A DNA stretch of 44,052 nt from an uncultured Ignavibacteriales bacterium (GTDB lineage Bacteria > Zixibacteria > MSB-5A5 > GN15 > FEB-12). The DNA lies in NCBI GenBank assembly GCA_964455535.1, contig CAYVWS010000002.1, positions 1 to 44,052 of the forward strand, given 5' to 3'. Below, one piece after another: positions 1 to 44,052 of the stretch. A model generated the notes under the pieces. It saw only the letters and a program-made list of their open reading frames with translations, searched no databases and was not told the origin of the DNA. The position numbers and the translations under genes are program-made. Numbering within the stretch: position 1 is the stretch's first letter; each line of letters starts with the position of its first letter.

Positions 1-185
1 ACAACGTCGCCGTCGGTGATCTGCGTGGCGCGGTACTTTTCGGCGGTGCCGATCGTGCCGGAAACGTCAGTATCCTTGGGCGGATATCCGCTGATCGCGA
101 ATCCGATGATCCCCAGGGTGATGATGCCGATGCCGCCGATTAAGACGCGACGCATCGTGGGCTGATTTCCATTTGCTCCTGCCAT
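1..185 (-). CDS. hypothetical membrane-anchored protein, N-terminal fragment (gene continues past window start)
   Basis: Absent from the ORF track because no stop lies in the window. ATG at 185..183 (minus) with GGAGG 5 nt upstream (rc of cctcc 191..195). Hand translation MAGANGNQPTMRRVLIGGIGIITLGIIGFAISGYPPKDTDVSGTIGTAEKYRATQITDGDV shows one N-terminal TM helix. Co-oriented with and downstream of the sigma/anti-sigma pair. Confidence 0.5.
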   Translation of the reverse strand, partial: MAGANGNQPTMRRVLIGGIGIITLGIIGFAISGYPPKDTDVSGTIGTAEKYRATQITDGDV

Positions 186-299
186 AAAAACCTCCAGTGA
201 GGGGTGGATATGTGTATCTGAACTATTTATTCCTGTGATCTGACCAACATACAGCGCTAAGCGGCAAAAGTTGGTAGGATTGACCCAAAATATCTACTT

Positions 300-1085
300 T
301 TATTCGCCCTGGGCGGCTGAGCCGGTAGAAATTTCCTGTCGGGCGCTCAGGCGGTCGTCGGAAATATCCAGTTTGAGCGTCGAGACTGCCGCCGTGCGAT
401 CCTCAAAAGTCACGCGATAAGCAGTGCCCGGTGTGGCGGTGAACTGAATCTGATTGTCAGCCGATTGAGGGCTGATGGCCGAACCGGCGGCGGTGACTGA
501 AGTCAACGCGAGGTCGGAATGATCGAACGAAAGGGCCACGTGGGCGACATCGGTCGGGTTTGCCAAGATGTTGACTGTCAATGTCTTACCTGTGCGGGTC
601 AGGTCGAACTGAGCGCTTGAATGGCCAGCTGAGACGGTTCCGGAAGTGAGAAAGATCTGTTGGCTGCCTGAGGTACCGATAGTTCCGGACAGGTCATTTC
701 GCGAAAGCTGATTGGCGCCGCTAAAAATGCTGACCACAAGAATAACTGCCGCCGCACCGGCGAATGTGCCAAGCGCCAGATTAAACGACGGGCTGAATTT
801 CCACTGCTTCTTTAAGGAGGCAAAGAACTCTATTGAGTGACGGGTCTTGGTGGCTACAGGGGCTTTTTGTGTTGCGATGCTCGCCATCACATTGGCTTTG
901 AGGTCCCGCGGCGGCGCGACGCGCTCGACCTTGCCGAGATTGTTTTGGGCCAAAACCAGCGAGTCAAAGTACTGGCGGGCGGCCGGATCGCGCTCGAGAA
1001 GGGTGCGGAGTTCATTGTGATCTTCGGTGCCGGCAAGGCCGTCGATTACCCGGTTGAAAAGCTCAATATCAGATTGCTTAATCAT
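300..1085 (-). CDS. putative anti-sigma factor (single-pass membrane protein, no zinc-finger motif)
   Basis: ORF 300..1211 trimmed to ATG 1085 (MIKQSDIELF...), which overlaps the sigma-factor stop by 8 nt (ATGATTAA), as in coupled sigma/anti-sigma pairs. Helical N-terminus, one TM helix (LALGTFAGAAAVILVVSIF), extracytoplasmic tail. No HxxxCxxC motif. Confidence 0.6.
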   Translation of the reverse strand: MIKQSDIELFNRVIDGLAGTEDHNELRTLLERDPAARQYFDSLVLAQNNLGKVERVAPPRDLKANVMASIATQKAPVATKTRHSIEFFASLKKQWKFSPSFNLALGTFAGAAAVILVVSIFSGANQLSRNDLSGTIGTSGSQQIFLTSGTVSAGHSSAQFDLTRTGKTLTVNILANPTDVAHVALSFDHSDLALTSVTAAGSAISPQSADNQIQFTATPGTAYRVTFEDRTAAVSTLKLDISDDRLSARQEISTGSAAQGE

Positions 1086-1626
1086 GGTGTACCGCCTTTT
1101 GATCGGAAAGCGCCAGACCCAGTTGTCGGCGGGCGGAAAAGAGTCGAGACTTGACGGTCTTTTCCGGAATCCGCAGGGTGGCGGCGATTTCTTCGTAAGA
1201 TAGGTCTTCAAAGTGGCGCAGGACGACGACCGCCCGGTACTCGGGAGTCAGGCCAGCCAGCGCTTGGTCTACTGTTTTGGAGAGTTGGGAGGCAGCGAAG
1301 GAGTCTTCGGGGGTCGGCGCATCGGCGATGATGGTTTCGGAGATCGGATCGGAGACCCGTCGACGGGCCTTGAAATTGAGCGACTCGTTGATCGCCATCC
1401 GGTAAATCCAGCTGAAGAACTTGTGCTCGCCGTCGTAGCTCGCCAGATTCTGGTAGGATTTCAAAAAGACGGTCTGGGCGATGTCCTGAGCGTCTTCGTA
1501 TCGGCCAACCATTCTCAGCGCCACGTTAAATACTGCCTCCTGGTGTCGGTCGACCAGTTCTTCGAAGGCCTTTCGATCGCCTTGAAGCGACTGGGCAACC
1601 AGGGTTTTGTCTTCTGCATCCGACAT
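1078..1626 (-). CDS. ECF-type RNA polymerase sigma factor (sigma-70 group 4)
   Basis: 182 aa. Region 2 (DAQDIAQTVFLKSYQNL...FFSWIYRMAINESLN) and region 4 HTH (LTPEYRAVVVLRHFEDLSYEEIAATLRIPEKTVKSRLFSARRQL) are textbook ECF sigma signatures. ATG at 1626. Confidence 0.9.
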   Translation of the reverse strand: MSDAEDKTLVAQSLQGDRKAFEELVDRHQEAVFNVALRMVGRYEDAQDIAQTVFLKSYQNLASYDGEHKFFSWIYRMAINESLNFKARRRVSDPISETIIADAPTPEDSFAASQLSKTVDQALAGLTPEYRAVVVLRHFEDLSYEEIAATLRIPEKTVKSRLFSARRQLGLALSDQKAVHHD

Positions 1627-1805
1627 AATTACAGGCAGGGTTCGGAAAAGTTGGCGGACCGTCCGGAGATTTATCCGGTCGGGGGATCGGCAATCCTATA
1701 GTAAAAGGTGGTTAGAATTGACCTATGTTACACACCGACTTAGGCAACATAAACCGTTTTAGGGGAGGCGGCAAGGGGAAAGAGGCGGGCTCAAGCGGGC
1801 CCGAA

Positions 1806-2090
1806 CTACTCGAATTTGAGGACCTTGTCGAGGCGGGCCAGTCTGAAAATGTGGCCGATGTGTTCGTTGGCGCCGGTCAGGGTCAGCGAACCGCCCGAGG
1901 CGGCCAGCCGTTGATGCAGGCCGATGAACATGCCCAAGCCGGCGCTTGAGATGTATTCCAGGCCCGAGAGATTGATGCGAATTGCGCCTTGCAAAGAGCT
2001 CAGCTGTTTGGTGGCGGCGTCGGTCTGAGCGGCGTCCAAGCGACCGACCAGCGCAATCTGGCCGTTGGGGTCATTTAGTATCTGAAACAT
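1806..2090 (-). CDS. STAS-domain anti-sigma-factor antagonist (RsbV/SpoIIAA-like)
   Basis: ORF 1806..2276 trimmed to ATG 2090 (MFQILNDPNGQIALVGRLDA...), 94 aa. STAS pattern including the phosphorylatable-Ser context LSGLEYISSAGLGMFI. Confidence 0.8.
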   Translation of the reverse strand: MFQILNDPNGQIALVGRLDAAQTDAATKQLSSLQGAIRINLSGLEYISSAGLGMFIGLHQRLAASGGSLTLTGANEHIGHIFRLARLDKVLKFE

Positions 2091-2505
2091 CGGATCCTTC
2101 AATCTTCTTTTCGATGGTAATAATACCGTTTCCGTTTTCGTGCGAGTAGTGAAATTGGTCGGCGAAATGGCGAACGATGTGAAGCCCCATGCCGCCGGTG
2201 CGGCGCTCTTCGATGGGGATATCGAGATTGGTCGGGGGGAGTTGGGTGATATCGAGCTTGTCGACCTGCTGGTCAATCAGCCGTATACTCAGGATGTTCG
2301 CTTGGAGAGACAGGTTCAGCTCGATGTTTCCTCGAGTGCCGGTGCTGTGCCGCACGGCGTTGACAAACAGTTCTTCCAGCACGACCGCAAGTTCATTGGC
2401 AAGATGCTGCGACAACCGTGATTCGGTTGCAAACAGCTGGATCGTGTCGAAGAGTTCGTCAAGTGAACTAAGCGACCGCTCAAATCGACTAGTGCAAGAA
2501 GACAT
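2071..2505 (-). CDS. anti-sigma regulatory factor, Ser/Thr kinase (RsbW/SpoIIAB-like HATPase_c)
   Basis: ORF 2071..2601 trimmed to ATG 2505, 144 aa. N-box-like ELFVNAVRHS and G-box-like RRTGGMGLHIVRHFAD. Its stop overlaps the STAS start by 20 nt. No clear SD, so the start is moderately uncertain. Confidence 0.7.
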   Translation of the reverse strand: MSSCTSRFERSLSSLDELFDTIQLFATESRLSQHLANELAVVLEELFVNAVRHSTGTRGNIELNLSLQANILSIRLIDQQVDKLDITQLPPTNLDIPIEERRTGGMGLHIVRHFADQFHYSHENGNGIITIEKKIEGSDVSDTK

Positions 2506-2591
2506 AGGTTCTTTTTGGCTTGGCAGTGTTCCGCACAAGAAAATAGCCGAGCGCCAATGCGCCCGGCTATAGAAAGTACTGAATTTCTGTT

Positions 2592-4439
2592 CTACTGGCA
2601 AGCTGCCGTCGGGGCGAAACTGATATAGAGATAGTCGATCAAGCCGGAGAGATCGGCAATGTCAATTCCAGGTTGGCCGTCGACATTGGCTTCTTTCGGG
2701 CAGCAAAGCGGTGCGAAGGTGATGTACAAATTGTCGATCAGCGCACTGAGGTCGCTTATGTCAACGCCGTTGCCCGAATCGCAATCGATATTTCCGGTTG
2801 ACCCGATACAACAACAGGCGTCGCCAATTCCATCAGAATTGGCATCTTCCTGCCACGGATTTGCGACCGCGGGACAGTTGTCGGTGCAATACACGCCGTC
2901 ACCGTCGAGGTCGGCACAGTCTTCAATTGTTATGAATTGATCGGCGGCCACCGAACTGCGGATCGATTGGAAGCCCGACGGCCAGCGCACGATGATCGAG
3001 TCAACGACCGTTGCGTCAAGAAGTCCGAAGTGCTGTTCGAGATTGGTCGAGAAGAAACCGGAGGTTGAAGTCACGGTTCGGTGCTGCCAGGTGGGGACAC
3101 CACCCAGAATGGCCTTTATTGAAATTCTTGCGCCGATCCCCGAAGCATTGTTTCCGCTGTAGCCACGACAAGCGATCTGAAGCCAATGGTTTCCATTGCC
3201 GGAGTTCTTCAGGAGACGATTGCGCGAACCGGGAGAGAAGTAGCCGTAGGTGACAAACAGGTCAAGATCGCCGTCGCGATCGTAGTCCCCCCACGCGGCG
3301 CCGTGTGAAGCATAGCCGCCGATTGAAGCAATCGAAACCGCGGCCGTGACATCGGTAAACGTACCGTCGCCATTGTTGCGAAACAACTTGTCGTCCGCGC
3401 TGGTTTGTTCGGAAACGAAAATGTCAAGGTCGCCGTCGTTGTCGTAATCGCCCCATGTCGCTCCAGTCGACACGTTGGAATTCGTGATGAGTGTGCCGGT
3501 GGCAGGATTGGTGACTTTAGAAAATGTGCCTGTTCCGTCGGCGTGATACAACATGTTCGGTTTGGCGCCGGCGATCCCGCCCCACGTGGTGAGAAACAGA
3601 TCATCGAATCCGTCGTTGTCGTAGTCGCCCCACGCCGGGAAGAGACCATCGGAGGAGTCGGCGGATAGTCCCGTAAGTGTGTCCGCGGTGAATTGAGCCG
3701 TGGATGTTTCGATCAAGAGATTTCGGAAGACCACGTCATTCTCATTAGCAACCGGCGCGCCGGTGCTCACAAAGAGATCGAGGTCGCCGTCACTGTCGAT
3801 ATCTGTCCAGGTTGGATACGAATAGTTGTGCAGGGTGGTAGCGACGGGCGCGGCGGTTTGAAGTGTAAAGGTCTCATTGCCGTTGTTGTGATAGAGTTCA
3901 AGGGTAGTGCCTGAGGTCGGGCCAACCACATCACGCGTACAAATGACTATATCGAGATATGAGTCATTGTCGTAATCGCCCCATGCGGCGGCATAATCAG
4001 AGCCGGACGTTGTCGTCATTGCTACACTGGGCTTGGTGAAGACTCCACCTCCGGAATTGTGATACAAGATATTGGTTGAGCCGGGATTGCAGACCAACAG
4101 GTCGGTTCGACCGTCGTTGTCGTAGTCGCCCCAGGTTTGGATCGCCGTCGATGTGAGATCGGTTGCCAGCGGAGCGGTTAGAGACTGGCTAAAACCGCCG
4201 GCGCCGTTATTCAGAAAAACCAGGTTCGCTGCGGCAGATGAGAATACTGCGGTCGAGACATACAGGTCGAGATCGTGATCGGCGTCGATATCGATCCAAC
4301 TGCACCCCTGACTTAAGAGGCCGTTGTTTAGTGTGATCCCCGAATCAACAGAAAAGGTTTGTCCCAGCGCCGAGGCGGCCACATAGAGAAAAGAGCATGT
4401 AATCAGGGCCAGGGCCCATACGATAACTGGTTTGGGCAT
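2592..4439 (-). CDS. secreted CRTAC1-like FG-GAP/VCBS repeat protein with ASPIC/UnbV domain, TSP3-like repeats and C-terminal dockerin-like module
   Basis: ORF trimmed to ATG 4439 (MPKPVIVWALALITCSFLYVAASALGQ signal peptide). Six WGDYDNDG(x)xDL-type FG-GAP/VCBS units. ASPIC/UnbV-like block (HWLQIACRG...GIGARISIKA...IVRWPSG). Thrombospondin type-3-like DLDGDGVYCTDNCPAVANPWQEDANSDGIGDAC. Terminal tag described separately. Confidence 0.85.
   Translation of the reverse strand: MPKPVIVWALALITCSFLYVAASALGQTFSVDSGITLNNGLLSQGCSWIDIDADHDLDLYVSTAVFSSAAANLVFLNNGAGGFSQSLTAPLATDLTSTAIQTWGDYDNDGRTDLLVCNPGSTNILYHNSGGGVFTKPSVAMTTTSGSDYAAAWGDYDNDSYLDIVICTRDVVGPTSGTTLELYHNNGNETFTLQTAAPVATTLHNYSYPTWTDIDSDGDLDLFVSTGAPVANENDVVFRNLLIETSTAQFTADTLTGLSADSSDGLFPAWGDYDNDGFDDLFLTTWGGIAGAKPNMLYHADGTGTFSKVTNPATGTLITNSNVSTGATWGDYDNDGDLDIFVSEQTSADDKLFRNNGDGTFTDVTAAVSIASIGGYASHGAAWGDYDRDGDLDLFVTYGYFSPGSRNRLLKNSGNGNHWLQIACRGYSGNNASGIGARISIKAILGGVPTWQHRTVTSTSGFFSTNLEQHFGLLDATVVDSIIVRWPSGFQSIRSSVAADQFITIEDCADLDGDGVYCTDNCPAVANPWQEDANSDGIGDACCCIGSTGNIDCDSGNGVDISDLSALIDNLYITFAPLCCPKEANVDGQPGIDIADLSGLIDYLYISFAPTAACQ
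2595..2816 (-). other. C-terminal Cys-clamped double EF-hand (dockerin-like) module, copy 1
   Basis: CCCIGSTGNIDCDSGNGVDISDLSALIDNLYITFAPLCCPKEANVDGQPGIDIADLSGLIDYLYISFAPTAACQ, the last 74 aa of the CRTAC1-like protein. Confidence 0.7.
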
Positions 4440-4543
4440 ATCGTCTACTTTCTGTGAGGGAGTCTGTATTGTAGATGGTACGGGGGCAAGATCGTGATGT
4501 TGCACCCACTGGCGTGCTGGAAGTGCTTTTCGCGCGTTTTCGC

Positions 4544-4581
4544 ACAAACGGCGGCTCTGCAGGGGCAGAGTCGCCGTTTGT
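4544..4581 (-). terminator. long intergenic hairpin downstream of the repeat-lipoprotein gene (no U-tract)
   Basis: acaaacggcggctctgc-aggg-gcagagtcgccgtttgt: 17-bp stem with one G.T position, 4-nt loop. Lies 20 nt beyond the stop at 4601. Neither strand has a T-run after it, so it is not a canonical intrinsic terminator. Confidence 0.35.
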
Positions 4582-4600
4582 GGTCGTCTCTGTGATCGCG

Positions 4601-5440
4601 TCAGATTTTGGTCATATTCAGACAGATGCTGATTGCGTGACCGTAGGCCGGTGGCGAAGTGAGCTTGATCTTGATGATCGTATTCGCCGACAAGGTCAGC
4701 TCTTTTATCCAGAGCGGAGTGGTTGCGGCCTGCCAGTAGTAGTCTTTTCCGTTGATGTTCACTACGATCGTCTGCAGGGGTTGATCCTTTTCGGCATACC
4801 CGGAGAATTCGAGCCGGTAGTCGCCGGCGGCGTTTCTAAACATCCAGACCAGATCTTTATCGCAGGAGGAGAGCTTGCCGCAGAAGGGCTCCGGTTCACA
4901 ATTGACCGGACCGACCTGCACCGTGTCAACTCGTACGACGGTGTCAACCGAAGTGATCGTGTCGACGGCAATGATAGTGTCGATGGTCGTGAGGGTGTCA
5001 TTGACGACCACCGTATCGTAGTGTACAACAGTGTGAGTCACGGTCACGGTGTCGACATGAGTCACCGTATCGGTATGAATCAGCGTGTCGATCACGGTCG
5101 TCGTTTCAGTTACTGTATCCACCATAGTCACGGTGTCATGAATGTAGTGCGGATCGATGATGTGAATAGTATCGAACCGGATGGTGGTGTCGATCTGTTG
5201 AATAGTATCATGCGCTACGGTGGTGTCCGTAGTTCGGATAGTATCGTAAATGCGGACTGTATCGATGCGAAGAGCGCTGTCGCTGGGAGTGAGCGTATCA
5301 AAGATGAAGACCGTATCCACCCGAGCCGGCGGGTTGTTCGACGGCGAGTTGTTGACCTCAAGCGGTTCGGAGCAACTGGCGAGATAGATCACACCCATTG
5401 CAACAAGCGACAGAAATCCGATGGCGAATGAGCGTTTCAT
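4601..5440 (-). CDS. lipoprotein with about 22 tandem Asp-Thr hexapeptide repeats
   Basis: 279 aa. Signal peptide plus lipobox-like LASC (Cys23). Residues 41-176 are hexapeptide units. C-terminal ~100-aa Cys-containing domain. ATG 5440 overlaps the upstream stop (ATGA). Confidence 0.85.
   Translation of the reverse strand: MKRSFAIGFLSLVAMGVIYLASCSEPLEVNNSPSNNPPARVDTVFIFDTLTPSDSALRIDTVRIYDTIRTTDTTVAHDTIQQIDTTIRFDTIHIIDPHYIHDTVTMVDTVTETTTVIDTLIHTDTVTHVDTVTVTHTVVHYDTVVVNDTLTTIDTIIAVDTITSVDTVVRVDTVQVGPVNCEPEPFCGKLSSCDKDLVWMFRNAAGDYRLEFSGYAEKDQPLQTIVVNINGKDYYWQAATTPLWIKELTLSANTIIKIKLTSPPAYGHAISICLNMTKI
4913..5320 (-). repeat. in-frame 18-nt periodic coding repeat (hexapeptide D-T-[VIT]-x-x-x)
   Basis: Asp at residues 42,48,54,...,108, then 118,124,130,(136=His),142,...,172. 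This is a strict 6-residue register with one 4-residue slip. At DNA level GTGTC/GTATC recurs every 18 nt. Confidence 0.85.
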
Positions 5441-6402
5441 CGGGCGCCTCCAAAGAGCTTATGGGCGGTAACAGTGAACATATAGTTGGCATTCTTAGCG
5501 TCAGACAGATCGGCGAAGGCGTTTCGTTCTTTCGACGGAACCCAGGCGCCGGTGACCGAAAGCCAGTTAAGCGGTTGGGCGCGCAGGCCAAAGAGCGCCC
5601 CTTCCGACAGGCGAACATATTTGTAATATTCGCGGGATATCTTCTCGATGCGAACCCAGCCAACAAGAAATCCCAGGCGCGTGCTCTCGAACGGAAAGAC
5701 AATCAGGTTGCATCCGGCCATGCGACGACGGGTCGAGAATTCCAGCGTATCCGATTCATAATTGCCGTTCCAGAACGTGTAACCGCCGACCGCTTCAACG
5801 TAGAGTTTCTGCTTCCAGGTGATGGCGCCGCTGACAATCGGCATCCCGCCGAATCGCGCGACGGCCACACCGCCACCGATTTGAATTCCCAGGTGTTCGA
5901 CCGGTGGTGGCGTCTGGATGATTTGCGGAGCCACCGGCTCGGTTTTGGCGGGAACAGTTTCGACGCGGACAATCGTTTCTTTGGGAGGTATCACGACGCG
6001 AATGGAAGCAAATCGATATTGACTGCCGATCACGGCGGCATCGAGCGACTGGATGATCAGGCGGGTAGAATCGACCGAGAAATGATCGATCAGCCAGCGT
6101 CGAAGGATGTGCGCGCGACCAAGCGCGAGGCCGGGATTTTTGGCGTCGTGACTTTCCTGATATTTTTCACCGTCGGCGCCACCGGTGATGATGGCCAGCG
6201 CGGAGGTGTTATCGCGAAGGGCGTCGGCGACCGTCTGCAGTTTGGCCTGGTAGGGTTCGAAGATTTTTGGATCGACACTTCCGCCGACACCGAGCGGGAA
6301 GTCGCTGATGACGACATCCTGCGCCACAGCAGCGACGCTGAACACGATCAGCGCGAGGGCGGTTACTACCAGAAGTTTGGCGAGCAACATTGTGACTTTC
6401 AT
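5437..6402 (-). CDS. secreted protein with N-terminal OmpA_C-like domain and C-terminal beta-rich domain
   Basis: ORF 5437..6639 trimmed to ATG 6402 (MKVTMLLAKLLVVTALALIVFSVAAVAQD signal peptide, GGAG 9 nt upstream; ATG 6411 is an alternative). OmpA_C-like motif LAIITGGADGE...NPGLALGRAHILRRWL, Pro-rich linker, then ~150 aa of beta-strand-like sequence. Confidence 0.7.
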   Translation of the reverse strand: MKVTMLLAKLLVVTALALIVFSVAAVAQDVVISDFPLGVGGSVDPKIFEPYQAKLQTVADALRDNTSALAIITGGADGEKYQESHDAKNPGLALGRAHILRRWLIDHFSVDSTRLIIQSLDAAVIGSQYRFASIRVVIPPKETIVRVETVPAKTEPVAPQIIQTPPPVEHLGIQIGGGVAVARFGGMPIVSGAITWKQKLYVEAVGGYTFWNGNYESDTLEFSTRRRMAGCNLIVFPFESTRLGFLVGWVRIEKISREYYKYVRLSEGALFGLRAQPLNWLSVTGAWVPSKERNAFADLSDAKNANYMFTVTAHKLFGGAR

Positions 6403-6701
6403 GGCACGCATCTCCGTTCCGATGAGACCTTTCGCAGACGATTGCATGGGGGGAATCCCATACTGACGCCGGCGAGTTGTATCTCCTTTGGCGACAACGG
6501 GTAATTTGCGTCGCGCCGGAGGTCTCTGTATTTGGATACTATAGAGAGCAAACGGCGGGCCGGGTGAGTTTCTCCGGTATGCAGGCATGGCTGGACAACC
6601 AAATGAGCGGCTTGTGTCGATCTCGCGCGAGTAGTACATTGTTCGTGGTTACGTGGAACGATTTGGCGACGTCCGAATGATCGGGACTCAGGAGGGAACG
6701 G

Positions 6702-8405
6702 ATGAAAAGGTCAATACGAAGATCAATTCTCTTTGCCGTAGTATTTACTTCTCTGTATGGAGGGGTGATCGGCGCTCAGGACGTTGAGCCGCCGGACAAG
6801 GATCTCGACAGTGTCTCCGACGCTGTGGTAAGCCGGGCGTTTATGGAGAGACCTCCGCTGTTATGGACGACCGAGCTAGCCGCCAAAGTGCTCTTGCAGT
6901 CAATACTCCCAGGTGAGGGATTAATAGTTGTGACCGATTCGGCGGGGTGCCTAGCGGTGGATATGCAAAACGGCGAGCGAATGTGGTCGCTAAAAGATAT
7001 CGGCGGGATGACCTCTGCTAAATTCGTTCCTATTCCCGGGACAACTATCGGCTGTCTGCTCGCGTGCAAAACGTGGTCGCAGTATAACCGAAATTCGCGG
7101 ACTAATTTCGATCACTACTACAACACCCTGTATGTTATCGATTTTGCGGAGGGACGCGAACTGTGGAACAGCGAGCGATTCGGGTATTACTCAGTACATG
7201 GGTTTTTCTATCTGCCGCCAATTAAGGCACTGATGCTCTACGGACGCGACACCGGTAAGACGACCTGGACGATGGTTGTGTCAGCTGACGCGGGCCAGCA
7301 AATTTGGCGAAGCGATAGTTTGTTCGGAGCCAGCGGAGCCGAACTCATGGCGAATTTTCCTGAAAGCGATGACATTCTCAACGGGCAGCAGATTCCGATG
7401 TTCGACACCGACTCTAGTATGATTCTGTTAATGGACAAGGATGCCATCAGGAAGATCGACCTGCGCACCGGAGCGGCGATTTGGCAAACGCCGGTTCATG
7501 TCAAAGAATTATCGGCGCCGAGCAAAGGGTACGCGCTTTCCGTGATGTCGAGTGATCGCGGCACCGCCTATTTCCCGATAGATAAGGGTATCCTGGCTGT
7601 TCGCACCGCCTCGGGAACGATTGTATGGGATTCGATTGCCCGGCTTCCCAACCGACCGTATCAGATAGAATTCGCCGACAAAGGACTGGTAGTCCGGGGT
7701 GGACCCAATCCTGAAAAGGAAGGCGGACACGACTACATTTCGTACATCGATACAGTTAGCGGGAAGCTCGTTTGGAAACAGGCTTTTACCGAACCAAAAC
7801 ACCTTCAGAGTTCGAACTTTGTATTGAAAGATGACCATGCTTTTGTCTTTGCCAATAAGAAACTCTGGAATGTAGCGCTGGCTGACGGAAGTTTCTCCGA
7901 ATCGAAGAAGATCAAATTCAAGACTGCGGCGCTGTCACCAAGCATAGAACTTCGTGACACCTGCTTCCTGATAAATAGCGCCAACAATGTGGGGATGATC
8001 GGCGTGGGCGGTGATACGGTGTTTGCGTCGACGTTCAAAGCTCCGGGGATAACTTTTGGCCAGTTCATGGGAGCGTTTGCCGTCGGTTTCATGTCGGGCA
8101 TGATGAGCGGCATGATGTCGGCCGCGCTGACACCCGGGTATACCTATTATGTCTACCCGACCGGATACTACGAGCCGGCATCGCCTGTCGCAACGAGTGT
8201 CGTGCAGAACTATGTGTATATCCTGACCAATGTGCGTGACGAAACGGGTCGAAAGCCGGGGCTCGTAAAGGTCAATCGCCTGACCGGTGAGGCCGAGCGC
8301 GGAATAAAACTCGGTGACCGTTCGCCGCTGTATTCGGTGGACCGAGACCAGACACACTTATACTACGTCCGCGACGATCGCTTTCTGGAGTGCTACGAGT
8401 TTTAG
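6702..8405 (+). CDS. PQQ-like (BamB-like) beta-propeller repeat protein, secreted
   Basis: 567 aa. GGAGGG at 6691..6696. Signal peptide. Repeated propeller signature G-x-x-[ILMV]-W (GERMWS, GRELWN, GQQIWR, GAAIWQ, GTIVWD, GKLVWK). Confidence 0.7.
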   Translation: MKRSIRRSILFAVVFTSLYGGVIGAQDVEPPDKDLDSVSDAVVSRAFMERPPLLWTTELAAKVLLQSILPGEGLIVVTDSAGCLAVDMQNGERMWSLKDIGGMTSAKFVPIPGTTIGCLLACKTWSQYNRNSRTNFDHYYNTLYVIDFAEGRELWNSERFGYYSVHGFFYLPPIKALMLYGRDTGKTTWTMVVSADAGQQIWRSDSLFGASGAELMANFPESDDILNGQQIPMFDTDSSMILLMDKDAIRKIDLRTGAAIWQTPVHVKELSAPSKGYALSVMSSDRGTAYFPIDKGILAVRTASGTIVWDSIARLPNRPYQIEFADKGLVVRGGPNPEKEGGHDYISYIDTVSGKLVWKQAFTEPKHLQSSNFVLKDDHAFVFANKKLWNVALADGSFSESKKIKFKTAALSPSIELRDTCFLINSANNVGMIGVGGDTVFASTFKAPGITFGQFMGAFAVGFMSGMMSGMMSAALTPGYTYYVYPTGYYEPASPVATSVVQNYVYILTNVRDETGRKPGLVKVNRLTGEAERGIKLGDRSPLYSVDRDQTHLYYVRDDRFLECYEF

Positions 8406-8414
8406 CAGGTTCCT

Positions 8415-9266
8415 TCACTTCGTGCCGAAATGATAGGCGAGGTGAACGCCGTACATGTGGTTGATCGCATAGGTCAAATTCTTGCCGATCGGGAATTGCA
8501 CGTGTACGCCGGGTTCTATATGCCCGAGGTGAATGTCAGCAGCGAATGACACTGAGGTCTCGTGGCGATATTCGAAGGGGATACCTTCCTGGGTCAACAA
8601 ATACAAGCTGCTGAATGCGGTCATTAGACGGATATTGCTCGTCTTGTACCAGAGATTGACCGTCGGGTCGAGAAAGAATTCTTTGTCGGCTCCGTCAGGA
8701 ATAGCCAATTGCCCGCCAACAGTTGCGCGGATTCCAAAACCGCCGGGCGCAACGTATCGGTATCCCCAATTGGAGGAAATTTGGAGCATCTTGTTCCAAT
8801 AGGCAAGAAACCGATGTGACGAGATGAGCTGTGAGGGGAATGCCCAGTAAGTGTTCTCCTCTGAAATCAACGGCAGCCGAAAACCAACATTCCAGAGTGG
8901 CGAGGAACCCTGCTTGCTGAGTTCTAAGCCGAAATATGGATTTGCAAAACCAGCGTGAGATGACTTGTAGACAATTGTCTGTCCCAACTCAGATGTCCGA
9001 CCGTATTCGACCTTGGTTGCGAAATACGTGAATTCAGTTACGAGACAGATTGTCGGCGATACTCGTCCTCTTATTGTCAGGAATGACGAGGAAGTCGGGA
9101 ATTTTATCTCTTTATAATACGCGTCAAACGATCCGGCGGTGAATTCGGCCTGGATGCCCGGTGTTCCCTCGGGATTAAGCCACTCGACCTGGGCATGCGA
9201 AGAACTTGGGGCGAAAGCGACTGTCAGCGTCGCGATAGCCGCATAGGCGTATGTCAGCAATTTCAC
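8415..9266 (-). CDS. putative outer-membrane beta-barrel protein
   Basis: ORF 8415..9314 trimmed to GTG 9266 (VKLLTYAYAAIATLTVAFAPSSSHAQ signal peptide), because GGGAGG (rc of 9273..9278) sits 6 nt upstream. Alternating hydrophobic, aromatic-rich strands. Function unknown. Confidence 0.6.
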   Translation of the reverse strand: MKLLTYAYAAIATLTVAFAPSSSHAQVEWLNPEGTPGIQAEFTAGSFDAYYKEIKFPTSSSFLTIRGRVSPTICLVTEFTYFATKVEYGRTSELGQTIVYKSSHAGFANPYFGLELSKQGSSPLWNVGFRLPLISEENTYWAFPSQLISSHRFLAYWNKMLQISSNWGYRYVAPGGFGIRATVGGQLAIPDGADKEFFLDPTVNLWYKTSNIRLMTAFSSLYLLTQEGIPFEYRHETSVSFAADIHLGHIEPGVHVQFPIGKNLTYAINHMYGVHLAYHFGTK

Positions 9267-9417
9267 AGAGCACCTCCCACAATACTGGATTGGTTTGTCT
9301 ATAGTATACATCACAGGTGAGCGGTCGACAAGCCCTCAGGGGAAAATCGTTGTCGGCCGGGTTGAGATATGTTATCGTGCCCCGACACCCAAACCCCTGT
9401 TATTGAGGATCGGAACG

Positions 9418-11523
9418 ATGTCGCAGTCAGAACACAAACCGTTCGTTTCGCCGTTCGATTCACCCCGCGAATTCACTCTTCGGGCTTTGATTTTAGGATC
9501 GATCCTCGGAATTGTCTTCGCGGCATCGTCGGTCTATCTGGCGCTCAAAGTCGGCATGACGGTGTCGGCGTCGATTCCGGTGGCAGTGCTTTCGATTACG
9601 CTATTCAGGGCGCTGGGGCGTGCGACGATTCTTGAAAACAATATCGTCCAGACAACCGGCTCGGCGGGGGAATCAATCGCCTTTGGTGTTGCGACTACCA
9701 TGCCGGTCTTTCTGCTTCTGGGCATGGATATGCAGTTGATGGGGATTCTGATTATATCACTGCTTGGCGGCATCCTGGGTGTTCTGATGATGATTCCGCT
9801 GAGGCAGGGGTTGATTGTCAAAGAACATGGCAAACTGACTTATCCTGAGGGAACCGCTTGTGCCGACGTTTTGGTTGTCGGCGAGCAGGGCGGCACGAAT
9901 GCCAAGACGGTCTTTCTGGGATTCGGCATCGGCGCCATTTACAAATTGTTCAACGCCGGGTTTAAACTCTGGCAGGAGATTCCGGAGCGGATTTTCACGT
10001 TTTTCAAAGGGGCGTCGTTTTCGGCTGAGGTCACACCGGAACTTCTTGGTGTTGGATATATCATCGGGTCGAAAGTTTCGGCCAATATGATGGCAGGGGG
10101 AATGCTTTCGTATTTGGTGCTGATTCCCGCGATCAAGATCTTCGGCGAGTCGCTTCCGACCGCGATGTTTCCCGCGAGTGAATTGATTCGCGACATGGAG
10201 CCGGGGCAGGTGCGCAATGCGTATGTGCTCTATATCGGCGCGGGTGCAGTCGCCACCGGCGGGATTATCAGCTTGATCAAGTCGTTTCCGACCATCATCT
10301 CGGCGTTTCGTCGCGGATTCAAAACGTTTGTCGACTCGCGGAAAAACGCCGGCGAGGTCAAAAAAGAACTTCGCACCGAGCGCGATTTGCCGATGTCGAT
10401 TGTCGTCTTTGGTTCTATCGGGTTGGTGATCGCAATCTGGGCGGCGCCGATTCTTCATATTAATGCGCTGTCGGCGGTGCTGATCGTGCTCTTCGGGTTT
10501 TTCTTTGTTACTGTGTCCAGTCGAATAACAGGGGAAATTGGGTCATCATCGAATCCTATTTCCGGGATGACAGTCGCAACACTTCTGATCACTTGTTTAC
10601 TGTTCTTAGCGGCAGGGTGGACCGGTGTTGGTTTCCGGGCGATGGCGCTTTCGACCGCGGCCATTGTCTGTATCGCGGCCTCGAATGGCGGGACGATTAG
10701 TCAAGATCTCAAGACCGGATACTTGGTGGGAGCGACACCCAAATATCAACAGTTGGCGATCATGATCGGCGTTGTCACCAGTGCGCTGGTGATCGGGTTT
10801 GTGGTGATCTTACTGAACAATGCCCATACCACCGTTCCCAGGATGGACTATCCAAATTACGTGGCCACCGTGCCGACCGATGCGCCGACTCAACCGGGTC
10901 CGGATGGAAAAACCTACCGCGTGCACTATGTGTCAGAGCCGGTTGGCGACGTCGCCATTGGAAAGTACCTGGTGAACGAGTCAAACCAGATTGTCTATTT
11001 GATCGATCCCGGGATCGCAGGGACTCATCCGGTGGTTGACGGAAAGCACACCGAGAAATTCGATTCCCCGAAAGCCCGCCTCTTTTCGCTGATTATCGAC
11101 GGCATCCTGACTCAGAAGCTGCCGTGGGGATTGGTGCTGATCGGAATCTTTTTGGCGCTGGTAATGGAATTAGTCGGTGTATCGTCGCTGCCGTTTGCGG
11201 TCGGATTGTATCTGCCGCTTTCAAGTTCAGTGCCGATCATGGCCGGCGGAATGGTACGAGCATTGGTTGACCGCAAACGCAAAGGAACAGAGGCAGAGGC
11301 CGAGTTTTCGCCGGGTGTGCTGCTGTCGTCGGGCTTCATTGCGGGGGCCGCACTGATGGGAGTTGCGCTGGCGCTTCTGGTGGGCCTTGAGTGGGACGAC
11401 AAGATTAATTTCTCTTCATGGGTGGGAGTACTGGCCGAGGCCGACTGGTTTGCCGCGCTTCCGTTTGTGATACTGATGTTTGTGCTGTACAAAGTGGCGC
11501 TGGCCAAGCCGAGCACGAAGTAG
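9418..11523 (+). CDS. OPT-family oligopeptide transporter
   Basis: ORF 9295.. trimmed to ATG 9418 (GAGGA ~9 nt upstream). 701 aa, polytopic membrane protein. N-terminal blocks REFTLRALILGSILGIVFAASSVYLALKVGMTVSASIP and NIVQTTGSAGES are characteristic of OPT-superfamily transporters. Confidence 0.85.
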   Translation: MSQSEHKPFVSPFDSPREFTLRALILGSILGIVFAASSVYLALKVGMTVSASIPVAVLSITLFRALGRATILENNIVQTTGSAGESIAFGVATTMPVFLLLGMDMQLMGILIISLLGGILGVLMMIPLRQGLIVKEHGKLTYPEGTACADVLVVGEQGGTNAKTVFLGFGIGAIYKLFNAGFKLWQEIPERIFTFFKGASFSAEVTPELLGVGYIIGSKVSANMMAGGMLSYLVLIPAIKIFGESLPTAMFPASELIRDMEPGQVRNAYVLYIGAGAVATGGIISLIKSFPTIISAFRRGFKTFVDSRKNAGEVKKELRTERDLPMSIVVFGSIGLVIAIWAAPILHINALSAVLIVLFGFFFVTVSSRITGEIGSSSNPISGMTVATLLITCLLFLAAGWTGVGFRAMALSTAAIVCIAASNGGTISQDLKTGYLVGATPKYQQLAIMIGVVTSALVIGFVVILLNNAHTTVPRMDYPNYVATVPTDAPTQPGPDGKTYRVHYVSEPVGDVAIGKYLVNESNQIVYLIDPGIAGTHPVVDGKHTEKFDSPKARLFSLIIDGILTQKLPWGLVLIGIFLALVMELVGVSSLPFAVGLYLPLSSSVPIMAGGMVRALVDRKRKGTEAEAEFSPGVLLSSGFIAGAALMGVALALLVGLEWDDKINFSSWVGVLAEADWFAALPFVILMFVLYKVALAKPSTK

Positions 11524-13626
11524 TCAGATAATAAACATATCGGCAGTGCTGGTATTGTACTTGTTGCGCAGCACTTCTTCGCTTCGGGGATTGTATCTGA
11601 TCGCCAATTGGAGATATTTTGCCGCCGTGACAAGTTCGTTTTGGTCACCCGTCAAACCGGACATCGTTCGGTAGTAGATCGCCGCTAACAGATTGACCAC
11701 AAAGTCGGTAGGGTACACACGTACCAGAGTATCGACAATCGGGGCACAGTCGCGGATTCGTCCAGTGTGGGCCAGCCAATGATACAAATAAATCAGCGCG
11801 TTTCTATTGTGGGGCGCCGATTGCAGAGTTTCGCGAATCAGCGAATCAGGGGGGAGTTTTCCGCCAAAGGCCATGACCTCGGCGGCGCGCTCAAAGGCGG
11901 TCGGCTGATATTTAGCGGCCGTCTCGTTGCCGAACAGGTTGTACACCGGCACGACATAGTTGATGTTGTCGCGAATCCAGAAGCGGGCGATCACCGGCGC
12001 TGACGCAAAAATCGGGTTGTTCTTCTTCAAAGCCAGCCAGAGGTTGAGCGGCAGAGCGAGATGGGTGACGGGGTACTCGCGCAAAAGCTGTTCGCCCTCG
12101 CCGAGCGGCTGTTTGACAAACAGCGGGAAGGCGCGCAGGTCGTTGCCGCAGGTGATAGCCGGGCCGACCTGGCCGCTGATGACGGCGTCGGGGCCGAGGA
12201 GGCCGGCAAGATCACTGTTGGCGTCGCGAATTCCGTAGGTTCTCTTGCTGTACCAGTCGGAGTACAGGTATCCGTCGACAGCGATCGAACCAAGCAGAAT
12301 TGCGACCGCGACGTACTTCACCGTCGTTGCATTAACACTAAGTGATCTCCAAAACAGGAATGCGATTGCGGCTGTCAGCACTGCCGCGAGCGGGGCGATA
12401 TACCACACCCAGCGGAAATAGGTCCGTACCGACAGCGAGTCGATACTGAACGGTGTGACCGCGTGATACAAGAAATACCAGGTGAGCGCGAGCACGAGCG
12501 CTGCCTGCCACCAACTGACTTTGTTTGTCCGACGAACCATGGCCGGCGCGCGGGAGACCCAGTGTGCGGTCAGTATGACCATCGGAATAATCAGGATATA
12601 CTGGTACCGGAGCGGTCGATAGTTGAATACCGACAGAATGAGAATAGACCCGACCAGCCATGAGGCCGAGTAAATCTGTAGTTTACGAAGCGACTCGAGC
12701 GGCTCTTTGAAAAAGATCAGCCAAAGGAGCGCGACGAAACAACCGGCCGATACAAACGGAATGTACTTATGCAGGCCGGTGCGGCCGAATGAAAAGAGAT
12801 TTTCAAACGGCCCAAGCGGCAATTCAAGACCGTGCGGGAAACCGTGACCCTCGGTACCGTGTGTCCACAGAAACGAGGCCAGCTCGAACTTTCCGTGGAC
12901 CAAAAAGGATAGGGCAACGACAGACACTCCGGCGGTGGCGAGCGCCGCCAAAGAGAGTAGCCACTTCCCGGAATGGTTCTGGGAAATCCACCAGACAACC
13001 GGCGGAATTATCAATAGTAGTCCAAAGGCCTTGGTGAAAAAAGCGATTAGCGCGACGAGCAGTCCGATTGCAATCGCCGAATTGAGTTTGTCAGTCAAGC
13101 TCAGTGCCACAACAAAGAAGACTCCGGCGCCGAAGAGCAGGGCATTTTCCGAGAATGGAAATCGGCTGTAGATGATGAGCACGAAGCAGAAGGAAACAAG
13201 CAGCGCTGCCTGAATCGCGGCCATAGCGCTCAGTCTTCGCGCAAGAACGAGTAAGAAAAGAAGCGCCCCGAGTCCGCTGAGCAGAATACCGATGAATGTG
13301 CCCGTTGTTATCGAGACACCCATGACTTGGTAGGCGAGATACCCGACCCCGGAGATGAGAGATGTTTTGAACGCTTGCCAATGAGTGTATCCAAACAGAT
13401 CCCACTGACCGAATTCGACTTTGTTCTTGGCGAAGAGCGTAAGGTAGCCGCCGTCGGTGGTGAAATCCTGGCTGCCGTCGGCAAAGAAAGCCGGGGCGTC
13501 GGCTTCGGGGTCGAATGTGCGGAGGGCGATGCCGGCCGCAAAAATCAGAAGCACAATCACAACTACCCGCCAGTGGTGGCCTGAGGGGCTTGGAGAAACG
13601 TCGCTGTCGTTTTCTTTCGGCTTCAC
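11524..13626 (-). CDS. GT-C fold membrane glycosyltransferase (ArnT/PMT/GT39-like) with helical-repeat C-terminal domain
   Basis: Polytopic N-terminal ~500 aa with an early periplasmic-loop acidic motif (FFADGSQDFTTDGGY). C-terminal soluble TPR-like helices. Start uncertain: the track's TTG 13704 lies inside the upstream terminator stem/T-run, so I prefer GTG 13626 (TTG 13647 is also possible). Stop TGA (11526..11524) abuts the OPT stop. Confidence 0.6.
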   Translation of the reverse strand: MKPKENDSDVSPSPSGHHWRVVVIVLLIFAAGIALRTFDPEADAPAFFADGSQDFTTDGGYLTLFAKNKVEFGQWDLFGYTHWQAFKTSLISGVGYLAYQVMGVSITTGTFIGILLSGLGALLFLLVLARRLSAMAAIQAALLVSFCFVLIIYSRFPFSENALLFGAGVFFVVALSLTDKLNSAIAIGLLVALIAFFTKAFGLLLIIPPVVWWISQNHSGKWLLSLAALATAGVSVVALSFLVHGKFELASFLWTHGTEGHGFPHGLELPLGPFENLFSFGRTGLHKYIPFVSAGCFVALLWLIFFKEPLESLRKLQIYSASWLVGSILILSVFNYRPLRYQYILIIPMVILTAHWVSRAPAMVRRTNKVSWWQAALVLALTWYFLYHAVTPFSIDSLSVRTYFRWVWYIAPLAAVLTAAIAFLFWRSLSVNATTVKYVAVAILLGSIAVDGYLYSDWYSKRTYGIRDANSDLAGLLGPDAVISGQVGPAITCGNDLRAFPLFVKQPLGEGEQLLREYPVTHLALPLNLWLALKKNNPIFASAPVIARFWIRDNINYVVPVYNLFGNETAAKYQPTAFERAAEVMAFGGKLPPDSLIRETLQSAPHNRNALIYLYHWLAHTGRIRDCAPIVDTLVRVYPTDFVVNLLAAIYYRTMSGLTGDQNELVTAAKYLQLAIRYNPRSEEVLRNKYNTSTADMFII

Positions 13627-13702
13627 ACTACCGCTAATATACGCCAACGAAGTCGGCGCAACAGCGTCAACATGACCGTGACAATCGAGCTCCTTCCCCC
13701 AC

Positions 13703-13734
13703 AAAAAAAGGCCGCCTGCTCACGCAGGCGGCCT
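13703..13734 (-). terminator. rho-independent terminator of the Cys-repeat gene
   Basis: Minus-strand RNA AGGCCGCCUGC-GUGA-GCAGGCGGCCU followed by UUUUUUU (plus-strand A-run 13703..13709). Lies 33 nt after the stop at 13767. Confidence 0.85.
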
Positions 13735-13766
13735 TTCGGTCAGAGGACCGTTCGATCAGAAGATGC

Positions 13767-16493
13767 TCACGGACACATCTTGAGCGGAGTGAAGCTGATG
13801 TACAGGCGATCGATAAGAGCGGAGATATCGCTGATATCGATATTGCCGTCACCGTCGACATCCGCCGCGTGTTCGCAGCAAATCTCGTTAAGCGAGATGT
13901 ACAGACCGTCGATCAGCGCCGAGAGGTCGGAGATATCCGAGCCGCCGGCCGGGTCGCAGTCAATGTTTCCAGAGGTGCCAATGCAGCACGGCGAGTTGCT
14001 CAGGGCTCCCGGGCAACCAACGCCGTCGCCGGCATACACTCCACCAGCCATGTCGCATTTGACCTTGGTGGTCGTGATGCAAGTACCGTCTGGCAAGCAG
14101 CAGCAACCGGTCGGAGTACCGAGCGTCGGGCAGCTGGTCGGTGAGCAGGGCGCACCGATAGTGAAGCTGACTCCGCCAACCGCAGCACAGTCGGCCGCTG
14201 TCGCCTGGATACAACCGCCGCCATTCGGCAGACAGCAGGCGCCGGTCTGGCCGATAGGTTCGCAGGTCGTCGCAAGGCACGGCACGTTGTCGCCCTTGTA
14301 GACGCCACCGAGAGCCGCGCAGTCAGCCGCGGGGATGACGACACATCCACCGTTGGGCAGACAGCAGGCGCCACGGAGCGGCTTGCACGGATTAGGCGTG
14401 CAGGAGGATCCGTTGCCCTGCCAAGCGCCGTGGAGGTTCTTACAATTGTTGGCATTGGTGATGATGCAGGTGCCGTTCTCCAGACAGCAAGCGCCCTTTG
14501 ACGGCGGCTTGCAGCGGATGAGGGCACAGCTTGTGCCCGGACCCTGCCAGATACCTGAGGCCTGATTGCATTTCAGCTTGGTGGTCTGAACGCAGGTGCC
14601 ATCCGGCAGACAGCAAGCGCCTTCTTTGACTCTCGGGCACAAGGTCGGTGAGCAGGGGCTTCCTGCACCGTACCAGGTACCTTTGGCCTTTTTGCACTCG
14701 TCGGCAGTCATCTGAACGCACGTACCGTTCGGCAGACAGCAGGCGCCGTCAAGGTGCTGAGGACACTGGAGGCCCGGTGTGGCACAATTGGTGCCGGGGC
14801 CGAAGAAAATGCCGTGCTTCGACTGGCAATCCATCGGCGTGGCCTGCACGCAAGATCCGTCGGGCAGACAGCACGCGCCGGTTTCGTCGTGCGGACACGG
14901 CACGGCCGGATCGCAGGAGCTTCCGTCACCGCCGTAGATGCCGTGCATCTTTTCGCAATCGACGGCCGAAACTGTGACGCACGCGCCGGTCGGCAGACAG
15001 CACGCGCCGATCTTCTGTTCGCACGGGGTCGGAGGCAGGCAGTTGGAACCGTCGCCCAAATAGAGACCACCGGCGGCCTGACATTTCACGAGTGTAGTGA
15101 TGATACATCCTGCGCCGGGGATACAGCAGCCGCCTTCTTTAGGAGGCGGACAGCCATCCGGACCGCACACACTTCCGTCACCCATGTAGAGTCCGCCTTG
15201 CTTGACACAGTCAGCCGCAGTCATGATTACGCAGGCACCACTGGGCAGACAACACGCGCCCGTTTGGACACCGTTGCAGATGAGCGGAGAGCAAGGTGTA
15301 TAGTCACCGTAGTAGGTTCCGCCCGCCTGCTGACACGCCGTTTGAGTCAGCATTTGGCACGGGAGACCGGGCACACAGCAAGCTCCGCGCGGTGGGTCGC
15401 AGTTGACCGTAGCACAGGGGACGCCGTCGCCGAAGTAAACACCGCCGAGTTTCTTACATTCATCGGCGAGCATTTCGATACAACCGATACCGGCCGCGGT
15501 TTGCAGACAGCAGGCGCCTTTCTTGGGACCGCCCGGACAGGTAACTCCGGAACAAGGGATATTGTCGCCCTGATACACGCCGCCGTGCGACTGGCAGTCC
15601 GCCATCGAAACCATAACGCAGGTTCCGTTCGGCAGACAGCAGGCGCCACGGATAACGCCGCCGTCACACAGGCCGGGAGTACACGGTACGCCGTCGCCCT
15701 GATAGATTCCGCCATGCTTCTGGCAGTCGGAAGCGGTGGCGATTACACACTGTCCGGTAGTCGGAATACAGCATGCGCCGGTCGCCACTTGGGTGCTGTC
15801 GCAATGACCCTGACTGCAGGGAACATTGTCCCCGCGATAGACGCCGCCGGCCTGAGCGCACTGGGCGGCCGTAATCATCGCGCAGCTGCCGTCGGGCAGA
15901 CAGCAGGCGCCTCGCGGCGGTGTGCCGCATTGAATGGTCGCGCAGGTCCCGCCGGGGAACCAGGTGCCATGACCATTCGCGCACTCGGAGGGAAGATTGG
16001 TGACGAAACACTGGCCGTTCGGCAAACAGCAAGCACCGTCTTGTACGCACACGTTCGGTGTGGTGCAGCTAGTGTTGTCACCCATGTAGTAGCCGTTCTG
16101 CTGGGCGCAGGTGGCAGCGTCGGTTTGGACGCATCCACTTAGAAGACAGCAGGCGCCGGTCGCCAATACAACGGTACCGGTCATGCCGAGATGGATTGTG
16201 CACTCATACGGCCAGGGCCCGGGGCCATCGGCCGCGACGAACACTTGTGTGTATGAGCCCGAAGAAAACGGACCCGAGTTCCAGGGTTTCGGAGCCCCGG
16301 TACGGGTGGTCGTGTGGGAGAACCCGTCGAGATTGACCCATTTGACGGTGTCGCCATACGCAACGGTGACCGTCCCGGGTACAAACGCGAAATTCTGCAG
16401 GTTTACCGTATGGACGGTCGCCTGCGCCTGTCCTGTACAAATCAGTGCCAGAAGCAGCAGACCTGTACAGCAGGTCAGAAGCTTTCTCAGCAT
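13767..16493 (-). CDS. secreted cupredoxin - 17x Cys6-repeat - dockerin-like protein
   Basis: 908 aa. ATG 16493 with GGAGGG upstream. Signal peptide MLRKLLTCCTGLLLLALICTGQAQA. Domains annotated separately. Confidence 0.9.
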   Translation of the reverse strand: MLRKLLTCCTGLLLLALICTGQAQATVHTVNLQNFAFVPGTVTVAYGDTVKWVNLDGFSHTTTRTGAPKPWNSGPFSSGSYTQVFVAADGPGPWPYECTIHLGMTGTVVLATGACCLLSGCVQTDAATCAQQNGYYMGDNTSCTTPNVCVQDGACCLPNGQCFVTNLPSECANGHGTWFPGGTCATIQCGTPPRGACCLPDGSCAMITAAQCAQAGGVYRGDNVPCSQGHCDSTQVATGACCIPTTGQCVIATASDCQKHGGIYQGDGVPCTPGLCDGGVIRGACCLPNGTCVMVSMADCQSHGGVYQGDNIPCSGVTCPGGPKKGACCLQTAAGIGCIEMLADECKKLGGVYFGDGVPCATVNCDPPRGACCVPGLPCQMLTQTACQQAGGTYYGDYTPCSPLICNGVQTGACCLPSGACVIMTAADCVKQGGLYMGDGSVCGPDGCPPPKEGGCCIPGAGCIITTLVKCQAAGGLYLGDGSNCLPPTPCEQKIGACCLPTGACVTVSAVDCEKMHGIYGGDGSSCDPAVPCPHDETGACCLPDGSCVQATPMDCQSKHGIFFGPGTNCATPGLQCPQHLDGACCLPNGTCVQMTADECKKAKGTWYGAGSPCSPTLCPRVKEGACCLPDGTCVQTTKLKCNQASGIWQGPGTSCALIRCKPPSKGACCLENGTCIITNANNCKNLHGAWQGNGSSCTPNPCKPLRGACCLPNGGCVVIPAADCAALGGVYKGDNVPCLATTCEPIGQTGACCLPNGGGCIQATAADCAAVGGVSFTIGAPCSPTSCPTLGTPTGCCCLPDGTCITTTKVKCDMAGGVYAGDGVGCPGALSNSPCCIGTSGNIDCDPAGGSDISDLSALIDGLYISLNEICCEHAADVDGDGNIDISDISALIDRLYISFTPLKMCP
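13770..13991 (-). other. C-terminal Cys-clamped double EF-hand (dockerin-like) module, copy 2
   Basis: PCCIGTSGNIDCDPAGGSDISDLSALIDGLYISLNEICCEHAADVDGDGNIDISDISALIDRLYISFTPLKMCP, the last 74 aa. Confidence 0.7.
13992..16163 (-). repeat. 17 tandem ~42-44-aa cysteine-rich coding repeats (GACC units)
   Basis: Units start GACCLPDGSC / GACCLPNGTC / GGCCIPGAGC / GCCCLPDGTC. Consensus by eye: G-A-C-C-[LIV]-P-x-G-x-C-x7-C-x3-G-G-x-[YWF]-x-G-x-G-x2-C-x3-5-C. Six Cys per unit. DNA copies are diverged. Confidence 0.85.
16164..16418 (-). other. amicyanin/plastocyanin-like type-1 copper (cupredoxin) domain
   Basis: YGDTVKWVNLDGFSHTTT ... WPYECTIHLGMTGTVVL gives the His...Cys-x2-His-x2-Met ligand set with amicyanin-type spacing. 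Confidence 0.65.
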
Positions 16494-16916
16494 AGTCCCT
16501 CCGTGAAATTAGGTTGTGAGATATCGTGTGAGTTGTGAGTTGTTTCGTGAATGAGAAGATTAGAGAAATCGAGAGCGGAAAACGCAAAGGTGAACAGGAC
16601 GGCAACTTGACCCGGCCGACATCGACGATCGCAACAGTGACTGTCAACGAGGCGATTCATACACAGACGCGCAGCGCCGAAATTATTCGTGACGCCAGTT
16701 TCTTTCAGTTCTGCCGAAGGCCGGCGGTTTTCGATGGTACGTATGGTATTCTCCACACGCCGGTCCACGCGGCGCGGATGAGGGATGAGATTACCAATGT
16801 GTAAGAACTGTTTTCCGACTTGAAACTGGAGTAAATGTAACCATTTAGTCCATATCGTGTCAAGACAATTCTTTAGCCGTAATCACACACAAAAGTAATA
16901 TTTCGAGTTCGGGAAA

Positions 16917-16945
16917 TTGAACTTTGGGTGAAAGTCGGGTATACT
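16917..16945 (+). promoter_or_regulatory. sigma-70-like promoter for the VKOR-DsbA operon
   Basis: TTGAAC (16917..16922) - 17 nt - TATACT (16940..16945), about 27 nt upstream of ATG 16972. The short leader has no obvious SD. Confidence 0.4.
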
Positions 16946-16971
16946 GTACGTAGATTCTTGTCAATACCCAT

Positions 16972-18837
16972 ATGAATCGAAAACCGAGCCGCACATCGCC
17001 AGCCGCCAACCCATCGAGCCGTCTGCTTGCTGCGACGGCGATTGCCTTATTTGTTGCCGCTGCCGCCGCGGCCGTCATGTCGATCTACCATATTTGGTCG
17101 ATTACACTCCCCGGCTGTGGGCAGGGCGGCGGGTGCGAATGGGCGACCACCGGCCCGTACAGCAAAGTGTTAGGTGTGCCGGTTGCATTTTTGGGAGCGG
17201 CGTATTTTGCCGCCGGCTTGTGCCTTTTGGTACTATCTCGGCAAAGCTATCCCGACAAAGTGTGGATCTGGATTGTGCGAGCGGGGGCGGTGGCGTCGCT
17301 TGTCTTTGTGGGCATCATGCTTGCCAACAGTCGCATCTGCCTCTGGTGTGCGACTGTCCACACGGCCAATCTTATTCACTGGGCGGTGGCCGAGCGGCTT
17401 GTCAAAGGCGGTCGTCGGTCGAGGTCGGGTGATAGTAAGAATCTGACTATATCGGCACTTGCCGGGGCCGTCGTTTTGGCGGGTCTGTTCATGGGAAAGA
17501 TGTCACTGGCCGGAAAAGTCGAAGAAGCTAATCGGGCGAAGGGAATCGAATCGATCAACCGAATCGGGGCCGATACTGTCAATCAATCCGTTCCGAGTGC
17601 GCAAACGGGTTCGCCCGAGCCGGCGGTGCAGACTTCGGATGCGGCTGCATCCTCACTTCGATTCGGCGGTCGCTACTGGGAGGGGAACCCGAACGCTCCG
17701 GTTCGGTTGGTTGTTTTCCAGGATTATCAGTGTAAGCTGTGTTTCGAAGTCGAAGGTGTTATCGCTAAGCTGCTGGCGGCGCGAAACGACGTTGCGTTTT
17801 CTGTCAAACAGTGGCCGTTTGATGCGGCGTGCAATCGGTACATGCTCGGATCGAGCATACATCCCGGGGCGTGCGAGGCATCCAAAGTCGCCGAGGCGGC
17901 CGGATTAGTCGGGGGCACAAAAGCGTTTTGGGGGATGCACCATTGGCTGGTTGATCGGGGAGGCCAGTTCACACCGGCCGATTTGAAAAAGGAATTGGAT
18001 GCGCTTGGGGTCGATGTCGATGAGTTCGGGGTCACGTTTAACGGCACTGAACTCGACAGCTTAATTCAGCTCGATATCGAAGAGGGAATGGCGTTCGGCA
18101 TTACCTATACACCGATGATCTTTGTTAACGGCTATCAGGTTGAGGGGTGGCAGTCGGCGGGAGTGCTTCCGGCGGCCATCGATCGGGCGGCGCAGATAGC
18201 AAAGAAATTTCCGAGAATGAATGACCGCCCCGATCTGGCGCTCGATATGCAGTATCGCAACTGGCAGAGCGCGCCGACCGTCGATCTGAAACTGCGGCCT
18301 GATGAGCTAGTGCGGGGCAAGGCCGATGCGCCGACCACAGTTCTTGTGTATGGCGATCTGACCTGCGTGTATCATGCCGCTGCCCGCAAAACACTGAATC
18401 AAACGCTGGGTGTATTCAAAGATGTGCGATTCGTGTTCCGTGATTTTCCACTGGATAAGAACTGCAATCCGCTGGTTAAGCAGGATATTAACCCGCGTGC
18501 CTGCGAAGTGGCGCGCTGGACCCATGCAGTGCGTCGATTGGGCGGCGATAGTCTGTATTGGCGGGCGCACGACTTTGTCGTCTTGAGTCGTGATCACCTC
18601 GAATCGCTTACCGTTCAAAATCTCAGCGACCTTGTCGGCATCGAAGCCAATCGCATTCTGGAAGTCGCTAATTCTCCTCAGGTGGCGAATGACATACAGG
18701 CCAATCTTGATCTCGCGATTGCTGCCGGTGTGAATCAGTCGCCGACCATATACGTAAATGGCAAGCAGGTAGCCGGCTGGCGCACGCCGGGGCTTCTTTG
18801 GAAAGTTATTCAGGCTGCGACCAAAGGAGGGAGTTGA
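16972..18837 (+). CDS. VKOR (vitamin K epoxide reductase-like) membrane domain fused to two DsbA-like thioredoxin domains
   Basis: 621 aa. VKOR loop cysteines PGCGQGGGCEW and TM active site CLWC. First DsbA-like domain FQDYQCKLCFEVEG (CxxC). Second, YGDLTCVYHAARK, has CxxH instead of CxxC. Both end with the ...TP(T/M)I(F/Y)VNG... motif of DsbA-type domains. Confidence 0.8.
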   Translation: MNRKPSRTSPAANPSSRLLAATAIALFVAAAAAAVMSIYHIWSITLPGCGQGGGCEWATTGPYSKVLGVPVAFLGAAYFAAGLCLLVLSRQSYPDKVWIWIVRAGAVASLVFVGIMLANSRICLWCATVHTANLIHWAVAERLVKGGRRSRSGDSKNLTISALAGAVVLAGLFMGKMSLAGKVEEANRAKGIESINRIGADTVNQSVPSAQTGSPEPAVQTSDAAASSLRFGGRYWEGNPNAPVRLVVFQDYQCKLCFEVEGVIAKLLAARNDVAFSVKQWPFDAACNRYMLGSSIHPGACEASKVAEAAGLVGGTKAFWGMHHWLVDRGGQFTPADLKKELDALGVDVDEFGVTFNGTELDSLIQLDIEEGMAFGITYTPMIFVNGYQVEGWQSAGVLPAAIDRAAQIAKKFPRMNDRPDLALDMQYRNWQSAPTVDLKLRPDELVRGKADAPTTVLVYGDLTCVYHAAARKTLNQTLGVFKDVRFVFRDFPLDKNCNPLVKQDINPRACEVARWTHAVRRLGGDSLYWRAHDFVVLSRDHLESLTVQNLSDLVGIEANRILEVANSPQVANDIQANLDLAIAAGVNQSPTIYVNGKQVAGWRTPGLLWKVIQAATKGGS

Positions 18838-20345
18838 TGCGACGGGCGGTCGCGCTGCTCGCTTTGGTTTCCCTATGTTGTGCGGCTCATTCCGAGGCCG
18901 CTGTTCAGTTTGTCTGGTCGGGGGCCGTTACGCCGACCTCGGCTCGTGTCAACGGCAAGGTAAGCGTCGATAGTGCGCTTGTGCGGCTGGCATACACTGA
19001 CCAATCAGATTTCTCCGCGCTTTCATTTTCGACAATTGACACCGCGATTACGGCGAAGAATAACCGGGTCGTGTCGCTTTCGGTCACCGGCTTAACGCCG
19101 AACATTCAATACTACTATGCGCTTGAAGTAGACGGGGTAGTGGATTTGAGCGTGACCGGCAGGTTCAGGACATTTCCGTCGGGGGTCGCATCATTTTCGT
19201 TTGCGCTTGGTTCGTGCGCCTGGACCGGATCCAATGCAACCACATTTCAGACTATCCGGCAGTTGGATCCGCTCTTTTTCTTCCATCTGGGCGATTTCGA
19301 CTACGAAAATATTGCGGTGAACGACCGCAATGTGTACCGCCAGACTTTCGAGACCGTACTGGCGTCACCGGCTCAATCGCAGCTATACAGAAATGTACCG
19401 ATTGCGTACATGTGGGACGATCACGACTATGGGCCCAATAATTCCGACTCGCTGGCGCCCGGACGATTAGCCGCGCGATTGACGTATCAAGAATACGTTC
19501 CGCATTATCCGCTTGAGGCGGGGAGCGGCGATGTGGCAATTTATCAACGGTTCGATGTCGGCCGGGTCAGATTCTTGGTTTGTGATTCCCGTTCAGCGCG
19601 GTCCCCGTGGACAGCCGCCGACAACGCGCAGAAGACCATGCTGGGCGAGTCGCAGAAGGCGTGGTTCAAAGACCAACTCATTCGGGCGCGCGATAGCGCA
19701 GCGTTGATCGTGTGGGTTAATACACTGCCGTGGATCGGGACAACCGGAGATGACGGTTGGTATTTGTACACCAACGAACGGCGCGAACTCGCCGATTTCA
19801 TCCGTGACAATCAGATTTACAACCTTTGCCAGATATCGGGTGACGCCCACATGGTGGCGATCGACGACGGCACCTATTCCGACTATGCGGTCGGCGGTGG
19901 CGCCTGCTTTCCGGTCTTTCATGCCGCGCCGCTTGACCGGACACCGTCGCCCAAAGGGGGACCGTACAGCCACGGCATGTTTCCCGGGACCAACCAATTC
20001 GGACTGTTCACGGTCGTCGACTCGGGAGTTGGAGTGCCGATGAAAGTGATCTGGAGCGGCCGACTGGAGAACAATCAGGAATTGGTGCACTACGAATTTT
20101 TTCCCGGCGAATGTCACTCGTGCTGCGATGTGTTGACCGGAAATGTCGACTGTGACAGTGAAGGCGGAGTGGATATTTCCGATATCTCGGCGCTCATTGA
20201 CTATCTCTATATTTCATACCGACCGCTGTGCTGTAGTCATGCGGCTGACACCGACGCTGACTTCAAGCGTGATCTGTCCGATCTGACTCGACTTATCGAC
20301 CGGCTCTACATATCTTTTGAGCCATTGGCGCAGTGCGGCCAGTAA
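18837..20345 (+). CDS. PhoD-like alkaline phosphatase with C-terminal dockerin-like module
   Basis: ORF 18798.. trimmed to ATG 18837 (AGGAGG upstream; TGATG overlap with the VKOR-DsbA stop). Signal peptide MRRAVALLALVSLCCAAHSEA. Metallophosphatase/PhoD blocks FFHLGDFDYEN, MWDDHDYGPNN, ISGDAHMVAIDD. Confidence 0.85.
   Translation: MRRAVALLALVSLCCAAHSEAAVQFVWSGAVTPTSARVNGKVSVDSALVRLAYTDQSDFSALSFSTIDTAITAKNNRVVSLSVTGLTPNIQYYYALEVDGVVDLSVTGRFRTFPSGVASFSFALGSCAWTGSNATTFQTIRQLDPLFFFHLGDFDYENIAVNDRNVYRQTFETVLASPAQSQLYRNVPIAYMWDDHDYGPNNSDSLAPGRLAARLTYQEYVPHYPLEAGSGDVAIYQRFDVGRVRFLVCDSRSARSPWTAADNAQKTMLGESQKAWFKDQLIRARDSAALIVWVNTLPWIGTTGDDGWYLYTNERRELADFIRDNQIYNLCQISGDAHMVAIDDGTYSDYAVGGGACFPVFHAAPLDRTPSPKGGPYSHGMFPGTNQFGLFTVVDSGVGVPMKVIWSGRLENNQELVHYEFFPGECHSCCDVLTGNVDCDSEGGVDISDISALIDYLYISYRPLCCSHAADTDADFKRDLSDLTRLIDRLYISFEPLAQCGQ
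20118..20342 (+). other. C-terminal Cys-clamped double EF-hand (dockerin-like) module, copy 3
   Basis: SCCDVLTGNVDCDSEGGVDISDISALIDYLYISYRPLCCSHAADTDADFKRDLSDLTRLIDRLYISFEPLAQCGQ, the last 75 aa of the PhoD-like protein. Confidence 0.7.
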
Positions 20346-21957
20346 GTTGAAAAGATCGGATAGTTGCGAAGTGACATCGACGGCCATTACAGATAAGCCC
20401 GTGTTTCACGAGGGCGAAAAGAACGCCTTGCAAAAGGTGCGCGGCTGGATTGAACGCCATCCGCTTGCAACCGTTCTCATCGCGGCTTCGATTTTTCGAC
20501 TGATCGCTGTCATCTGGTCAAAGGGGTTTGTGCACTCGGATGATCACTACGATACAATCGCCATCGCCTATGACTGGATAAAGACCGGACTGTATGGCCC
20601 CGACGGATTTGTACATTGGCAAGAACAGCCGAGAATTGCCTCGACGCGCTTTCCGCTGTATCCGTTCATGCTCTTTGGAGTGATGAAGTCGTTTCAACTG
20701 TTCGGGGTGCAGAGCTTGGACACGATGATGTACGGCATTCGGCTGGTGCACGCCGCGATTTCCCTGATTCCCGTAGTTGTCACCTACTCGATTGTGCGAC
20801 GATTTACCGGCAGCGAGCGATGGGGGATGGCGGGCGGGTTGTTTGCAGGGCTCCACTTCGCCATGCCGTTTCTCGGTGTCCATAATCTGATTGAATCGGT
20901 CGGCGGTAATATCTGGATGGCGGCGCTGTACGGATTCTATCGCTATCGCGAGTCGCGTAATGTCAGTTGGCTCTGGATGGCAGGGCTGGCGACCGGGATC
21001 GCGTGGATGATCCGCTTTCAGATCGCCTTCGCGGTTTTGCCGATTCCATTCATCCTTTGGTACGAAGATCGAAAGATGAGGGGCGCAATACACTATAGCT
21101 TCGCGGTCGGAGCAATGATACTCTCAGCGTGGGTAACTGATCTGATTTTCAAAGAGGAGTTTGCCGGGACGACGCTGACCTATCTGCGCTCCAGCGTCGA
21201 TCTCAATCCGCTGTATTCGACGATTCCAGCGATGTATCTCATCATACTCATAGTCGCATTCATTCCCCCGATATCACTGATGCTGTTTTGGGAATCATTG
21301 CGACCGTCGTTCGTGCGGCAGCATCGTATCCTCGTCTTCAGTTTTCTGTCGTTTCTCGTCGGGCACTGGCTGCTGGCTAATCAGCAAGAGCGGTTTATTT
21401 TCCCGATGCTCCCCGTCTGCATTTTGATGTTCGTGCTGGCGTTGTGGCATCGACGTCAGACCAAAGGATACACTGTTGGAAAGGCGAGCTGGTTACGCGG
21501 TGCGGTTGGCGCGGCGATCGGCGTGAATGCCATACTGTTAGTGTTTTTCAGCGTTGGCTACGCTCACAAGGGGCTTATTGAGCCGGTCATCGATATCGAC
21601 CGCGCGTCGCCGGGCAGTCGCGTGCTGTATCTGCAGCCGTCAATGCGGCCGTGGATTGCCAAAGAATACGCGGCGAGTGAACTTAGGGCCGAGTATGTTA
21701 AGAATTGGCGTGAGTTCGCCGGATTGCGATTATTCGGGCAAACGGAGAATGCATTTGATTACTTTGTGGTGTATCCGACGCGAGAAGTGCCGTTGTCTGA
21801 ATGTCTGGATTCGCTGACCGGCACGTTTGGCGAAGTGACATTGTGGCGGGAATATACTGCCTCGTGGTATGACCAGGCGCTGCACCTATTGAACCCGCGC
21901 CATAACGACAATTTCGCCGCGTATGTGTATCGCCGACCGATGTCGGCTTCTCAGTGA
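20317..21957 (+). CDS. GT-C fold membrane glycosyltransferase (Alg9/PimE/GT22-like)
   Basis: Polytopic membrane protein. First-loop acidic motif FVHSDDHYD resembles the HxDE motif of GT22 mannosyltransferases. Start uncertain: TTG 20317 (overlaps PhoD), TTG 20347, GTG 20371 or GTG 20434, none with a good SD. Confidence 0.6.
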   Translation: MSHWRSAASKLKRSDSCEVTSTAITDKPVFHEGEKNALQKVRGWIERHPLATVLIAASIFRLIAVIWSKGFVHSDDHYDTIAIAYDWIKTGLYGPDGFVHWQEQPRIASTRFPLYPFMLFGVMKSFQLFGVQSLDTMMYGIRLVHAAISLIPVVVTYSIVRRFTGSERWGMAGGLFAGLHFAMPFLGVHNLIESVGGNIWMAALYGFYRYRESRNVSWLWMAGLATGIAWMIRFQIAFAVLPIPFILWYEDRKMRGAIHYSFAVGAMILSAWVTDLIFKEEFAGTTLTYLRSSVDLNPLYSTIPAMYLIILIVAFIPPISLMLFWESLRPSFVRQHRILVFSFLSFLVGHWLLANQQERFIFPMLPVCILMFVLALWHRRQTKGYTVGKASWLRGAVGAAIGVNAILLVFFSVGYAHKGLIEPVIDIDRASPGSRVLYLQPSMRPWIAKEYAASELRAEYVKNWREFAGLRLFGQTENAFDYFVVYPTREVPLSECLDSLTGTFGEVTLWREYTASWYDQALHLLNPRHNDNFAAYVYRRPMSASQ

Positions 21958-21964
21958 TAGACGC

Positions 21965-22300
21965 CTATCTGACTCGTTCCGGGTCGGGGAAGTCGCGGAA
22001 AAATCCGGAGCGGACATCTTTCACAATCGAATAGACACGGGCATGGCGGGTTTCGATCTCGCCTGAGCGCGTGGCGACAATCTTGAACGCCGAATCAAGC
22101 TGGGCCATGTCCTTGGTTGAGATGATGATCTGAAACTCACCGAGTTCTTCGGGGCCGAAACCGAATTTGCGGCGCATCACCTGATACGAAACGATTTTGC
22201 CGTTGTCGCGAAGATACCCGAGATATCCTTCGAGGGCATCACACAGTTCCAGATCCTTGTGACCGTCTTTTAGATTACACCAGACGAAGAGATGATCCAT
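21965..22300 (-). CDS. small conserved hypothetical protein (DUF6614-like)
   Basis: 111 aa. ATG 22300 with AAGGA upstream. MDHLFVWCNLKDGHKDLELCDALEGYLGYLRD...ELGEFQIIISTKDMAQLDSAF...FRDFPDP matches my memory of the DUF6614 pattern. The family call is from recollection only. Confidence 0.55.
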   Translation of the reverse strand: MDHLFVWCNLKDGHKDLELCDALEGYLGYLRDNGKIVSYQVMRRKFGFGPEELGEFQIIISTKDMAQLDSAFKIVATRSGEIETRHARVYSIVKDVRSGFFRDFPDPERVR

Positions 22301-22314
22301 AGTTGTCCTTTGCC

Positions 22315-22659
22315 TTATTTTTCGAAAGCAACCGGGTCTTCCCAGACATTGAAGCAGATGCCGAACGGATCGCGCAGATAGCAGGGCTTGCCGCGGCCAT
22401 CCCAGCGGACTTCGGTGCAGCCGTGGGCGAGCAATTCGATCCGCGCCGTTTCCAGATTATCCACGACTACTTCCATAATGGGTCCGAGCGGCGGGCCCTG
22501 ATCGATGAAGAGGCGAATGGGGGAGGCATCGAGTTCGGTATTTTGATCGGAAACTTCGACGAGCTTGTACCCAAAAACCTGTTGGTAGAACTCGACCGCA
22601 CGTGCCTTGTCGGTCACCTGATAACAGACGCATCGACTTGTCTTGTAACGCGCTCTCAT
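22315..22659 (-). CDS. VOC (glyoxalase/bleomycin-resistance) family protein
   Basis: ORF 22315..22893 trimmed to ATG 22659 (GGGGAGG 8 nt upstream). 114 aa. VCYQVTDKARAVEFYQQVFGYKL...CYLRDPFGICFNVWE is a typical single VOC module. Confidence 0.7.
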   Translation of the reverse strand: MRARYKTSRCVCYQVTDKARAVEFYQQVFGYKLVEVSDQNTELDASPIRLFIDQGPPLGPIMEVVVDNLETARIELLAHGCTEVRWDGRGKPCYLRDPFGICFNVWEDPVAFEK

Positions 22660-22829
22660 ATATGTGGCCTCCCCGGCCTGTGCAAATATTGACAGTATGA
22701 ATCTACGTTGCGCAGATTGGCCGGTCAAGCGAACGGAAAATAAAGTTGACAGAATTTGCGTCCGATGATTGATTGGTGCAGAGACTCCATGCTGCGTGTA
22801 TAAGCGAACAAATTCCAAGGAGGATTGAG

Positions 22830-23495
22830 ATGAAACGAATACTTGTCGGCGCTCTGGTAGTGGCTTTGGCCCTGGCTGGAGTTGGCTGTTCAAAGATGAA
22901 CAAGACTGAAAAGGGCGCGGTCATCGGTGGCGCGGCCGGCGCGGTGATCGGCGGCGTCATCGGCAAACAGGCCGGTAATACTGCCGTCGGCGCGATTTTG
23001 GGCGCGGCTATCGGCGGCGCGGCGGGCGCTTATATCGGCAACTACATGGACAAACAGACCGAAGAGATGAAGCGCGACCTCGACGGCGCCAACATTGAGC
23101 GCGTGGGCGAAGGTATCAAGATTACCTTCAACTCGGGCATTTTGTTTGACGTGAATAAGGCCGAACTTCGGCCCGAAGCTAAAGCCAATCTTGAGAAGCT
23201 GGCGGTGATTCTCAACAAGTATGCAGACACCAAGATTGTGATCGAGGGGCACACCGATTCGGATGGCACCGAAGAGCACAACCTCGAACTGTCCCGCCAG
23301 CGCGCACAGTCGGTCGCGAACTTTGTCAGTTCGCTCCAAGTGGACCCGACTCGCTTCACCATCATGGGCTACGGCGAGTCACAGCCGGTCGGGGACAATA
23401 CCACCGTGGCCGGCAAGCAGGCCAATCGCCGTGTCGAGCTGGCCATCTTTGCCAACGACAAACTCAAAGGCGTCGCCAAACAACAGGCGGGATGA
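22830..23495 (+). CDS. OmpA-family lipoprotein with glycine-zipper region
   Basis: ORF trimmed to ATG 22830 (AAGGAGGA upstream). Lipobox LAGVGC. Gly-zipper GAVIGGAAGAVIGGVIG. OmpA_C motifs FNSGILFDVNKAEL, IEGHTDSDGTEEHNLELSRQRAQSV, NRRVELAI. Confidence 0.9.
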   Translation: MKRILVGALVVALALAGVGCSKMNKTEKGAVIGGAAGAVIGGVIGKQAGNTAVGAILGAAIGGAAGAYIGNYMDKQTEEMKRDLDGANIERVGEGIKITFNSGILFDVNKAELRPEAKANLEKLAVILNKYADTKIVIEGHTDSDGTEEHNLELSRQRAQSVANFVSSLQVDPTRFTIMGYGESQPVGDNTTVAGKQANRRVELAIFANDKLKGVAKQQAG

Positions 23496-23525
23496 GCAGT
23501 ATTTCGTAGACAAAAATGATCGGAT

Positions 23526-23559
23526 AAGCCATCTTCTGTCGCAGGAGATGGCTTTTTTG
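23526..23559 (+). terminator. rho-independent terminator after the OmpA-family gene
   Basis: AAGCCATCT - 11-nt loop - AGATGGCTT followed by TTTTTTGT. Confidence 0.75.
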
Positions 23560-23560
23560 T

Positions 23561-24862
23561 ATGCACGGTTCAACTGATTCGGCATCGATGCACCGGGTGG
23601 TAATTATCGGCGGCGGATTTGGCGGTCTCGACGCCGCCAAGGCGCTTCGTCGCGCGCCGGTGCAAGTCACGCTGATCGACAAACGGAATTTCCATCTATT
23701 CACGCCGATGCTGTACCAGGTGGCGACCGGGGGTCTGTCTCCGGGCGATATCACCTCGCCGCTGCGTCATACACTTTCGCGACAAAAGAATGTCGAAGTC
23801 TTGTTGGGTGAAGTTACCCGAATCGACCGGGCCGCACGCGTTGTCTATTGCCGTGATGAGGCGATTCCCTATGATTCGTTGATTGTTGCGGCCGGAGCGA
23901 CCCATGATTACTTCTCGCACTCCGACTGGCAACAGGTGGCTCCCGGCCTTAAGACGATAGAAGATGCCATCACCATTCGGACGCGAATTTTCAGGGCATT
24001 CGAAAACGCCGAACGCGAAAACGACCCACAGGAACGGCAGCGGTATCTGACTTTTGTCATCATCGGCGGCGGCGCCACCGGTGTCGAACTGGCCGGGGCG
24101 CTTGGTGAGATATCGCACGATACCCTCAAGCACGACTTCCGTCGAATCGATCCACGCTCAGCCCGCATTCATCTGATCGAAGCCGCACCGCGCGTGCTGG
24201 CACATTTTCCCGAGTCGCTGTCGGCCAAAGCGGAGAAGTCGCTGACAAAGCTGGGAGTGACGGTGCTGACCAGTCATCGCGTGACGGAATTGAGCGATCG
24301 TCGAGTAGTCGCCGCTTCCGCCGCCGGTTCGAAAACAATCGACTGCGCGACGGTGATCTGGAGCGCCGGTGTTCGCGGGTATCGGATTGGGGAATGGTTG
24401 GTGGGAGACAACACCGATTTGCTCGACCGGCAGGGGAGAGTGAAAGTCGCGCCGGATTTGTCAGTGCCAGGATATCCGGAGATATTTGTGGTTGGCGACT
24501 TGTCGGTCTATCCGCATCAGACCGGATCGCCATTGCCGGGGACCTGTCCGGTGGCAATGTCTCAGGGCAAGTATGTTGCCGATGTCATCGCGCGACGACT
24601 ACAAAACAAGCCCCCAAGAAAATTTCACTACGTGAACAAAGGTGAGTTAGCGGTGATAGGCCGCGCAGCAGCGGTGGCGGATTTCGGCTGGCTACGAGTC
24701 TCCGGTTTTCTGGCCTGGCTGCTTTGGTTGTTTGTTCACCTTATGTATCTGGTCGAATTTGAAAACCGAGTGCTCGTCTTCGTTCAGTGGGGTTTCAGTT
24801 ACATTACGTTCAATCGCGGGGCGCGGCTCATCACCTTTGAAGATCACGGGGCTTCCAAGTAA
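23561..24862 (+). CDS. ndh: type II NADH:quinone oxidoreductase (NDH-2)
   Basis: HRVVIIGGGFGGLDAAKAL (first Rossmann GxGxxG), FTPMLYQVATG, VIIGGGATGVELAGAL (second Rossmann), VVGD. Start is ATG 23561 or ATG 23588 (MHRVVIIGGG). Confidence 0.85.
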   Translation: MHGSTDSASMHRVVIIGGGFGGLDAAKALRRAPVQVTLIDKRNFHLFTPMLYQVATGGLSPGDITSPLRHTLSRQKNVEVLLGEVTRIDRAARVVYCRDEAIPYDSLIVAAGATHDYFSHSDWQQVAPGLKTIEDAITIRTRIFRAFENAERENDPQERQRYLTFVIIGGGATGVELAGALGEISHDTLKHDFRRIDPRSARIHLIEAAPRVLAHFPESLSAKAEKSLTKLGVTVLTSHRVTELSDRRVVAASAAGSKTIDCATVIWSAGVRGYRIGEWLVGDNTDLLDRQGRVKVAPDLSVPGYPEIFVVGDLSVYPHQTGSPLPGTCPVAMSQGKYVADVIARRLQNKPPRKFHYVNKGELAVIGRAAAVADFGWLRVSGFLAWLLWLFVHLMYLVEFENRVLVFVQWGFSYITFNRGARLITFEDHGASK

Positions 24863-24968
24863 TCGCCGAAGAGGTCACCGGGAGGCTTTTTCGAGGGAAA
24901 GATTTCCCGGAATCCAACCGACCTTTCGAGTGTAGAAAGATCGGAGGACGAAAAAGCCGAATTAGCCC

Positions 24969-26039
24969 ATGAGTCAGCATTCTGAAATGTCACCGAAATC
25001 TCAGGCGATCCTGTCCGGGATAGCCGCGGAACTCCCGAAGCGCCTTAGGGTTGCGCTGCTGCCATCGGTGCGGGGATCGTCCGCGGCATCGTACTGCCTT
25101 GGTCGGCTGGAAACCGGACTCGTTCGCGAAAGCGACGTGTCGGTCTCCGGGCTTGTCTCGAAGCGATACGGAAAAGTTGGTCGCGAGATTAATCGATGGA
25201 AAGCGGCACAGCGCGCCGACCAACTCATCGTGCAGGTCAGCAGCACATTCGACTTGTTGTTCAGGTGGTTTCCAGCGCTGTTGCTGGCACGATTTGACGG
25301 CAAGCGAATAGTCGGGCTGGTTGATTTCGAATCGCAGCGATTTCAGAAACCGGCGGTTCGTCGGCTTGCAACCATTCTGCTGGCCAAAGCCGACGCGTTG
25401 GTGACCTCGACCGAATGGCAGATGGGTGGACTCAGGCGGATCGGCCTGAGCGCGGTGGTGATTCCGCCGATGATAGAGACGAGCGCAGTGCAAATATTGA
25501 CCGCCGTACAGCCGCATTTGTGTGTCACGATCAACAGGGATCTCCTGAGCGAATTCACGCGTGTTTTACACTCGTTTGCAGTGATCAAACAGAAATATCC
25601 GCGCGCGGAAATGACGATATTTGCAGGGCATGCGCTTCACGATGAATTGTACCGCCAGATCACGGCGGCCGGTTTGTCGGCACAGCAGAGCATTAGTTTG
25701 GTCGATAAAACCCAGCATGGAGGGGATTGTCCGGGCGATCTGGTGATATCGCTTGATCGCGACGGTGATATCCCGTGGCAGTTGATCTCGGCCTGGAGTA
25801 CCTGCCGTCCGGTCCTGGTGCCGGCATTCAGCTTGGTGTCGTCGATAATCCGGGATAATTTCAACGGTGTTATCTATTCGAGCGCGTCAGTGGCTGGGCT
25901 AGCGGACGCCGTAATTGCCTTGGTGGAGCGACCGGAGCGGGTGCAGTCTTTGTCGACGCAGGGCATAAAAGAGGCGCAATCGTATCAGTGGGAAACACTG
26001 CGCGTACGCTGGCGTCAGATACTATTGCCTAAGAAGTGA
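24969..26039 (+). CDS. GT4-like (group 1) glycosyltransferase, divergent
   Basis: 356 aa. C-terminal half fits the GT-B/GT4 pattern (PWQLISAWSTCRPVLVPAFSLVSSIIRDNFNGVIY...LADAVIALVERPERVQSL...AQSYQWE). N-terminal half is poorly conserved. Confidence 0.55.
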   Translation: MSQHSEMSPKSQAILSGIAAELPKRLRVALLPSVRGSSAASYCLGRLETGLVRESDVSVSGLVSKRYGKVGREINRWKAAQRADQLIVQVSSTFDLLFRWFPALLLARFDGKRIVGLVDFESQRFQKPAVRRLATILLAKADALVTSTEWQMGGLRRIGLSAVVIPPMIETSAVQILTAVQPHLCVTINRDLLSEFTRVLHSFAVIKQKYPRAEMTIFAGHALHDELYRQITAAGLSAQQSISLVDKTQHGGDCPGDLVISLDRDGDIPWQLISAWSTCRPVLVPAFSLVSSIIRDNFNGVIYSSASVAGLADAVIALVERPERVQSLSTQGIKEAQSYQWETLRVRWRQILLPKK

Positions 26040-26075
26040 TTGCCCGCTCTGGGCCGACCTGTCTATATTCGGGGC

Positions 26076-27326
26076 ATGCTCAGTTCATATAGTATGTCAT
26101 CGCTCGGGGTATTCGAAGAATGCCCGAGAAAATTCAAATTCGAAAAATTCGAAAAGCCGGCAATCAGCGAACGGGTCGCGGCTCATATCTACATGGGTCA
26201 GGTGATTCATACTGCCCTGTCCCGATTGTACGAAGCGGCGTCGCACGGCAAGCTGATTCCGCTGCCGGAAATCCTCGGGTTGTACGAATCGGAGTGGGAG
26301 AAACCGGCGAGGGGAGCGATTGTCTGCCTTGATGAATCGATGACGGTTGACGACTATATCGCCACCGGCCGTGAAACGCTTACGAAATACTACAACAAGT
26401 ACCAGCCCTTTGGCGGGGGAACGCTCTTAGCCGTCGAACGGCGGATTCCGTTGGTCCTCGATGGTACGCCCTTTAAGTTCAACACCCAAATTGATCGGCT
26501 GTGGAAGCGCCCCGACGGCGTGGTCGAGATCTGGGATTACAAGACAGGCAAGGAGCTTCCGCGCAAAACCGACGTGCGCTTTCGACGTCAGATGGGATTG
26601 TATCATCTAGCGGTGAAGCAGAACTGGCCGCAGTTTGAGACGATCACGGTTATTCAGCATGCTCTGCGCCAAGACGAAATCATTTCGGAAACTTTCTCGC
26701 AGGACGAACTGGACGAGATAGCCGAAAACTTCAAACTCAGAGTATTTGAAACGTTGGCGGCCGAAAAGACTGACGACTTCCCGACCAAAGAAGGGGCGCA
26801 TTGCCGGTGGTGCGACTATCTGGCGATCTGTCCGGCGAAAGTGCATCAGCGGTTTGTCGAGGGGGAAGAGTCGACACTTGGCGAGGATAAGGCCGCGGCC
26901 GCAGAGCTGGCCTCGCAGCTTGCCGACCGATATTTAGCGGCCGCCGCAAGAGCGCACGCCGCCGAGAAAGAAAAAGAAGAACTGAAGGCCGAGGTTGTTG
27001 AGGCGGCCCGGGAGCTGGGTGTCTCGAAGCTCGCCGGTGCGACCGGCGAAGTTTCGGTGAAGCTCAAAGTGGTCGACGAGTTTCCGACTAAGAGCGGTGA
27101 TCAGCCCGCCTTCGCCGAGTTGTCGGCGCTCGTTCGCGACGCCGGGCTGGATGCGATGTTCACGCTTGATCAGCGGGCGCTTAAGAAGCTCTACGATCAG
27201 CACCGCGTTCCCGAAGAGCTGATGCCCAAGCTCGAATCGTTTTTGGTCCGTAAAGACAGAGCGCTCGTGACCGTGCCCCGGAAAAAGAAAGACGACGAAG
27301 AGGACAGCGACTCGCAGGACAGTTAA
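26076..27326 (+). CDS. PD-(D/E)XK nuclease (RecB/Cas4/AddB-type, Fe-S cysteine set) with long helical acidic C-terminal extension
   Basis: ORF trimmed to ATG 26076. N-terminal Cys (FEECPRKFKF). Catalytic IDRLW...VVEIWDYKTG (D...ExK). QMGLYHLA (QhxxY). C-terminal HCRWCDYLAICP completes a 1+3 Cys cluster. About 150 additional residues are coiled-coil-like and end in DDEEDSDSQDS. Confidence 0.75.
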   Translation: MLSSYSMSSLGVFEECPRKFKFEKFEKPAISERVAAHIYMGQVIHTALSRLYEAASHGKLIPLPEILGLYESEWEKPARGAIVCLDESMTVDDYIATGRETLTKYYNKYQPFGGGTLLAVERRIPLVLDGTPFKFNTQIDRLWKRPDGVVEIWDYKTGKELPRKTDVRFRRQMGLYHLAVKQNWPQFETITVIQHALRQDEIISETFSQDELDEIAENFKLRVFETLAAEKTDDFPTKEGAHCRWCDYLAICPAKVHQRFVEGEESTLGEDKAAAAELASQLADRYLAAAARAHAAEKEKEELKAEVVEAARELGVSKLAGATGEVSVKLKVVDEFPTKSGDQPAFAELSALVRDAGLDAMFTLDQRALKKLYDQHRVPEELMPKLESFLVRKDRALVTVPRKKKDDEEDSDSQDS

Positions 27327-27343
27327 GCGATCAGGTCAAGATC

Positions 27344-27384
27344 AAAAAAATAACCGCCCGATATGCATCGGGCGGTTTCGTTTG
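27344..27384. terminator. bidirectional intrinsic terminator between convergent genes
   Basis: AAAAAAA-t-AACCGCCCGAT-atgc-ATCGGGCGGTT-TCGTTT. The A-run on one side and T-rich tail on the other serve both the nuclease gene (+) and the 27401..27970 gene (-). Confidence 0.8.
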
Positions 27385-27400
27385 TACGGGCTGCCGAACG

Positions 27401-27970
27401 CTACTTTTTCGCTGGTCGCGCCAGAAACGCAGGGATCACCTGACGTTTGTTGAATTCCGGCCGCACCGTATCAGGCGGCGTACCGATGAGAGCGTCGGTC
27501 ATGGTCAGAAGTGAGTTGTTCGGATTCGTAGTGGTCGTATCGACGACGAGTTTCTTGATGGCGAGGTCATCGATCGACGACAAATAAATTGTCACCAGAC
27601 GTCCGGTGCCCGGCTCCATGCGCAGAGTGGTCGGTCCAAGATTGGCAATCATGCCGAGTGTCAGACACTGAATGGCGGTGTCAACACGGAACCCGCGATA
27701 GGCAAAGCTGGCGGCGCGGCCGCCGGCGTAGACGGCAGAATCAGCGATCAGCTTCACCAAACCCGCATGATATTTGAGCGGGATCGACAAGCCGACTATC
27801 GCTTCGTCGTTGGTGTAGTTCACCGTGATGGTCCATATATTGGAGTCGATCATAGCGGTCTCGGCATAGACCGTATCGACTTTGCCATAGGGATCGGACT
27901 GGGCCGACGCCACAATCGGCAGGGCCGCCACGCCGATCAGAACCATCGCAAAAAATATCGTTCTCTTCAT
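27401..27970 (-). CDS. small secreted protein, possible cohesin-like beta-sandwich (hypothetical)
   Basis: ORF trimmed to ATG 27970 (GGAGGAAGA upstream). Signal peptide MKRTIFFAMVLIGVAALPIVASAQ. 189 aa, beta-rich. WTITVNYTNDEAIVGLSIPLKYHAGLVKLIADSAV resembles the cohesin '...G.....F.L.YD...L....V' core. The fold call is low confidence. Confidence 0.6.
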   Translation of the reverse strand: MKRTIFFAMVLIGVAALPIVASAQSDPYGKVDTVYAETAMIDSNIWTITVNYTNDEAIVGLSIPLKYHAGLVKLIADSAVYAGGRAASFAYRGFRVDTAIQCLTLGMIANLGPTTLRMEPGTGRLVTIYLSSIDDLAIKKLVVDTTTTNPNNSLLTMTDALIGTPPDTVRPEFNKRQVIPAFLARPAKK

Positions 27971-28037
27971 TCTTCCTCCGAATATCGTCATTCTTTCTCC
28001 ACTTCGTTGTACAAATCGCCGGGCCAAAGGATCCGCG

Positions 28038-29525
28038 TCACTGGGCCGCAGTGGAACGCGCCAGCGCCGCCTGCTCGACAGCCATCTCGAGCGAATCGGC
28101 CGTGCGTGTATTTCCTAATTTGTCGCGATAGACGTCGGCCGCCATGCTCGCCGCGCGCAATCCCTGAATGGTCTCCGGGAATTTCTGGAACACCTGGCTC
28201 AGCGTCGTCGCGGCCTCGCTCCACTGCTTTTTTTGGCGATGCAAGTCGGCCAGAAAATACAGGGCGAGCGCTTCGTCGCGGGTACCCGGCTTCTGAGCAA
28301 TGATTGTCTTATACGCTTTTTCGGCTCGCGAATACCATTGTTCGGCTTCGGCTTCGCGTCCTTCTTTTTCGGCCTTACCCGCCAGATACAGATAAGCCGC
28401 CAGGGCAGGTTCCGAACCGGGATAATGATCGATCAAGTATCGATATTCGGTCTCGGCGCGTCCCCAGTTGTTTTCGAGTTCAAAGGTGCGCGCTTTGGTG
28501 TATTGAGCATCGGGCGAGGCCTTGAAATACCCCGGCCAACGGCTCTCGATGCTGTTAAGAATCTCGCGTGCCTTGGCGTAATCTTTCTTGTTCAGATAGA
28601 CACCGGCTCGCTTTTCGTAGATCTGAGGTCTGGCCGCAGTATCGGGCCCGACCAGAATTCGATCGAGTTCATCATACAGCGCGATCGCATCGTCGTACCT
28701 CCCGAGCTTCTCGGCGTACAGATCGGCAATATGCAGCTTCGGAACCGGCGCTATCGCTCCGGTGGAATCCACCATCTGGTGCAGGGTCGCGGCCGCTTTG
28801 CTCCACTCTTGGGCATCCTCATAGAGCCGTCCGAGATTGCCAAGAGATGTCATCGACAGCTCGGTTGGTTGGCCGGAGGTAGCTGACCATTTCTGGTAGT
28901 AGGCCTCGGCTCGCGCATACCACTGGGCCGCGCTGGCCGAATCCTGACCGTCGACAAACGCCTGATGAATTCTCAGCGGCAAATTGAACACCAGCAGGAG
29001 GACATGTCCTGAGTCGTTTACCGGCGGCACGAATTTATCGATGGCTGTAGTGTAAACCGACAACGATGAGTCGCGCCGTCCGCCGACTTGCAAGGCACGG
29101 CCGAAATTGTACCAGGTGGTTGCTTGCTCGGTGCGGTTGAGCGTCGCCTTGTCGATCAGCCGTTCAATCAGAACGACTAAAGTGTCGTAGCGACGCGCCG
29201 CGAAATACATCTGCGCCAGTCGGGAAGTGCTCTGGTAGACGATGCCGGAGAGCTGACGGTTCTCCTGCTGGTCGAACGCGGGAGTAACCGTATCGAGTGC
29301 GGCAAACCCGTACGCGGCCACTGCGCTGAATTGATCGCGGAGATTTCGGGCTACGGCAGGATCATCGACGTCGCCGCGGAATTCGGCCGCGGTGAGCGCT
29401 TTATTCGCCGCATAGTACATCTTCTCCGCCTGGTATCGAATGCGAACGGCGGTTTTGTCCGAACAGCTCCAGCCCGCAAGGGCGATGGCGGCGGCCGCAC
29501 CAAGAATCAGTATTCTGTTTCTCAT
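28038..29525 (-). CDS. tetratricopeptide-repeat protein with signal peptide (possible lipoprotein)
   Basis: ORF trimmed to ATG 29525 (MRNRILILGAAAAIALAGWSC). 495 aa of TPR-like helical pairs with many W/Y..A...Y..A motifs. Confidence 0.75.
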   Translation of the reverse strand: MRNRILILGAAAAIALAGWSCSDKTAVRIRYQAEKMYYAANKALTAAEFRGDVDDPAVARNLRDQFSAVAAYGFAALDTVTPAFDQQENRQLSGIVYQSTSRLAQMYFAARRYDTLVVLIERLIDKATLNRTEQATTWYNFGRALQVGGRRDSSLSVYTTAIDKFVPPVNDSGHVLLLVFNLPLRIHQAFVDGQDSASAAQWYARAEAYYQKWSATSGQPTELSMTSLGNLGRLYEDAQEWSKAAATLHQMVDSTGAIAPVPKLHIADLYAEKLGRYDDAIALYDELDRILVGPDTAARPQIYEKRAGVYLNKKDYAKAREILNSIESRWPGYFKASPDAQYTKARTFELENNWGRAETEYRYLIDHYPGSEPALAAYLYLAGKAEKEGREAEAEQWYSRAEKAYKTIIAQKPGTRDEALALYFLADLHRQKKQWSEAATTLSQVFQKFPETIQGLRAASMAADVYRDKLGNTRTADSLEMAVEQAALARSTAAQ

Positions 29526-29630
29526 GAGTCCTTGTATCGACTTTATCTCGCGAATTATCAATGAGATGGGAGTATATATGGCGAGGCGACTCGGCACAAG
29601 TCAATTGTCGTGAAAGGGTTGCGTAGGGCA

Positions 29631-29666
29631 AACGAAAACCGCCCGACCAATCGGCCGAGCGGTTTC
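29631..29666 (-). terminator. probable intrinsic terminator after the PEP-CTERM gene
   Basis: Minus-strand RNA AAACCGC-UCGG-CCGAUUGGUCGG-GCGGUUU followed by UCGUUUG. The stem is imperfect or branched. Confidence 0.4.
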
Positions 29667-29669
29667 ATA

Positions 29670-29683
29670 ACTGGTAACGAGAG
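29670..29683. repeat. left arm of 14-bp perfect inverted repeat bracketing the PEP-CTERM gene
   Basis: ACTGGTAACGAGAG, 6 nt beyond the stop codon (29690..29692). Confidence 0.8.
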
Positions 29684-29689
29684 TAAAAC

Positions 29690-30508
29690 TTACTTGCGGC
29701 GGCGAATCACGCCCGCGCCCAACAGGCCGATGCCGAAGAGCAGCATCGAGGCCGGTTCCGGTACGCCGGTCTGGCAGCGGTACTTGGTGTCCATCCAGTC
29801 ATTGCCGCATCCCAGATTTACGTGGAAATTGAGTTCCTTGAAATCGCCGAAGCAGGATTTGTTGATTTTGAATTCCCACACGAAGGTGTCGCCATTTCCC
29901 GGACCGGTAAATCCGGTTTCCTTAAAGGAATTGTCGTAGGTCTTGGAGAATTCGATATTCGCCTTTTTGGAGGCGTTGCTGCCGATTTCATGGGCGCCGG
30001 CTGCGTTCTTGATGGTCGTGTTCTTGTAGTACGAGCCATTCACGTTCTGGATGTAGTTCCAGCTGTTATTCGTCCGGTAGAAGCCGGTGGAACCGGATTC
30101 GTTGGATTTCTGCTTGGTATAGTCGCTGATCGAAGACTTCACGTCGATTGCGTACTGGAACGGATTGCCGCCGTCGACACCGATGAAGATATCGCCTAAG
30201 CGAAAGTTCTGGTTGTAGCTCGTCGAGTGGGCCAGATATCCGAAGGAATTGGTCATCGCGACATACACATAGTTGCCTTTTTCGCGCACCTTGAATCCCT
30301 CGAGATCGAACTTCTCGCCGCCTTCGCCTTTAGTGCCCGGAGACGGGAGATGGCCGACGTTGTTCGGGTAGTTGAACGGAGCCCAGTTGTTGTTGTAATC
30401 AAAAGGGTTCTCGCTGTTGTTAAACACGGTGTTGTAGTGATAGCCATACGCGCCGGCTGTCGCCGCCGCGAACATCACTACAAGCGTTGTCAAAATCAGT
30501 TTTTTCAC
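29690..30508 (-). CDS. PEP-CTERM sorting-domain surface protein
   Basis: 272 aa. GTG 30508 with GAGAGG upstream. Signal peptide. C-terminus GVPEPASMLLFGIGLLGAGVIRRRK is a canonical PEP motif + TM helix + basic tail. Confidence 0.9.
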   Translation of the reverse strand: MKKLILTTLVVMFAAATAGAYGYHYNTVFNNSENPFDYNNNWAPFNYPNNVGHLPSPGTKGEGGEKFDLEGFKVREKGNYVYVAMTNSFGYLAHSTSYNQNFRLGDIFIGVDGGNPFQYAIDVKSSISDYTKQKSNESGSTGFYRTNNSWNYIQNVNGSYYKNTTIKNAAGAHEIGSNASKKANIEFSKTYDNSFKETGFTGPGNGDTFVWEFKINKSCFGDFKELNFHVNLGCGNDWMDTKYRCQTGVPEPASMLLFGIGLLGAGVIRRRK

Positions 30509-30514
30509 AAATAC

Positions 30515-30528
30515 CTCTCGTTACCAGT
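30515..30528. repeat. right arm of 14-bp perfect inverted repeat bracketing the PEP-CTERM gene
   Basis: CTCTCGTTACCAGT, the reverse complement of 29670..29683. Starts 6 nt upstream of the GTG start and covers the SD. Confidence 0.8.
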
Positions 30529-30697
30529 AAGAAGTTACACTATTTCACGGTCTTTATAGGCAATTGTCGTGCCGGGATTTTCGCATCAGTTTTTGGCCGA
30601 TTTATTATTGCTATGCAATGACTTACGGTGGTGCATGTGCGCCCTTTGGAGTTATCAACATAGCTGGAATGCATAGATCGACAAAAAGTTGCTCAAA

Positions 30698-30721
30698 ATA
30701 TGTGCAACCGCATGCACATAT
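30698..30721. promoter_or_regulatory. operator-like palindrome upstream of the portal gene
   Basis: ATATGTGCA-accgca-TGCACATAT (9-bp perfect arms, 6-nt spacer) in the 324-bp divergent intergenic region, about 110 nt upstream of ATG 30833. Confidence 0.35.
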
Positions 30722-30832
30722 CATTGCCGGACAATGTGCTGGCCCAAGCCGAATCATAGCCAGTTTTGGCAATTTTGCTACAAGGTTGGTGCATGGCGCC
30801 GGATCGGCGGGAGACTAAAAAAAGGAGTCTAT

Positions 30833-32092
30833 ATGTCGTCACATGATCTGGGAGCTGCTGGTTCAAATGAAGCAGAAAGAGAATTGAAGTTCGCTTCGTT
30901 TTCGGAAAACTCGAGAAATCAGAACGGAAAGCAGCTGCTTAACATGCTGCGATTGTCTCGCGGCGATCTGATGAGCGGCCGTCATCGCACTCAGCTCTAC
31001 AGATTCCTGACCAACAATGTGCCGGTCGTGCATTCCTGTATCTGGACCTGGGTAAAGTTGGCGTCGGCCCCGGGTGAGTATGTCGTAGAATCGTCATCCG
31101 GAACTCAGGTCGAGTCTCGGGCCGCCGACCGACTCGCGCGACTCTCGGACGGATTGTATTCCGGGACGACTAACCAGCGAGTGGGGCTCGCGTTTCTTCT
31201 TTCGGAGTTGTTCACGTCGCTTTTTCGCGACGGAATGTTTGTCGGATACCTGCGTGTCAAACCCGACCAAAGCGGGGTGGAGCAGCTTCTTCCGATCGAT
31301 GTCGCCAGTCTTCGTTTTGAGTCGGACTCGGGGCGCACCGGCTTGTATCTGGATCAGAATAATCAATTAGTATCGCTGAAGCGGCCCGATGTCTTCGTCA
31401 TTCCCTATAGCGGCTCGTCGGACGCGCCGTACGGTCGTTCACTTTTGCAGGCAGTTCCATTTGTCGCGTACATCGAGCAACAGTTGATTGACGATATGCG
31501 TCGCAGCAGCCACAATTCCGGATTCCAACGTTTCCATGTCAGAATAAGCCCGCCGGAACGAATGTCGGGAGAGTCCGATTCGGCCTACACCAATCGGGTA
31601 AACGCCTATTTCGATTCGACCGTCGAGATGTTCAGGAGTTGTGAAGTCGACGACAACCCGGTGACGTGGAACAATGTTGAGGTCAGTTCGATCGGCGCCG
31701 ACCGCCGGCGCGACACCTCCAGCAGCTGGTTTATGACACACCGCGCGATGGTGGAGGAAATCTGTGCCGCGACTAATCTGTCGCCGTTCTTGTTGGGATA
31801 TTCGTACGGCGCCACGACGACCTGGTCGGGATTCAAATTCGATGTTGTCATGCGACAGGTGCGTGCGGTTCAGGCGCAGGCCTCGCAATTTTTGGAATGG
31901 ATCGGCAATATCGAGCTGGCGCTGGCGGGTATCGACGCCCGTTGCCGTTATCGATTCGATAACTCATTTGCCTATCAAGTAAAAGACGACATTGCAGTGC
32001 AAACTGCCCGGATCGACAATCTCTTGAAATTATATCAGGCCGGATTGATAGACGCTGCCACCGCCAAAAAAGAGACGTGGCGAATACTCTGA
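30833..32092 (+). CDS. phage portal protein (putative)
   Basis: ORF 30689.. trimmed to ATG 30833 (AAAGGAG upstream). 419 aa. C-terminal block EEICAATNLSPFLLGYSYGATTTWSGFKFDVVMRQVRAVQAQASQFLEWI fits the portal clip/stem pattern. Its stop is overlapped by the TerL start. Confidence 0.6.
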   Translation: MSSHDLGAAGSNEAERELKFASFSENSRNQNGKQLLNMLRLSRGDLMSGRHRTQLYRFLTNNVPVVHSCIWTWVKLASAPGEYVVESSSGTQVESRAADRLARLSDGLYSGTTNQRVGLAFLLSELFTSLFRDGMFVGYLRVKPDQSGVEQLLPIDVASLRFESDSGRTGLYLDQNNQLVSLKRPDVFVIPYSGSSDAPYGRSLLQAVPFVAYIEQQLIDDMRRSSHNSGFQRFHVRISPPERMSGESDSAYTNRVNAYFDSTVEMFRSCEVDDNPVTWNNVEVSSIGADRRRDTSSSWFMTHRAMVEEICAATNLSPFLLGYSYGATTTWSGFKFDVVMRQVRAVQAQASQFLEWIGNIELALAGIDARCRYRFDNSFAYQVKDDIAVQTARIDNLLKLYQAGLIDAATAKKETWRIL

Positions 32093-33411
32093 TCGAAGCG
32101 GCGCCGGCAGAAGTCTGGCGGCGCGGCTTTTTTGACCCGGCAACGTTTGCGCGGGAGATTCTCGGTGTCGAATTGCATGCCGGCCAGATCGAATGGCTGG
32201 CCAATTCGTGGCGACGCGAGAATCTTTTGGTAACCGGCAATCGATGGGGAAAGTCGTTTGTCTCGGCGGTGAAGCTCGTGCACAACGCTGTCTATCAGAT
32301 TCGTGCGGCGCAGTGGCGCGATGTGCCGCACTATCGGGCGGTCACCGCTTCGATTACGCAGGATCAGGCCAACATTGTGTTCAACCAAGTAAACCGGCTG
32401 ATCCGGCGATCGCCGGTACTTGCGGAGCTGGTAGTCGAACGGGTGCGCACGCCGTTTCCGAAGATCACCTTCGGCAACGGCTCGACAATTGAGTCGCGCT
32501 CGACCCAGAACCGGGGTGAGTATCTGCTCGGAAACGACTTTGATTTCTTTGTTTTCGACGAAGTAGCGTTCGAAAGCGATCCGGAGTATGTCGTCGAAGA
32601 AGTTATTCTGATGCGGCTGGCCGACCGGGAAGGGCGGCTCGACTTAGTCTCGACACCCAATGGCAAGAACTGGTTCTACAAGCGGGCCGGTGAGATTTTG
32701 ACCGGCAAACGTCCCGGGTATTTTCAGTCGGGCGACAGCCGTCAGAATCAGTTTATCTCAAGCGTGTTCCTTAACGAGCGGGTCAGATATTTCTCTGATT
32801 CGCGGATGCGCCAGAATATTATGGGACAGTTTGTAGATGCCGGTGGCGAAATTCTCAAGGGCGCCGATATCGATCGCGCTCTGTCACACGCCGCTGCGCT
32901 AAGTTCCGATTCGCCCGTGTATATCTCGGGCTGGGACCTTGCTCGCAAACGTACCGCTACCGTGGGGATTACGGTCGATGTCAGCCGGCGGCCGGTTCGG
33001 ATCGTGGCGCTGGAGCGATTCACCAATTTCGACTGGGTGATTATCCTTGAAAAAATCAGAGCGCGTCAGCGCCAATTTCCGGGGCGTCTGGTGGTTGACG
33101 GTACCGGACTTGGCGATGTGATCGCCGAGCAGCTCGCCGACTACAAACCGCTGTCGGTGATATTCACGCCCACGACCAAATCGGAACTGCTCACAAATGT
33201 TGAGTTGTTTCATGCCCGGGGCGAAGTGTCGTATGACCGCTGGGAACTTCCCGACGGTCCGGGCAAATCGTGGTCGCTCGAAGACGAACTGCGCGCGGCC
33301 AGATGGGATGACAACAACCAATGCGATTCGCTCATGGCCCTGGCTTTGGCCCTTTGGCCGCTATATCGCAAGGAACGCGCGGTGGTGCTGCCGAGATTGG
33401 CAAGAGTCTGA
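32077..33411 (+). CDS. terminase large subunit
   Basis: GTG 32077, 16-nt overlap with portal. Walker A LLVTGNRWGKS. Walker B FDFFVFDEVAF. RNaseH-like nuclease acidic motifs ISGWDLARKRTATVGITVD, LVVDGTGLGD, RWDDNNQCDSLMALALA. Confidence 0.8.
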   Translation: MANTLIEAAPAEVWRRGFFDPATFAREILGVELHAGQIEWLANSWRRENLLVTGNRWGKSFVSAVKLVHNAVYQIRAAQWRDVPHYRAVTASITQDQANIVFNQVNRLIRRSPVLAELVVERVRTPFPKITFGNGSTIESRSTQNRGEYLLGNDFDFFVFDEVAFESDPEYVVEEVILMRLADREGRLDLVSTPNGKNWFYKRAGEILTGKRPGYFQSGDSRQNQFISSVFLNERVRYFSDSRMRQNIMGQFVDAGGEILKGADIDRALSHAAALSSDSPVYISGWDLARKRTATVGITVDVSRRPVRIVALERFTNFDWVIILEKIRARQRQFPGRLVVDGTGLGDVIAEQLADYKPLSVIFTPTTKSELLTNVELFHARGEVSYDRWELPDGPGKSWSLEDELRAARWDDNNQCDSLMALALALWPLYRKERAVVLPRLARV

Positions 33412-33456
33412 CTTTCCGCCTGCCAACGTTGTTCGAAATCGTTTCACCCTGCACAC

Positions 33457-33497
33457 AAAAAAATGCACCTCCTGAGGGAAGGGAACTCAGGAGGCAC
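33457..33497 (-). terminator. intrinsic terminator of the antisense PEP-CTERM mini-gene
   Basis: Minus-strand RNA GUGCCUCCUGAG-UUCCCUUCC-CUCAGGAGGUGC (9 Watson-Crick pairs, extendable with G.U) then A-UUUUUUU (plus-strand A-run 33457..33463). Confidence 0.7.
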
Positions 33498-33522
33498 TGA
33501 GGGGAGGAGGGTTGGGGGAATG

Positions 33523-33789
33523 CTATTTTTTGATTCGTCGATACGCGGCCGCTCCACCCAAGCCAACCGCCAACAACAGCAAAGTTGTCGGTTCAGGTAC
33601 GGCTGACGGGACATGCTGCGGCGGCGGATATGTCGAATTTTCGGCCGTGCAGTTCTTTTGCGAACCGTGCCCGCTGCCGACTTCGGTGCCATACACATCC
33701 GAAAGCGACCAGCACAGAACCGCAATGAACACAACCGCGGCGATCACCCACTTAAGGGGCTGCTCAGACTTCTGTTGATATACTCGCAT
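33523..33789 (-). CDS. small PEP-CTERM sorting-domain protein (antisense insert in the phage cassette)
   Basis: ORF 33523..33870 trimmed to ATG 33789 (ATG 33801 is an alternative). 88 aa. N-terminal hydrophobic signal/anchor WVIAAVVFIAVLCWSLSDVYG, short Gly/Ser/Pro-rich middle, C-terminal AVPEPTTLLLLAVGLGGAAAYRRIKK. Confidence 0.7.
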   Translation of the reverse strand: MRVYQQKSEQPLKWVIAAVVFIAVLCWSLSDVYGTEVGSGHGSQKNCTAENSTYPPPQHVPSAVPEPTTLLLLAVGLGGAAAYRRIKK

Positions 33790-34028
33790 TTTGATCACCA
33801 TCCTATCGAGGTCGGTTTTTTCTCTCTGATAAGGCATTGAGCAAAGGTTGTGCCCGCAATCGCTCTGCACATAAAAACTAGCAATGTCTTGAGCGACAAG
33901 CCGATTGATCGCCGGCGAGCGCGCATAGACTACAGCTCAGCGCTGTGGTATCACGCAAGAGTTTGCGCAAAATGACTACACGATCGATGGGCATCTGAAA
34001 TTTGCCGGTATGGGCAAATGGAGGAAAG

Positions 34029-35561
34029 ATGGCCCCACAATTTGGCAGACTGACGACTCAGCTCGCTGATTCGACGATAGCTCCCACCGACCGATTTTGC
34101 GATCTGATCAACCAGCGGATCGCACCAAAGTCGGCGGTCACGGCCGAGAGCATTTTTGTCGGCGCGATGTATTTAGTCTCCGATCAGGTTAACTCGTTCG
34201 GCGGGAGATTCCCTTTCGACGAACACCAGCGGCTGGCGGAACTGATCGTCGATTCGCCGGTGCTGGTGGGGCATCGCAAGGATTCTCTGCCGATAGCACG
34301 GAATTTTCACGCTGAGTTAGTCGAGCGCAACGGTGAGCGGTGGGTAAAGTGCTACTTCTATTGGCTGCGCGATTCGCAGGGGGCTGAATCGCTCAAGACG
34401 AATATTGAAGGCGGCCTCTATAAAGAGTGCTCGATTGCCTTCACTTACAATTTGCCCGAGTGTTCTATCTGTGGCGAGGACATCCGCGCCTGCGAACACG
34501 AACCGGGGATGGCGTATTCATCGGGCGAGGGCGAGTCGGTCTGTCATTTCAACTACCGTCAGATCGAGCGCGTGCTGGAGGCCTCGCTTGTCTATCGCGG
34601 GGCGGTGCCGAATACGCTTGTAACCACCGACGACCGCATTTCGGACGCGGCCTCTTCGCTCAATGCCGCTGATTGCCGCAATTCGTCCGGGCCAATCCTG
34701 CAACGCATCGACTCCCTCGAACCACTCGATCGCGACTCTCGATACCTGGTTGTCCCGAAATACGACGCCCTGCCGGTTATCCTCTCGGCAACTCAAAATC
34801 TAATCTCGCTTTCGAAGTTTGACGAGTCTCCGGTTTGTCTGGACATGCCGCCATCTTGTCTGGCCGATCGATCGCCGGATCGAAAGGCCGGTTTACTGAT
34901 TGGGCTTCAGGGGCGTCGACGATGCAGTCGGAGCGAAATCGAAAACTATCTCAAGGATAAATCGGCTCCGGTTTCCAGAGTGGTGGTCGCCCTCTATCCG
35001 GACACGGGCAGCTATTCCCGACCTGCAAAGTTCTCGCATGGACGGGACATGGTACGGATTCTGCCGCACCGTCTGGCCGCGTGGCCCGATCTTCAATCGG
35101 CGATTAGAGCTGTCGCCACCCGCGATGGCGTCGAGATTTGGCCGTTTAATTCCAATCCGCTGACCGACCGGGGTTTCCACTATGTGAATACATCCCGAGT
35201 CAGACCCGAATTGGCTCTCCCGTCGACTTTCACCTATGACAACGCCACACGATCAGGAAATCTGACTCTCTCGCATGAGCAGTCACAACTCCGACTGACG
35301 GTACCCAAATTCGATCCTTCGACTTGCGCTGCCGGACGGCGGTACCTTGTCGATCCCGTAATCGACAACCGCACCCAGACCGCGCTCATCAAGTTGATTT
35401 CCGCCGGCCGTAGCATCAATTGTGAAGTCACATCACTTGATTCGGAAAAGGGACAACTGACTGTAGTGTTGCGTCGCGTCCTGCTCAACGGCCGACGACG
35501 ATTTCTCATCGGTGCACTACCCGTATCGTCACACCGGAGGGATTGTCATGCGTCAAACTGA
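34029..35561 (+). CDS. prohead serine protease (HK97/S78-like) fused to a ~300-aa uncharacterised C-terminal region
   Basis: ORF trimmed to ATG 34029 (GGAGGA upstream). PVLVGHRKDSLPIAR (catalytic-His context) and, 51 residues later, GGLYKECSIAF (Ser context) match the S78 H...S spacing. Followed by the Cys/His knuckle CSICGEDIRACEH. Residues ~210-510 are unassigned. Confidence 0.6.
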   Translation: MAPQFGRLTTQLADSTIAPTDRFCDLINQRIAPKSAVTAESIFVGAMYLVSDQVNSFGGRFPFDEHQRLAELIVDSPVLVGHRKDSLPIARNFHAELVERNGERWVKCYFYWLRDSQGAESLKTNIEGGLYKECSIAFTYNLPECSICGEDIRACEHEPGMAYSSGEGESVCHFNYRQIERVLEASLVYRGAVPNTLVTTDDRISDAASSLNAADCRNSSGPILQRIDSLEPLDRDSRYLVVPKYDALPVILSATQNLISLSKFDESPVCLDMPPSCLADRSPDRKAGLLIGLQGRRRCSRSEIENYLKDKSAPVSRVVVALYPDTGSYSRPAKFSHGRDMVRILPHRLAAWPDLQSAIRAVATRDGVEIWPFNSNPLTDRGFHYVNTSRVRPELALPSTFTYDNATRSGNLTLSHEQSQLRLTVPKFDPSTCAAGRRYLVDPVIDNRTQTALIKLISAGRSINCEVTSLDSEKGQLTVVLRRVLLNGRRRFLIGALPVSSHRRDCHASN

Positions 35562-35859
35562 CCGCAATCGCCCGCTGCGAATATCGGGGCAGGTCTGGAA
35601 TGTACTCACCATCGCCTTCGGCATGATCGCGGCCTATTTCATGACGATACAGCAGATCAAAGTCGAACTGGCGGCCAAGGCTGAGTCAACCGTAGTCGAA
35701 ACACTCGACAAGAAACTCACCAGCGTGGAAGTCTATCTCAAGGAAGCAGTGGTCAGCAAACAACAGTTCTATGAACACTCGCAGAAGATGGAATCACGAC
35801 TGGATCGCATCGAACACTATCTCGTGGAACAAACAGGAGAGACACGTGGAAAAAGATAA
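35548..35859 (+). CDS. small membrane-anchored coiled-coil protein (hypothetical)
   Basis: ORF trimmed to ATG 35548 (GGAGGG upstream; 14-nt overlap with the protease stop). 103 aa. One TM helix VWNVLTIAFGMIAAYFMTI, then a heptad-like helix. Confidence 0.6.
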   Translation: MRQTDRNRPLRISGQVWNVLTIAFGMIAAYFMTIQQIKVELAAKAESTVVETLDKKLTSVEVYLKEAVVSKQQFYEHSQKMESRLDRIEHYLVEQTGETRGKR

Positions 35860-36259
35860 TTCGGATCTGGGGTATATCGACGACGTCTGCACGGCGCTGA
35901 GCGCCGAATCGATTGAGGAAATCGACTTTGACCGTCTGCGCCGCTGGCTTTCGGAGCTGGGGGCGGTGCTTCCCACATTATATGCCGCGCGGGAAGAAGC
36001 CCGGCTGTTGCGCGAAGATCTGAATATCCGCATTAGCGGCATGCTAAAGGCGATTGTGATCGCCGACCGCGGCAAATCGATCTCCGAGGATTCGCTTGAA
36101 ATTCTGAACCACCTCCCCGACAAGAGCGCGGCGGAGCTGATCGGGCTCTATCGCCGCACCCAGGCCCGTTTCCGTGACACGTTTCCGTCCGGGCCCGGAT
36201 TGATCACGCCTCGTCGCGCTCCTTTTCAAAATGCACGAATCGGAAACAAACGGGTGTGA
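35846..36259 (+). CDS. scaffolding-like helical protein (hypothetical)
   Basis: ORF 35771.. trimmed to GTG 35846 (AGGAGAG upstream; 14-nt overlap). 137 aa, acidic helical N-terminus and basic C-terminus. The position between protease and capsid genes suggests a scaffold. Confidence 0.5.
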   Translation: MEKDNSDLGYIDDVCTALSAESIEEIDFDRLRRWLSELGAVLPTLYAAREEARLLREDLNIRISGMLKAIVIADRGKSISEDSLEILNHLPDKSAAELIGLYRRTQARFRDTFPSGPGLITPRRAPFQNARIGNKRV

Positions 36260-36343
36260 CAGTGTGGGGCATCGCCTCCGACCCAGCGGGACAGTTGTCC
36301 CGGTCGGTCCACCCAACAATAGAAAAACAATAGGAGAACACAG

Positions 36344-36766
36344 ATGTCAGTACGCGATCAGAATCTTGAATCGATAGCGCCGGTGTTGGCCAGTTTCAAG
36401 ATTCATCAAACCGCCGGAGCCGACGATCTCAAAGATCAGCATATCGGCCAACCGGTGCAGCTCACCGGCAATCACGAAATCGGTCCTATCACTGCCGGCG
36501 GTCAGCTGTTGGGCAAGCTCATCAGTCTCACCCTGACCGACGCCGACACCGGCAAGCGATGGGCGACGGTGCAGGTCGGCGGTATCTGCGAATTCAATAT
36601 CTCCGCCACCAACCCGACGGTCGGCAACAGAGTCGTCGGCGGGACGACGGGAACGGTCAAGCAGGCGCCCGCGCTTGCCGGAAATGATCCGGCCGGCGGA
36701 AATGTCGGCCGCGGCACAGTGCTTGCGGTCAACGGCACCACCGATTGCACAATTCTCTTGAACTAA
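36344..36766 (+). CDS. head decoration / DUF2190-like protein
   Basis: 140 aa. AGGAGAA RBS. Gly-rich beta pattern (GQPVQLTG...GKLISLTLTDADTGKRWATVQVGGICEF...GNRVVGG...GRGTVLAVNG) resembles DUF2190 decoration proteins. Lies immediately upstream of the capsid gene. Confidence 0.5.
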   Translation: MSVRDQNLESIAPVLASFKIHQTAGADDLKDQHIGQPVQLTGNHEIGPITAGGQLLGKLISLTLTDADTGKRWATVQVGGICEFNISATNPTVGNRVVGGTTGTVKQAPALAGNDPAGGNVGRGTVLAVNGTTDCTILLN

Positions 36767-36780
36767 AAGAAGGGGCTCAT

Positions 36781-37884
36781 ATGGAATTTCAACAGTTTTT
36801 GCAGTCGAAGGGGATTAGTCAATTGGCATCGGAGATCGATCGCGAGGCAAGCGTCAGCCGCGTTGATCTGTCCGTCGCCGCCTCTTTCGATGTCACTCGC
36901 GATCTTTACACCGAGGCCGAGGCCCGCGGCTTGTCGCTGTCAGAACTTCTGGAATCGGACGACTTCGATCCGACACCGTCGGGAAGTCCGCTTGACGCTT
37001 TCGAGCGGCAGCTGGCGCTGGCCGGAATTCGCTTCGGCGGACGCACGCCTACTACAGTCGAGCAGTTCTACCAGAAGGCGCCGACCCTTCTGCCGGAGTT
37101 CATGCTCCGCGAAATCCGCCGCGGACAGGCGATGCGTCCGGAACTAGCGCGCTTGATTGCCAACTCGACGACCGCTTCCACCAATCGGTACACGCCGTTT
37201 TACATCGACACCACCGATGCGTCGAAGTTTTCCCTGCGCCCGGTCGGTGAGGGAGCCGAAACGCCGCAGCTGGTTGTGACCGAGCAAACGCATGCCGTGC
37301 CGGTGAAGGACTACGGTCTTGCGCTCAAAGCGAGTTACAAAGCGCTTCGCTACCGCACGACTTCGCAGTTCCGTGTGCTGCTGTGGTACATCGGCTTCAA
37401 GATGCAGACTGACAAGATCGGCATGATCGTCGATGTCATCATCAACGGAGACGGCAACTCCAATCCGGCGTCGGTGACCAACGTGGCCTCGAGCGGCACG
37501 CTGGCCTACGCCGATCTGATCAACCTCTGGTCGACCTTCGCGCCGTATGAGATGAACACCATCGTCTGTCACATCAATACCCTCAAGACGATTCTCACGA
37601 TGAACGAATTCAAAGATCCGCTGGCCGGGTATCGGTTCCAGCAGTCGGGTGAATTGTTCAGTCCGTTGGGAGCGTCGCTGGTCCGATGCGACGATGTCCC
37701 GACCGATTTTGTGATCGGTCTGGACAACCGGTTCGCCGTCGAAGAGGTCGTGACTCAGCCGCTGATGGTCGAGTACGACAAGATCATCGAACAGCGACTG
37801 GAAGAAGCGGTGATCACCGAATCGGTCACCTACGCCAAAGTGCTCAAAGGGGCTTCAGCTATTCTCGACACGGTATTTCCGTAA
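36781..37884 (+). CDS. major capsid protein (HK97 fold)
   Basis: ORF trimmed to ATG 36781 (AAGAAGGGG upstream). 367 aa. Position, size and the block VKDYGLALKASYKALRYRTTSQFRVLLWYIG...INGDGN are typical of HK97-type capsid proteins. Confidence 0.7.
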   Translation: MEFQQFLQSKGISQLASEIDREASVSRVDLSVAASFDVTRDLYTEAEARGLSLSELLESDDFDPTPSGSPLDAFERQLALAGIRFGGRTPTTVEQFYQKAPTLLPEFMLREIRRGQAMRPELARLIANSTTASTNRYTPFYIDTTDASKFSLRPVGEGAETPQLVVTEQTHAVPVKDYGLALKASYKALRYRTTSQFRVLLWYIGFKMQTDKIGMIVDVIINGDGNSNPASVTNVASSGTLAYADLINLWSTFAPYEMNTIVCHINTLKTILTMNEFKDPLAGYRFQQSGELFSPLGASLVRCDDVPTDFVIGLDNRFAVEEVVTQPLMVEYDKIIEQRLEEAVITESVTYAKVLKGASAILDTVFP

Positions 37885-37888
37885 GACC

Positions 37889-37923
37889 GCCGGGGAGTCC
37901 GGCAGTCGCGCCGGACTCCCGGC
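37889..37923 (+). terminator. strong hairpin (terminator/attenuator) immediately after the capsid gene
   Basis: GCCGGGGAGTCCGGC-agtcgc-GCCGGACTCCCGGC: 14 pairs with one bulged G, followed by TACTTTGTG (weak U-tract). Confidence 0.5.
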
Positions 37924-37942
37924 TACTTTGTGAAGGAACAAC

Positions 37943-39355
37943 ATGCTCACCAAACTCACAGATACGTCCGCCGCCACGTCGCTTGGGCTGGCCGCCGGTC
38001 ACAAACTGATGTCGGTCGCGTCGGGCAATTGGAAAAACCGCCGCATTGCGCTGTTCATGAGTGCGCCGAATACGATTTCACTTAGTTGGTCGGACTCGCC
38101 GTATGTCGGCTGGAAGCCGCCGGTTGCTGTGGTGACCGACGCCGCCGACGAGGTTTTTGACGCGATCGTCGACGCCAACGGTAATCTGGTGATTGCCTAC
38201 ACCGACCAGGCAACTGCCCATTTGATCACGCGCCGGCTTACGATCGGCGCCAGCGGATGGACGGTCGGGTCGAAAGTCACCGTGTATGACTCGGCATTGG
38301 GATATGTGCCGAATTTGGCGCTGACTTCCGATGGGACCTACTGGCTGGCATGGCGACAAACGATTGTGCCGTCAAGCTGGATTTATGTCAAATCGTCGGT
38401 TGACGGTGGCCTGACATGGGGAAGCGGATCTTCCGACAACGGCACGCAGGTAAGTTCGGCCGCTACATTCGTCTGGCCTCGCCTGCTTGCCGACAATAGC
38501 ACGCTCTACTTGTTTATCGCCTACGGCAACGACCGCCTCGTCGTACGGTCGCGCGGAATTTCCGGCGGCGCCTGGTCGGCCGAATCGGCCGTGATCGCGA
38601 GCGCGAGTGTCGGAAGCGAATTCGATGTTGCCCTGACCGACTCCGGCGGCCTTGCGCTGCTGATTTGCGATGCATTGCCCCGGTATCGAGAGTTCGACGG
38701 GTTCACCTGGGGGGCAGTCACAACTCTTGATACGCGCCCCGCGATATCCCCGCAGCTGCTATTCCGGCAGGGGAATCCGGTCGCTGTCTTCTTAGGTGGT
38801 CTTGGTCCGCATCAGTTCGCGTTGCTGCAATCGGCTCGTGTCGGAGGGGCGTTCACGCCGACCAACTTTGTAGATCGACGTTCCAAAACGTTTGATTCCG
38901 TTCAGCTCTTCCACGCGGCTTCGCTGTCGTATCACGATGTGACAGCGGTGGCGGCCGACAGTAATTCCGGCGACGTTTTTCATCCCGTGTCGGGAGCAAC
39001 TCTGGCAAGTGTCGGCGATCGAATGTATGTCGGCCTTTCAGATCCGTTTCGATTTCTTACAGTCCTGCAGTTGACCGTCGGCGCGGGAGGGACGGTGAGC
39101 TATTCGTACTGGGACGGTTCGGGCTGGAAATCGTTCACGCCGATTTCTGGGGGATCCAATCTTGGCAATACAACCAACCAGTTGGCGCTTTGGTCGGATT
39201 ACAGCGCAGTTCCGATCGACTGGCAGAAGACAACGATCAACGGACAGTATCTGTTCTGGCTCAAAGTCGAATGCACTGCGGCCTATTCCAGCGCTCCGAA
39301 CGCCTACCAAGTGACGGCGCTATCTGAACTTAAACAAGTCAGCGTCCGGAGATAA
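37943..39355 (+). CDS. BNR/Asp-box (sialidase-like beta-propeller) protein, hypothetical
   Basis: 470 aa. One clear Asp-box SSVDGGLTWG (S-x-D-x-G-x-T-W) plus degenerate ones (TSDGTYWLAW). Repetitive beta-strand organisation. Confidence 0.6.
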   Translation: MLTKLTDTSAATSLGLAAGHKLMSVASGNWKNRRIALFMSAPNTISLSWSDSPYVGWKPPVAVVTDAADEVFDAIVDANGNLVIAYTDQATAHLITRRLTIGASGWTVGSKVTVYDSALGYVPNLALTSDGTYWLAWRQTIVPSSWIYVKSSVDGGLTWGSGSSDNGTQVSSAATFVWPRLLADNSTLYLFIAYGNDRLVVRSRGISGGAWSAESAVIASASVGSEFDVALTDSGGLALLICDALPRYREFDGFTWGAVTTLDTRPAISPQLLFRQGNPVAVFLGGLGPHQFALLQSARVGGAFTPTNFVDRRSKTFDSVQLFHAASLSYHDVTAVAADSNSGDVFHPVSGATLASVGDRMYVGLSDPFRFLTVLQLTVGAGGTVSYSYWDGSGWKSFTPISGGSNLGNTTNQLALWSDYSAVPIDWQKTTINGQYLFWLKVECTAAYSSAPNAYQVTALSELKQVSVRR

Positions 39356-39357
39356 CC

Positions 39358-40167
39358 ATGTCATATACGTCCGTAGAACAAGTGAGCAGCCATCTGGCGG
39401 CCAAATCGATTCCTGCAGCGGCCCAGTTCGATGCACCCGTAGAGATCGATACAAACGAGAGTATCCAATTCTCGTCAGTCGGTGTCGAACCGGGCTCGGT
39501 GGTGGTAAAGGCGCTACGGTCCCGAGAACATTCGCGGGTCACGCTGTCCTTGACCAACCCACTCGACTTTTCATCGGCGCCGGTTGTCCCCAATTCTGTC
39601 ATAGTCGCATCGGACTCTTCATTGGGTCAGATATTTGTCGAGCCGGTGGACTATCTCATCGATCCGAAAGAAGGGCGGCTGGCAGTCCGCGCCGGCGGCG
39701 CGCTTGAAGTCGGGAGCGCTGTCACGATCTGGTACCGACCGTACTCGGTGCTGCAGGAATCATCCGACTACCACCTTGATTCGGATCATGCAACTATTCG
39801 CCGCGCCCTTTCCGGCGATATCGCGCTTGGAGAAACGGTGTATGTCGACTTCACACCCCGAGTCGCGACTATTCTCGAAGAGATGATTCAATCTGCTGTC
39901 TCTGCCGCGAACGGACTGATCGAGCGGATGGTCGATCCCGACGGTCAGTTCGAGGCCGATCCGGTCCTGGGACTGGCCGCGACATACACGGCATTGGAAA
40001 TTGTTTGTCGTTCGGCCGCGGCTCGCGAACTCACCTTTCGCACCGGCGAAGACCGCCCTGCAAAGACGTGGATGCAGCTCGCCGGCGAATATGCATCGCG
40101 CGCGGAAACGCTGATCACCGGCTTCCGGCCGCCCGTCACACCACTTTCACGCCCAACTATTTCATAG
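39358..40167 (+). CDS. hypothetical protein (possible head-tail adaptor; helical C-terminal half)
   Basis: 269 aa. GGAG RBS, 2 nt after the upstream stop. The role is guessed from position only. Confidence 0.55.
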   Translation: MSYTSVEQVSSHLAAKSIPAAAQFDAPVEIDTNESIQFSSVGVEPGSVVVKALRSREHSRVTLSLTNPLDFSSAPVVPNSVIVASDSSLGQIFVEPVDYLIDPKEGRLAVRAGGALEVGSAVTIWYRPYSVLQESSDYHLDSDHATIRRALSGDIALGETVYVDFTPRVATILEEMIQSAVSAANGLIERMVDPDGQFEADPVLGLAATYTALEIVCRSAAARELTFRTGEDRPAKTWMQLAGEYASRAETLITGFRPPVTPLSRPTIS

Positions 40168-40177
40168 GAGAACAACG

Positions 40178-40546
40178 ATGTCGTCACGTTCAGAAATTCT
40201 TGCCCGGCGCGTCTGGATGGTTCCGGAATTCGCCGTCTGGGGATCAGCCGGTTATGGCGAAACCGACTTGCTGATCGTTGAACAAATCGGCTCGACTTCC
40301 GCGGTCTTCTTCGGAGCTGTTGACATCGGAGGCAACGAACAGGAAGTACTCTTTGAGGCGTTGGTAGATCACCGCGGGAACAAACTCCCCGATCAGATCG
40401 CTTCGCCGTGCGTCATGCCCAAACCCAAAGGACCAACTGCGCCGTTCATTGTCGGCCGGGAATCGAGTGTTGGATTTCGTATCGCTCAGTCCGGCTCGAC
40501 CACACCGGTCATCGCCGACCTACTGGTGGTGGAACTTGGCAACTGA
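40178..40546 (+). CDS. hypothetical protein
   Basis: 122 aa. AGGAGAA RBS. Beta-rich. No family recognised. Confidence 0.55.
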   Translation: MSSRSEILARRVWMVPEFAVWGSAGYGETDLLIVEQIGSTSAVFFGAVDIGGNEQEVLFEALVDHRGNKLPDQIASPCVMPKPKGPTAPFIVGRESSVGFRIAQSGSTTPVIADLLVVELGN

Positions 40547-40829
40547 GACCGACAGCAAACTCGTGATTACCACTCCGGCCTTCGGCGTTGACTTGCTTGA
40601 TGACCTCATCGAGGAGTGGTACTTGATTCTCAAAGATAAGTCTGAAGAAGCGAAGATAGGAGATTGGCTGAAAATGATTGAAACACGAAAAAAACTCAGT
40701 CCGGAAGGACGGGAGAAAGAGGAACTATGGGATCTGCTCAAGAAGATTCGCAACGCCTCGATTGACCGTCACACGATTCAAAGTCAGGCGACCGACGTAC
40801 CACCTGATTCCGAGGAGGCGGCAGCGTGA
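40536..40829 (+). CDS. hypothetical acidic helical protein
   Basis: ORF 40449..40829 trimmed to TTG 40536 (GGTGGTGGA upstream; 11-nt overlap with the previous stop). The start is uncertain. Its stop overlaps the next gene's GTG (GTGA). Confidence 0.4.
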   Translation: MATETDSKLVITTPAFGVDLLDDLIEEWYLILKDKSEEAKIGDWLKMIETRKKLSPEGREKEELWDLLKKIRNASIDRHTIQSQATDVPPDSEEAAA

Positions 40830-41521
40830 GATCGTTATCAATCCGGCTGCTTTGCCTGACCGTTGTCAGCTTGTTTGTCTTTCCGCCGCACGCCTCGGCA
40901 ATTGAACTGCGCGTGAAGTGCGGAACAGTCACGGCTGATTCGTGCAACGACTGGTATTACACCGCCGGACTCAACGGCGCTCCCCATGTGCCGGCCGGGA
41001 ATGCCTCCGATTACAATCTGGGTTACACTGGCGCTTTTCAGCGTCGATACGCCGTAGTGTTTCCCGGTCTGTCGATTCCGCAGAATGCGACAATCGATTC
41101 GGGATTTCTCAAGGCCTCCTGGGTGACGACAGATTCGACCATCAAACCGGTAGTTTTGCTCTACGGTGTTGCCAGCGATGCCATCGACACGATTGTCGAC
41201 TCGACCCGATGGGTGAGCGCGTACGCAGCCCGGACAACCGCGGTCGACTCGATGTACGACTCCCTGTGGGCTCGCACGACTACAGTTTTCGCCTGGGCCA
41301 AAACTTTCAAAGTAAAGTCGATCCTTCAGGAACTGGTCAGCGCCGCCTGGTGGCAAAGCGGTGATACCGCCGTATTCGTCTCTCTGCCGAACACCGGCAC
41401 CACAGGTGACCGAGCGTTCAAACAACTCAATTCAAATGGCGGCGATTCTCTGATCGTCTACTACACTCCGCCCGCCGCCGGCGGCTCGGGCAACGGACCT
41501 CGGGTTCTATTGAGGAAGTAA
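40826..41521 (+). CDS. secreted protein (signal peptide), possibly DNRLRE-type accessory domain
   Basis: GTG 40826 with GAGGAGG 7 nt upstream. MRSLSIRLLCLTVVSLFVFPPHASA signal peptide. 231 aa. The pattern RRYAVVFPGLSIPQNATIDSGFLKA...VLLYGV...W...SILQELVSAAWWQSGD...SLIVYY resembles DNRLRE-like domains (low-confidence recollection). Confidence 0.6.
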   Translation: MRSLSIRLLCLTVVSLFVFPPHASAIELRVKCGTVTADSCNDWYYTAGLNGAPHVPAGNASDYNLGYTGAFQRRYAVVFPGLSIPQNATIDSGFLKASWVTTDSTIKPVVLLYGVASDAIDTIVDSTRWVSAYAARTTAVDSMYDSLWARTTTVFAWAKTFKVKSILQELVSAAWWQSGDTAVFVSLPNTGTTGDRAFKQLNSNGGDSLIVYYTPPAAGGSGNGPRVLLRK

Positions 41522-41525
41522 ATCT

Positions 41526-44052
41526 ATGCGCATGTTCATCACCATATTATTTGCAGCGCTTGTGCATTGCGCATCAACTCTGGCCACCACAAGATTTACA
41601 TCATCCAACACGACCTGGTCGGCGCTGGCGCCAATTTCAACAGACACGGTCTACATCCGAGCCGCTCACACGATCACGGTCGATGTGAACAATGTCACGC
41701 GCTCATGCGCCGCACTCGTCGACAGCGGCACGGTATCATGGCAGTCGGGCAAACGACTCAATATCGGCGCGGTTCTTCTTGTCGGCACCATGACGATGAT
41801 TTCCGGCGACACCTTGAATGTGTACAACGAAGACCTCCTCGGTGCCGACGATTTGAGCATCATCAATGCCGGCCGACTCACCGGGGTTGGCACAACTGCA
41901 TTCCCCGTGCTGATACGAGGGAATACATCGAATGGCACCTTGCCTTCGGTCGTTGTCTCCGGCGCGTCGGCTCGCTGTTATCTTCGTCGTTTCGATTGTC
42001 GCGGTTTTCAGGGGAGCTGGCCGAGCGCGGGAGTGACATTCAACAGCACCGACGCCGCCAATATCAGTATGCGCCACGGCCGCTTCGATTCGGCTTCGGT
42101 TTCATTTCGATTGACCGGCGGCCACTGTCTGGTCGGCTGCCGCATGACCACCTACGGCGGCATGAATCGCGCCATCACGCTTCAGTCCAGCCTCGGCGAT
42201 TCGATCATCGGATGCCGCATCGTACACAACGCGGTCGGCAGCGGAAACTTCGCCGGCGCGCAGGGAATATACGTCTGGTCGGACAACACCTACATCTACG
42301 GCTGCAATATCAAAGACTCGAACTTCACGGGAGCGTGGGGGGGAGATTATGGCATCGCGCTGGAGCAGAATGTCGGCGGCACGCGCATCATCGCCGACAC
42401 CGTCTCGGGTTTTGAGTTCACCATTGCAACACCCGGCGGTAATCACCCCAATGTCCGCATACAGTATTGCAAAGTTCAGTCGGGCGCCCATGAATCGATC
42501 ATTCTCCACAACGGCGACACCGGCTGGAAACTTTACTGTAACACAATCACCAGTTTCTCCTCGGGCGGCCGCTCCAGTGTCACCGTGTACTGCAATCAGA
42601 CCGGAGCTGCCGACGGGCTTGAGTTGCTGTACAACACGATTGTTTCCAACTACGGCGGCGCACCGGCTTCATCGGCGGTCGCGTTCGAGAACACGAGTGT
42701 AGGCAGTATTGCCTACAACAATATCAAGATGGTCGGCAATCTGCTGATCGGCGAAAACGCCGGTTTCAATCGCGCCGAAATCGTTCTGGGTACGACCGCG
42801 TCCCAAAGCGCGACCGTCAATTTTTCAGAATTCAAAGACAACGCCTTTGATTCGGTCTACTATTTCGGATCATCCGGCGCGACGTATCCGTACAACCGTC
42901 TCGACTCGAACTTGCACAATGCAACCGCATTTGTGTTCGTCGACTCGGTCGGCGGCGATTTTCGCTTGGGCGTCGGATCGCCGATGAAAAACGCCGGCGA
43001 CTCGGTTTACGGTTGTCTGGTTTACGGCGATTTCCGCGCCGCCACCCGGCCGTTTAATGTCGGCTCTGACCAAAACTTCCCGAACCGCTGGCGATATGCG
43101 AAATACTCGACCACCGGCCTGACCGATTCGGCCTGGATTCGCGTCGCTTGTCTTGCCTACTCCGGCTCCGATTCAACCGCTTTTGATTTTCTCGGCCGAA
43201 AATACGACCTCTGTATCAACGGTGATCGGTACATCGCGTCCGCACGCGCCCGGGATTCGATGGTCAAGAATATTATCTACACTACCCTGACTTCTTACCG
43301 AGCCGTCGACTACAACGACAAACTGATTTCGTTCCGTGATCGGTACTATCCGTCGCTTGCACTTGATTCATTCGCGCTGAAACTCAATTCCGATCCGGGA
43401 AGTGTACTCATACAGGGCCAGCAATCGACGTGCGCCTCAGTGTTGACCTCGGTCAGTTCCGGCGAGACAATCAAATTCTGTGGTTGGACCGAATCGGCGC
43501 GCTGGTGCCCCGACTTCCGACTCCCCATCGCCCAACGATACGTGCGCTACAAATCGCTGGCAGAAATAGCGGACATTAGCGACGGCATCATGCAGGATGA
43601 GGCCTCGATGTACAAAGCCGCGTACTGCTGCGGCAATCCGCAGGAAGAGTACGGCATGCTCTGGCCGTTTCAGTCGTCGTCATGGTCGCCCTCGGGTTCA
43701 TTTGCCAGAACGCGCGGCTGGGAAGGCAAGAGCTACAACCAAATTCGCGACAGTTTGATAACGCTGAAGCGAAAAGTGTGGGGCAAAGCGCTCGAGGACT
43801 CGCTGCGGCTGTACAATTTCTTGGGCTTCGGCAACTTCACAAACTATGCCTTGCCGCTCACCAGCGACGGTGACATGAGCGATCCGTACGGCGATGCCCG
43901 CGACTTCGGCGCGGGGCACCTCACGTTTGAAAATTCTCTGGCTCCGTTTGTTTACGGTCAAACCTGGAACAACTGGGCCTGGACCGCGATGGATTCGATA
44001 GCCGTCTGGGATACGGCTCAGATGATCGTTTGGACCACGATCGTTCCTTCGG
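41526..44052 (+). CDS. secreted right-handed parallel beta-helix repeat protein, 5' part (>=842 codons, runs off window end)
   Basis: Not in the ORF track. I translated frame 41526 by hand to 44052 and found no stop. GAGGA 9 nt upstream, 4 nt after the previous stop. Signal peptide MRMFITILFAALVHCASTLA. PbH1-like turns (GCRIVHNAVGSGNFAGAQGIYVWSDNTYIYGCNIKDSN, GIALEQNVGGTRIIADTVSG, ILHNGDTGWKLYCNTITS, AFENTSVGSIAYNNIKMVGNLLIGEN). Confidence 0.8.
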   Translation, partial: MRMFITILFAALVHCASTLATTRFTSSNTTWSALAPISTDTVYIRAAHTITVDVNNVTRSCAALVDSGTVSWQSGKRLNIGAVLLVGTMTMISGDTLNVYNEDLLGADDLSIINAGRLTGVGTTAFPVLIRGNTSNGTLPSVVVSGASARCYLRRFDCRGFQGSWPSAGVTFNSTDAANISMRHGRFDSASVSFRLTGGHCLVGCRMTTYGGMNRAITLQSSLGDSIIGCRIVHNAVGSGNFAGAQGIYVWSDNTYIYGCNIKDSNFTGAWGGDYGIALEQNVGGTRIIADTVSGFEFTIATPGGNHPNVRIQYCKVQSGAHESIILHNGDTGWKLYCNTITSFSSGGRSSVTVYCNQTGAADGLELLYNTIVSNYGGAPASSAVAFENTSVGSIAYNNIKMVGNLLIGENAGFNRAEIVLGTTASQSATVNFSEFKDNAFDSVYYFGSSGATYPYNRLDSNLHNATAFVFVDSVGGDFRLGVGSPMKNAGDSVYGCLVYGDFRAATRPFNVGSDQNFPNRWRYAKYSTTGLTDSAWIRVACLAYSGSDSTAFDFLGRKYDLCINGDRYIASARARDSMVKNIIYTTLTSYRAVDYNDKLISFRDRYYPSLALDSFALKLNSDPGSVLIQGQQSTCASVLTSVSSGETIKFCGWTESARWCPDFRLPIAQRYVRYKSLAEIADISDGIMQDEASMYKAAYCCGNPQEEYGMLWPFQSSSWSPSGSFARTRGWEGKSYNQIRDSLITLKRKVWGKALEDSLRLYNFLGFGNFTNYALPLTSDGDMSDPYGDARDFGAGHLTFENSLAPFVYGQTWNNWAWTAMDSIAVWDTAQMIVWTTIVPS

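Follow-up and report, generated by a model that had tools for sequence, protein, structure and literature searches.

A VKOR-DsbA-DsbA' fusion encoded beside a cysteine-rich repeat protein in Zixibacteria: a candidate oxidase-client gene pair

Introduction

Why does a gene for a predicted membrane disulfide generator stand back-to-back with a gene for a secreted protein exceptionally rich in cysteine? The question is raised by a locus of an uncultured Ignavibacteriales bacterium (GTDB Zixibacteria; MSB-5A5; GN15; FEB-12; assembly GCA_964455535.1). The window, that is, the whole stretch of DNA analysed, comprises 44,052 nt (contig CAYVWS010000002.1, positions 1 to 44,052, forward strand), and the region of interest lies at 13767-21957. 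The initial annotation read five genes as one co-localised island: the cysteine-rich protein (p1), a VKOR-DsbA-DsbA' fusion (p2), a tagged PhoD phosphatase and two GT-C glycosyltransferases. We consider it rather likely that only two of these five genes form a real unit, those for p2 and for the GACC-repeat protein p1, and that the oxidase is encoded beside its heaviest client. If so, the locus combines a Dsb-type oxidase beside its substrate, which is an arrangement of an already-known kind, with an uncurated disulfide-rich stalk repeat. The features are collected in Table 1.

Table 1. Features of the locus and its surroundings (positions in the window)
Feature	Position	Strand	Evidence
FG-GAP/ASPIC-UnbV protein with the same tail as p1 (tail 2595-2819)	2592..4547	minus	domain matches, tail motif, coordinates
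Polytopic membrane protein, no family match	11524..13626	minus	about 10-12 hydrophobic segments
p1, head-stalk-anchor secreted protein, 908 aa, 112 Cys	13767..16493	minus	ORF, translation, Cys count, unit spacing
p1 C-terminal dockerin-like tail with Cys	13770..13988	minus	sub-cut-off Dockerin_1, two loop+helix segments, 21-tail consensus
p1 stalk, 17 tandem GACC units, residues 113-835	13989..16157	minus	unit list and alignment
p1 cupredoxin head, residues 26-112	16158..16418	minus	Copper-bind, TIGR02375 and 1bxu matches; invariant ligands
p1 signal peptide, residues 1-25, MLRKLLTCCTGLLLLALICTGQAQA	16419..16493	minus	single N-terminal hydrophobic segment; kept in 7 orthologues
Conserved intergenic core, back-to-back sigma-70-like promoters (putative)	16744..16945	both	alignment with L001, L008 and L002; promoter scan
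Putative promoter toward p1, TTGACA-18-TACATT	16863..16834	minus	promoter scan
Putative promoter toward oxidase, TTGAAC-17-TATACT	16917..16945	plus	promoter scan
p2, VKOR-DsbA-DsbA' fusion, 621 aa, predicted membrane disulfide generator and tethered oxidase	16972..18837	plus	Pfam, AF2
VKOR domain, residues 23-139	17038..17388	plus	PF07884, 42.6 bits vs cut-off 27.5
VKOR loop C49/C55 (CGQGGGC)	17116-17136	plus	invariant in 22 homologues
VKOR active site C123-L-W-C126	17338-17349	plus	invariant in 22 homologues
Fifth TM segment of p2	17440-17496	plus	hydropathy and AF2 helices
DsbA-like domain 1	17683..18195	plus	PF01323, 68 bits; invariant columns; Foldseek
Predicted catalytic C254-K-L-C257 of domain 1	17731-17742	plus	invariant columns
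DsbA-like domain 2, CxxC lost (CVYH 18364-18375)	18298..18810	plus	PF13462, 79.8 bits
PhoD-family phosphatase with p1-type tail (20112-20342)	18837..20345	plus	PF09423, 84.6 bits vs 27; tail motif
PMT_2 (GT-C-type) membrane glycosyltransferase	20317..21957	plus	PF13231, 41 bits vs 26.1; at least six hydrophobic segments

The VKOR-DsbA-DsbA' fusion

The three domains assigned to p2 in the initial annotation all score above their Pfam cut-offs (VKOR, DSBA and Thioredoxin_4), and the motifs are found at residues 49 (CGQGGGC), 123 (CLWC), 254 (CKLC) and 465 (CVYH). The AF2 model has a pLDDT of 86.6, with helices at residues 16-42, 71-88, 96-118, 124-145 and 155-197. Together with hydropathy, it gives a membrane part made of a four-helix VKOR core and a fifth TM segment, as in VKOR with a C-terminal Trx-like domain. 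The six cysteines C49, C55, C123, C126, C254 and C257 never vary among 22 homologues that share 26-79% identity. The first DsbA-like domain is a Trx fold with a helical insert, in which the T380-P381 (cis-Pro) loop is invariant and a further cysteine pair, C287/C301, is also conserved. Foldseek matches this domain to BdbD (3eu4, TM 0.80) and also to PaDsbA2 (4n30) and a Wolbachia DsbA; the TM values are 0.76-0.80 against BdbD, 3gyk and PaDsbA2. The second DsbA-like domain turned out to be different at the CxxC site, which reads TCVYH, TCPFN, TEAFN, QSEYS and so on in the homologues. The second cysteine is absent in 22 of 22 of them and the first is missing in many. Since the CxxC is missing, the domain appears to be DsbA-like in fold but no thiol oxidase, and it is probably non-catalytic.

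The path of electrons would run from substrate thiols to the tethered DsbA (C254-K-L-C257), then to the VKOR loop (C49/C55), to C123-L-W-C126 and finally to the membrane quinone, while the CxxC-less domain probably holds or chaperones the substrate. The p2 architecture is found in 39 clusters, and 245 relatives of the fusion occur among GTDB species genomes. Only one fusion per assembly is seen among the best 80 loci, and most fusion genes lie in unrelated contexts. This wide spread in mostly unrelated contexts speaks for a general oxidase more than for one tied to a single assembly; p2 probably serves the cell as its general disulfide generator in the periplasm.

A VKOR-Trx fusion from Synechococcus has a known structure. 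Fusions of VKOR with C-terminal Trx-like domains are on record (PMC4555120). With these p2 shares the four-helix core, the loop cysteine pair, the CxxC and a fifth TM segment that connects to a Trx-fold oxidase in the periplasm; electrons would likewise pass from substrate through Trx/DsbA and VKOR to quinone. Unlike them, p2 has as its partner a full DsbA-type domain with the helical insert and C287/C301, and adds a second, duplicated DsbA-like domain devoid of CxxC. Such a combination of three domains did not come up as described in a limited literature search.

The cysteine-rich protein p1

Cysteine makes up 12.3% of p1 (112/908, counted from the translation), close to the ~110 first estimated by hand, and the type-1 Cu domain, the 17 six-Cys units and the dockerin-like tail described for it are all seen. 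The protein would be exported by its signal peptide, presumably cleaved after residue 25, as a blue-copper (type-1 Cu) head on a rigid disulfide-rich stalk that ends in a dockerin-like Ca-binding anchor with cysteines of its own. The head scores 18.9 bits against Copper-bind (PF00127), just under the Pfam cut-off of 21.2, and the orthologue at L013 exceeds it with 22.2 bits. The pseudoazurin model TIGR02375 matches the head with an E of 1.3e-5. Plastocyanin 1bxu aligns with it (E 1.2e-4), including the Cu ligands and the C-x2-H-x2-M loop. The four ligands H60, C98, H101 and M104 are invariant in an alignment of 7 orthologues. Proteins with a cupredoxin and the tail and no stalk exist, as do proteins with the stalk and the tail and other heads, so that the architecture of p1 is modular.

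The units of the stalk are 39-44 aa long (~42) and follow the pattern G-A-C-C-x4-5-C-x7-C-x13-C-x4-5-C; the pattern has six cysteines per unit, and the last p1 unit is without the sixth. All six are kept in 98% of 1367 GACC units from 120 homologues. No tandem repeat is seen at the DNA level in the p1 gene, which indicates that the units are old and diverged. Modelling of one unit had been suggested in the initial annotation; three units give a compact and confident AF2 fold (pLDDT 89.5), and for each we infer three disulfides. The six cysteines could in principle bind metal instead. That annotation also allowed for the repeat and the tail belonging to curated families; in fact, no Pfam or NCBIfam model matched the repeat, and the tail stays below the Dockerin_1 cut-off. 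The fold has no match in the PDB either, the best Foldseek result having an E of 0.087 and TM of 0.31.

The GACC repeat occurs in ~8,800 representative proteins, thousands of which are encoded away from the fusion. It serves as the linker for dozens of enzyme heads that are unrelated to one another, for example peptidases, pectate lyase and multicopper oxidase, as would suit a structural module. Judged by its sequence distribution, it is a genome-wide module and not a locus-specific one. GACC units resemble EGF-like repeats in being ~40 aa long, with six invariant cysteines, and arranged head-to-tail between a head and an anchor. They differ from EGF-like repeats in having no sequence-family or PDB match and in the CC doublet that opens each unit; the likeness to EGF-like stalk repeats is functional only.

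The dockerin-like tail

The tag on p1 and PhoD that was first taken for a dockerin is present on both, but it is only dockerin-like. Against Dockerin_1 (PF00404), with its cut-off of 22.9, the p1 tail reaches 16.7 bits when the full protein is scored and 20.4 bits in isolation. Its pattern, CC..GN.DCD..DISDLSALID.LY..CC..D.DGDG.IDISD..LID.LY...C, contains two Ca-loop and helix segments, DCDPAGGSDISD followed by LSALIDGLY and DVDGDGNIDISD followed by ISALIDRLY. This duplication of a D-x-D-x-D-G-x-x-D-x-x-D loop and a helix is also found in the consensus of 21 tails, which holds about six conserved cysteines (CC, C, CC, C). As with dockerins, various secreted proteins end in two tandem segments of Ca loop and amphipathic helix. 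Unlike Dockerin_1 and NF041540, to which the Zixibacteria tail scores below the cut-off or not at all, it carries those cysteines. The window tails have no match to the GC-type dockerin NF041540 at E<=1. The planctomycete GACC proteins beside the oxidase do end in an NF041540 tail (33-34.6 bits, cut-off 29). Judging by its loops, the tail may bind Ca and act as an anchor. No cohesin match was found among the scanned window proteins, which comprise all but a few smaller ORFs, and we know of no cohesin partner of the Zixibacteria tail.

The FG-GAP/ASPIC-UnbV protein, 10 kb from the locus, is the third tail-bearing protein of the window and does not figure in the initial annotation.

Linkage of the oxidase and GACC genes

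The p1 and oxidase genes diverge from a gap of exactly 478 bp (16494-16971), as first described. The sigma-70-like sites in its conserved core are presumably the promoters of the two genes; the region has no Rfam match and no unusually stable fold. For the linkage we compared 88 fetched oxidase loci (86 distinct) with flanks of +/-10 kb. A GACC gene lies within the flanks in 18 of the 88, and directly beside the oxidase in 16 of the 86 distinct loci, namely 8 of 13 in Zixibacteria and 8 of 73 in Planctomycetota and allied loci. The adjacency is non-random (positional test, p = 2e-9 and 3.5e-7; with lineages collapsed, 6e-4 and 2e-5) and is conserved in two phyla. Orthologues of p1 adjoin the oxidase in L001, L002, L008, L009, L013 and L006. 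Zixibacteria show three arrangements: divergent, upstream on the same strand (L013) and downstream on the same strand (L005, L006). The planctomycete cases (Planctomycetota/Phycisphaerae L022, L032, L045, L049, L062, L070, L076 and L077) are dispersed over the oxidase tree. The differing arrangements and this dispersal support the oxidase-client pair. So does the overlap in taxa, the fusion and the GACC repeat both being present in Zixibacteria, Planctomycetota/Phycisphaerae and Eisenbacteria.

It is quite unlikely, in our opinion, that p2 is a housekeeping oxidase with no functional link to its neighbour, the adjacency being left over from an ancestral gene order or following from the sheer number of GACC genes. 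It is true that most oxidase loci have no GACC neighbour (65 of 73 planctomycete loci and 5 of 13 in Zixibacteria, where contigs L010 and L011 are too short to judge) and that the pairing is broken in L003/L089 and L007. On the L003 contig, L089, a gene with cupredoxin, GACC units and tail, stands ~24 kb from the oxidase, so that adjacency is frequent but dispensable. However, 16 of the 18 GACC genes within the flanks directly adjoin the oxidase gene, and in distant Zixibacteria that share the pair the flanks are otherwise unrelated. The variation of the arrangement between lineages also disfavours a single frozen ancestral order.

Planctomycete oxidase neighbours and that of L005 (Zixibacteria) have no cupredoxin, which makes the stalk, rather than the copper head, the conserved partner. 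With 17 units of three disulfides each and those of the tail, p1 would need ~50 disulfides; divergent from the conserved promoter region, it would be the heaviest client of the oxidase. Encoding the oxidase next to p1 plausibly matches oxidising capacity to demand.

PhoD and the membrane-protein neighbours

The wider claim, that all five genes form one co-functional island for an extracellular assembly that is locked by disulfides, depends on Ca and may be glycosylated, seems improbable to us. Nearly all of its sequence observations were correct. The tail-tagged PhoD starts at an ATG (18837) whose A is also the last letter of the fusion's TGA stop (TGATG), a translational coupling kept in L002, L003, L008 and L009, and the protein that directly follows is polytopic, with PMT_2 above the cut-off. 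Three proteins with the same Cys-bearing tail and the further tail-bearing genes that flank the oxidase in L005 and L006 also speak for an island. The exception is 11524..13626, which has no Pfam match at E<=5, no NCBIfam match, no PDB sequence match at E<=10, and does not resemble the PMT_2 protein in sequence (BLASTP E 0.22). A second GT-C enzyme is thus unsupported; only the multi-TM topology is compatible with it.

Synteny holds for the fusion and the GACC gene, but fails for the rest of the island. PhoD adjoins the oxidase in close relatives only (L001, L002, L003, L008, L009), and this ends below ~52% oxidase identity. PMT_2 is present in L002, L008 and L009, but L003 and the loci further away in relationship lack it. 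Both adjacencies end with the collinearity block of close relatives, which runs from an OPT transporter to GT1; PhoD, PMT_2, the upstream membrane protein and other neighbours are collinear genes of a family-level clade. The tail is also found on the unrelated FG-GAP protein, and in relatives numerous unrelated proteins bear it, which makes it a genome-wide module, and the absence of a cohesin-like partner among the scanned proteins stands against an assembly as well. PhoD scores 55 against NF058638 (1000 needed) and so is not an equivalog of Bacillus PhoD; it is probably a client of the oxidase solely via the Cys-bearing tail that it has in common with p1.

Comparison with dedicated oxidases and possible roles of p1

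The accessory pair DsbL/DsbI is encoded beside the arylsulfate sulfotransferase AssT, and SrgA lies in the pef fimbrial operon, with PefA as its substrate. As in these cases, an oxidase gene stands here beside the gene for an exported protein that would depend on disulfides. The DsbL/DsbI pair may be reserved for particular substrates (PMC6067686). Like dedicated Dsb pairs, the p2/GACC adjacency is conserved across lineages. Unlike DsbL/DsbI, p2 is a single fused VKOR-type protein; in contrast to AssT, the presumed client is a repeat protein with ~50 predicted disulfides, and the pairing spans two phyla yet is not obligatory.

That p1 is instead a redox or metal partner (a thiol/disulfide buffer, a Cu store, or a cupredoxin exchanging electrons with the oxidase system or extracellular acceptors, the stalk being a spacer) is very unlikely: the invariant Cu ligands, the very high cysteine density (~100 cysteines) and a GACC paralogue, L088, that adjoins multihaem cytochrome-like genes (faint Pfam matches) agree with it, but the cupredoxin is missing from the planctomycete and L005 neighbours, the many unrelated heads fit a structural module, and the fold of the units is compact and confidently predicted.

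A bolder proposal extends the oxidase-client pair. The GACC unit would be an undescribed three-disulfide stalk fold whose biogenesis co-evolved with a specialised oxidase of three domains, VKOR-DsbA-DsbA', the CxxC-less third domain would be a dedicated holder or proof-reader of CC units, and the Zixibacteria protein would be an electron-transfer appendage displayed on the surface, its stalk keeping the blue-copper head tens of nanometres away from the Ca-dependent anchor. As a whole, we regard this as unlikely.

The VKOR-DsbA-DsbA' Oxidase and the Adjacent Cysteine-Rich Protein

The oxidase of the window is a fusion of VKOR, DsbA and a second DsbA-like domain (DsbA'). It is encoded next to p1, a secreted protein in which a cupredoxin head, a stalk of six-cysteine repeats of ~42 aa (GACC units) and a cysteine-bearing dockerin-like tail follow one another. 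ORF, cysteine-count and domain checks bore out the coordinates and nearly all details of the initial annotation.

Features of the window, with nucleotide positions or, for parts of p1, residue numbers
Feature	Position	Strand	Remarks
FG-GAP/ASPIC-UnbV (CRTAC1-like) protein	2592-4547	minus	same Cys-bearing tail as p1 and PhoD
Polytopic membrane protein	11524-13626		no family signature
p1 ORF	13767-16493	minus	908 aa, 112 Cys (12.3% of residues)
p1 signal peptide	residues 1-25		
p1 cupredoxin	residues 26-112		
p1 GACC array	residues 113-835		17 tandem units, 39-44 aa each
p1 tail	residues 836-908		two dockerin-type Ca-loop-plus-helix segments and extra cysteines
Conserved intergenic block	16744-16877		~135 nt
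Second conserved intergenic site	16934-16945		GTCGGGTATACT, 27 nt upstream of oxidase start
Oxidase fusion	16972-18837	plus, opposite to p1	621 aa; VKOR, DSBA and Thioredoxin_4 all above cut-offs
PhoD-family phosphatase	ATG at 18837		one base in common with the oxidase TGA stop
DUF6614 protein	21965-22300	minus	117 bits; orthologues in L002, L003, L008, L033
PEP-CTERM protein	29690-30508	minus	272 aa, C-terminal sorting motif; PF07589, 30.6 bits
Phage-like block	30689-42415	plus	
Terminase large subunit	32077-33411		Terminase_6N, E 1.6e-5
Capsid-like ORF	36745-37884		Phage_capsid_4, E 2.9e-7

The fusion is a VKOR and DsbA family member: its VKOR domain and its first DsbA domain both have the features that define these families. 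Its motifs are CGQGGGC (residue 49), CLWC (123), CKLC (254) and CVYH (465). In 22 homologues with 26-79% identity, the VKOR loop pair C49/C55, the VKOR CxxC (C123/C126), the first DsbA CxxC (C254/C257), C287 and C301 are invariant, and the second DsbA-like domain has a complete CxxC in none. By hydropathy and AF2 modelling (pLDDT 86.6), five transmembrane helices precede two periplasmic DsbA-fold domains, which superpose on BdbD, PaDsbA2 and Wolbachia DsbA (TM 0.7-0.8). A match of the model to the tandem thioredoxin domains of UGGT (TMq 0.33, rmsd ~10 Å) was too weak to be taken beyond analogy.

Homologues of the oxidase are annotated as Candidatus Zixiibacteriota, and 39 protein clusters share the three-domain architecture. 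When genome contigs were searched by profile, the single oxidase sequence found no relatives; the oxidase alignment as a query found 245, counting one genome per GTDB species. The best 80 of these are mostly from Planctomycetota/Phycisphaerae, with some Zixibacteria and Eisenbacteria and one Kiritimatiellia. VKOR homologues with C-terminal thioredoxin-like domains are already known (PMC4555120), so that only the DsbA/DsbA' tandem is novel in the enzyme itself. A literature search on cupredoxin and VKOR in Zixibacteria returned nothing relevant.

The cupredoxin of p1 scores slightly below the Pfam Copper-bind cut-off (18.9 vs. 21.2 bits). Its match to plastocyanin 1bxu (E 1.2e-4) keeps the Cys-x2-His-x2-Met loop in register, and seven orthologues all share H60, C98, H101 and M104. 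The units of the stalk follow the pattern GACC-x4-5-C-x7-C-x13-C-x4-5-C. A TRF scan of the gene revealed no array at the DNA level; the array is therefore old, and a recent expansion of the repeats was rejected. Copper head, stalk and anchor together suggest that p1 may be a surface-displayed electron-transfer protein.

Pairing of Oxidase and GACC Genes across Genomes

We fetched 88 loci encoding the fusion and scanned every ORF with an HMM of the GACC unit. In loci L005 and L006 (44-45% oxidase identity), a gene for a tail-bearing GACC-repeat protein lies immediately downstream of the oxidase on the same strand, and their flanks are unrelated apart from this pair. In L013, such a gene directly precedes the oxidase, again on the same strand. 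A GACC-repeat gene is also the adjacent upstream gene in eight planctomycete loci (L022, L032, L045, L049, L062, L070, L076 and L077), divergent from the oxidase in all but L049. The planctomycete partners are devoid of a cupredoxin and have a GC-type dockerin at the C-terminus (NF041540, 33-34.6 bits against a cut-off of 29). A cupredoxin-head scan placed the oxidase within 6 kb of none of 29 cupredoxin loci, many of them on short contigs; in one case (L089, on the same contig as L003), a full cupredoxin-GACC-tail gene lies ~24 kb from the oxidase. The idea that the repeat protein is a redox or metal partner is weakened, since the conserved neighbour is the stalk, a generic linker, and not the head.

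According to the initial annotation, p1 and the oxidase form a five-gene oxidative-folding island with PhoD and two GT-C glycosyltransferases. The PhoD-family phosphatase does end in a p1-type tail, and a PMT_2 glycosyltransferase gene comes after it. The supposed second GT-C, a polytopic membrane protein, has no detectable GT-C or other family signature, with nothing retrieved by Pfam at E ≤ 5, phmmer against the PDB or BLASTP against the PMT_2 protein. L001, L002 and L008 preserve the gene order of the entire neighbourhood (OPT transporter to GT1); L009 retains PhoD and PMT_2, and L003 only PhoD. Such collinearity of close relatives is ordinary genome collinearity with little functional information. 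Conservation around the oxidase holds for the GACC pairing, which extends to distant Zixibacteria and planctomycetes, but not for PhoD and PMT_2, kept in close relatives only. The island is thus weakened by its lineage-limited synteny, by the unconfirmed second GT-C, and by the genome-wide spread of tail and repeat. The cysteine-bearing tails make plausible clients of PhoD and the other neighbours that carry them, although their adjacency is lineage-limited; evidence on glycosylation did not emerge.

Within ±10 kb of an oxidase, 16 of 18 GACC genes are immediate neighbours, while uniform placement in the flanks would make only 8-10% of them so. A positional binomial test gives p = 2e-9 (Zixibacteria) and 3.5e-7 (Planctomycetota), which become 6e-4 and 2e-5, respectively, with obvious sister loci collapsed. 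This test replaced a Poisson enrichment estimate, which mixed near and far flanks. GACC-positive loci are scattered across the neighbour-joining oxidase tree. No GACC neighbour is seen in 65/73 planctomycete and 5/13 Zixibacteria loci, the latter including two (L010, L011) on contigs too short to judge. Pure coincidence of the two genes is weakened by these positional statistics and by the variety of gene arrangements.

In two Phycisphaerae, the oxidase-adjacent protein (L045:8215-9870, L062:8171-9826) has a ~330-aa N-terminal domain without a family match, only four GACC units and then a GC-type dockerin; the head is different, the stalk and anchor are the same.

A Putative Enzyme-Client Pair

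In VKOR/DsbA systems, electrons are known to pass from the substrate through DsbA and VKOR to quinone. To the residues, topology and folds of the oxidase observed in this analysis, we add a proposed mechanism in which the fusion would be a complete disulfide-generating machine. DsbA domain 1 would oxidise the thiols of exported proteins and would itself be re-oxidised by the VKOR loop cysteines and CxxC, with the electrons going to quinone. The CxxC-less domain 2 probably binds substrate and is a candidate substrate-holding module. p1 would need ~50 disulfides, a heavier demand than any other client encoded by a cell could make, and one fused protein would provide all of these bonds to one adjoining substrate.

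The pair resembles accessory Dsb systems encoded next to their substrates, e.g., DsbL/DsbI (PMC6067686), a likeness that does not establish class membership. What is genuinely new is that oxidase and GACC genes pair across phyla, that DsbA and DsbA' stand in tandem in the fusion, and that an abundant stalk repeat has no structural relative. The finding is not a new principle, but it offers a large undescribed domain family and, for phyla without a genetic system, a clean, concrete and testable pair of enzyme and client in oxidative folding.

In L001, L008 and partly L002, conservation of one block within the 478-bp gap between the two genes far exceeds that of its surroundings; the gap also has a second conserved site, and both coincide with promoter-like hexamers. 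The conserved core is predicted to hold back-to-back sigma-70-like promoters, and the block overlaps the point where a p1 leader of ~340 nt is predicted to start, and is situated just upstream of it. The leader and intergenic region gave no Rfam match and a folding z-score of 0.34, with unremarkable energy, so that a structured leader or a riboswitch was rejected. The common core suggests that p1 and the oxidase may be expressed in coordination.

GACC Repeat and Dockerin-Like Tail as Modules

A search with p1 revealed >2,500 homologues with GACC arrays; the 120 best proteins have a median of 14 units. When 1.84 billion proteins were searched with a three-unit profile, 8,802 representative proteins matched at E ≤ 1e-3; at the stricter E ≤ 1e-30 there were 1,776. 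The arrays of the p1 homologues are fused to many different heads (S8 and M12 peptidases, pectate lyase, a CotA-type multicopper oxidase, DUF7901, LamG, FlgD_ig, Por_Secre_tail and Dockerin_1), and in Planctomycetota, Eisenbacteria and Zixibacteria the repeat forms the stalk of numerous secreted enzymes. All six cysteines are present in 98% of 1,367 units, so an attempt to derive disulfide pairing from their joint loss was uninformative. AF2 models the unit as a compact beta-hairpin, short helix and strand (pLDDT 89.5). Foldseek with a three-unit model found nothing significant in the PDB, the iRhom/ADAM17 matches (E 0.087, TM 0.31) being meaningless.

The repeat is covered by neither a Pfam nor an NCBIfam model, and the p1 tail, though dockerin-like, scores under the Dockerin_1 and NF041540 thresholds. 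A new domain model for this abundant uncurated repeat family would better annotate thousands of "hypothetical" proteins. The Zixibacteria tail consensus is CC.G..GN.DCD....VDISDLS.LID.L.IS....CC....D.D.....VDISDL..LID.L.I...PL..C, and its carriers include PhoD, FG-GAP, CarboxypepD_reg and cupredoxin-only proteins. The 75-aa tail retrieved only four candidates, without useful names, from a 5.8-billion-protein set. Literature searches on dockerins in Zixibacteria, the GC-type dockerin and cysteine-rich dockerin proteins of Phycisphaerae returned nothing relevant. The FG-GAP/ASPIC-UnbV protein, overlooked initially, is the third tail bearer in the window, which makes the tail a genome-wide module.

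Repeat and tail are general-purpose modules, and their varied combinations define a general architecture of head, optional GACC stalk and dockerin-like anchor. The anchor is a cysteine-bearing dockerin-like tail in Zixibacteria and a GC-type dockerin in planctomycetes, and the design as a whole points to a system for surface display. The PEP-CTERM protein brings the C-terminal sorting or anchoring signals of the genome to at least two.

Small proteins of metagenome loci L092, L096, L107 and L117 have the cupredoxin head joined directly to the tail, as does one in L104, where four tail-bearing genes occur in 12 kb; head and anchor can thus occur with or without the stalk between them. A paralogous Zixibacteria GACC protein (L088:4647-8500; GCA_001458795.1, CXWL01024134.1) has 1427 aa, a DUF7901 head, 18 units and the same tail. 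Its gene adjoins those of two large proteins with faint multihaem cytochrome matches (MtrC/MtrF-like, cytochrome c3/c7) and of a Fer4/Pyr_redox protein, a neighbourhood that may connect stalk proteins with extracellular electron transfer.

Other Features of the Window

The phage-like block is probably a prophage or prophage remnant, judging from its terminase and capsid-like ORFs; the same-strand ORFs around them gave no family matches. The DUF6614 gene is kept downstream of the oxidase/PhoD region in Zixibacteria relatives; in a single planctomycete locus (L033) it is also found, at a distance of ~4 kb from the oxidase.

Follow-up and report, generated by a model that had tools for sequence, protein, structure and literature searches.

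GTAs (RcGTA and other viriforms) are encoded by phage-derived structural clusters fixed in the chromosome. These clusters lack integration, replication and lysogeny genes, and are vertically inherited under purifying selection with an ameliorated base composition. The RcGTA capsid belongs to the HK97-type Phage_capsid family. cf-PICIs have a head-only set (TerL, portal, protease, MCP, connectors) without tail genes; they are mobile and patchily distributed, and encode an integrase, regulators, replication functions and a small terminase. Encapsulins are HK97-fold shell proteins encoded in cellular chromosomes and inherited vertically, which package protein cargo and have no portal, terminase, protease or decoration genes. 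The Zixibacteria cassette described here, found in the window (the whole stretch of DNA analysed, 44,052 nucleotides), shares these features of GTAs other than the capsid family, the gene content of the cf-PICI head set, and the shell fold, chromosomal location and vertical inheritance of encapsulins. It is rather probably a set of head and DNA-packaging genes that came from a phage long ago and has since been inherited vertically, a viriform in the GTA sense. No paper describing it was found in the literature searched; an undescribed domesticated virus-derived particle is most likely, in preference to a prophage.

The cassette is composed of two units. The first is formed by the portal and TerL genes. 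The second comprises the protease fusion, a transmembrane (TM) coiled-coil protein, the scaffold-like and decoration proteins, the MCP, g9 to g12, and finally exported proteins together with a small membrane protein. The features of the window are the following:

26040..27326, plus strand: PD-(D/E)XK nuclease, Cas4-like fold (Pfam PDDEXK_1, E 1.7e-29), a conserved upstream neighbour in many loci
27401..28027, minus strand: u208, 208 aa, conserved neighbour on the portal side (29 loci, median identity 48%)
28038..29597, minus strand: TPR-repeat protein (Pfam TPR families), syntenic in 29 loci
29690..30508, minus strand: PEP1, PEP-CTERM protein (Pfam PEP-CTERM, E 3e-7), upstream of the portal gene in 14 loci, a subset of species
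30833..32092, plus strand: portal (phrog_3753, E 3e-19; median identity 55% across species)
32077..33411, plus strand: TerL, ATPase and nuclease (phrog_2, E 4e-28; Pfam Terminase_6N above its cutoff)
33523..33870, minus strand: PEP2, small antisense protein whose translation ends in a PEP-CTERM motif, kept here in 39 loci
34029..35561, plus strand: prohead protease fusion, with a protease domain (about residues 40–200) and a C-terminal domain of about 300 aa of no explained identity
35548..35859, plus strand: tmcc, about 103 aa, N-terminal hydrophobic helix and coiled coil (phrog_12220, E 8e-6)
35771..36259, plus strand: scaffold-like protein, assigned from position alone, start uncertain
36344..36766, plus strand: decoration-like virion structural protein, 140 aa (phrog_4588, E 1.6e-8; median identity 70%)
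36781..37884, plus strand: HK97-type MCP (phrog_3922, E 1e-63; Pfam Phage_capsid_4)
37889..37923, plus strand: GC-rich hairpin directly 3′ of the MCP stop codon (window MFE −32.4 kcal/mol)
37943..39355, plus strand: g9, 470 aa, beta-propeller and C-terminal beta-sandwich, no signal peptide (AF2 pLDDT 87.7)
39358..40167, plus strand: g10, 269 aa, N-terminal helix, Ig-like beta domains and C-terminal three-helix bundle (AF2 pLDDT 86.7)
40178..40546, plus strand: g11, 122 aa, fold not recognised (58 loci, median identity 45%)
40563..40829, plus strand: g12, about 88 aa (88 aa in L001), found in 41 loci
40826..41521, plus strand: g13, Sec-type signal peptide, lineage-variable, present in only a few relatives
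41526..44052, plus strand: g14, lineage-specific, with a signal peptide, truncated where the window stops (1011 aa in L001)

The initial annotation had proposed an intact, co-oriented set of head and packaging genes, and profile searches confirmed the portal, TerL, prohead protease, decoration-like and HK97-type capsid assignments, the portal, TerL and capsid calls all holding. The protease-fusion ORF is open from 34002 (519 aa for 34002–35561) and its likely start is the ATG at 34029. The first ~200 aa of the protein match phrog_16951 (E 5e-20) and, weakly, phrog_80 (head maturation protease, E 0.017). In alignment A6 the motifs PVLVGHRKD (His) and ECSIGF (Ser) are invariant, and we take them to resemble those of HK97-family prohead proteases; a CxxC..CxH motif is seen as well. 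The fusion is 39% identical to the product of a gene adjoining the portal gene in the phage-like contig L187. The TM coiled-coil protein between the protease and scaffold-like genes is real and conserved across species (72 loci, median identity 53%). The scaffold call at 35771–36259 found no profile support in Pfam or PHROG; the protein is conserved in 71 loci with a median identity of 37%, its relatives being 122–145 aa long. The protein once described as DUF2190-like decoration keeps its assignment as a virion structural protein through phrog_4588 but DUF2190 was not recovered by Pfam. A member of the same family also precedes the MCP gene in phage L017. The hairpin that follows the MCP gene probably acts as an attenuator or stabilises the mRNA: its stem sequences vary between species, and the median MFE across 81 loci is −24.5, compared to −13.4 in control windows.

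Several neighbours of these genes are also conserved. PEP2, the antisense PEP-CTERM gene noticed to split TerL from the protease, is a real gene conserved across species. Its orientation is convergent relative to TerL and divergent relative to the head operon, and the precomputed Pfam domain of its relatives is PEP_exosort_dom. The N-terminus of u208 reads as signal-peptide-like, and the protein has no match in Pfam or PHROG. The PD-(D/E)XK nuclease gave only generic Cas4-like matches in PADLOC.

A capsid search yielded 995 homologues in all, some of them on contigs of up to 1 Mb. The best 120 of the 995 are 69–90% identical, almost all about 367 aa long, and their named sources are mostly Zixibacteria MAGs. 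The GTDB species-representative genomes carry 192 capsid loci (67–90% identity, ~367 aa), nearly all in Zixibacteria, and 212 TerL loci were found in JGI metagenomes. The cassette lies at one chromosomal spot in dozens to hundreds of species of the phylum Zixibacteria, which is uncultured. The gene order shared by dozens of species is PD-(D/E)XK nuclease, u208, TPR, portal, TerL, antisense PEP-CTERM, protease fusion, TM coiled-coil, scaffold-like, decoration, MCP, 470-aa beta-propeller, 270-aa Ig/helical protein, a pair of small proteins, between two and four proteins with signal peptides, a membrane protein of 100 aa, and then the host DUF7451 and response regulator genes. A DUF7451 or RR-HD flank is found downstream in 35 of 38 loci. 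At practically every locus the core ORFs have their full length. Identity to the window copy is 70% for the MCP, 64% for TerL and 55% for the portal, compared to 34–48% for the flanking host genes. dN/dS is 0.05–0.26 for the MCP, decoration, tmcc, g9 and g10 genes and reaches 0.49 at most in the other core genes, values that are rough because dS is saturated. Divergence of cassette and flanking host genes is correlated (Mantel r 0.64–0.82 for most genes, 0.40–0.45 for the decoration gene; p ≤ 0.0005 for all), and the base composition of the cassette does not differ from that of the host region. The comparison set beforehand, a fixed position under purifying selection versus patchy presence, thus came out clearly for domestication, a reading supported by the constant location of the cassette with identical host neighbours in dozens of species-level genomes, the intact ORFs, a dN/dS well below 1 and a divergence that tracks the flanks.

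The cassette had also been regarded as tail-less. The window ends inside g14 and the absence of a tail was therefore judged from complete loci in relatives. No Pfam matches to integrase, tail or lysis genes were found at the locus in these, and genes for a repressor, replication, a sheath, a tube, a tape measure or a baseplate are missing from them too. The complete loci pass straight into host genes ~6 kb after the capsid gene, which refutes a prophage whose tail genes lie beyond the window. The claim stands for long tails; a short stub might be built from g9 to g12, and tail genes might be sited at a different locus, as happens in GTAs with dispersed genomes. Products g9 to g12 were first taken for connector-sized small proteins, but the set is actually made of a 470-aa beta-propeller, a 269-aa Ig/helical-bundle protein and two proteins of 122 and ~88 aa. 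The cassette could be viewed as a complete podovirus-like GTA in which g10 is the adaptor, g9 a small nozzle, and g11, g12 and the downstream variable proteins a short fibre-bearing tail; the particle would then have a tail after all. Foldseek ranks an 817-aa protein of podophage LME-1, chain M and presumably its nozzle, first among the PDB matches of g9 (E 6.5e-11), but the TM-score is 0.39 and generic propellers, sialidases and lectin propellers among them, score nearly as high. g9 has one invariant Asp-box-like stretch and may be a lectin-like protein of the capsid or vertex, or a nozzle-like protein. g10 is a phage-type virion protein, adaptor-like or spike-associated: 49 of 55 family members match phrog_807 (Ig-like domain family), its adaptor-like helical bundle has weak fold matches to neck or tail chains of T4, Chi and T7, and its homologues in phage contig L186 adjoin genes for tail fibres and tail spikes, while one in L185 adjoins a BNR propeller gene. 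g11, without matches in PDB and PHROG, is a possible head-completion protein; g12 looks helical from its sequence and has no Pfam or PHROG family match. The genes downstream vary by lineage, as receptor-binding proteins do. However, all the variable proteins have Sec-type signal peptides, which would part them from cytoplasmic assembly, and none has a PHROG tail match. Their B family is conserved at the C-terminus, unlike typical fibres, which are conserved at the N-terminus. g13 has no match in Pfam or PHROG and g14 none in Pfam, PHROG or PDB, its only homologue being found in L022. We consider a podovirus-like GTA unlikely.

A capsid island fixed in the chromosome and reliant on infecting phages, whose adaptor-capped, tail-less heads capture helper tails and serve as a transduction vehicle or a tail-sequestering decoy, has a small chance of being correct. 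The gene set is head-only, has adaptor-like connectors and lacks a tail, and tail-less capsids with connectors of cf-PICIs can hijack foreign tails. Against this, the island has no integrase, primase/replicase, regulator or small terminase, its fixed position and co-divergence with the host over deep divergence are the opposite of the patchiness of satellites, PADLOC gave no defence family match, and no matching tailed Zixibacteria phage is known. The window had been reported to lack integrase, repressor and replication genes, as borne out by the searches; it also has no tRNA. The capsid-forming satellite proposed at the outset is unsupported because integrase and replication genes are absent and the distribution is not patchy.

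The capsid might instead have a use other than DNA transfer, for example as a protein or DNA-storage compartment in which portal and TerL are kept for assembly or are being lost. This would accommodate the MCP and decoration genes being the most conserved of the cassette, the membrane and exported proteins embedded in the operon, and the complete chromosome CP070766.1 (L097), in which TerL is reduced to a 56-aa remnant adjoining an intact head operon. The remnant also counts against the domesticated packaging set favoured here: some lineages may do without packaging, or have the genes for it at another site. However, the TerL Walker A (TGNRWGKS), Walker B (DE), STP and nuclease (GWDLARK, DGTGLGD) motifs are invariant in 39 species, bearing out the ATPase and nuclease motifs read initially. 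The TerL gene, whose start overlaps the portal stop, adjoins the head genes upstream in 37 of 42 loci. Where genomes are rearranged, portal-TerL and the head operon stand apart but each remains intact, and no cargo-like gene is evident. Such a compartment is very improbable. Hardly any credence can be given to a prophage, whether ordinary or defective, from a Zixibacteria phage with a preferred integration site: the core genes are all of viral type and a cassette-only contig (L188) is listed in IMG/VR, but that is 1 of 2.9 million contigs, both ends of the cassette abut host genes, repressor, replication and lysis genes are absent, and the reading is already contradicted by the fixed site (shared by species whose flanking proteins are only 34–48% identical), the intact and constrained ORFs, the co-divergence with host genes and the missing integrase and att.

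For the domesticated cassette, the genes are conserved and intact; the particles are predicted and their role is inferred. Some host signal would trigger expression of the operon, the hairpin after the capsid gene possibly ensuring that capsid and decoration proteins are made in excess. Protease, scaffold and MCP would assemble an HK97-type prohead on the portal. TerL, for which no small terminase was recognised in the cassette, would carry out sequence-nonspecific packaging, probably of host DNA. g10, as an adaptor-like protein, g11 and g12 might close the portal, and the g9 propeller might supply either a stub or a surface that binds carbohydrate. The lineage-variable proteins, co-transcribed and exported by Sec, would act outside the cytoplasm on envelope or matrix, and the 100-aa membrane protein may aid release. 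Against this mechanism, no endolysin or delivery device was recognised for the cassette, and we know of no precedent for signal peptides on core operon members among virion proteins assembled in the cytoplasm.

Phage L017 (a gut myophage) and the environmental phage-like contigs L186 and L187 encode homologues of the portal, TerL, protease, phrog_4588 protein, MCP and g10 family with 26–39% identity. Unlike the cassette, L017 has its protease/phrog_4588/MCP head module followed by Neck1, sheath and tape-measure genes (a contractile tail), and L186 has tail-fibre, tail-spike and many small genes downstream. In both, TerL precedes the portal, opposite to the arrangement in the cassette, there are no PEP-CTERM or u208-type genes, and the exported proteins of the cassette match only as short marginal stretches. 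The cassette differs from encapsulins by retaining a portal and a terminase with intact catalytic motifs, and from cf-PICIs by having none of their mobility genes, a single fixed locus and co-divergence with the host. Compared to GTAs it lacks sheath, tube, tape-measure and baseplate genes and a recognisable small terminase, its capsid family (PF25209/phrog_3922) is not that of RcGTA, its host belongs to a different phylum (FCB-group Zixibacteria), and its packaging of host DNA is a prediction. Unlike GTAs, it has signal-peptide and membrane proteins among the core members of its operon. Co-production of accessory matrix-active proteins would be a likeness to GTAs, with a published precedent in the matrix-degrading detachable spike TspA made alongside a GTA (bioRxiv 10.64898/2026.07.19.739414). 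We conclude that the Zixibacteria cassette follows a GTA-like logic, but is head-only or has no more than a stub.

From position 30833 onward, the window carries closely packed ORFs on the same strand. Profile matches bore out the portal, large terminase (TerL) and major capsid protein (MCP) assignments of the initial annotation. The cassette genes with such matches, and a hairpin discussed below, are:

30833-32092, + strand: portal (phrog_3753, E 3e-19, profile search)
32077-33411, + strand: TerL (phrog_2, E 4e-28; Pfam Terminase_6N above cutoff)
34002-35561, + strand: protease fusion, ORF of 519 amino acids, listed also as 34029-35561 (phrog_16951, E 5e-20)
36344-36766, + strand: virion structural/decoration-like protein of 140 amino acids (phrog_4588, E 1.6e-8)
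36781-37884, + strand: MCP (phrog_3922, E 1e-63; Pfam Phage_capsid_4)
37889-37923, 3′ of the MCP stop codon: GC-rich hairpin (-32 kcal/mol)

The MCP matched only PF25209 (Phage_capsid_4) and phrog_3922, no further capsid family being found at E ≤ 0.1 among the Pfam and PHROG profiles. The decoration protein retained its structural assignment through phrog_4588, but its proposed kinship with DUF2190 was not recovered, and no profile match stands behind the scaffold call. The transmembrane (TM) coiled-coil protein (35548-35859) and the small antisense PEP-CTERM gene (33523-33870, −) are present as described initially. In the protease fusion, the first ~200 residues carry the phrog_16951 match and a weak match to the head-maturation-protease family phrog_80 (E 0.017 in the window, 5e-4 in gut phage L017). 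The motifs PVLVGHRKD, ECSIGF and CxxC..CxH are invariant in this domain (alignment A6, 17 orthologues), the first two fitting the catalytic His and Ser of HK97-family prohead proteases. The assignment as an S78-like prohead protease is tentative, with the His/Ser motifs and the weak phrog_80 matches on one side and, on the other, no Pfam match and no relative in a profile search of PDB sequences. The C-terminal ~300 residues form a conserved domain with GYRGKERCS and TRDGVEIWP motifs, to which no function is assigned. The two domains are encoded by separate genes in the related locus L018.

Upstream of position 30500, profile annotation identified ordinary cellular genes (FG-GAP, OPT transporter, VKOR-DsbA, PhoD, OmpA, NDH-2, glycosyltransferase, PD-(D/E)XK nuclease, TPR and PEP-CTERM proteins). 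The tRNA scan of the window found none, base composition shows no break across it, and sigma-70 promoter and terminator scans yielded matches not above chance. PADLOC detected no defence family beyond the generic Cas4-like fold of the adjoining nuclease. A 908-amino acid ORF (13767-16493, −), lying in a GC peak (0.63 versus about 0.55 elsewhere) and showing weak copper-binding and dockerin hints only, may be a recent acquisition. The 621-amino acid product of 16972-18837 (+) fuses VKOR to two DsbA/thioredoxin-like domains.

The cassette is an ancient, vertically inherited set of phage head and packaging genes, devoid of mobility and long-tail genes and fixed in Zixibacteria chromosomes. Of the 995 homologues that MCP searches gave at E ≤ 1e-10, the best 120 are 69-90% identical and nearly all ~367 amino acids long. 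The sources that carry a name are for the most part Zixibacteria (or GN15) MAGs, some on contigs of 0.2-1 Mb. Scanning one genome per GTDB species identified 192 loci, complete chromosomes being found among the best 80 (67-82% identical), and a TerL-anchored scan of JGI metagenomes added 212 loci. When the window proteins were mapped onto these loci, the same order recurred in dozens of species: PD-(D/E)XK nuclease, a 208-amino acid protein (u208, −), TPR (−), in some cases PEP-CTERM (−), portal and TerL; then small PEP-CTERM (−), protease fusion, TM coiled-coil, scaffold-like, decoration and MCP; then g9 (470 amino acids), g10 (270), g11 (124) and g12 (~97), the genes following the MCP; and, at the end, two to four signal-peptide proteins, the 100-amino acid membrane protein T100, DUF7451 (−) and an HD response regulator. 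Counted over species-representative loci whose flanks are long enough, TerL precedes the MCP gene in 37 of 42, a DUF7451 or response-regulator flank is found downstream in 35 of 38, and u208 or TPR upstream in 25 of 38. Complete loci measure ~13-17 kb and contain nothing but head genes and genes of unknown function. Those on contigs of 1.0 Mb and 236 kb abut host genes at both ends; neither has an integrase, repressor, replication or endolysin family, nor a sheath, tube, tape-measure or baseplate family. Genes for integration, replication and lysogeny had no Pfam or PHROG match in the window or complete loci, and no small terminase was recognized in the window or complete relatives. This last absence is the one indirect hint that particles would package random host DNA, as those of GTAs do, and would be unable to pass on their own full gene set.

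Some cassette contigs are deposited under other names (Thermoplasmata archaeon, Acidoferrum, Deferrimicrobium, Calditrichota, Flavobacteriaceae, Ignavibacteriales); these are L034, L042, L047, L050, L077, L091 and about 19 “Ignavibacteriales” loci. The Ignavibacteriales-labelled genomes were considered as a second cassette-bearing phylum and rejected, as they are interspersed among Zixibacteria-labelled ones when compared by a host gene and likewise by the MCP. The non-Zixibacteria labels are probably due to mis-binning or mislabelling, interleaving having been checked for the Ignavibacteriales-labelled set only, and the cassette could therefore act as a Zixibacteria marker. The same cassette is found in a deeper clade (L182, L183, L188, L175, L177; TerL 47-54% and MCP 60-66% identical), in which L182 has about 6 kb inserted between the TerL and protease genes.

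Where no contig end cuts them, the core ORFs retain their full length in essentially all loci. Conservation is higher in the cassette proteins than in those of adjacent host genes, with median identities to the window copy of 70% for the MCP and the decoration protein, 64% for TerL and 55% for the portal, versus 34-48% for TPR, PD-(D/E)XK and u208. The Walker A, Walker B, STP and nuclease motifs of TerL are invariant across 39 species. Rough estimates of dN/dS relative to the three closest relatives, for which dS is saturated, are 0.05-0.26 for the genes of the MCP, decoration and TM coiled-coil proteins, g9 and g10, and reach 0.49 in the remaining core genes. Pairwise identities of cassette genes correlate with those of flanking host genes in Mantel tests (r of 0.81 for portal, 0.82 for TerL, 0.73 for MCP, 0.64 for g9, 0.82 for g10, 0.70 for g11 and a lower 0.40-0.45 for the decoration gene; p ≤ 0.0005 for all). 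A single cassette-type contig, with the same gene order and from the deeper clade, was found among the 2.9 million of IMG/VR. The initial annotation had taken a fixed position with purifying selection to favor domestication, and this is what was found. Intact ORFs, conservation, dN/dS, co-divergence and rarity in IMG/VR together support domestication and exclude an ordinary prophage or a mobile satellite.

Rearranged loci reveal that the cassette behaves as two units, portal-TerL and the head operon. The head operon occurs without upstream portal-TerL in L018, L036, L052, L088 and L095, and portal-TerL is found at its usual place without the head operon in L125 (11350-12579), L130 and L183. 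L125 has an apparent inversion adjoining the PD-(D/E)XK gene, with a breakpoint between TerL and the small PEP-CTERM gene, where the lineage closest to the window carries two inserted response-regulator genes. In the complete chromosome L097 (CP070766.1), only the last 56 codons of TerL persist (6296-6463) upstream of an intact head operon, with no portal detected within 10 kb.

The hairpin following the MCP gene keeps its position across 81 loci (from the range L022-L103) while its stem sequences differ between species. Its median minimum free energy is -24.5, versus -13.4 for random windows of the same loci. These features are consistent with an attenuator or stabilizer that sets the capsid protein well above the minor proteins in amount, as a working capsid operon would be expected to do.

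Of the genes next in order, g10-g12 may close the head. The predicted fold of g9 (pLDDT 87.7) is a beta-propeller with a C-terminal beta-sandwich. Its top PDB match is the 817-amino acid chain M, presumably the nozzle, of LME-1, a T7-like Legionella phage (PMC12407071), but at a TM-score of just 0.39 and with nearly equal scores for sialidases and lectin propellers; a BFVD fold search returned generic propellers alone. The g10 product is predicted to have an N-terminal helix, Ig-like beta domains, a three-helix bundle and an extended C-terminus (pLDDT 86.7). The phage Ig-domain family phrog_807 is matched by 49 of 55 family members, and the fold shows weak similarity to neck or tail chains of T4, Chi and T7. 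Profile searches of PDB sequences with g10 and g11 returned nothing, hhalign of their profiles against the neck-region proteins of L017 gave no signal, a PHROG scan of all g11 family members found nothing, and g12 had no matches. A profile search of 1.84 billion representatives placed a more distant g10 clade in environmental phage-like contigs, so that g10 is a virion protein of viral descent, plausibly with an adaptor or spike-docking role. In L186 (region 1564-14267), g10 lies directly 3′ of tail-fibre and tail-spike genes and 5′ of TerL and portal (32% and 26% identical to the cassette copies); in L187 it adjoins portal (32%) and protease (39%); the L185 copy is a fusion with Ig repeats, and a BNR propeller gene comes after it. 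These three contigs yielded no capsid homologue, and their portal, TerL and protease are closer to the cassette than those of the gut phages found through the capsid. One of the latter, L017, has the same head module (protease, phrog_4588, MCP) followed by Neck1, sheath and tape-measure genes, a contractile-tail module that the cassette lacks. The initial description as tail-less holds for a long tail, no sheath, tube, tape-measure or baseplate genes being found in complete loci; a short stub, which might deliver DNA, may be formed by g9 and g10.

Nearly every locus encodes two proteins with Sec-type signal peptides between g12 and T100, and the window lineage four. The window ends within one such gene, g14, whose product has 1011 amino acids in the near-identical public contig L001, where two further signal-peptide genes follow. 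The signal-peptide genes share a strand with the head genes and lie tightly against them, in some cases with 4-nt overlaps, so that co-transcription is likely. The last exported protein, family B, conserves its C-terminal ~250 residues, with CarboxypepD_reg-like domains and a terminal W in 44 proteins, while its N-terminal and middle parts vary, the reverse of the usual tail-fibre pattern (examples are L020 15370-16587, L022 14992-17430 and L023 15267-17081). The exported proteins had no PHROG tail matches; Pfam and PHROG scans of the variable ones gave weak CBM96, Disaggregatase and CarboxypepD_reg hints only, and sequence searches with g14 and an 812-amino acid exported protein returned nothing. 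A first impression that g14 is a right-handed beta-helix found no support from any tool and was dropped. A detachable matrix-degrading spike is co-produced with RcGTA (bioRxiv 10.64898/2026.07.19.739414), a functional precedent for such proteins rather than evidence. T100 combines a hydrophobic helix at the N-terminus with a C-terminus that is helical and conserved; naming it a holin, from a match to Pfam Phage_holin_2_1 at E 0.07, would be a guess. Two PEP-CTERM proteins are tied to the cassette (33523-33870, − and 29690-30508, −). The gene of the smaller one is conserved in 39 loci, antisense between TerL and the head operon. These genes hint at exosortase-dependent surface biology.

We infer that the cassette is a GTA-like viriform, head-only or stub-tailed. 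It would build HK97-type heads that are filled with DNA, bear g9 and have g10-g12 as their closure, and the exported partners would act outside the cytoplasm. A bolder proposal, to which we give rather little credence, is that Zixibacteria keep a DNA-packaging capsid without an injection tail. It would work together with a PEP-CTERM partner of the same locus and with lineage-variable, Sec-exported proteins of the envelope or matrix, in DNA export, exchange or storage or by tail capture, and would be of another kind than tailed GTAs, satellites and encapsulins. It is a real possibility that the cassette differs categorically from domesticated phage particles. The weightiest rival is a complete podovirus-like GTA, on which bear the propeller of g9 and the phage context of g10 as well as the weak fold matches of both. 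Next comes a helper-dependent head island capturing tails, which has the absence of a tail module for it and the fixed, co-diverging locus against it. A capsid with a non-transfer role ranks third, with the TerL remnant of L097 in its favor and the invariant motifs of TerL against it. The prophage reading of the initial annotation is effectively excluded by complete loci that abut host genes at both ends and have no integrase, repressor, replication, long-tail or endolysin genes.

Should the cassette produce particles, a phage head would have been domesticated independently in an uncultured phylum of the FCB group, at an age matching the divergence of the sampled Zixibacteria lineages, and would be kept in most sampled species. 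GTA-like biology would then reach beyond the few known lineages, and a head-only or stub-tailed form would challenge the view that a useful domesticated particle needs a tail. The compact 13-17 kb gene set suits heterologous expression, and the exported and PEP-CTERM proteins embedded in it suggest a so far unexplored connection of capsid and cell envelope. The cassette is also a marker for interpreting “viral” signals in sediment and groundwater metagenomes, with the caution that a capsid or terminase gene in a Zixibacteria bin belongs to the host and not to a prophage. In the library searched, no paper connected Zixibacteria to capsids, terminases, prophages or GTAs.

Among known systems, temperate prophages (Caudoviricetes) have tail, lysis, integration and immunity genes that are absent from complete cassette loci, and the related phage L017 has a full tail. 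Capsid-forming satellites, another of the initial proposals, do not fit either: the integrase, regulatory/replication module and small terminase of cf-PICIs are absent from the window and complete relatives, and these satellites are mobile and patchy among strains whereas the cassette locus is fixed and co-diverges with its flanks. Encapsulins are shells without portal or terminase that load peptide-tagged cargo, unlike the cassette with its portal and catalytically conserved TerL. The RcGTA capsid protein belongs to the HK97-type Phage_capsid family; the cassette MCP belongs to PF25209/phrog_3922 and lacks the head-gene homology that defines RcGTA-like GTAs (Rhodogtaviriformidae). Like GTAs and viriforms in general, the cassette is a phage-derived structural cluster without integration, replication and lysogeny functions, inherited vertically at a conserved locus under purifying selection.
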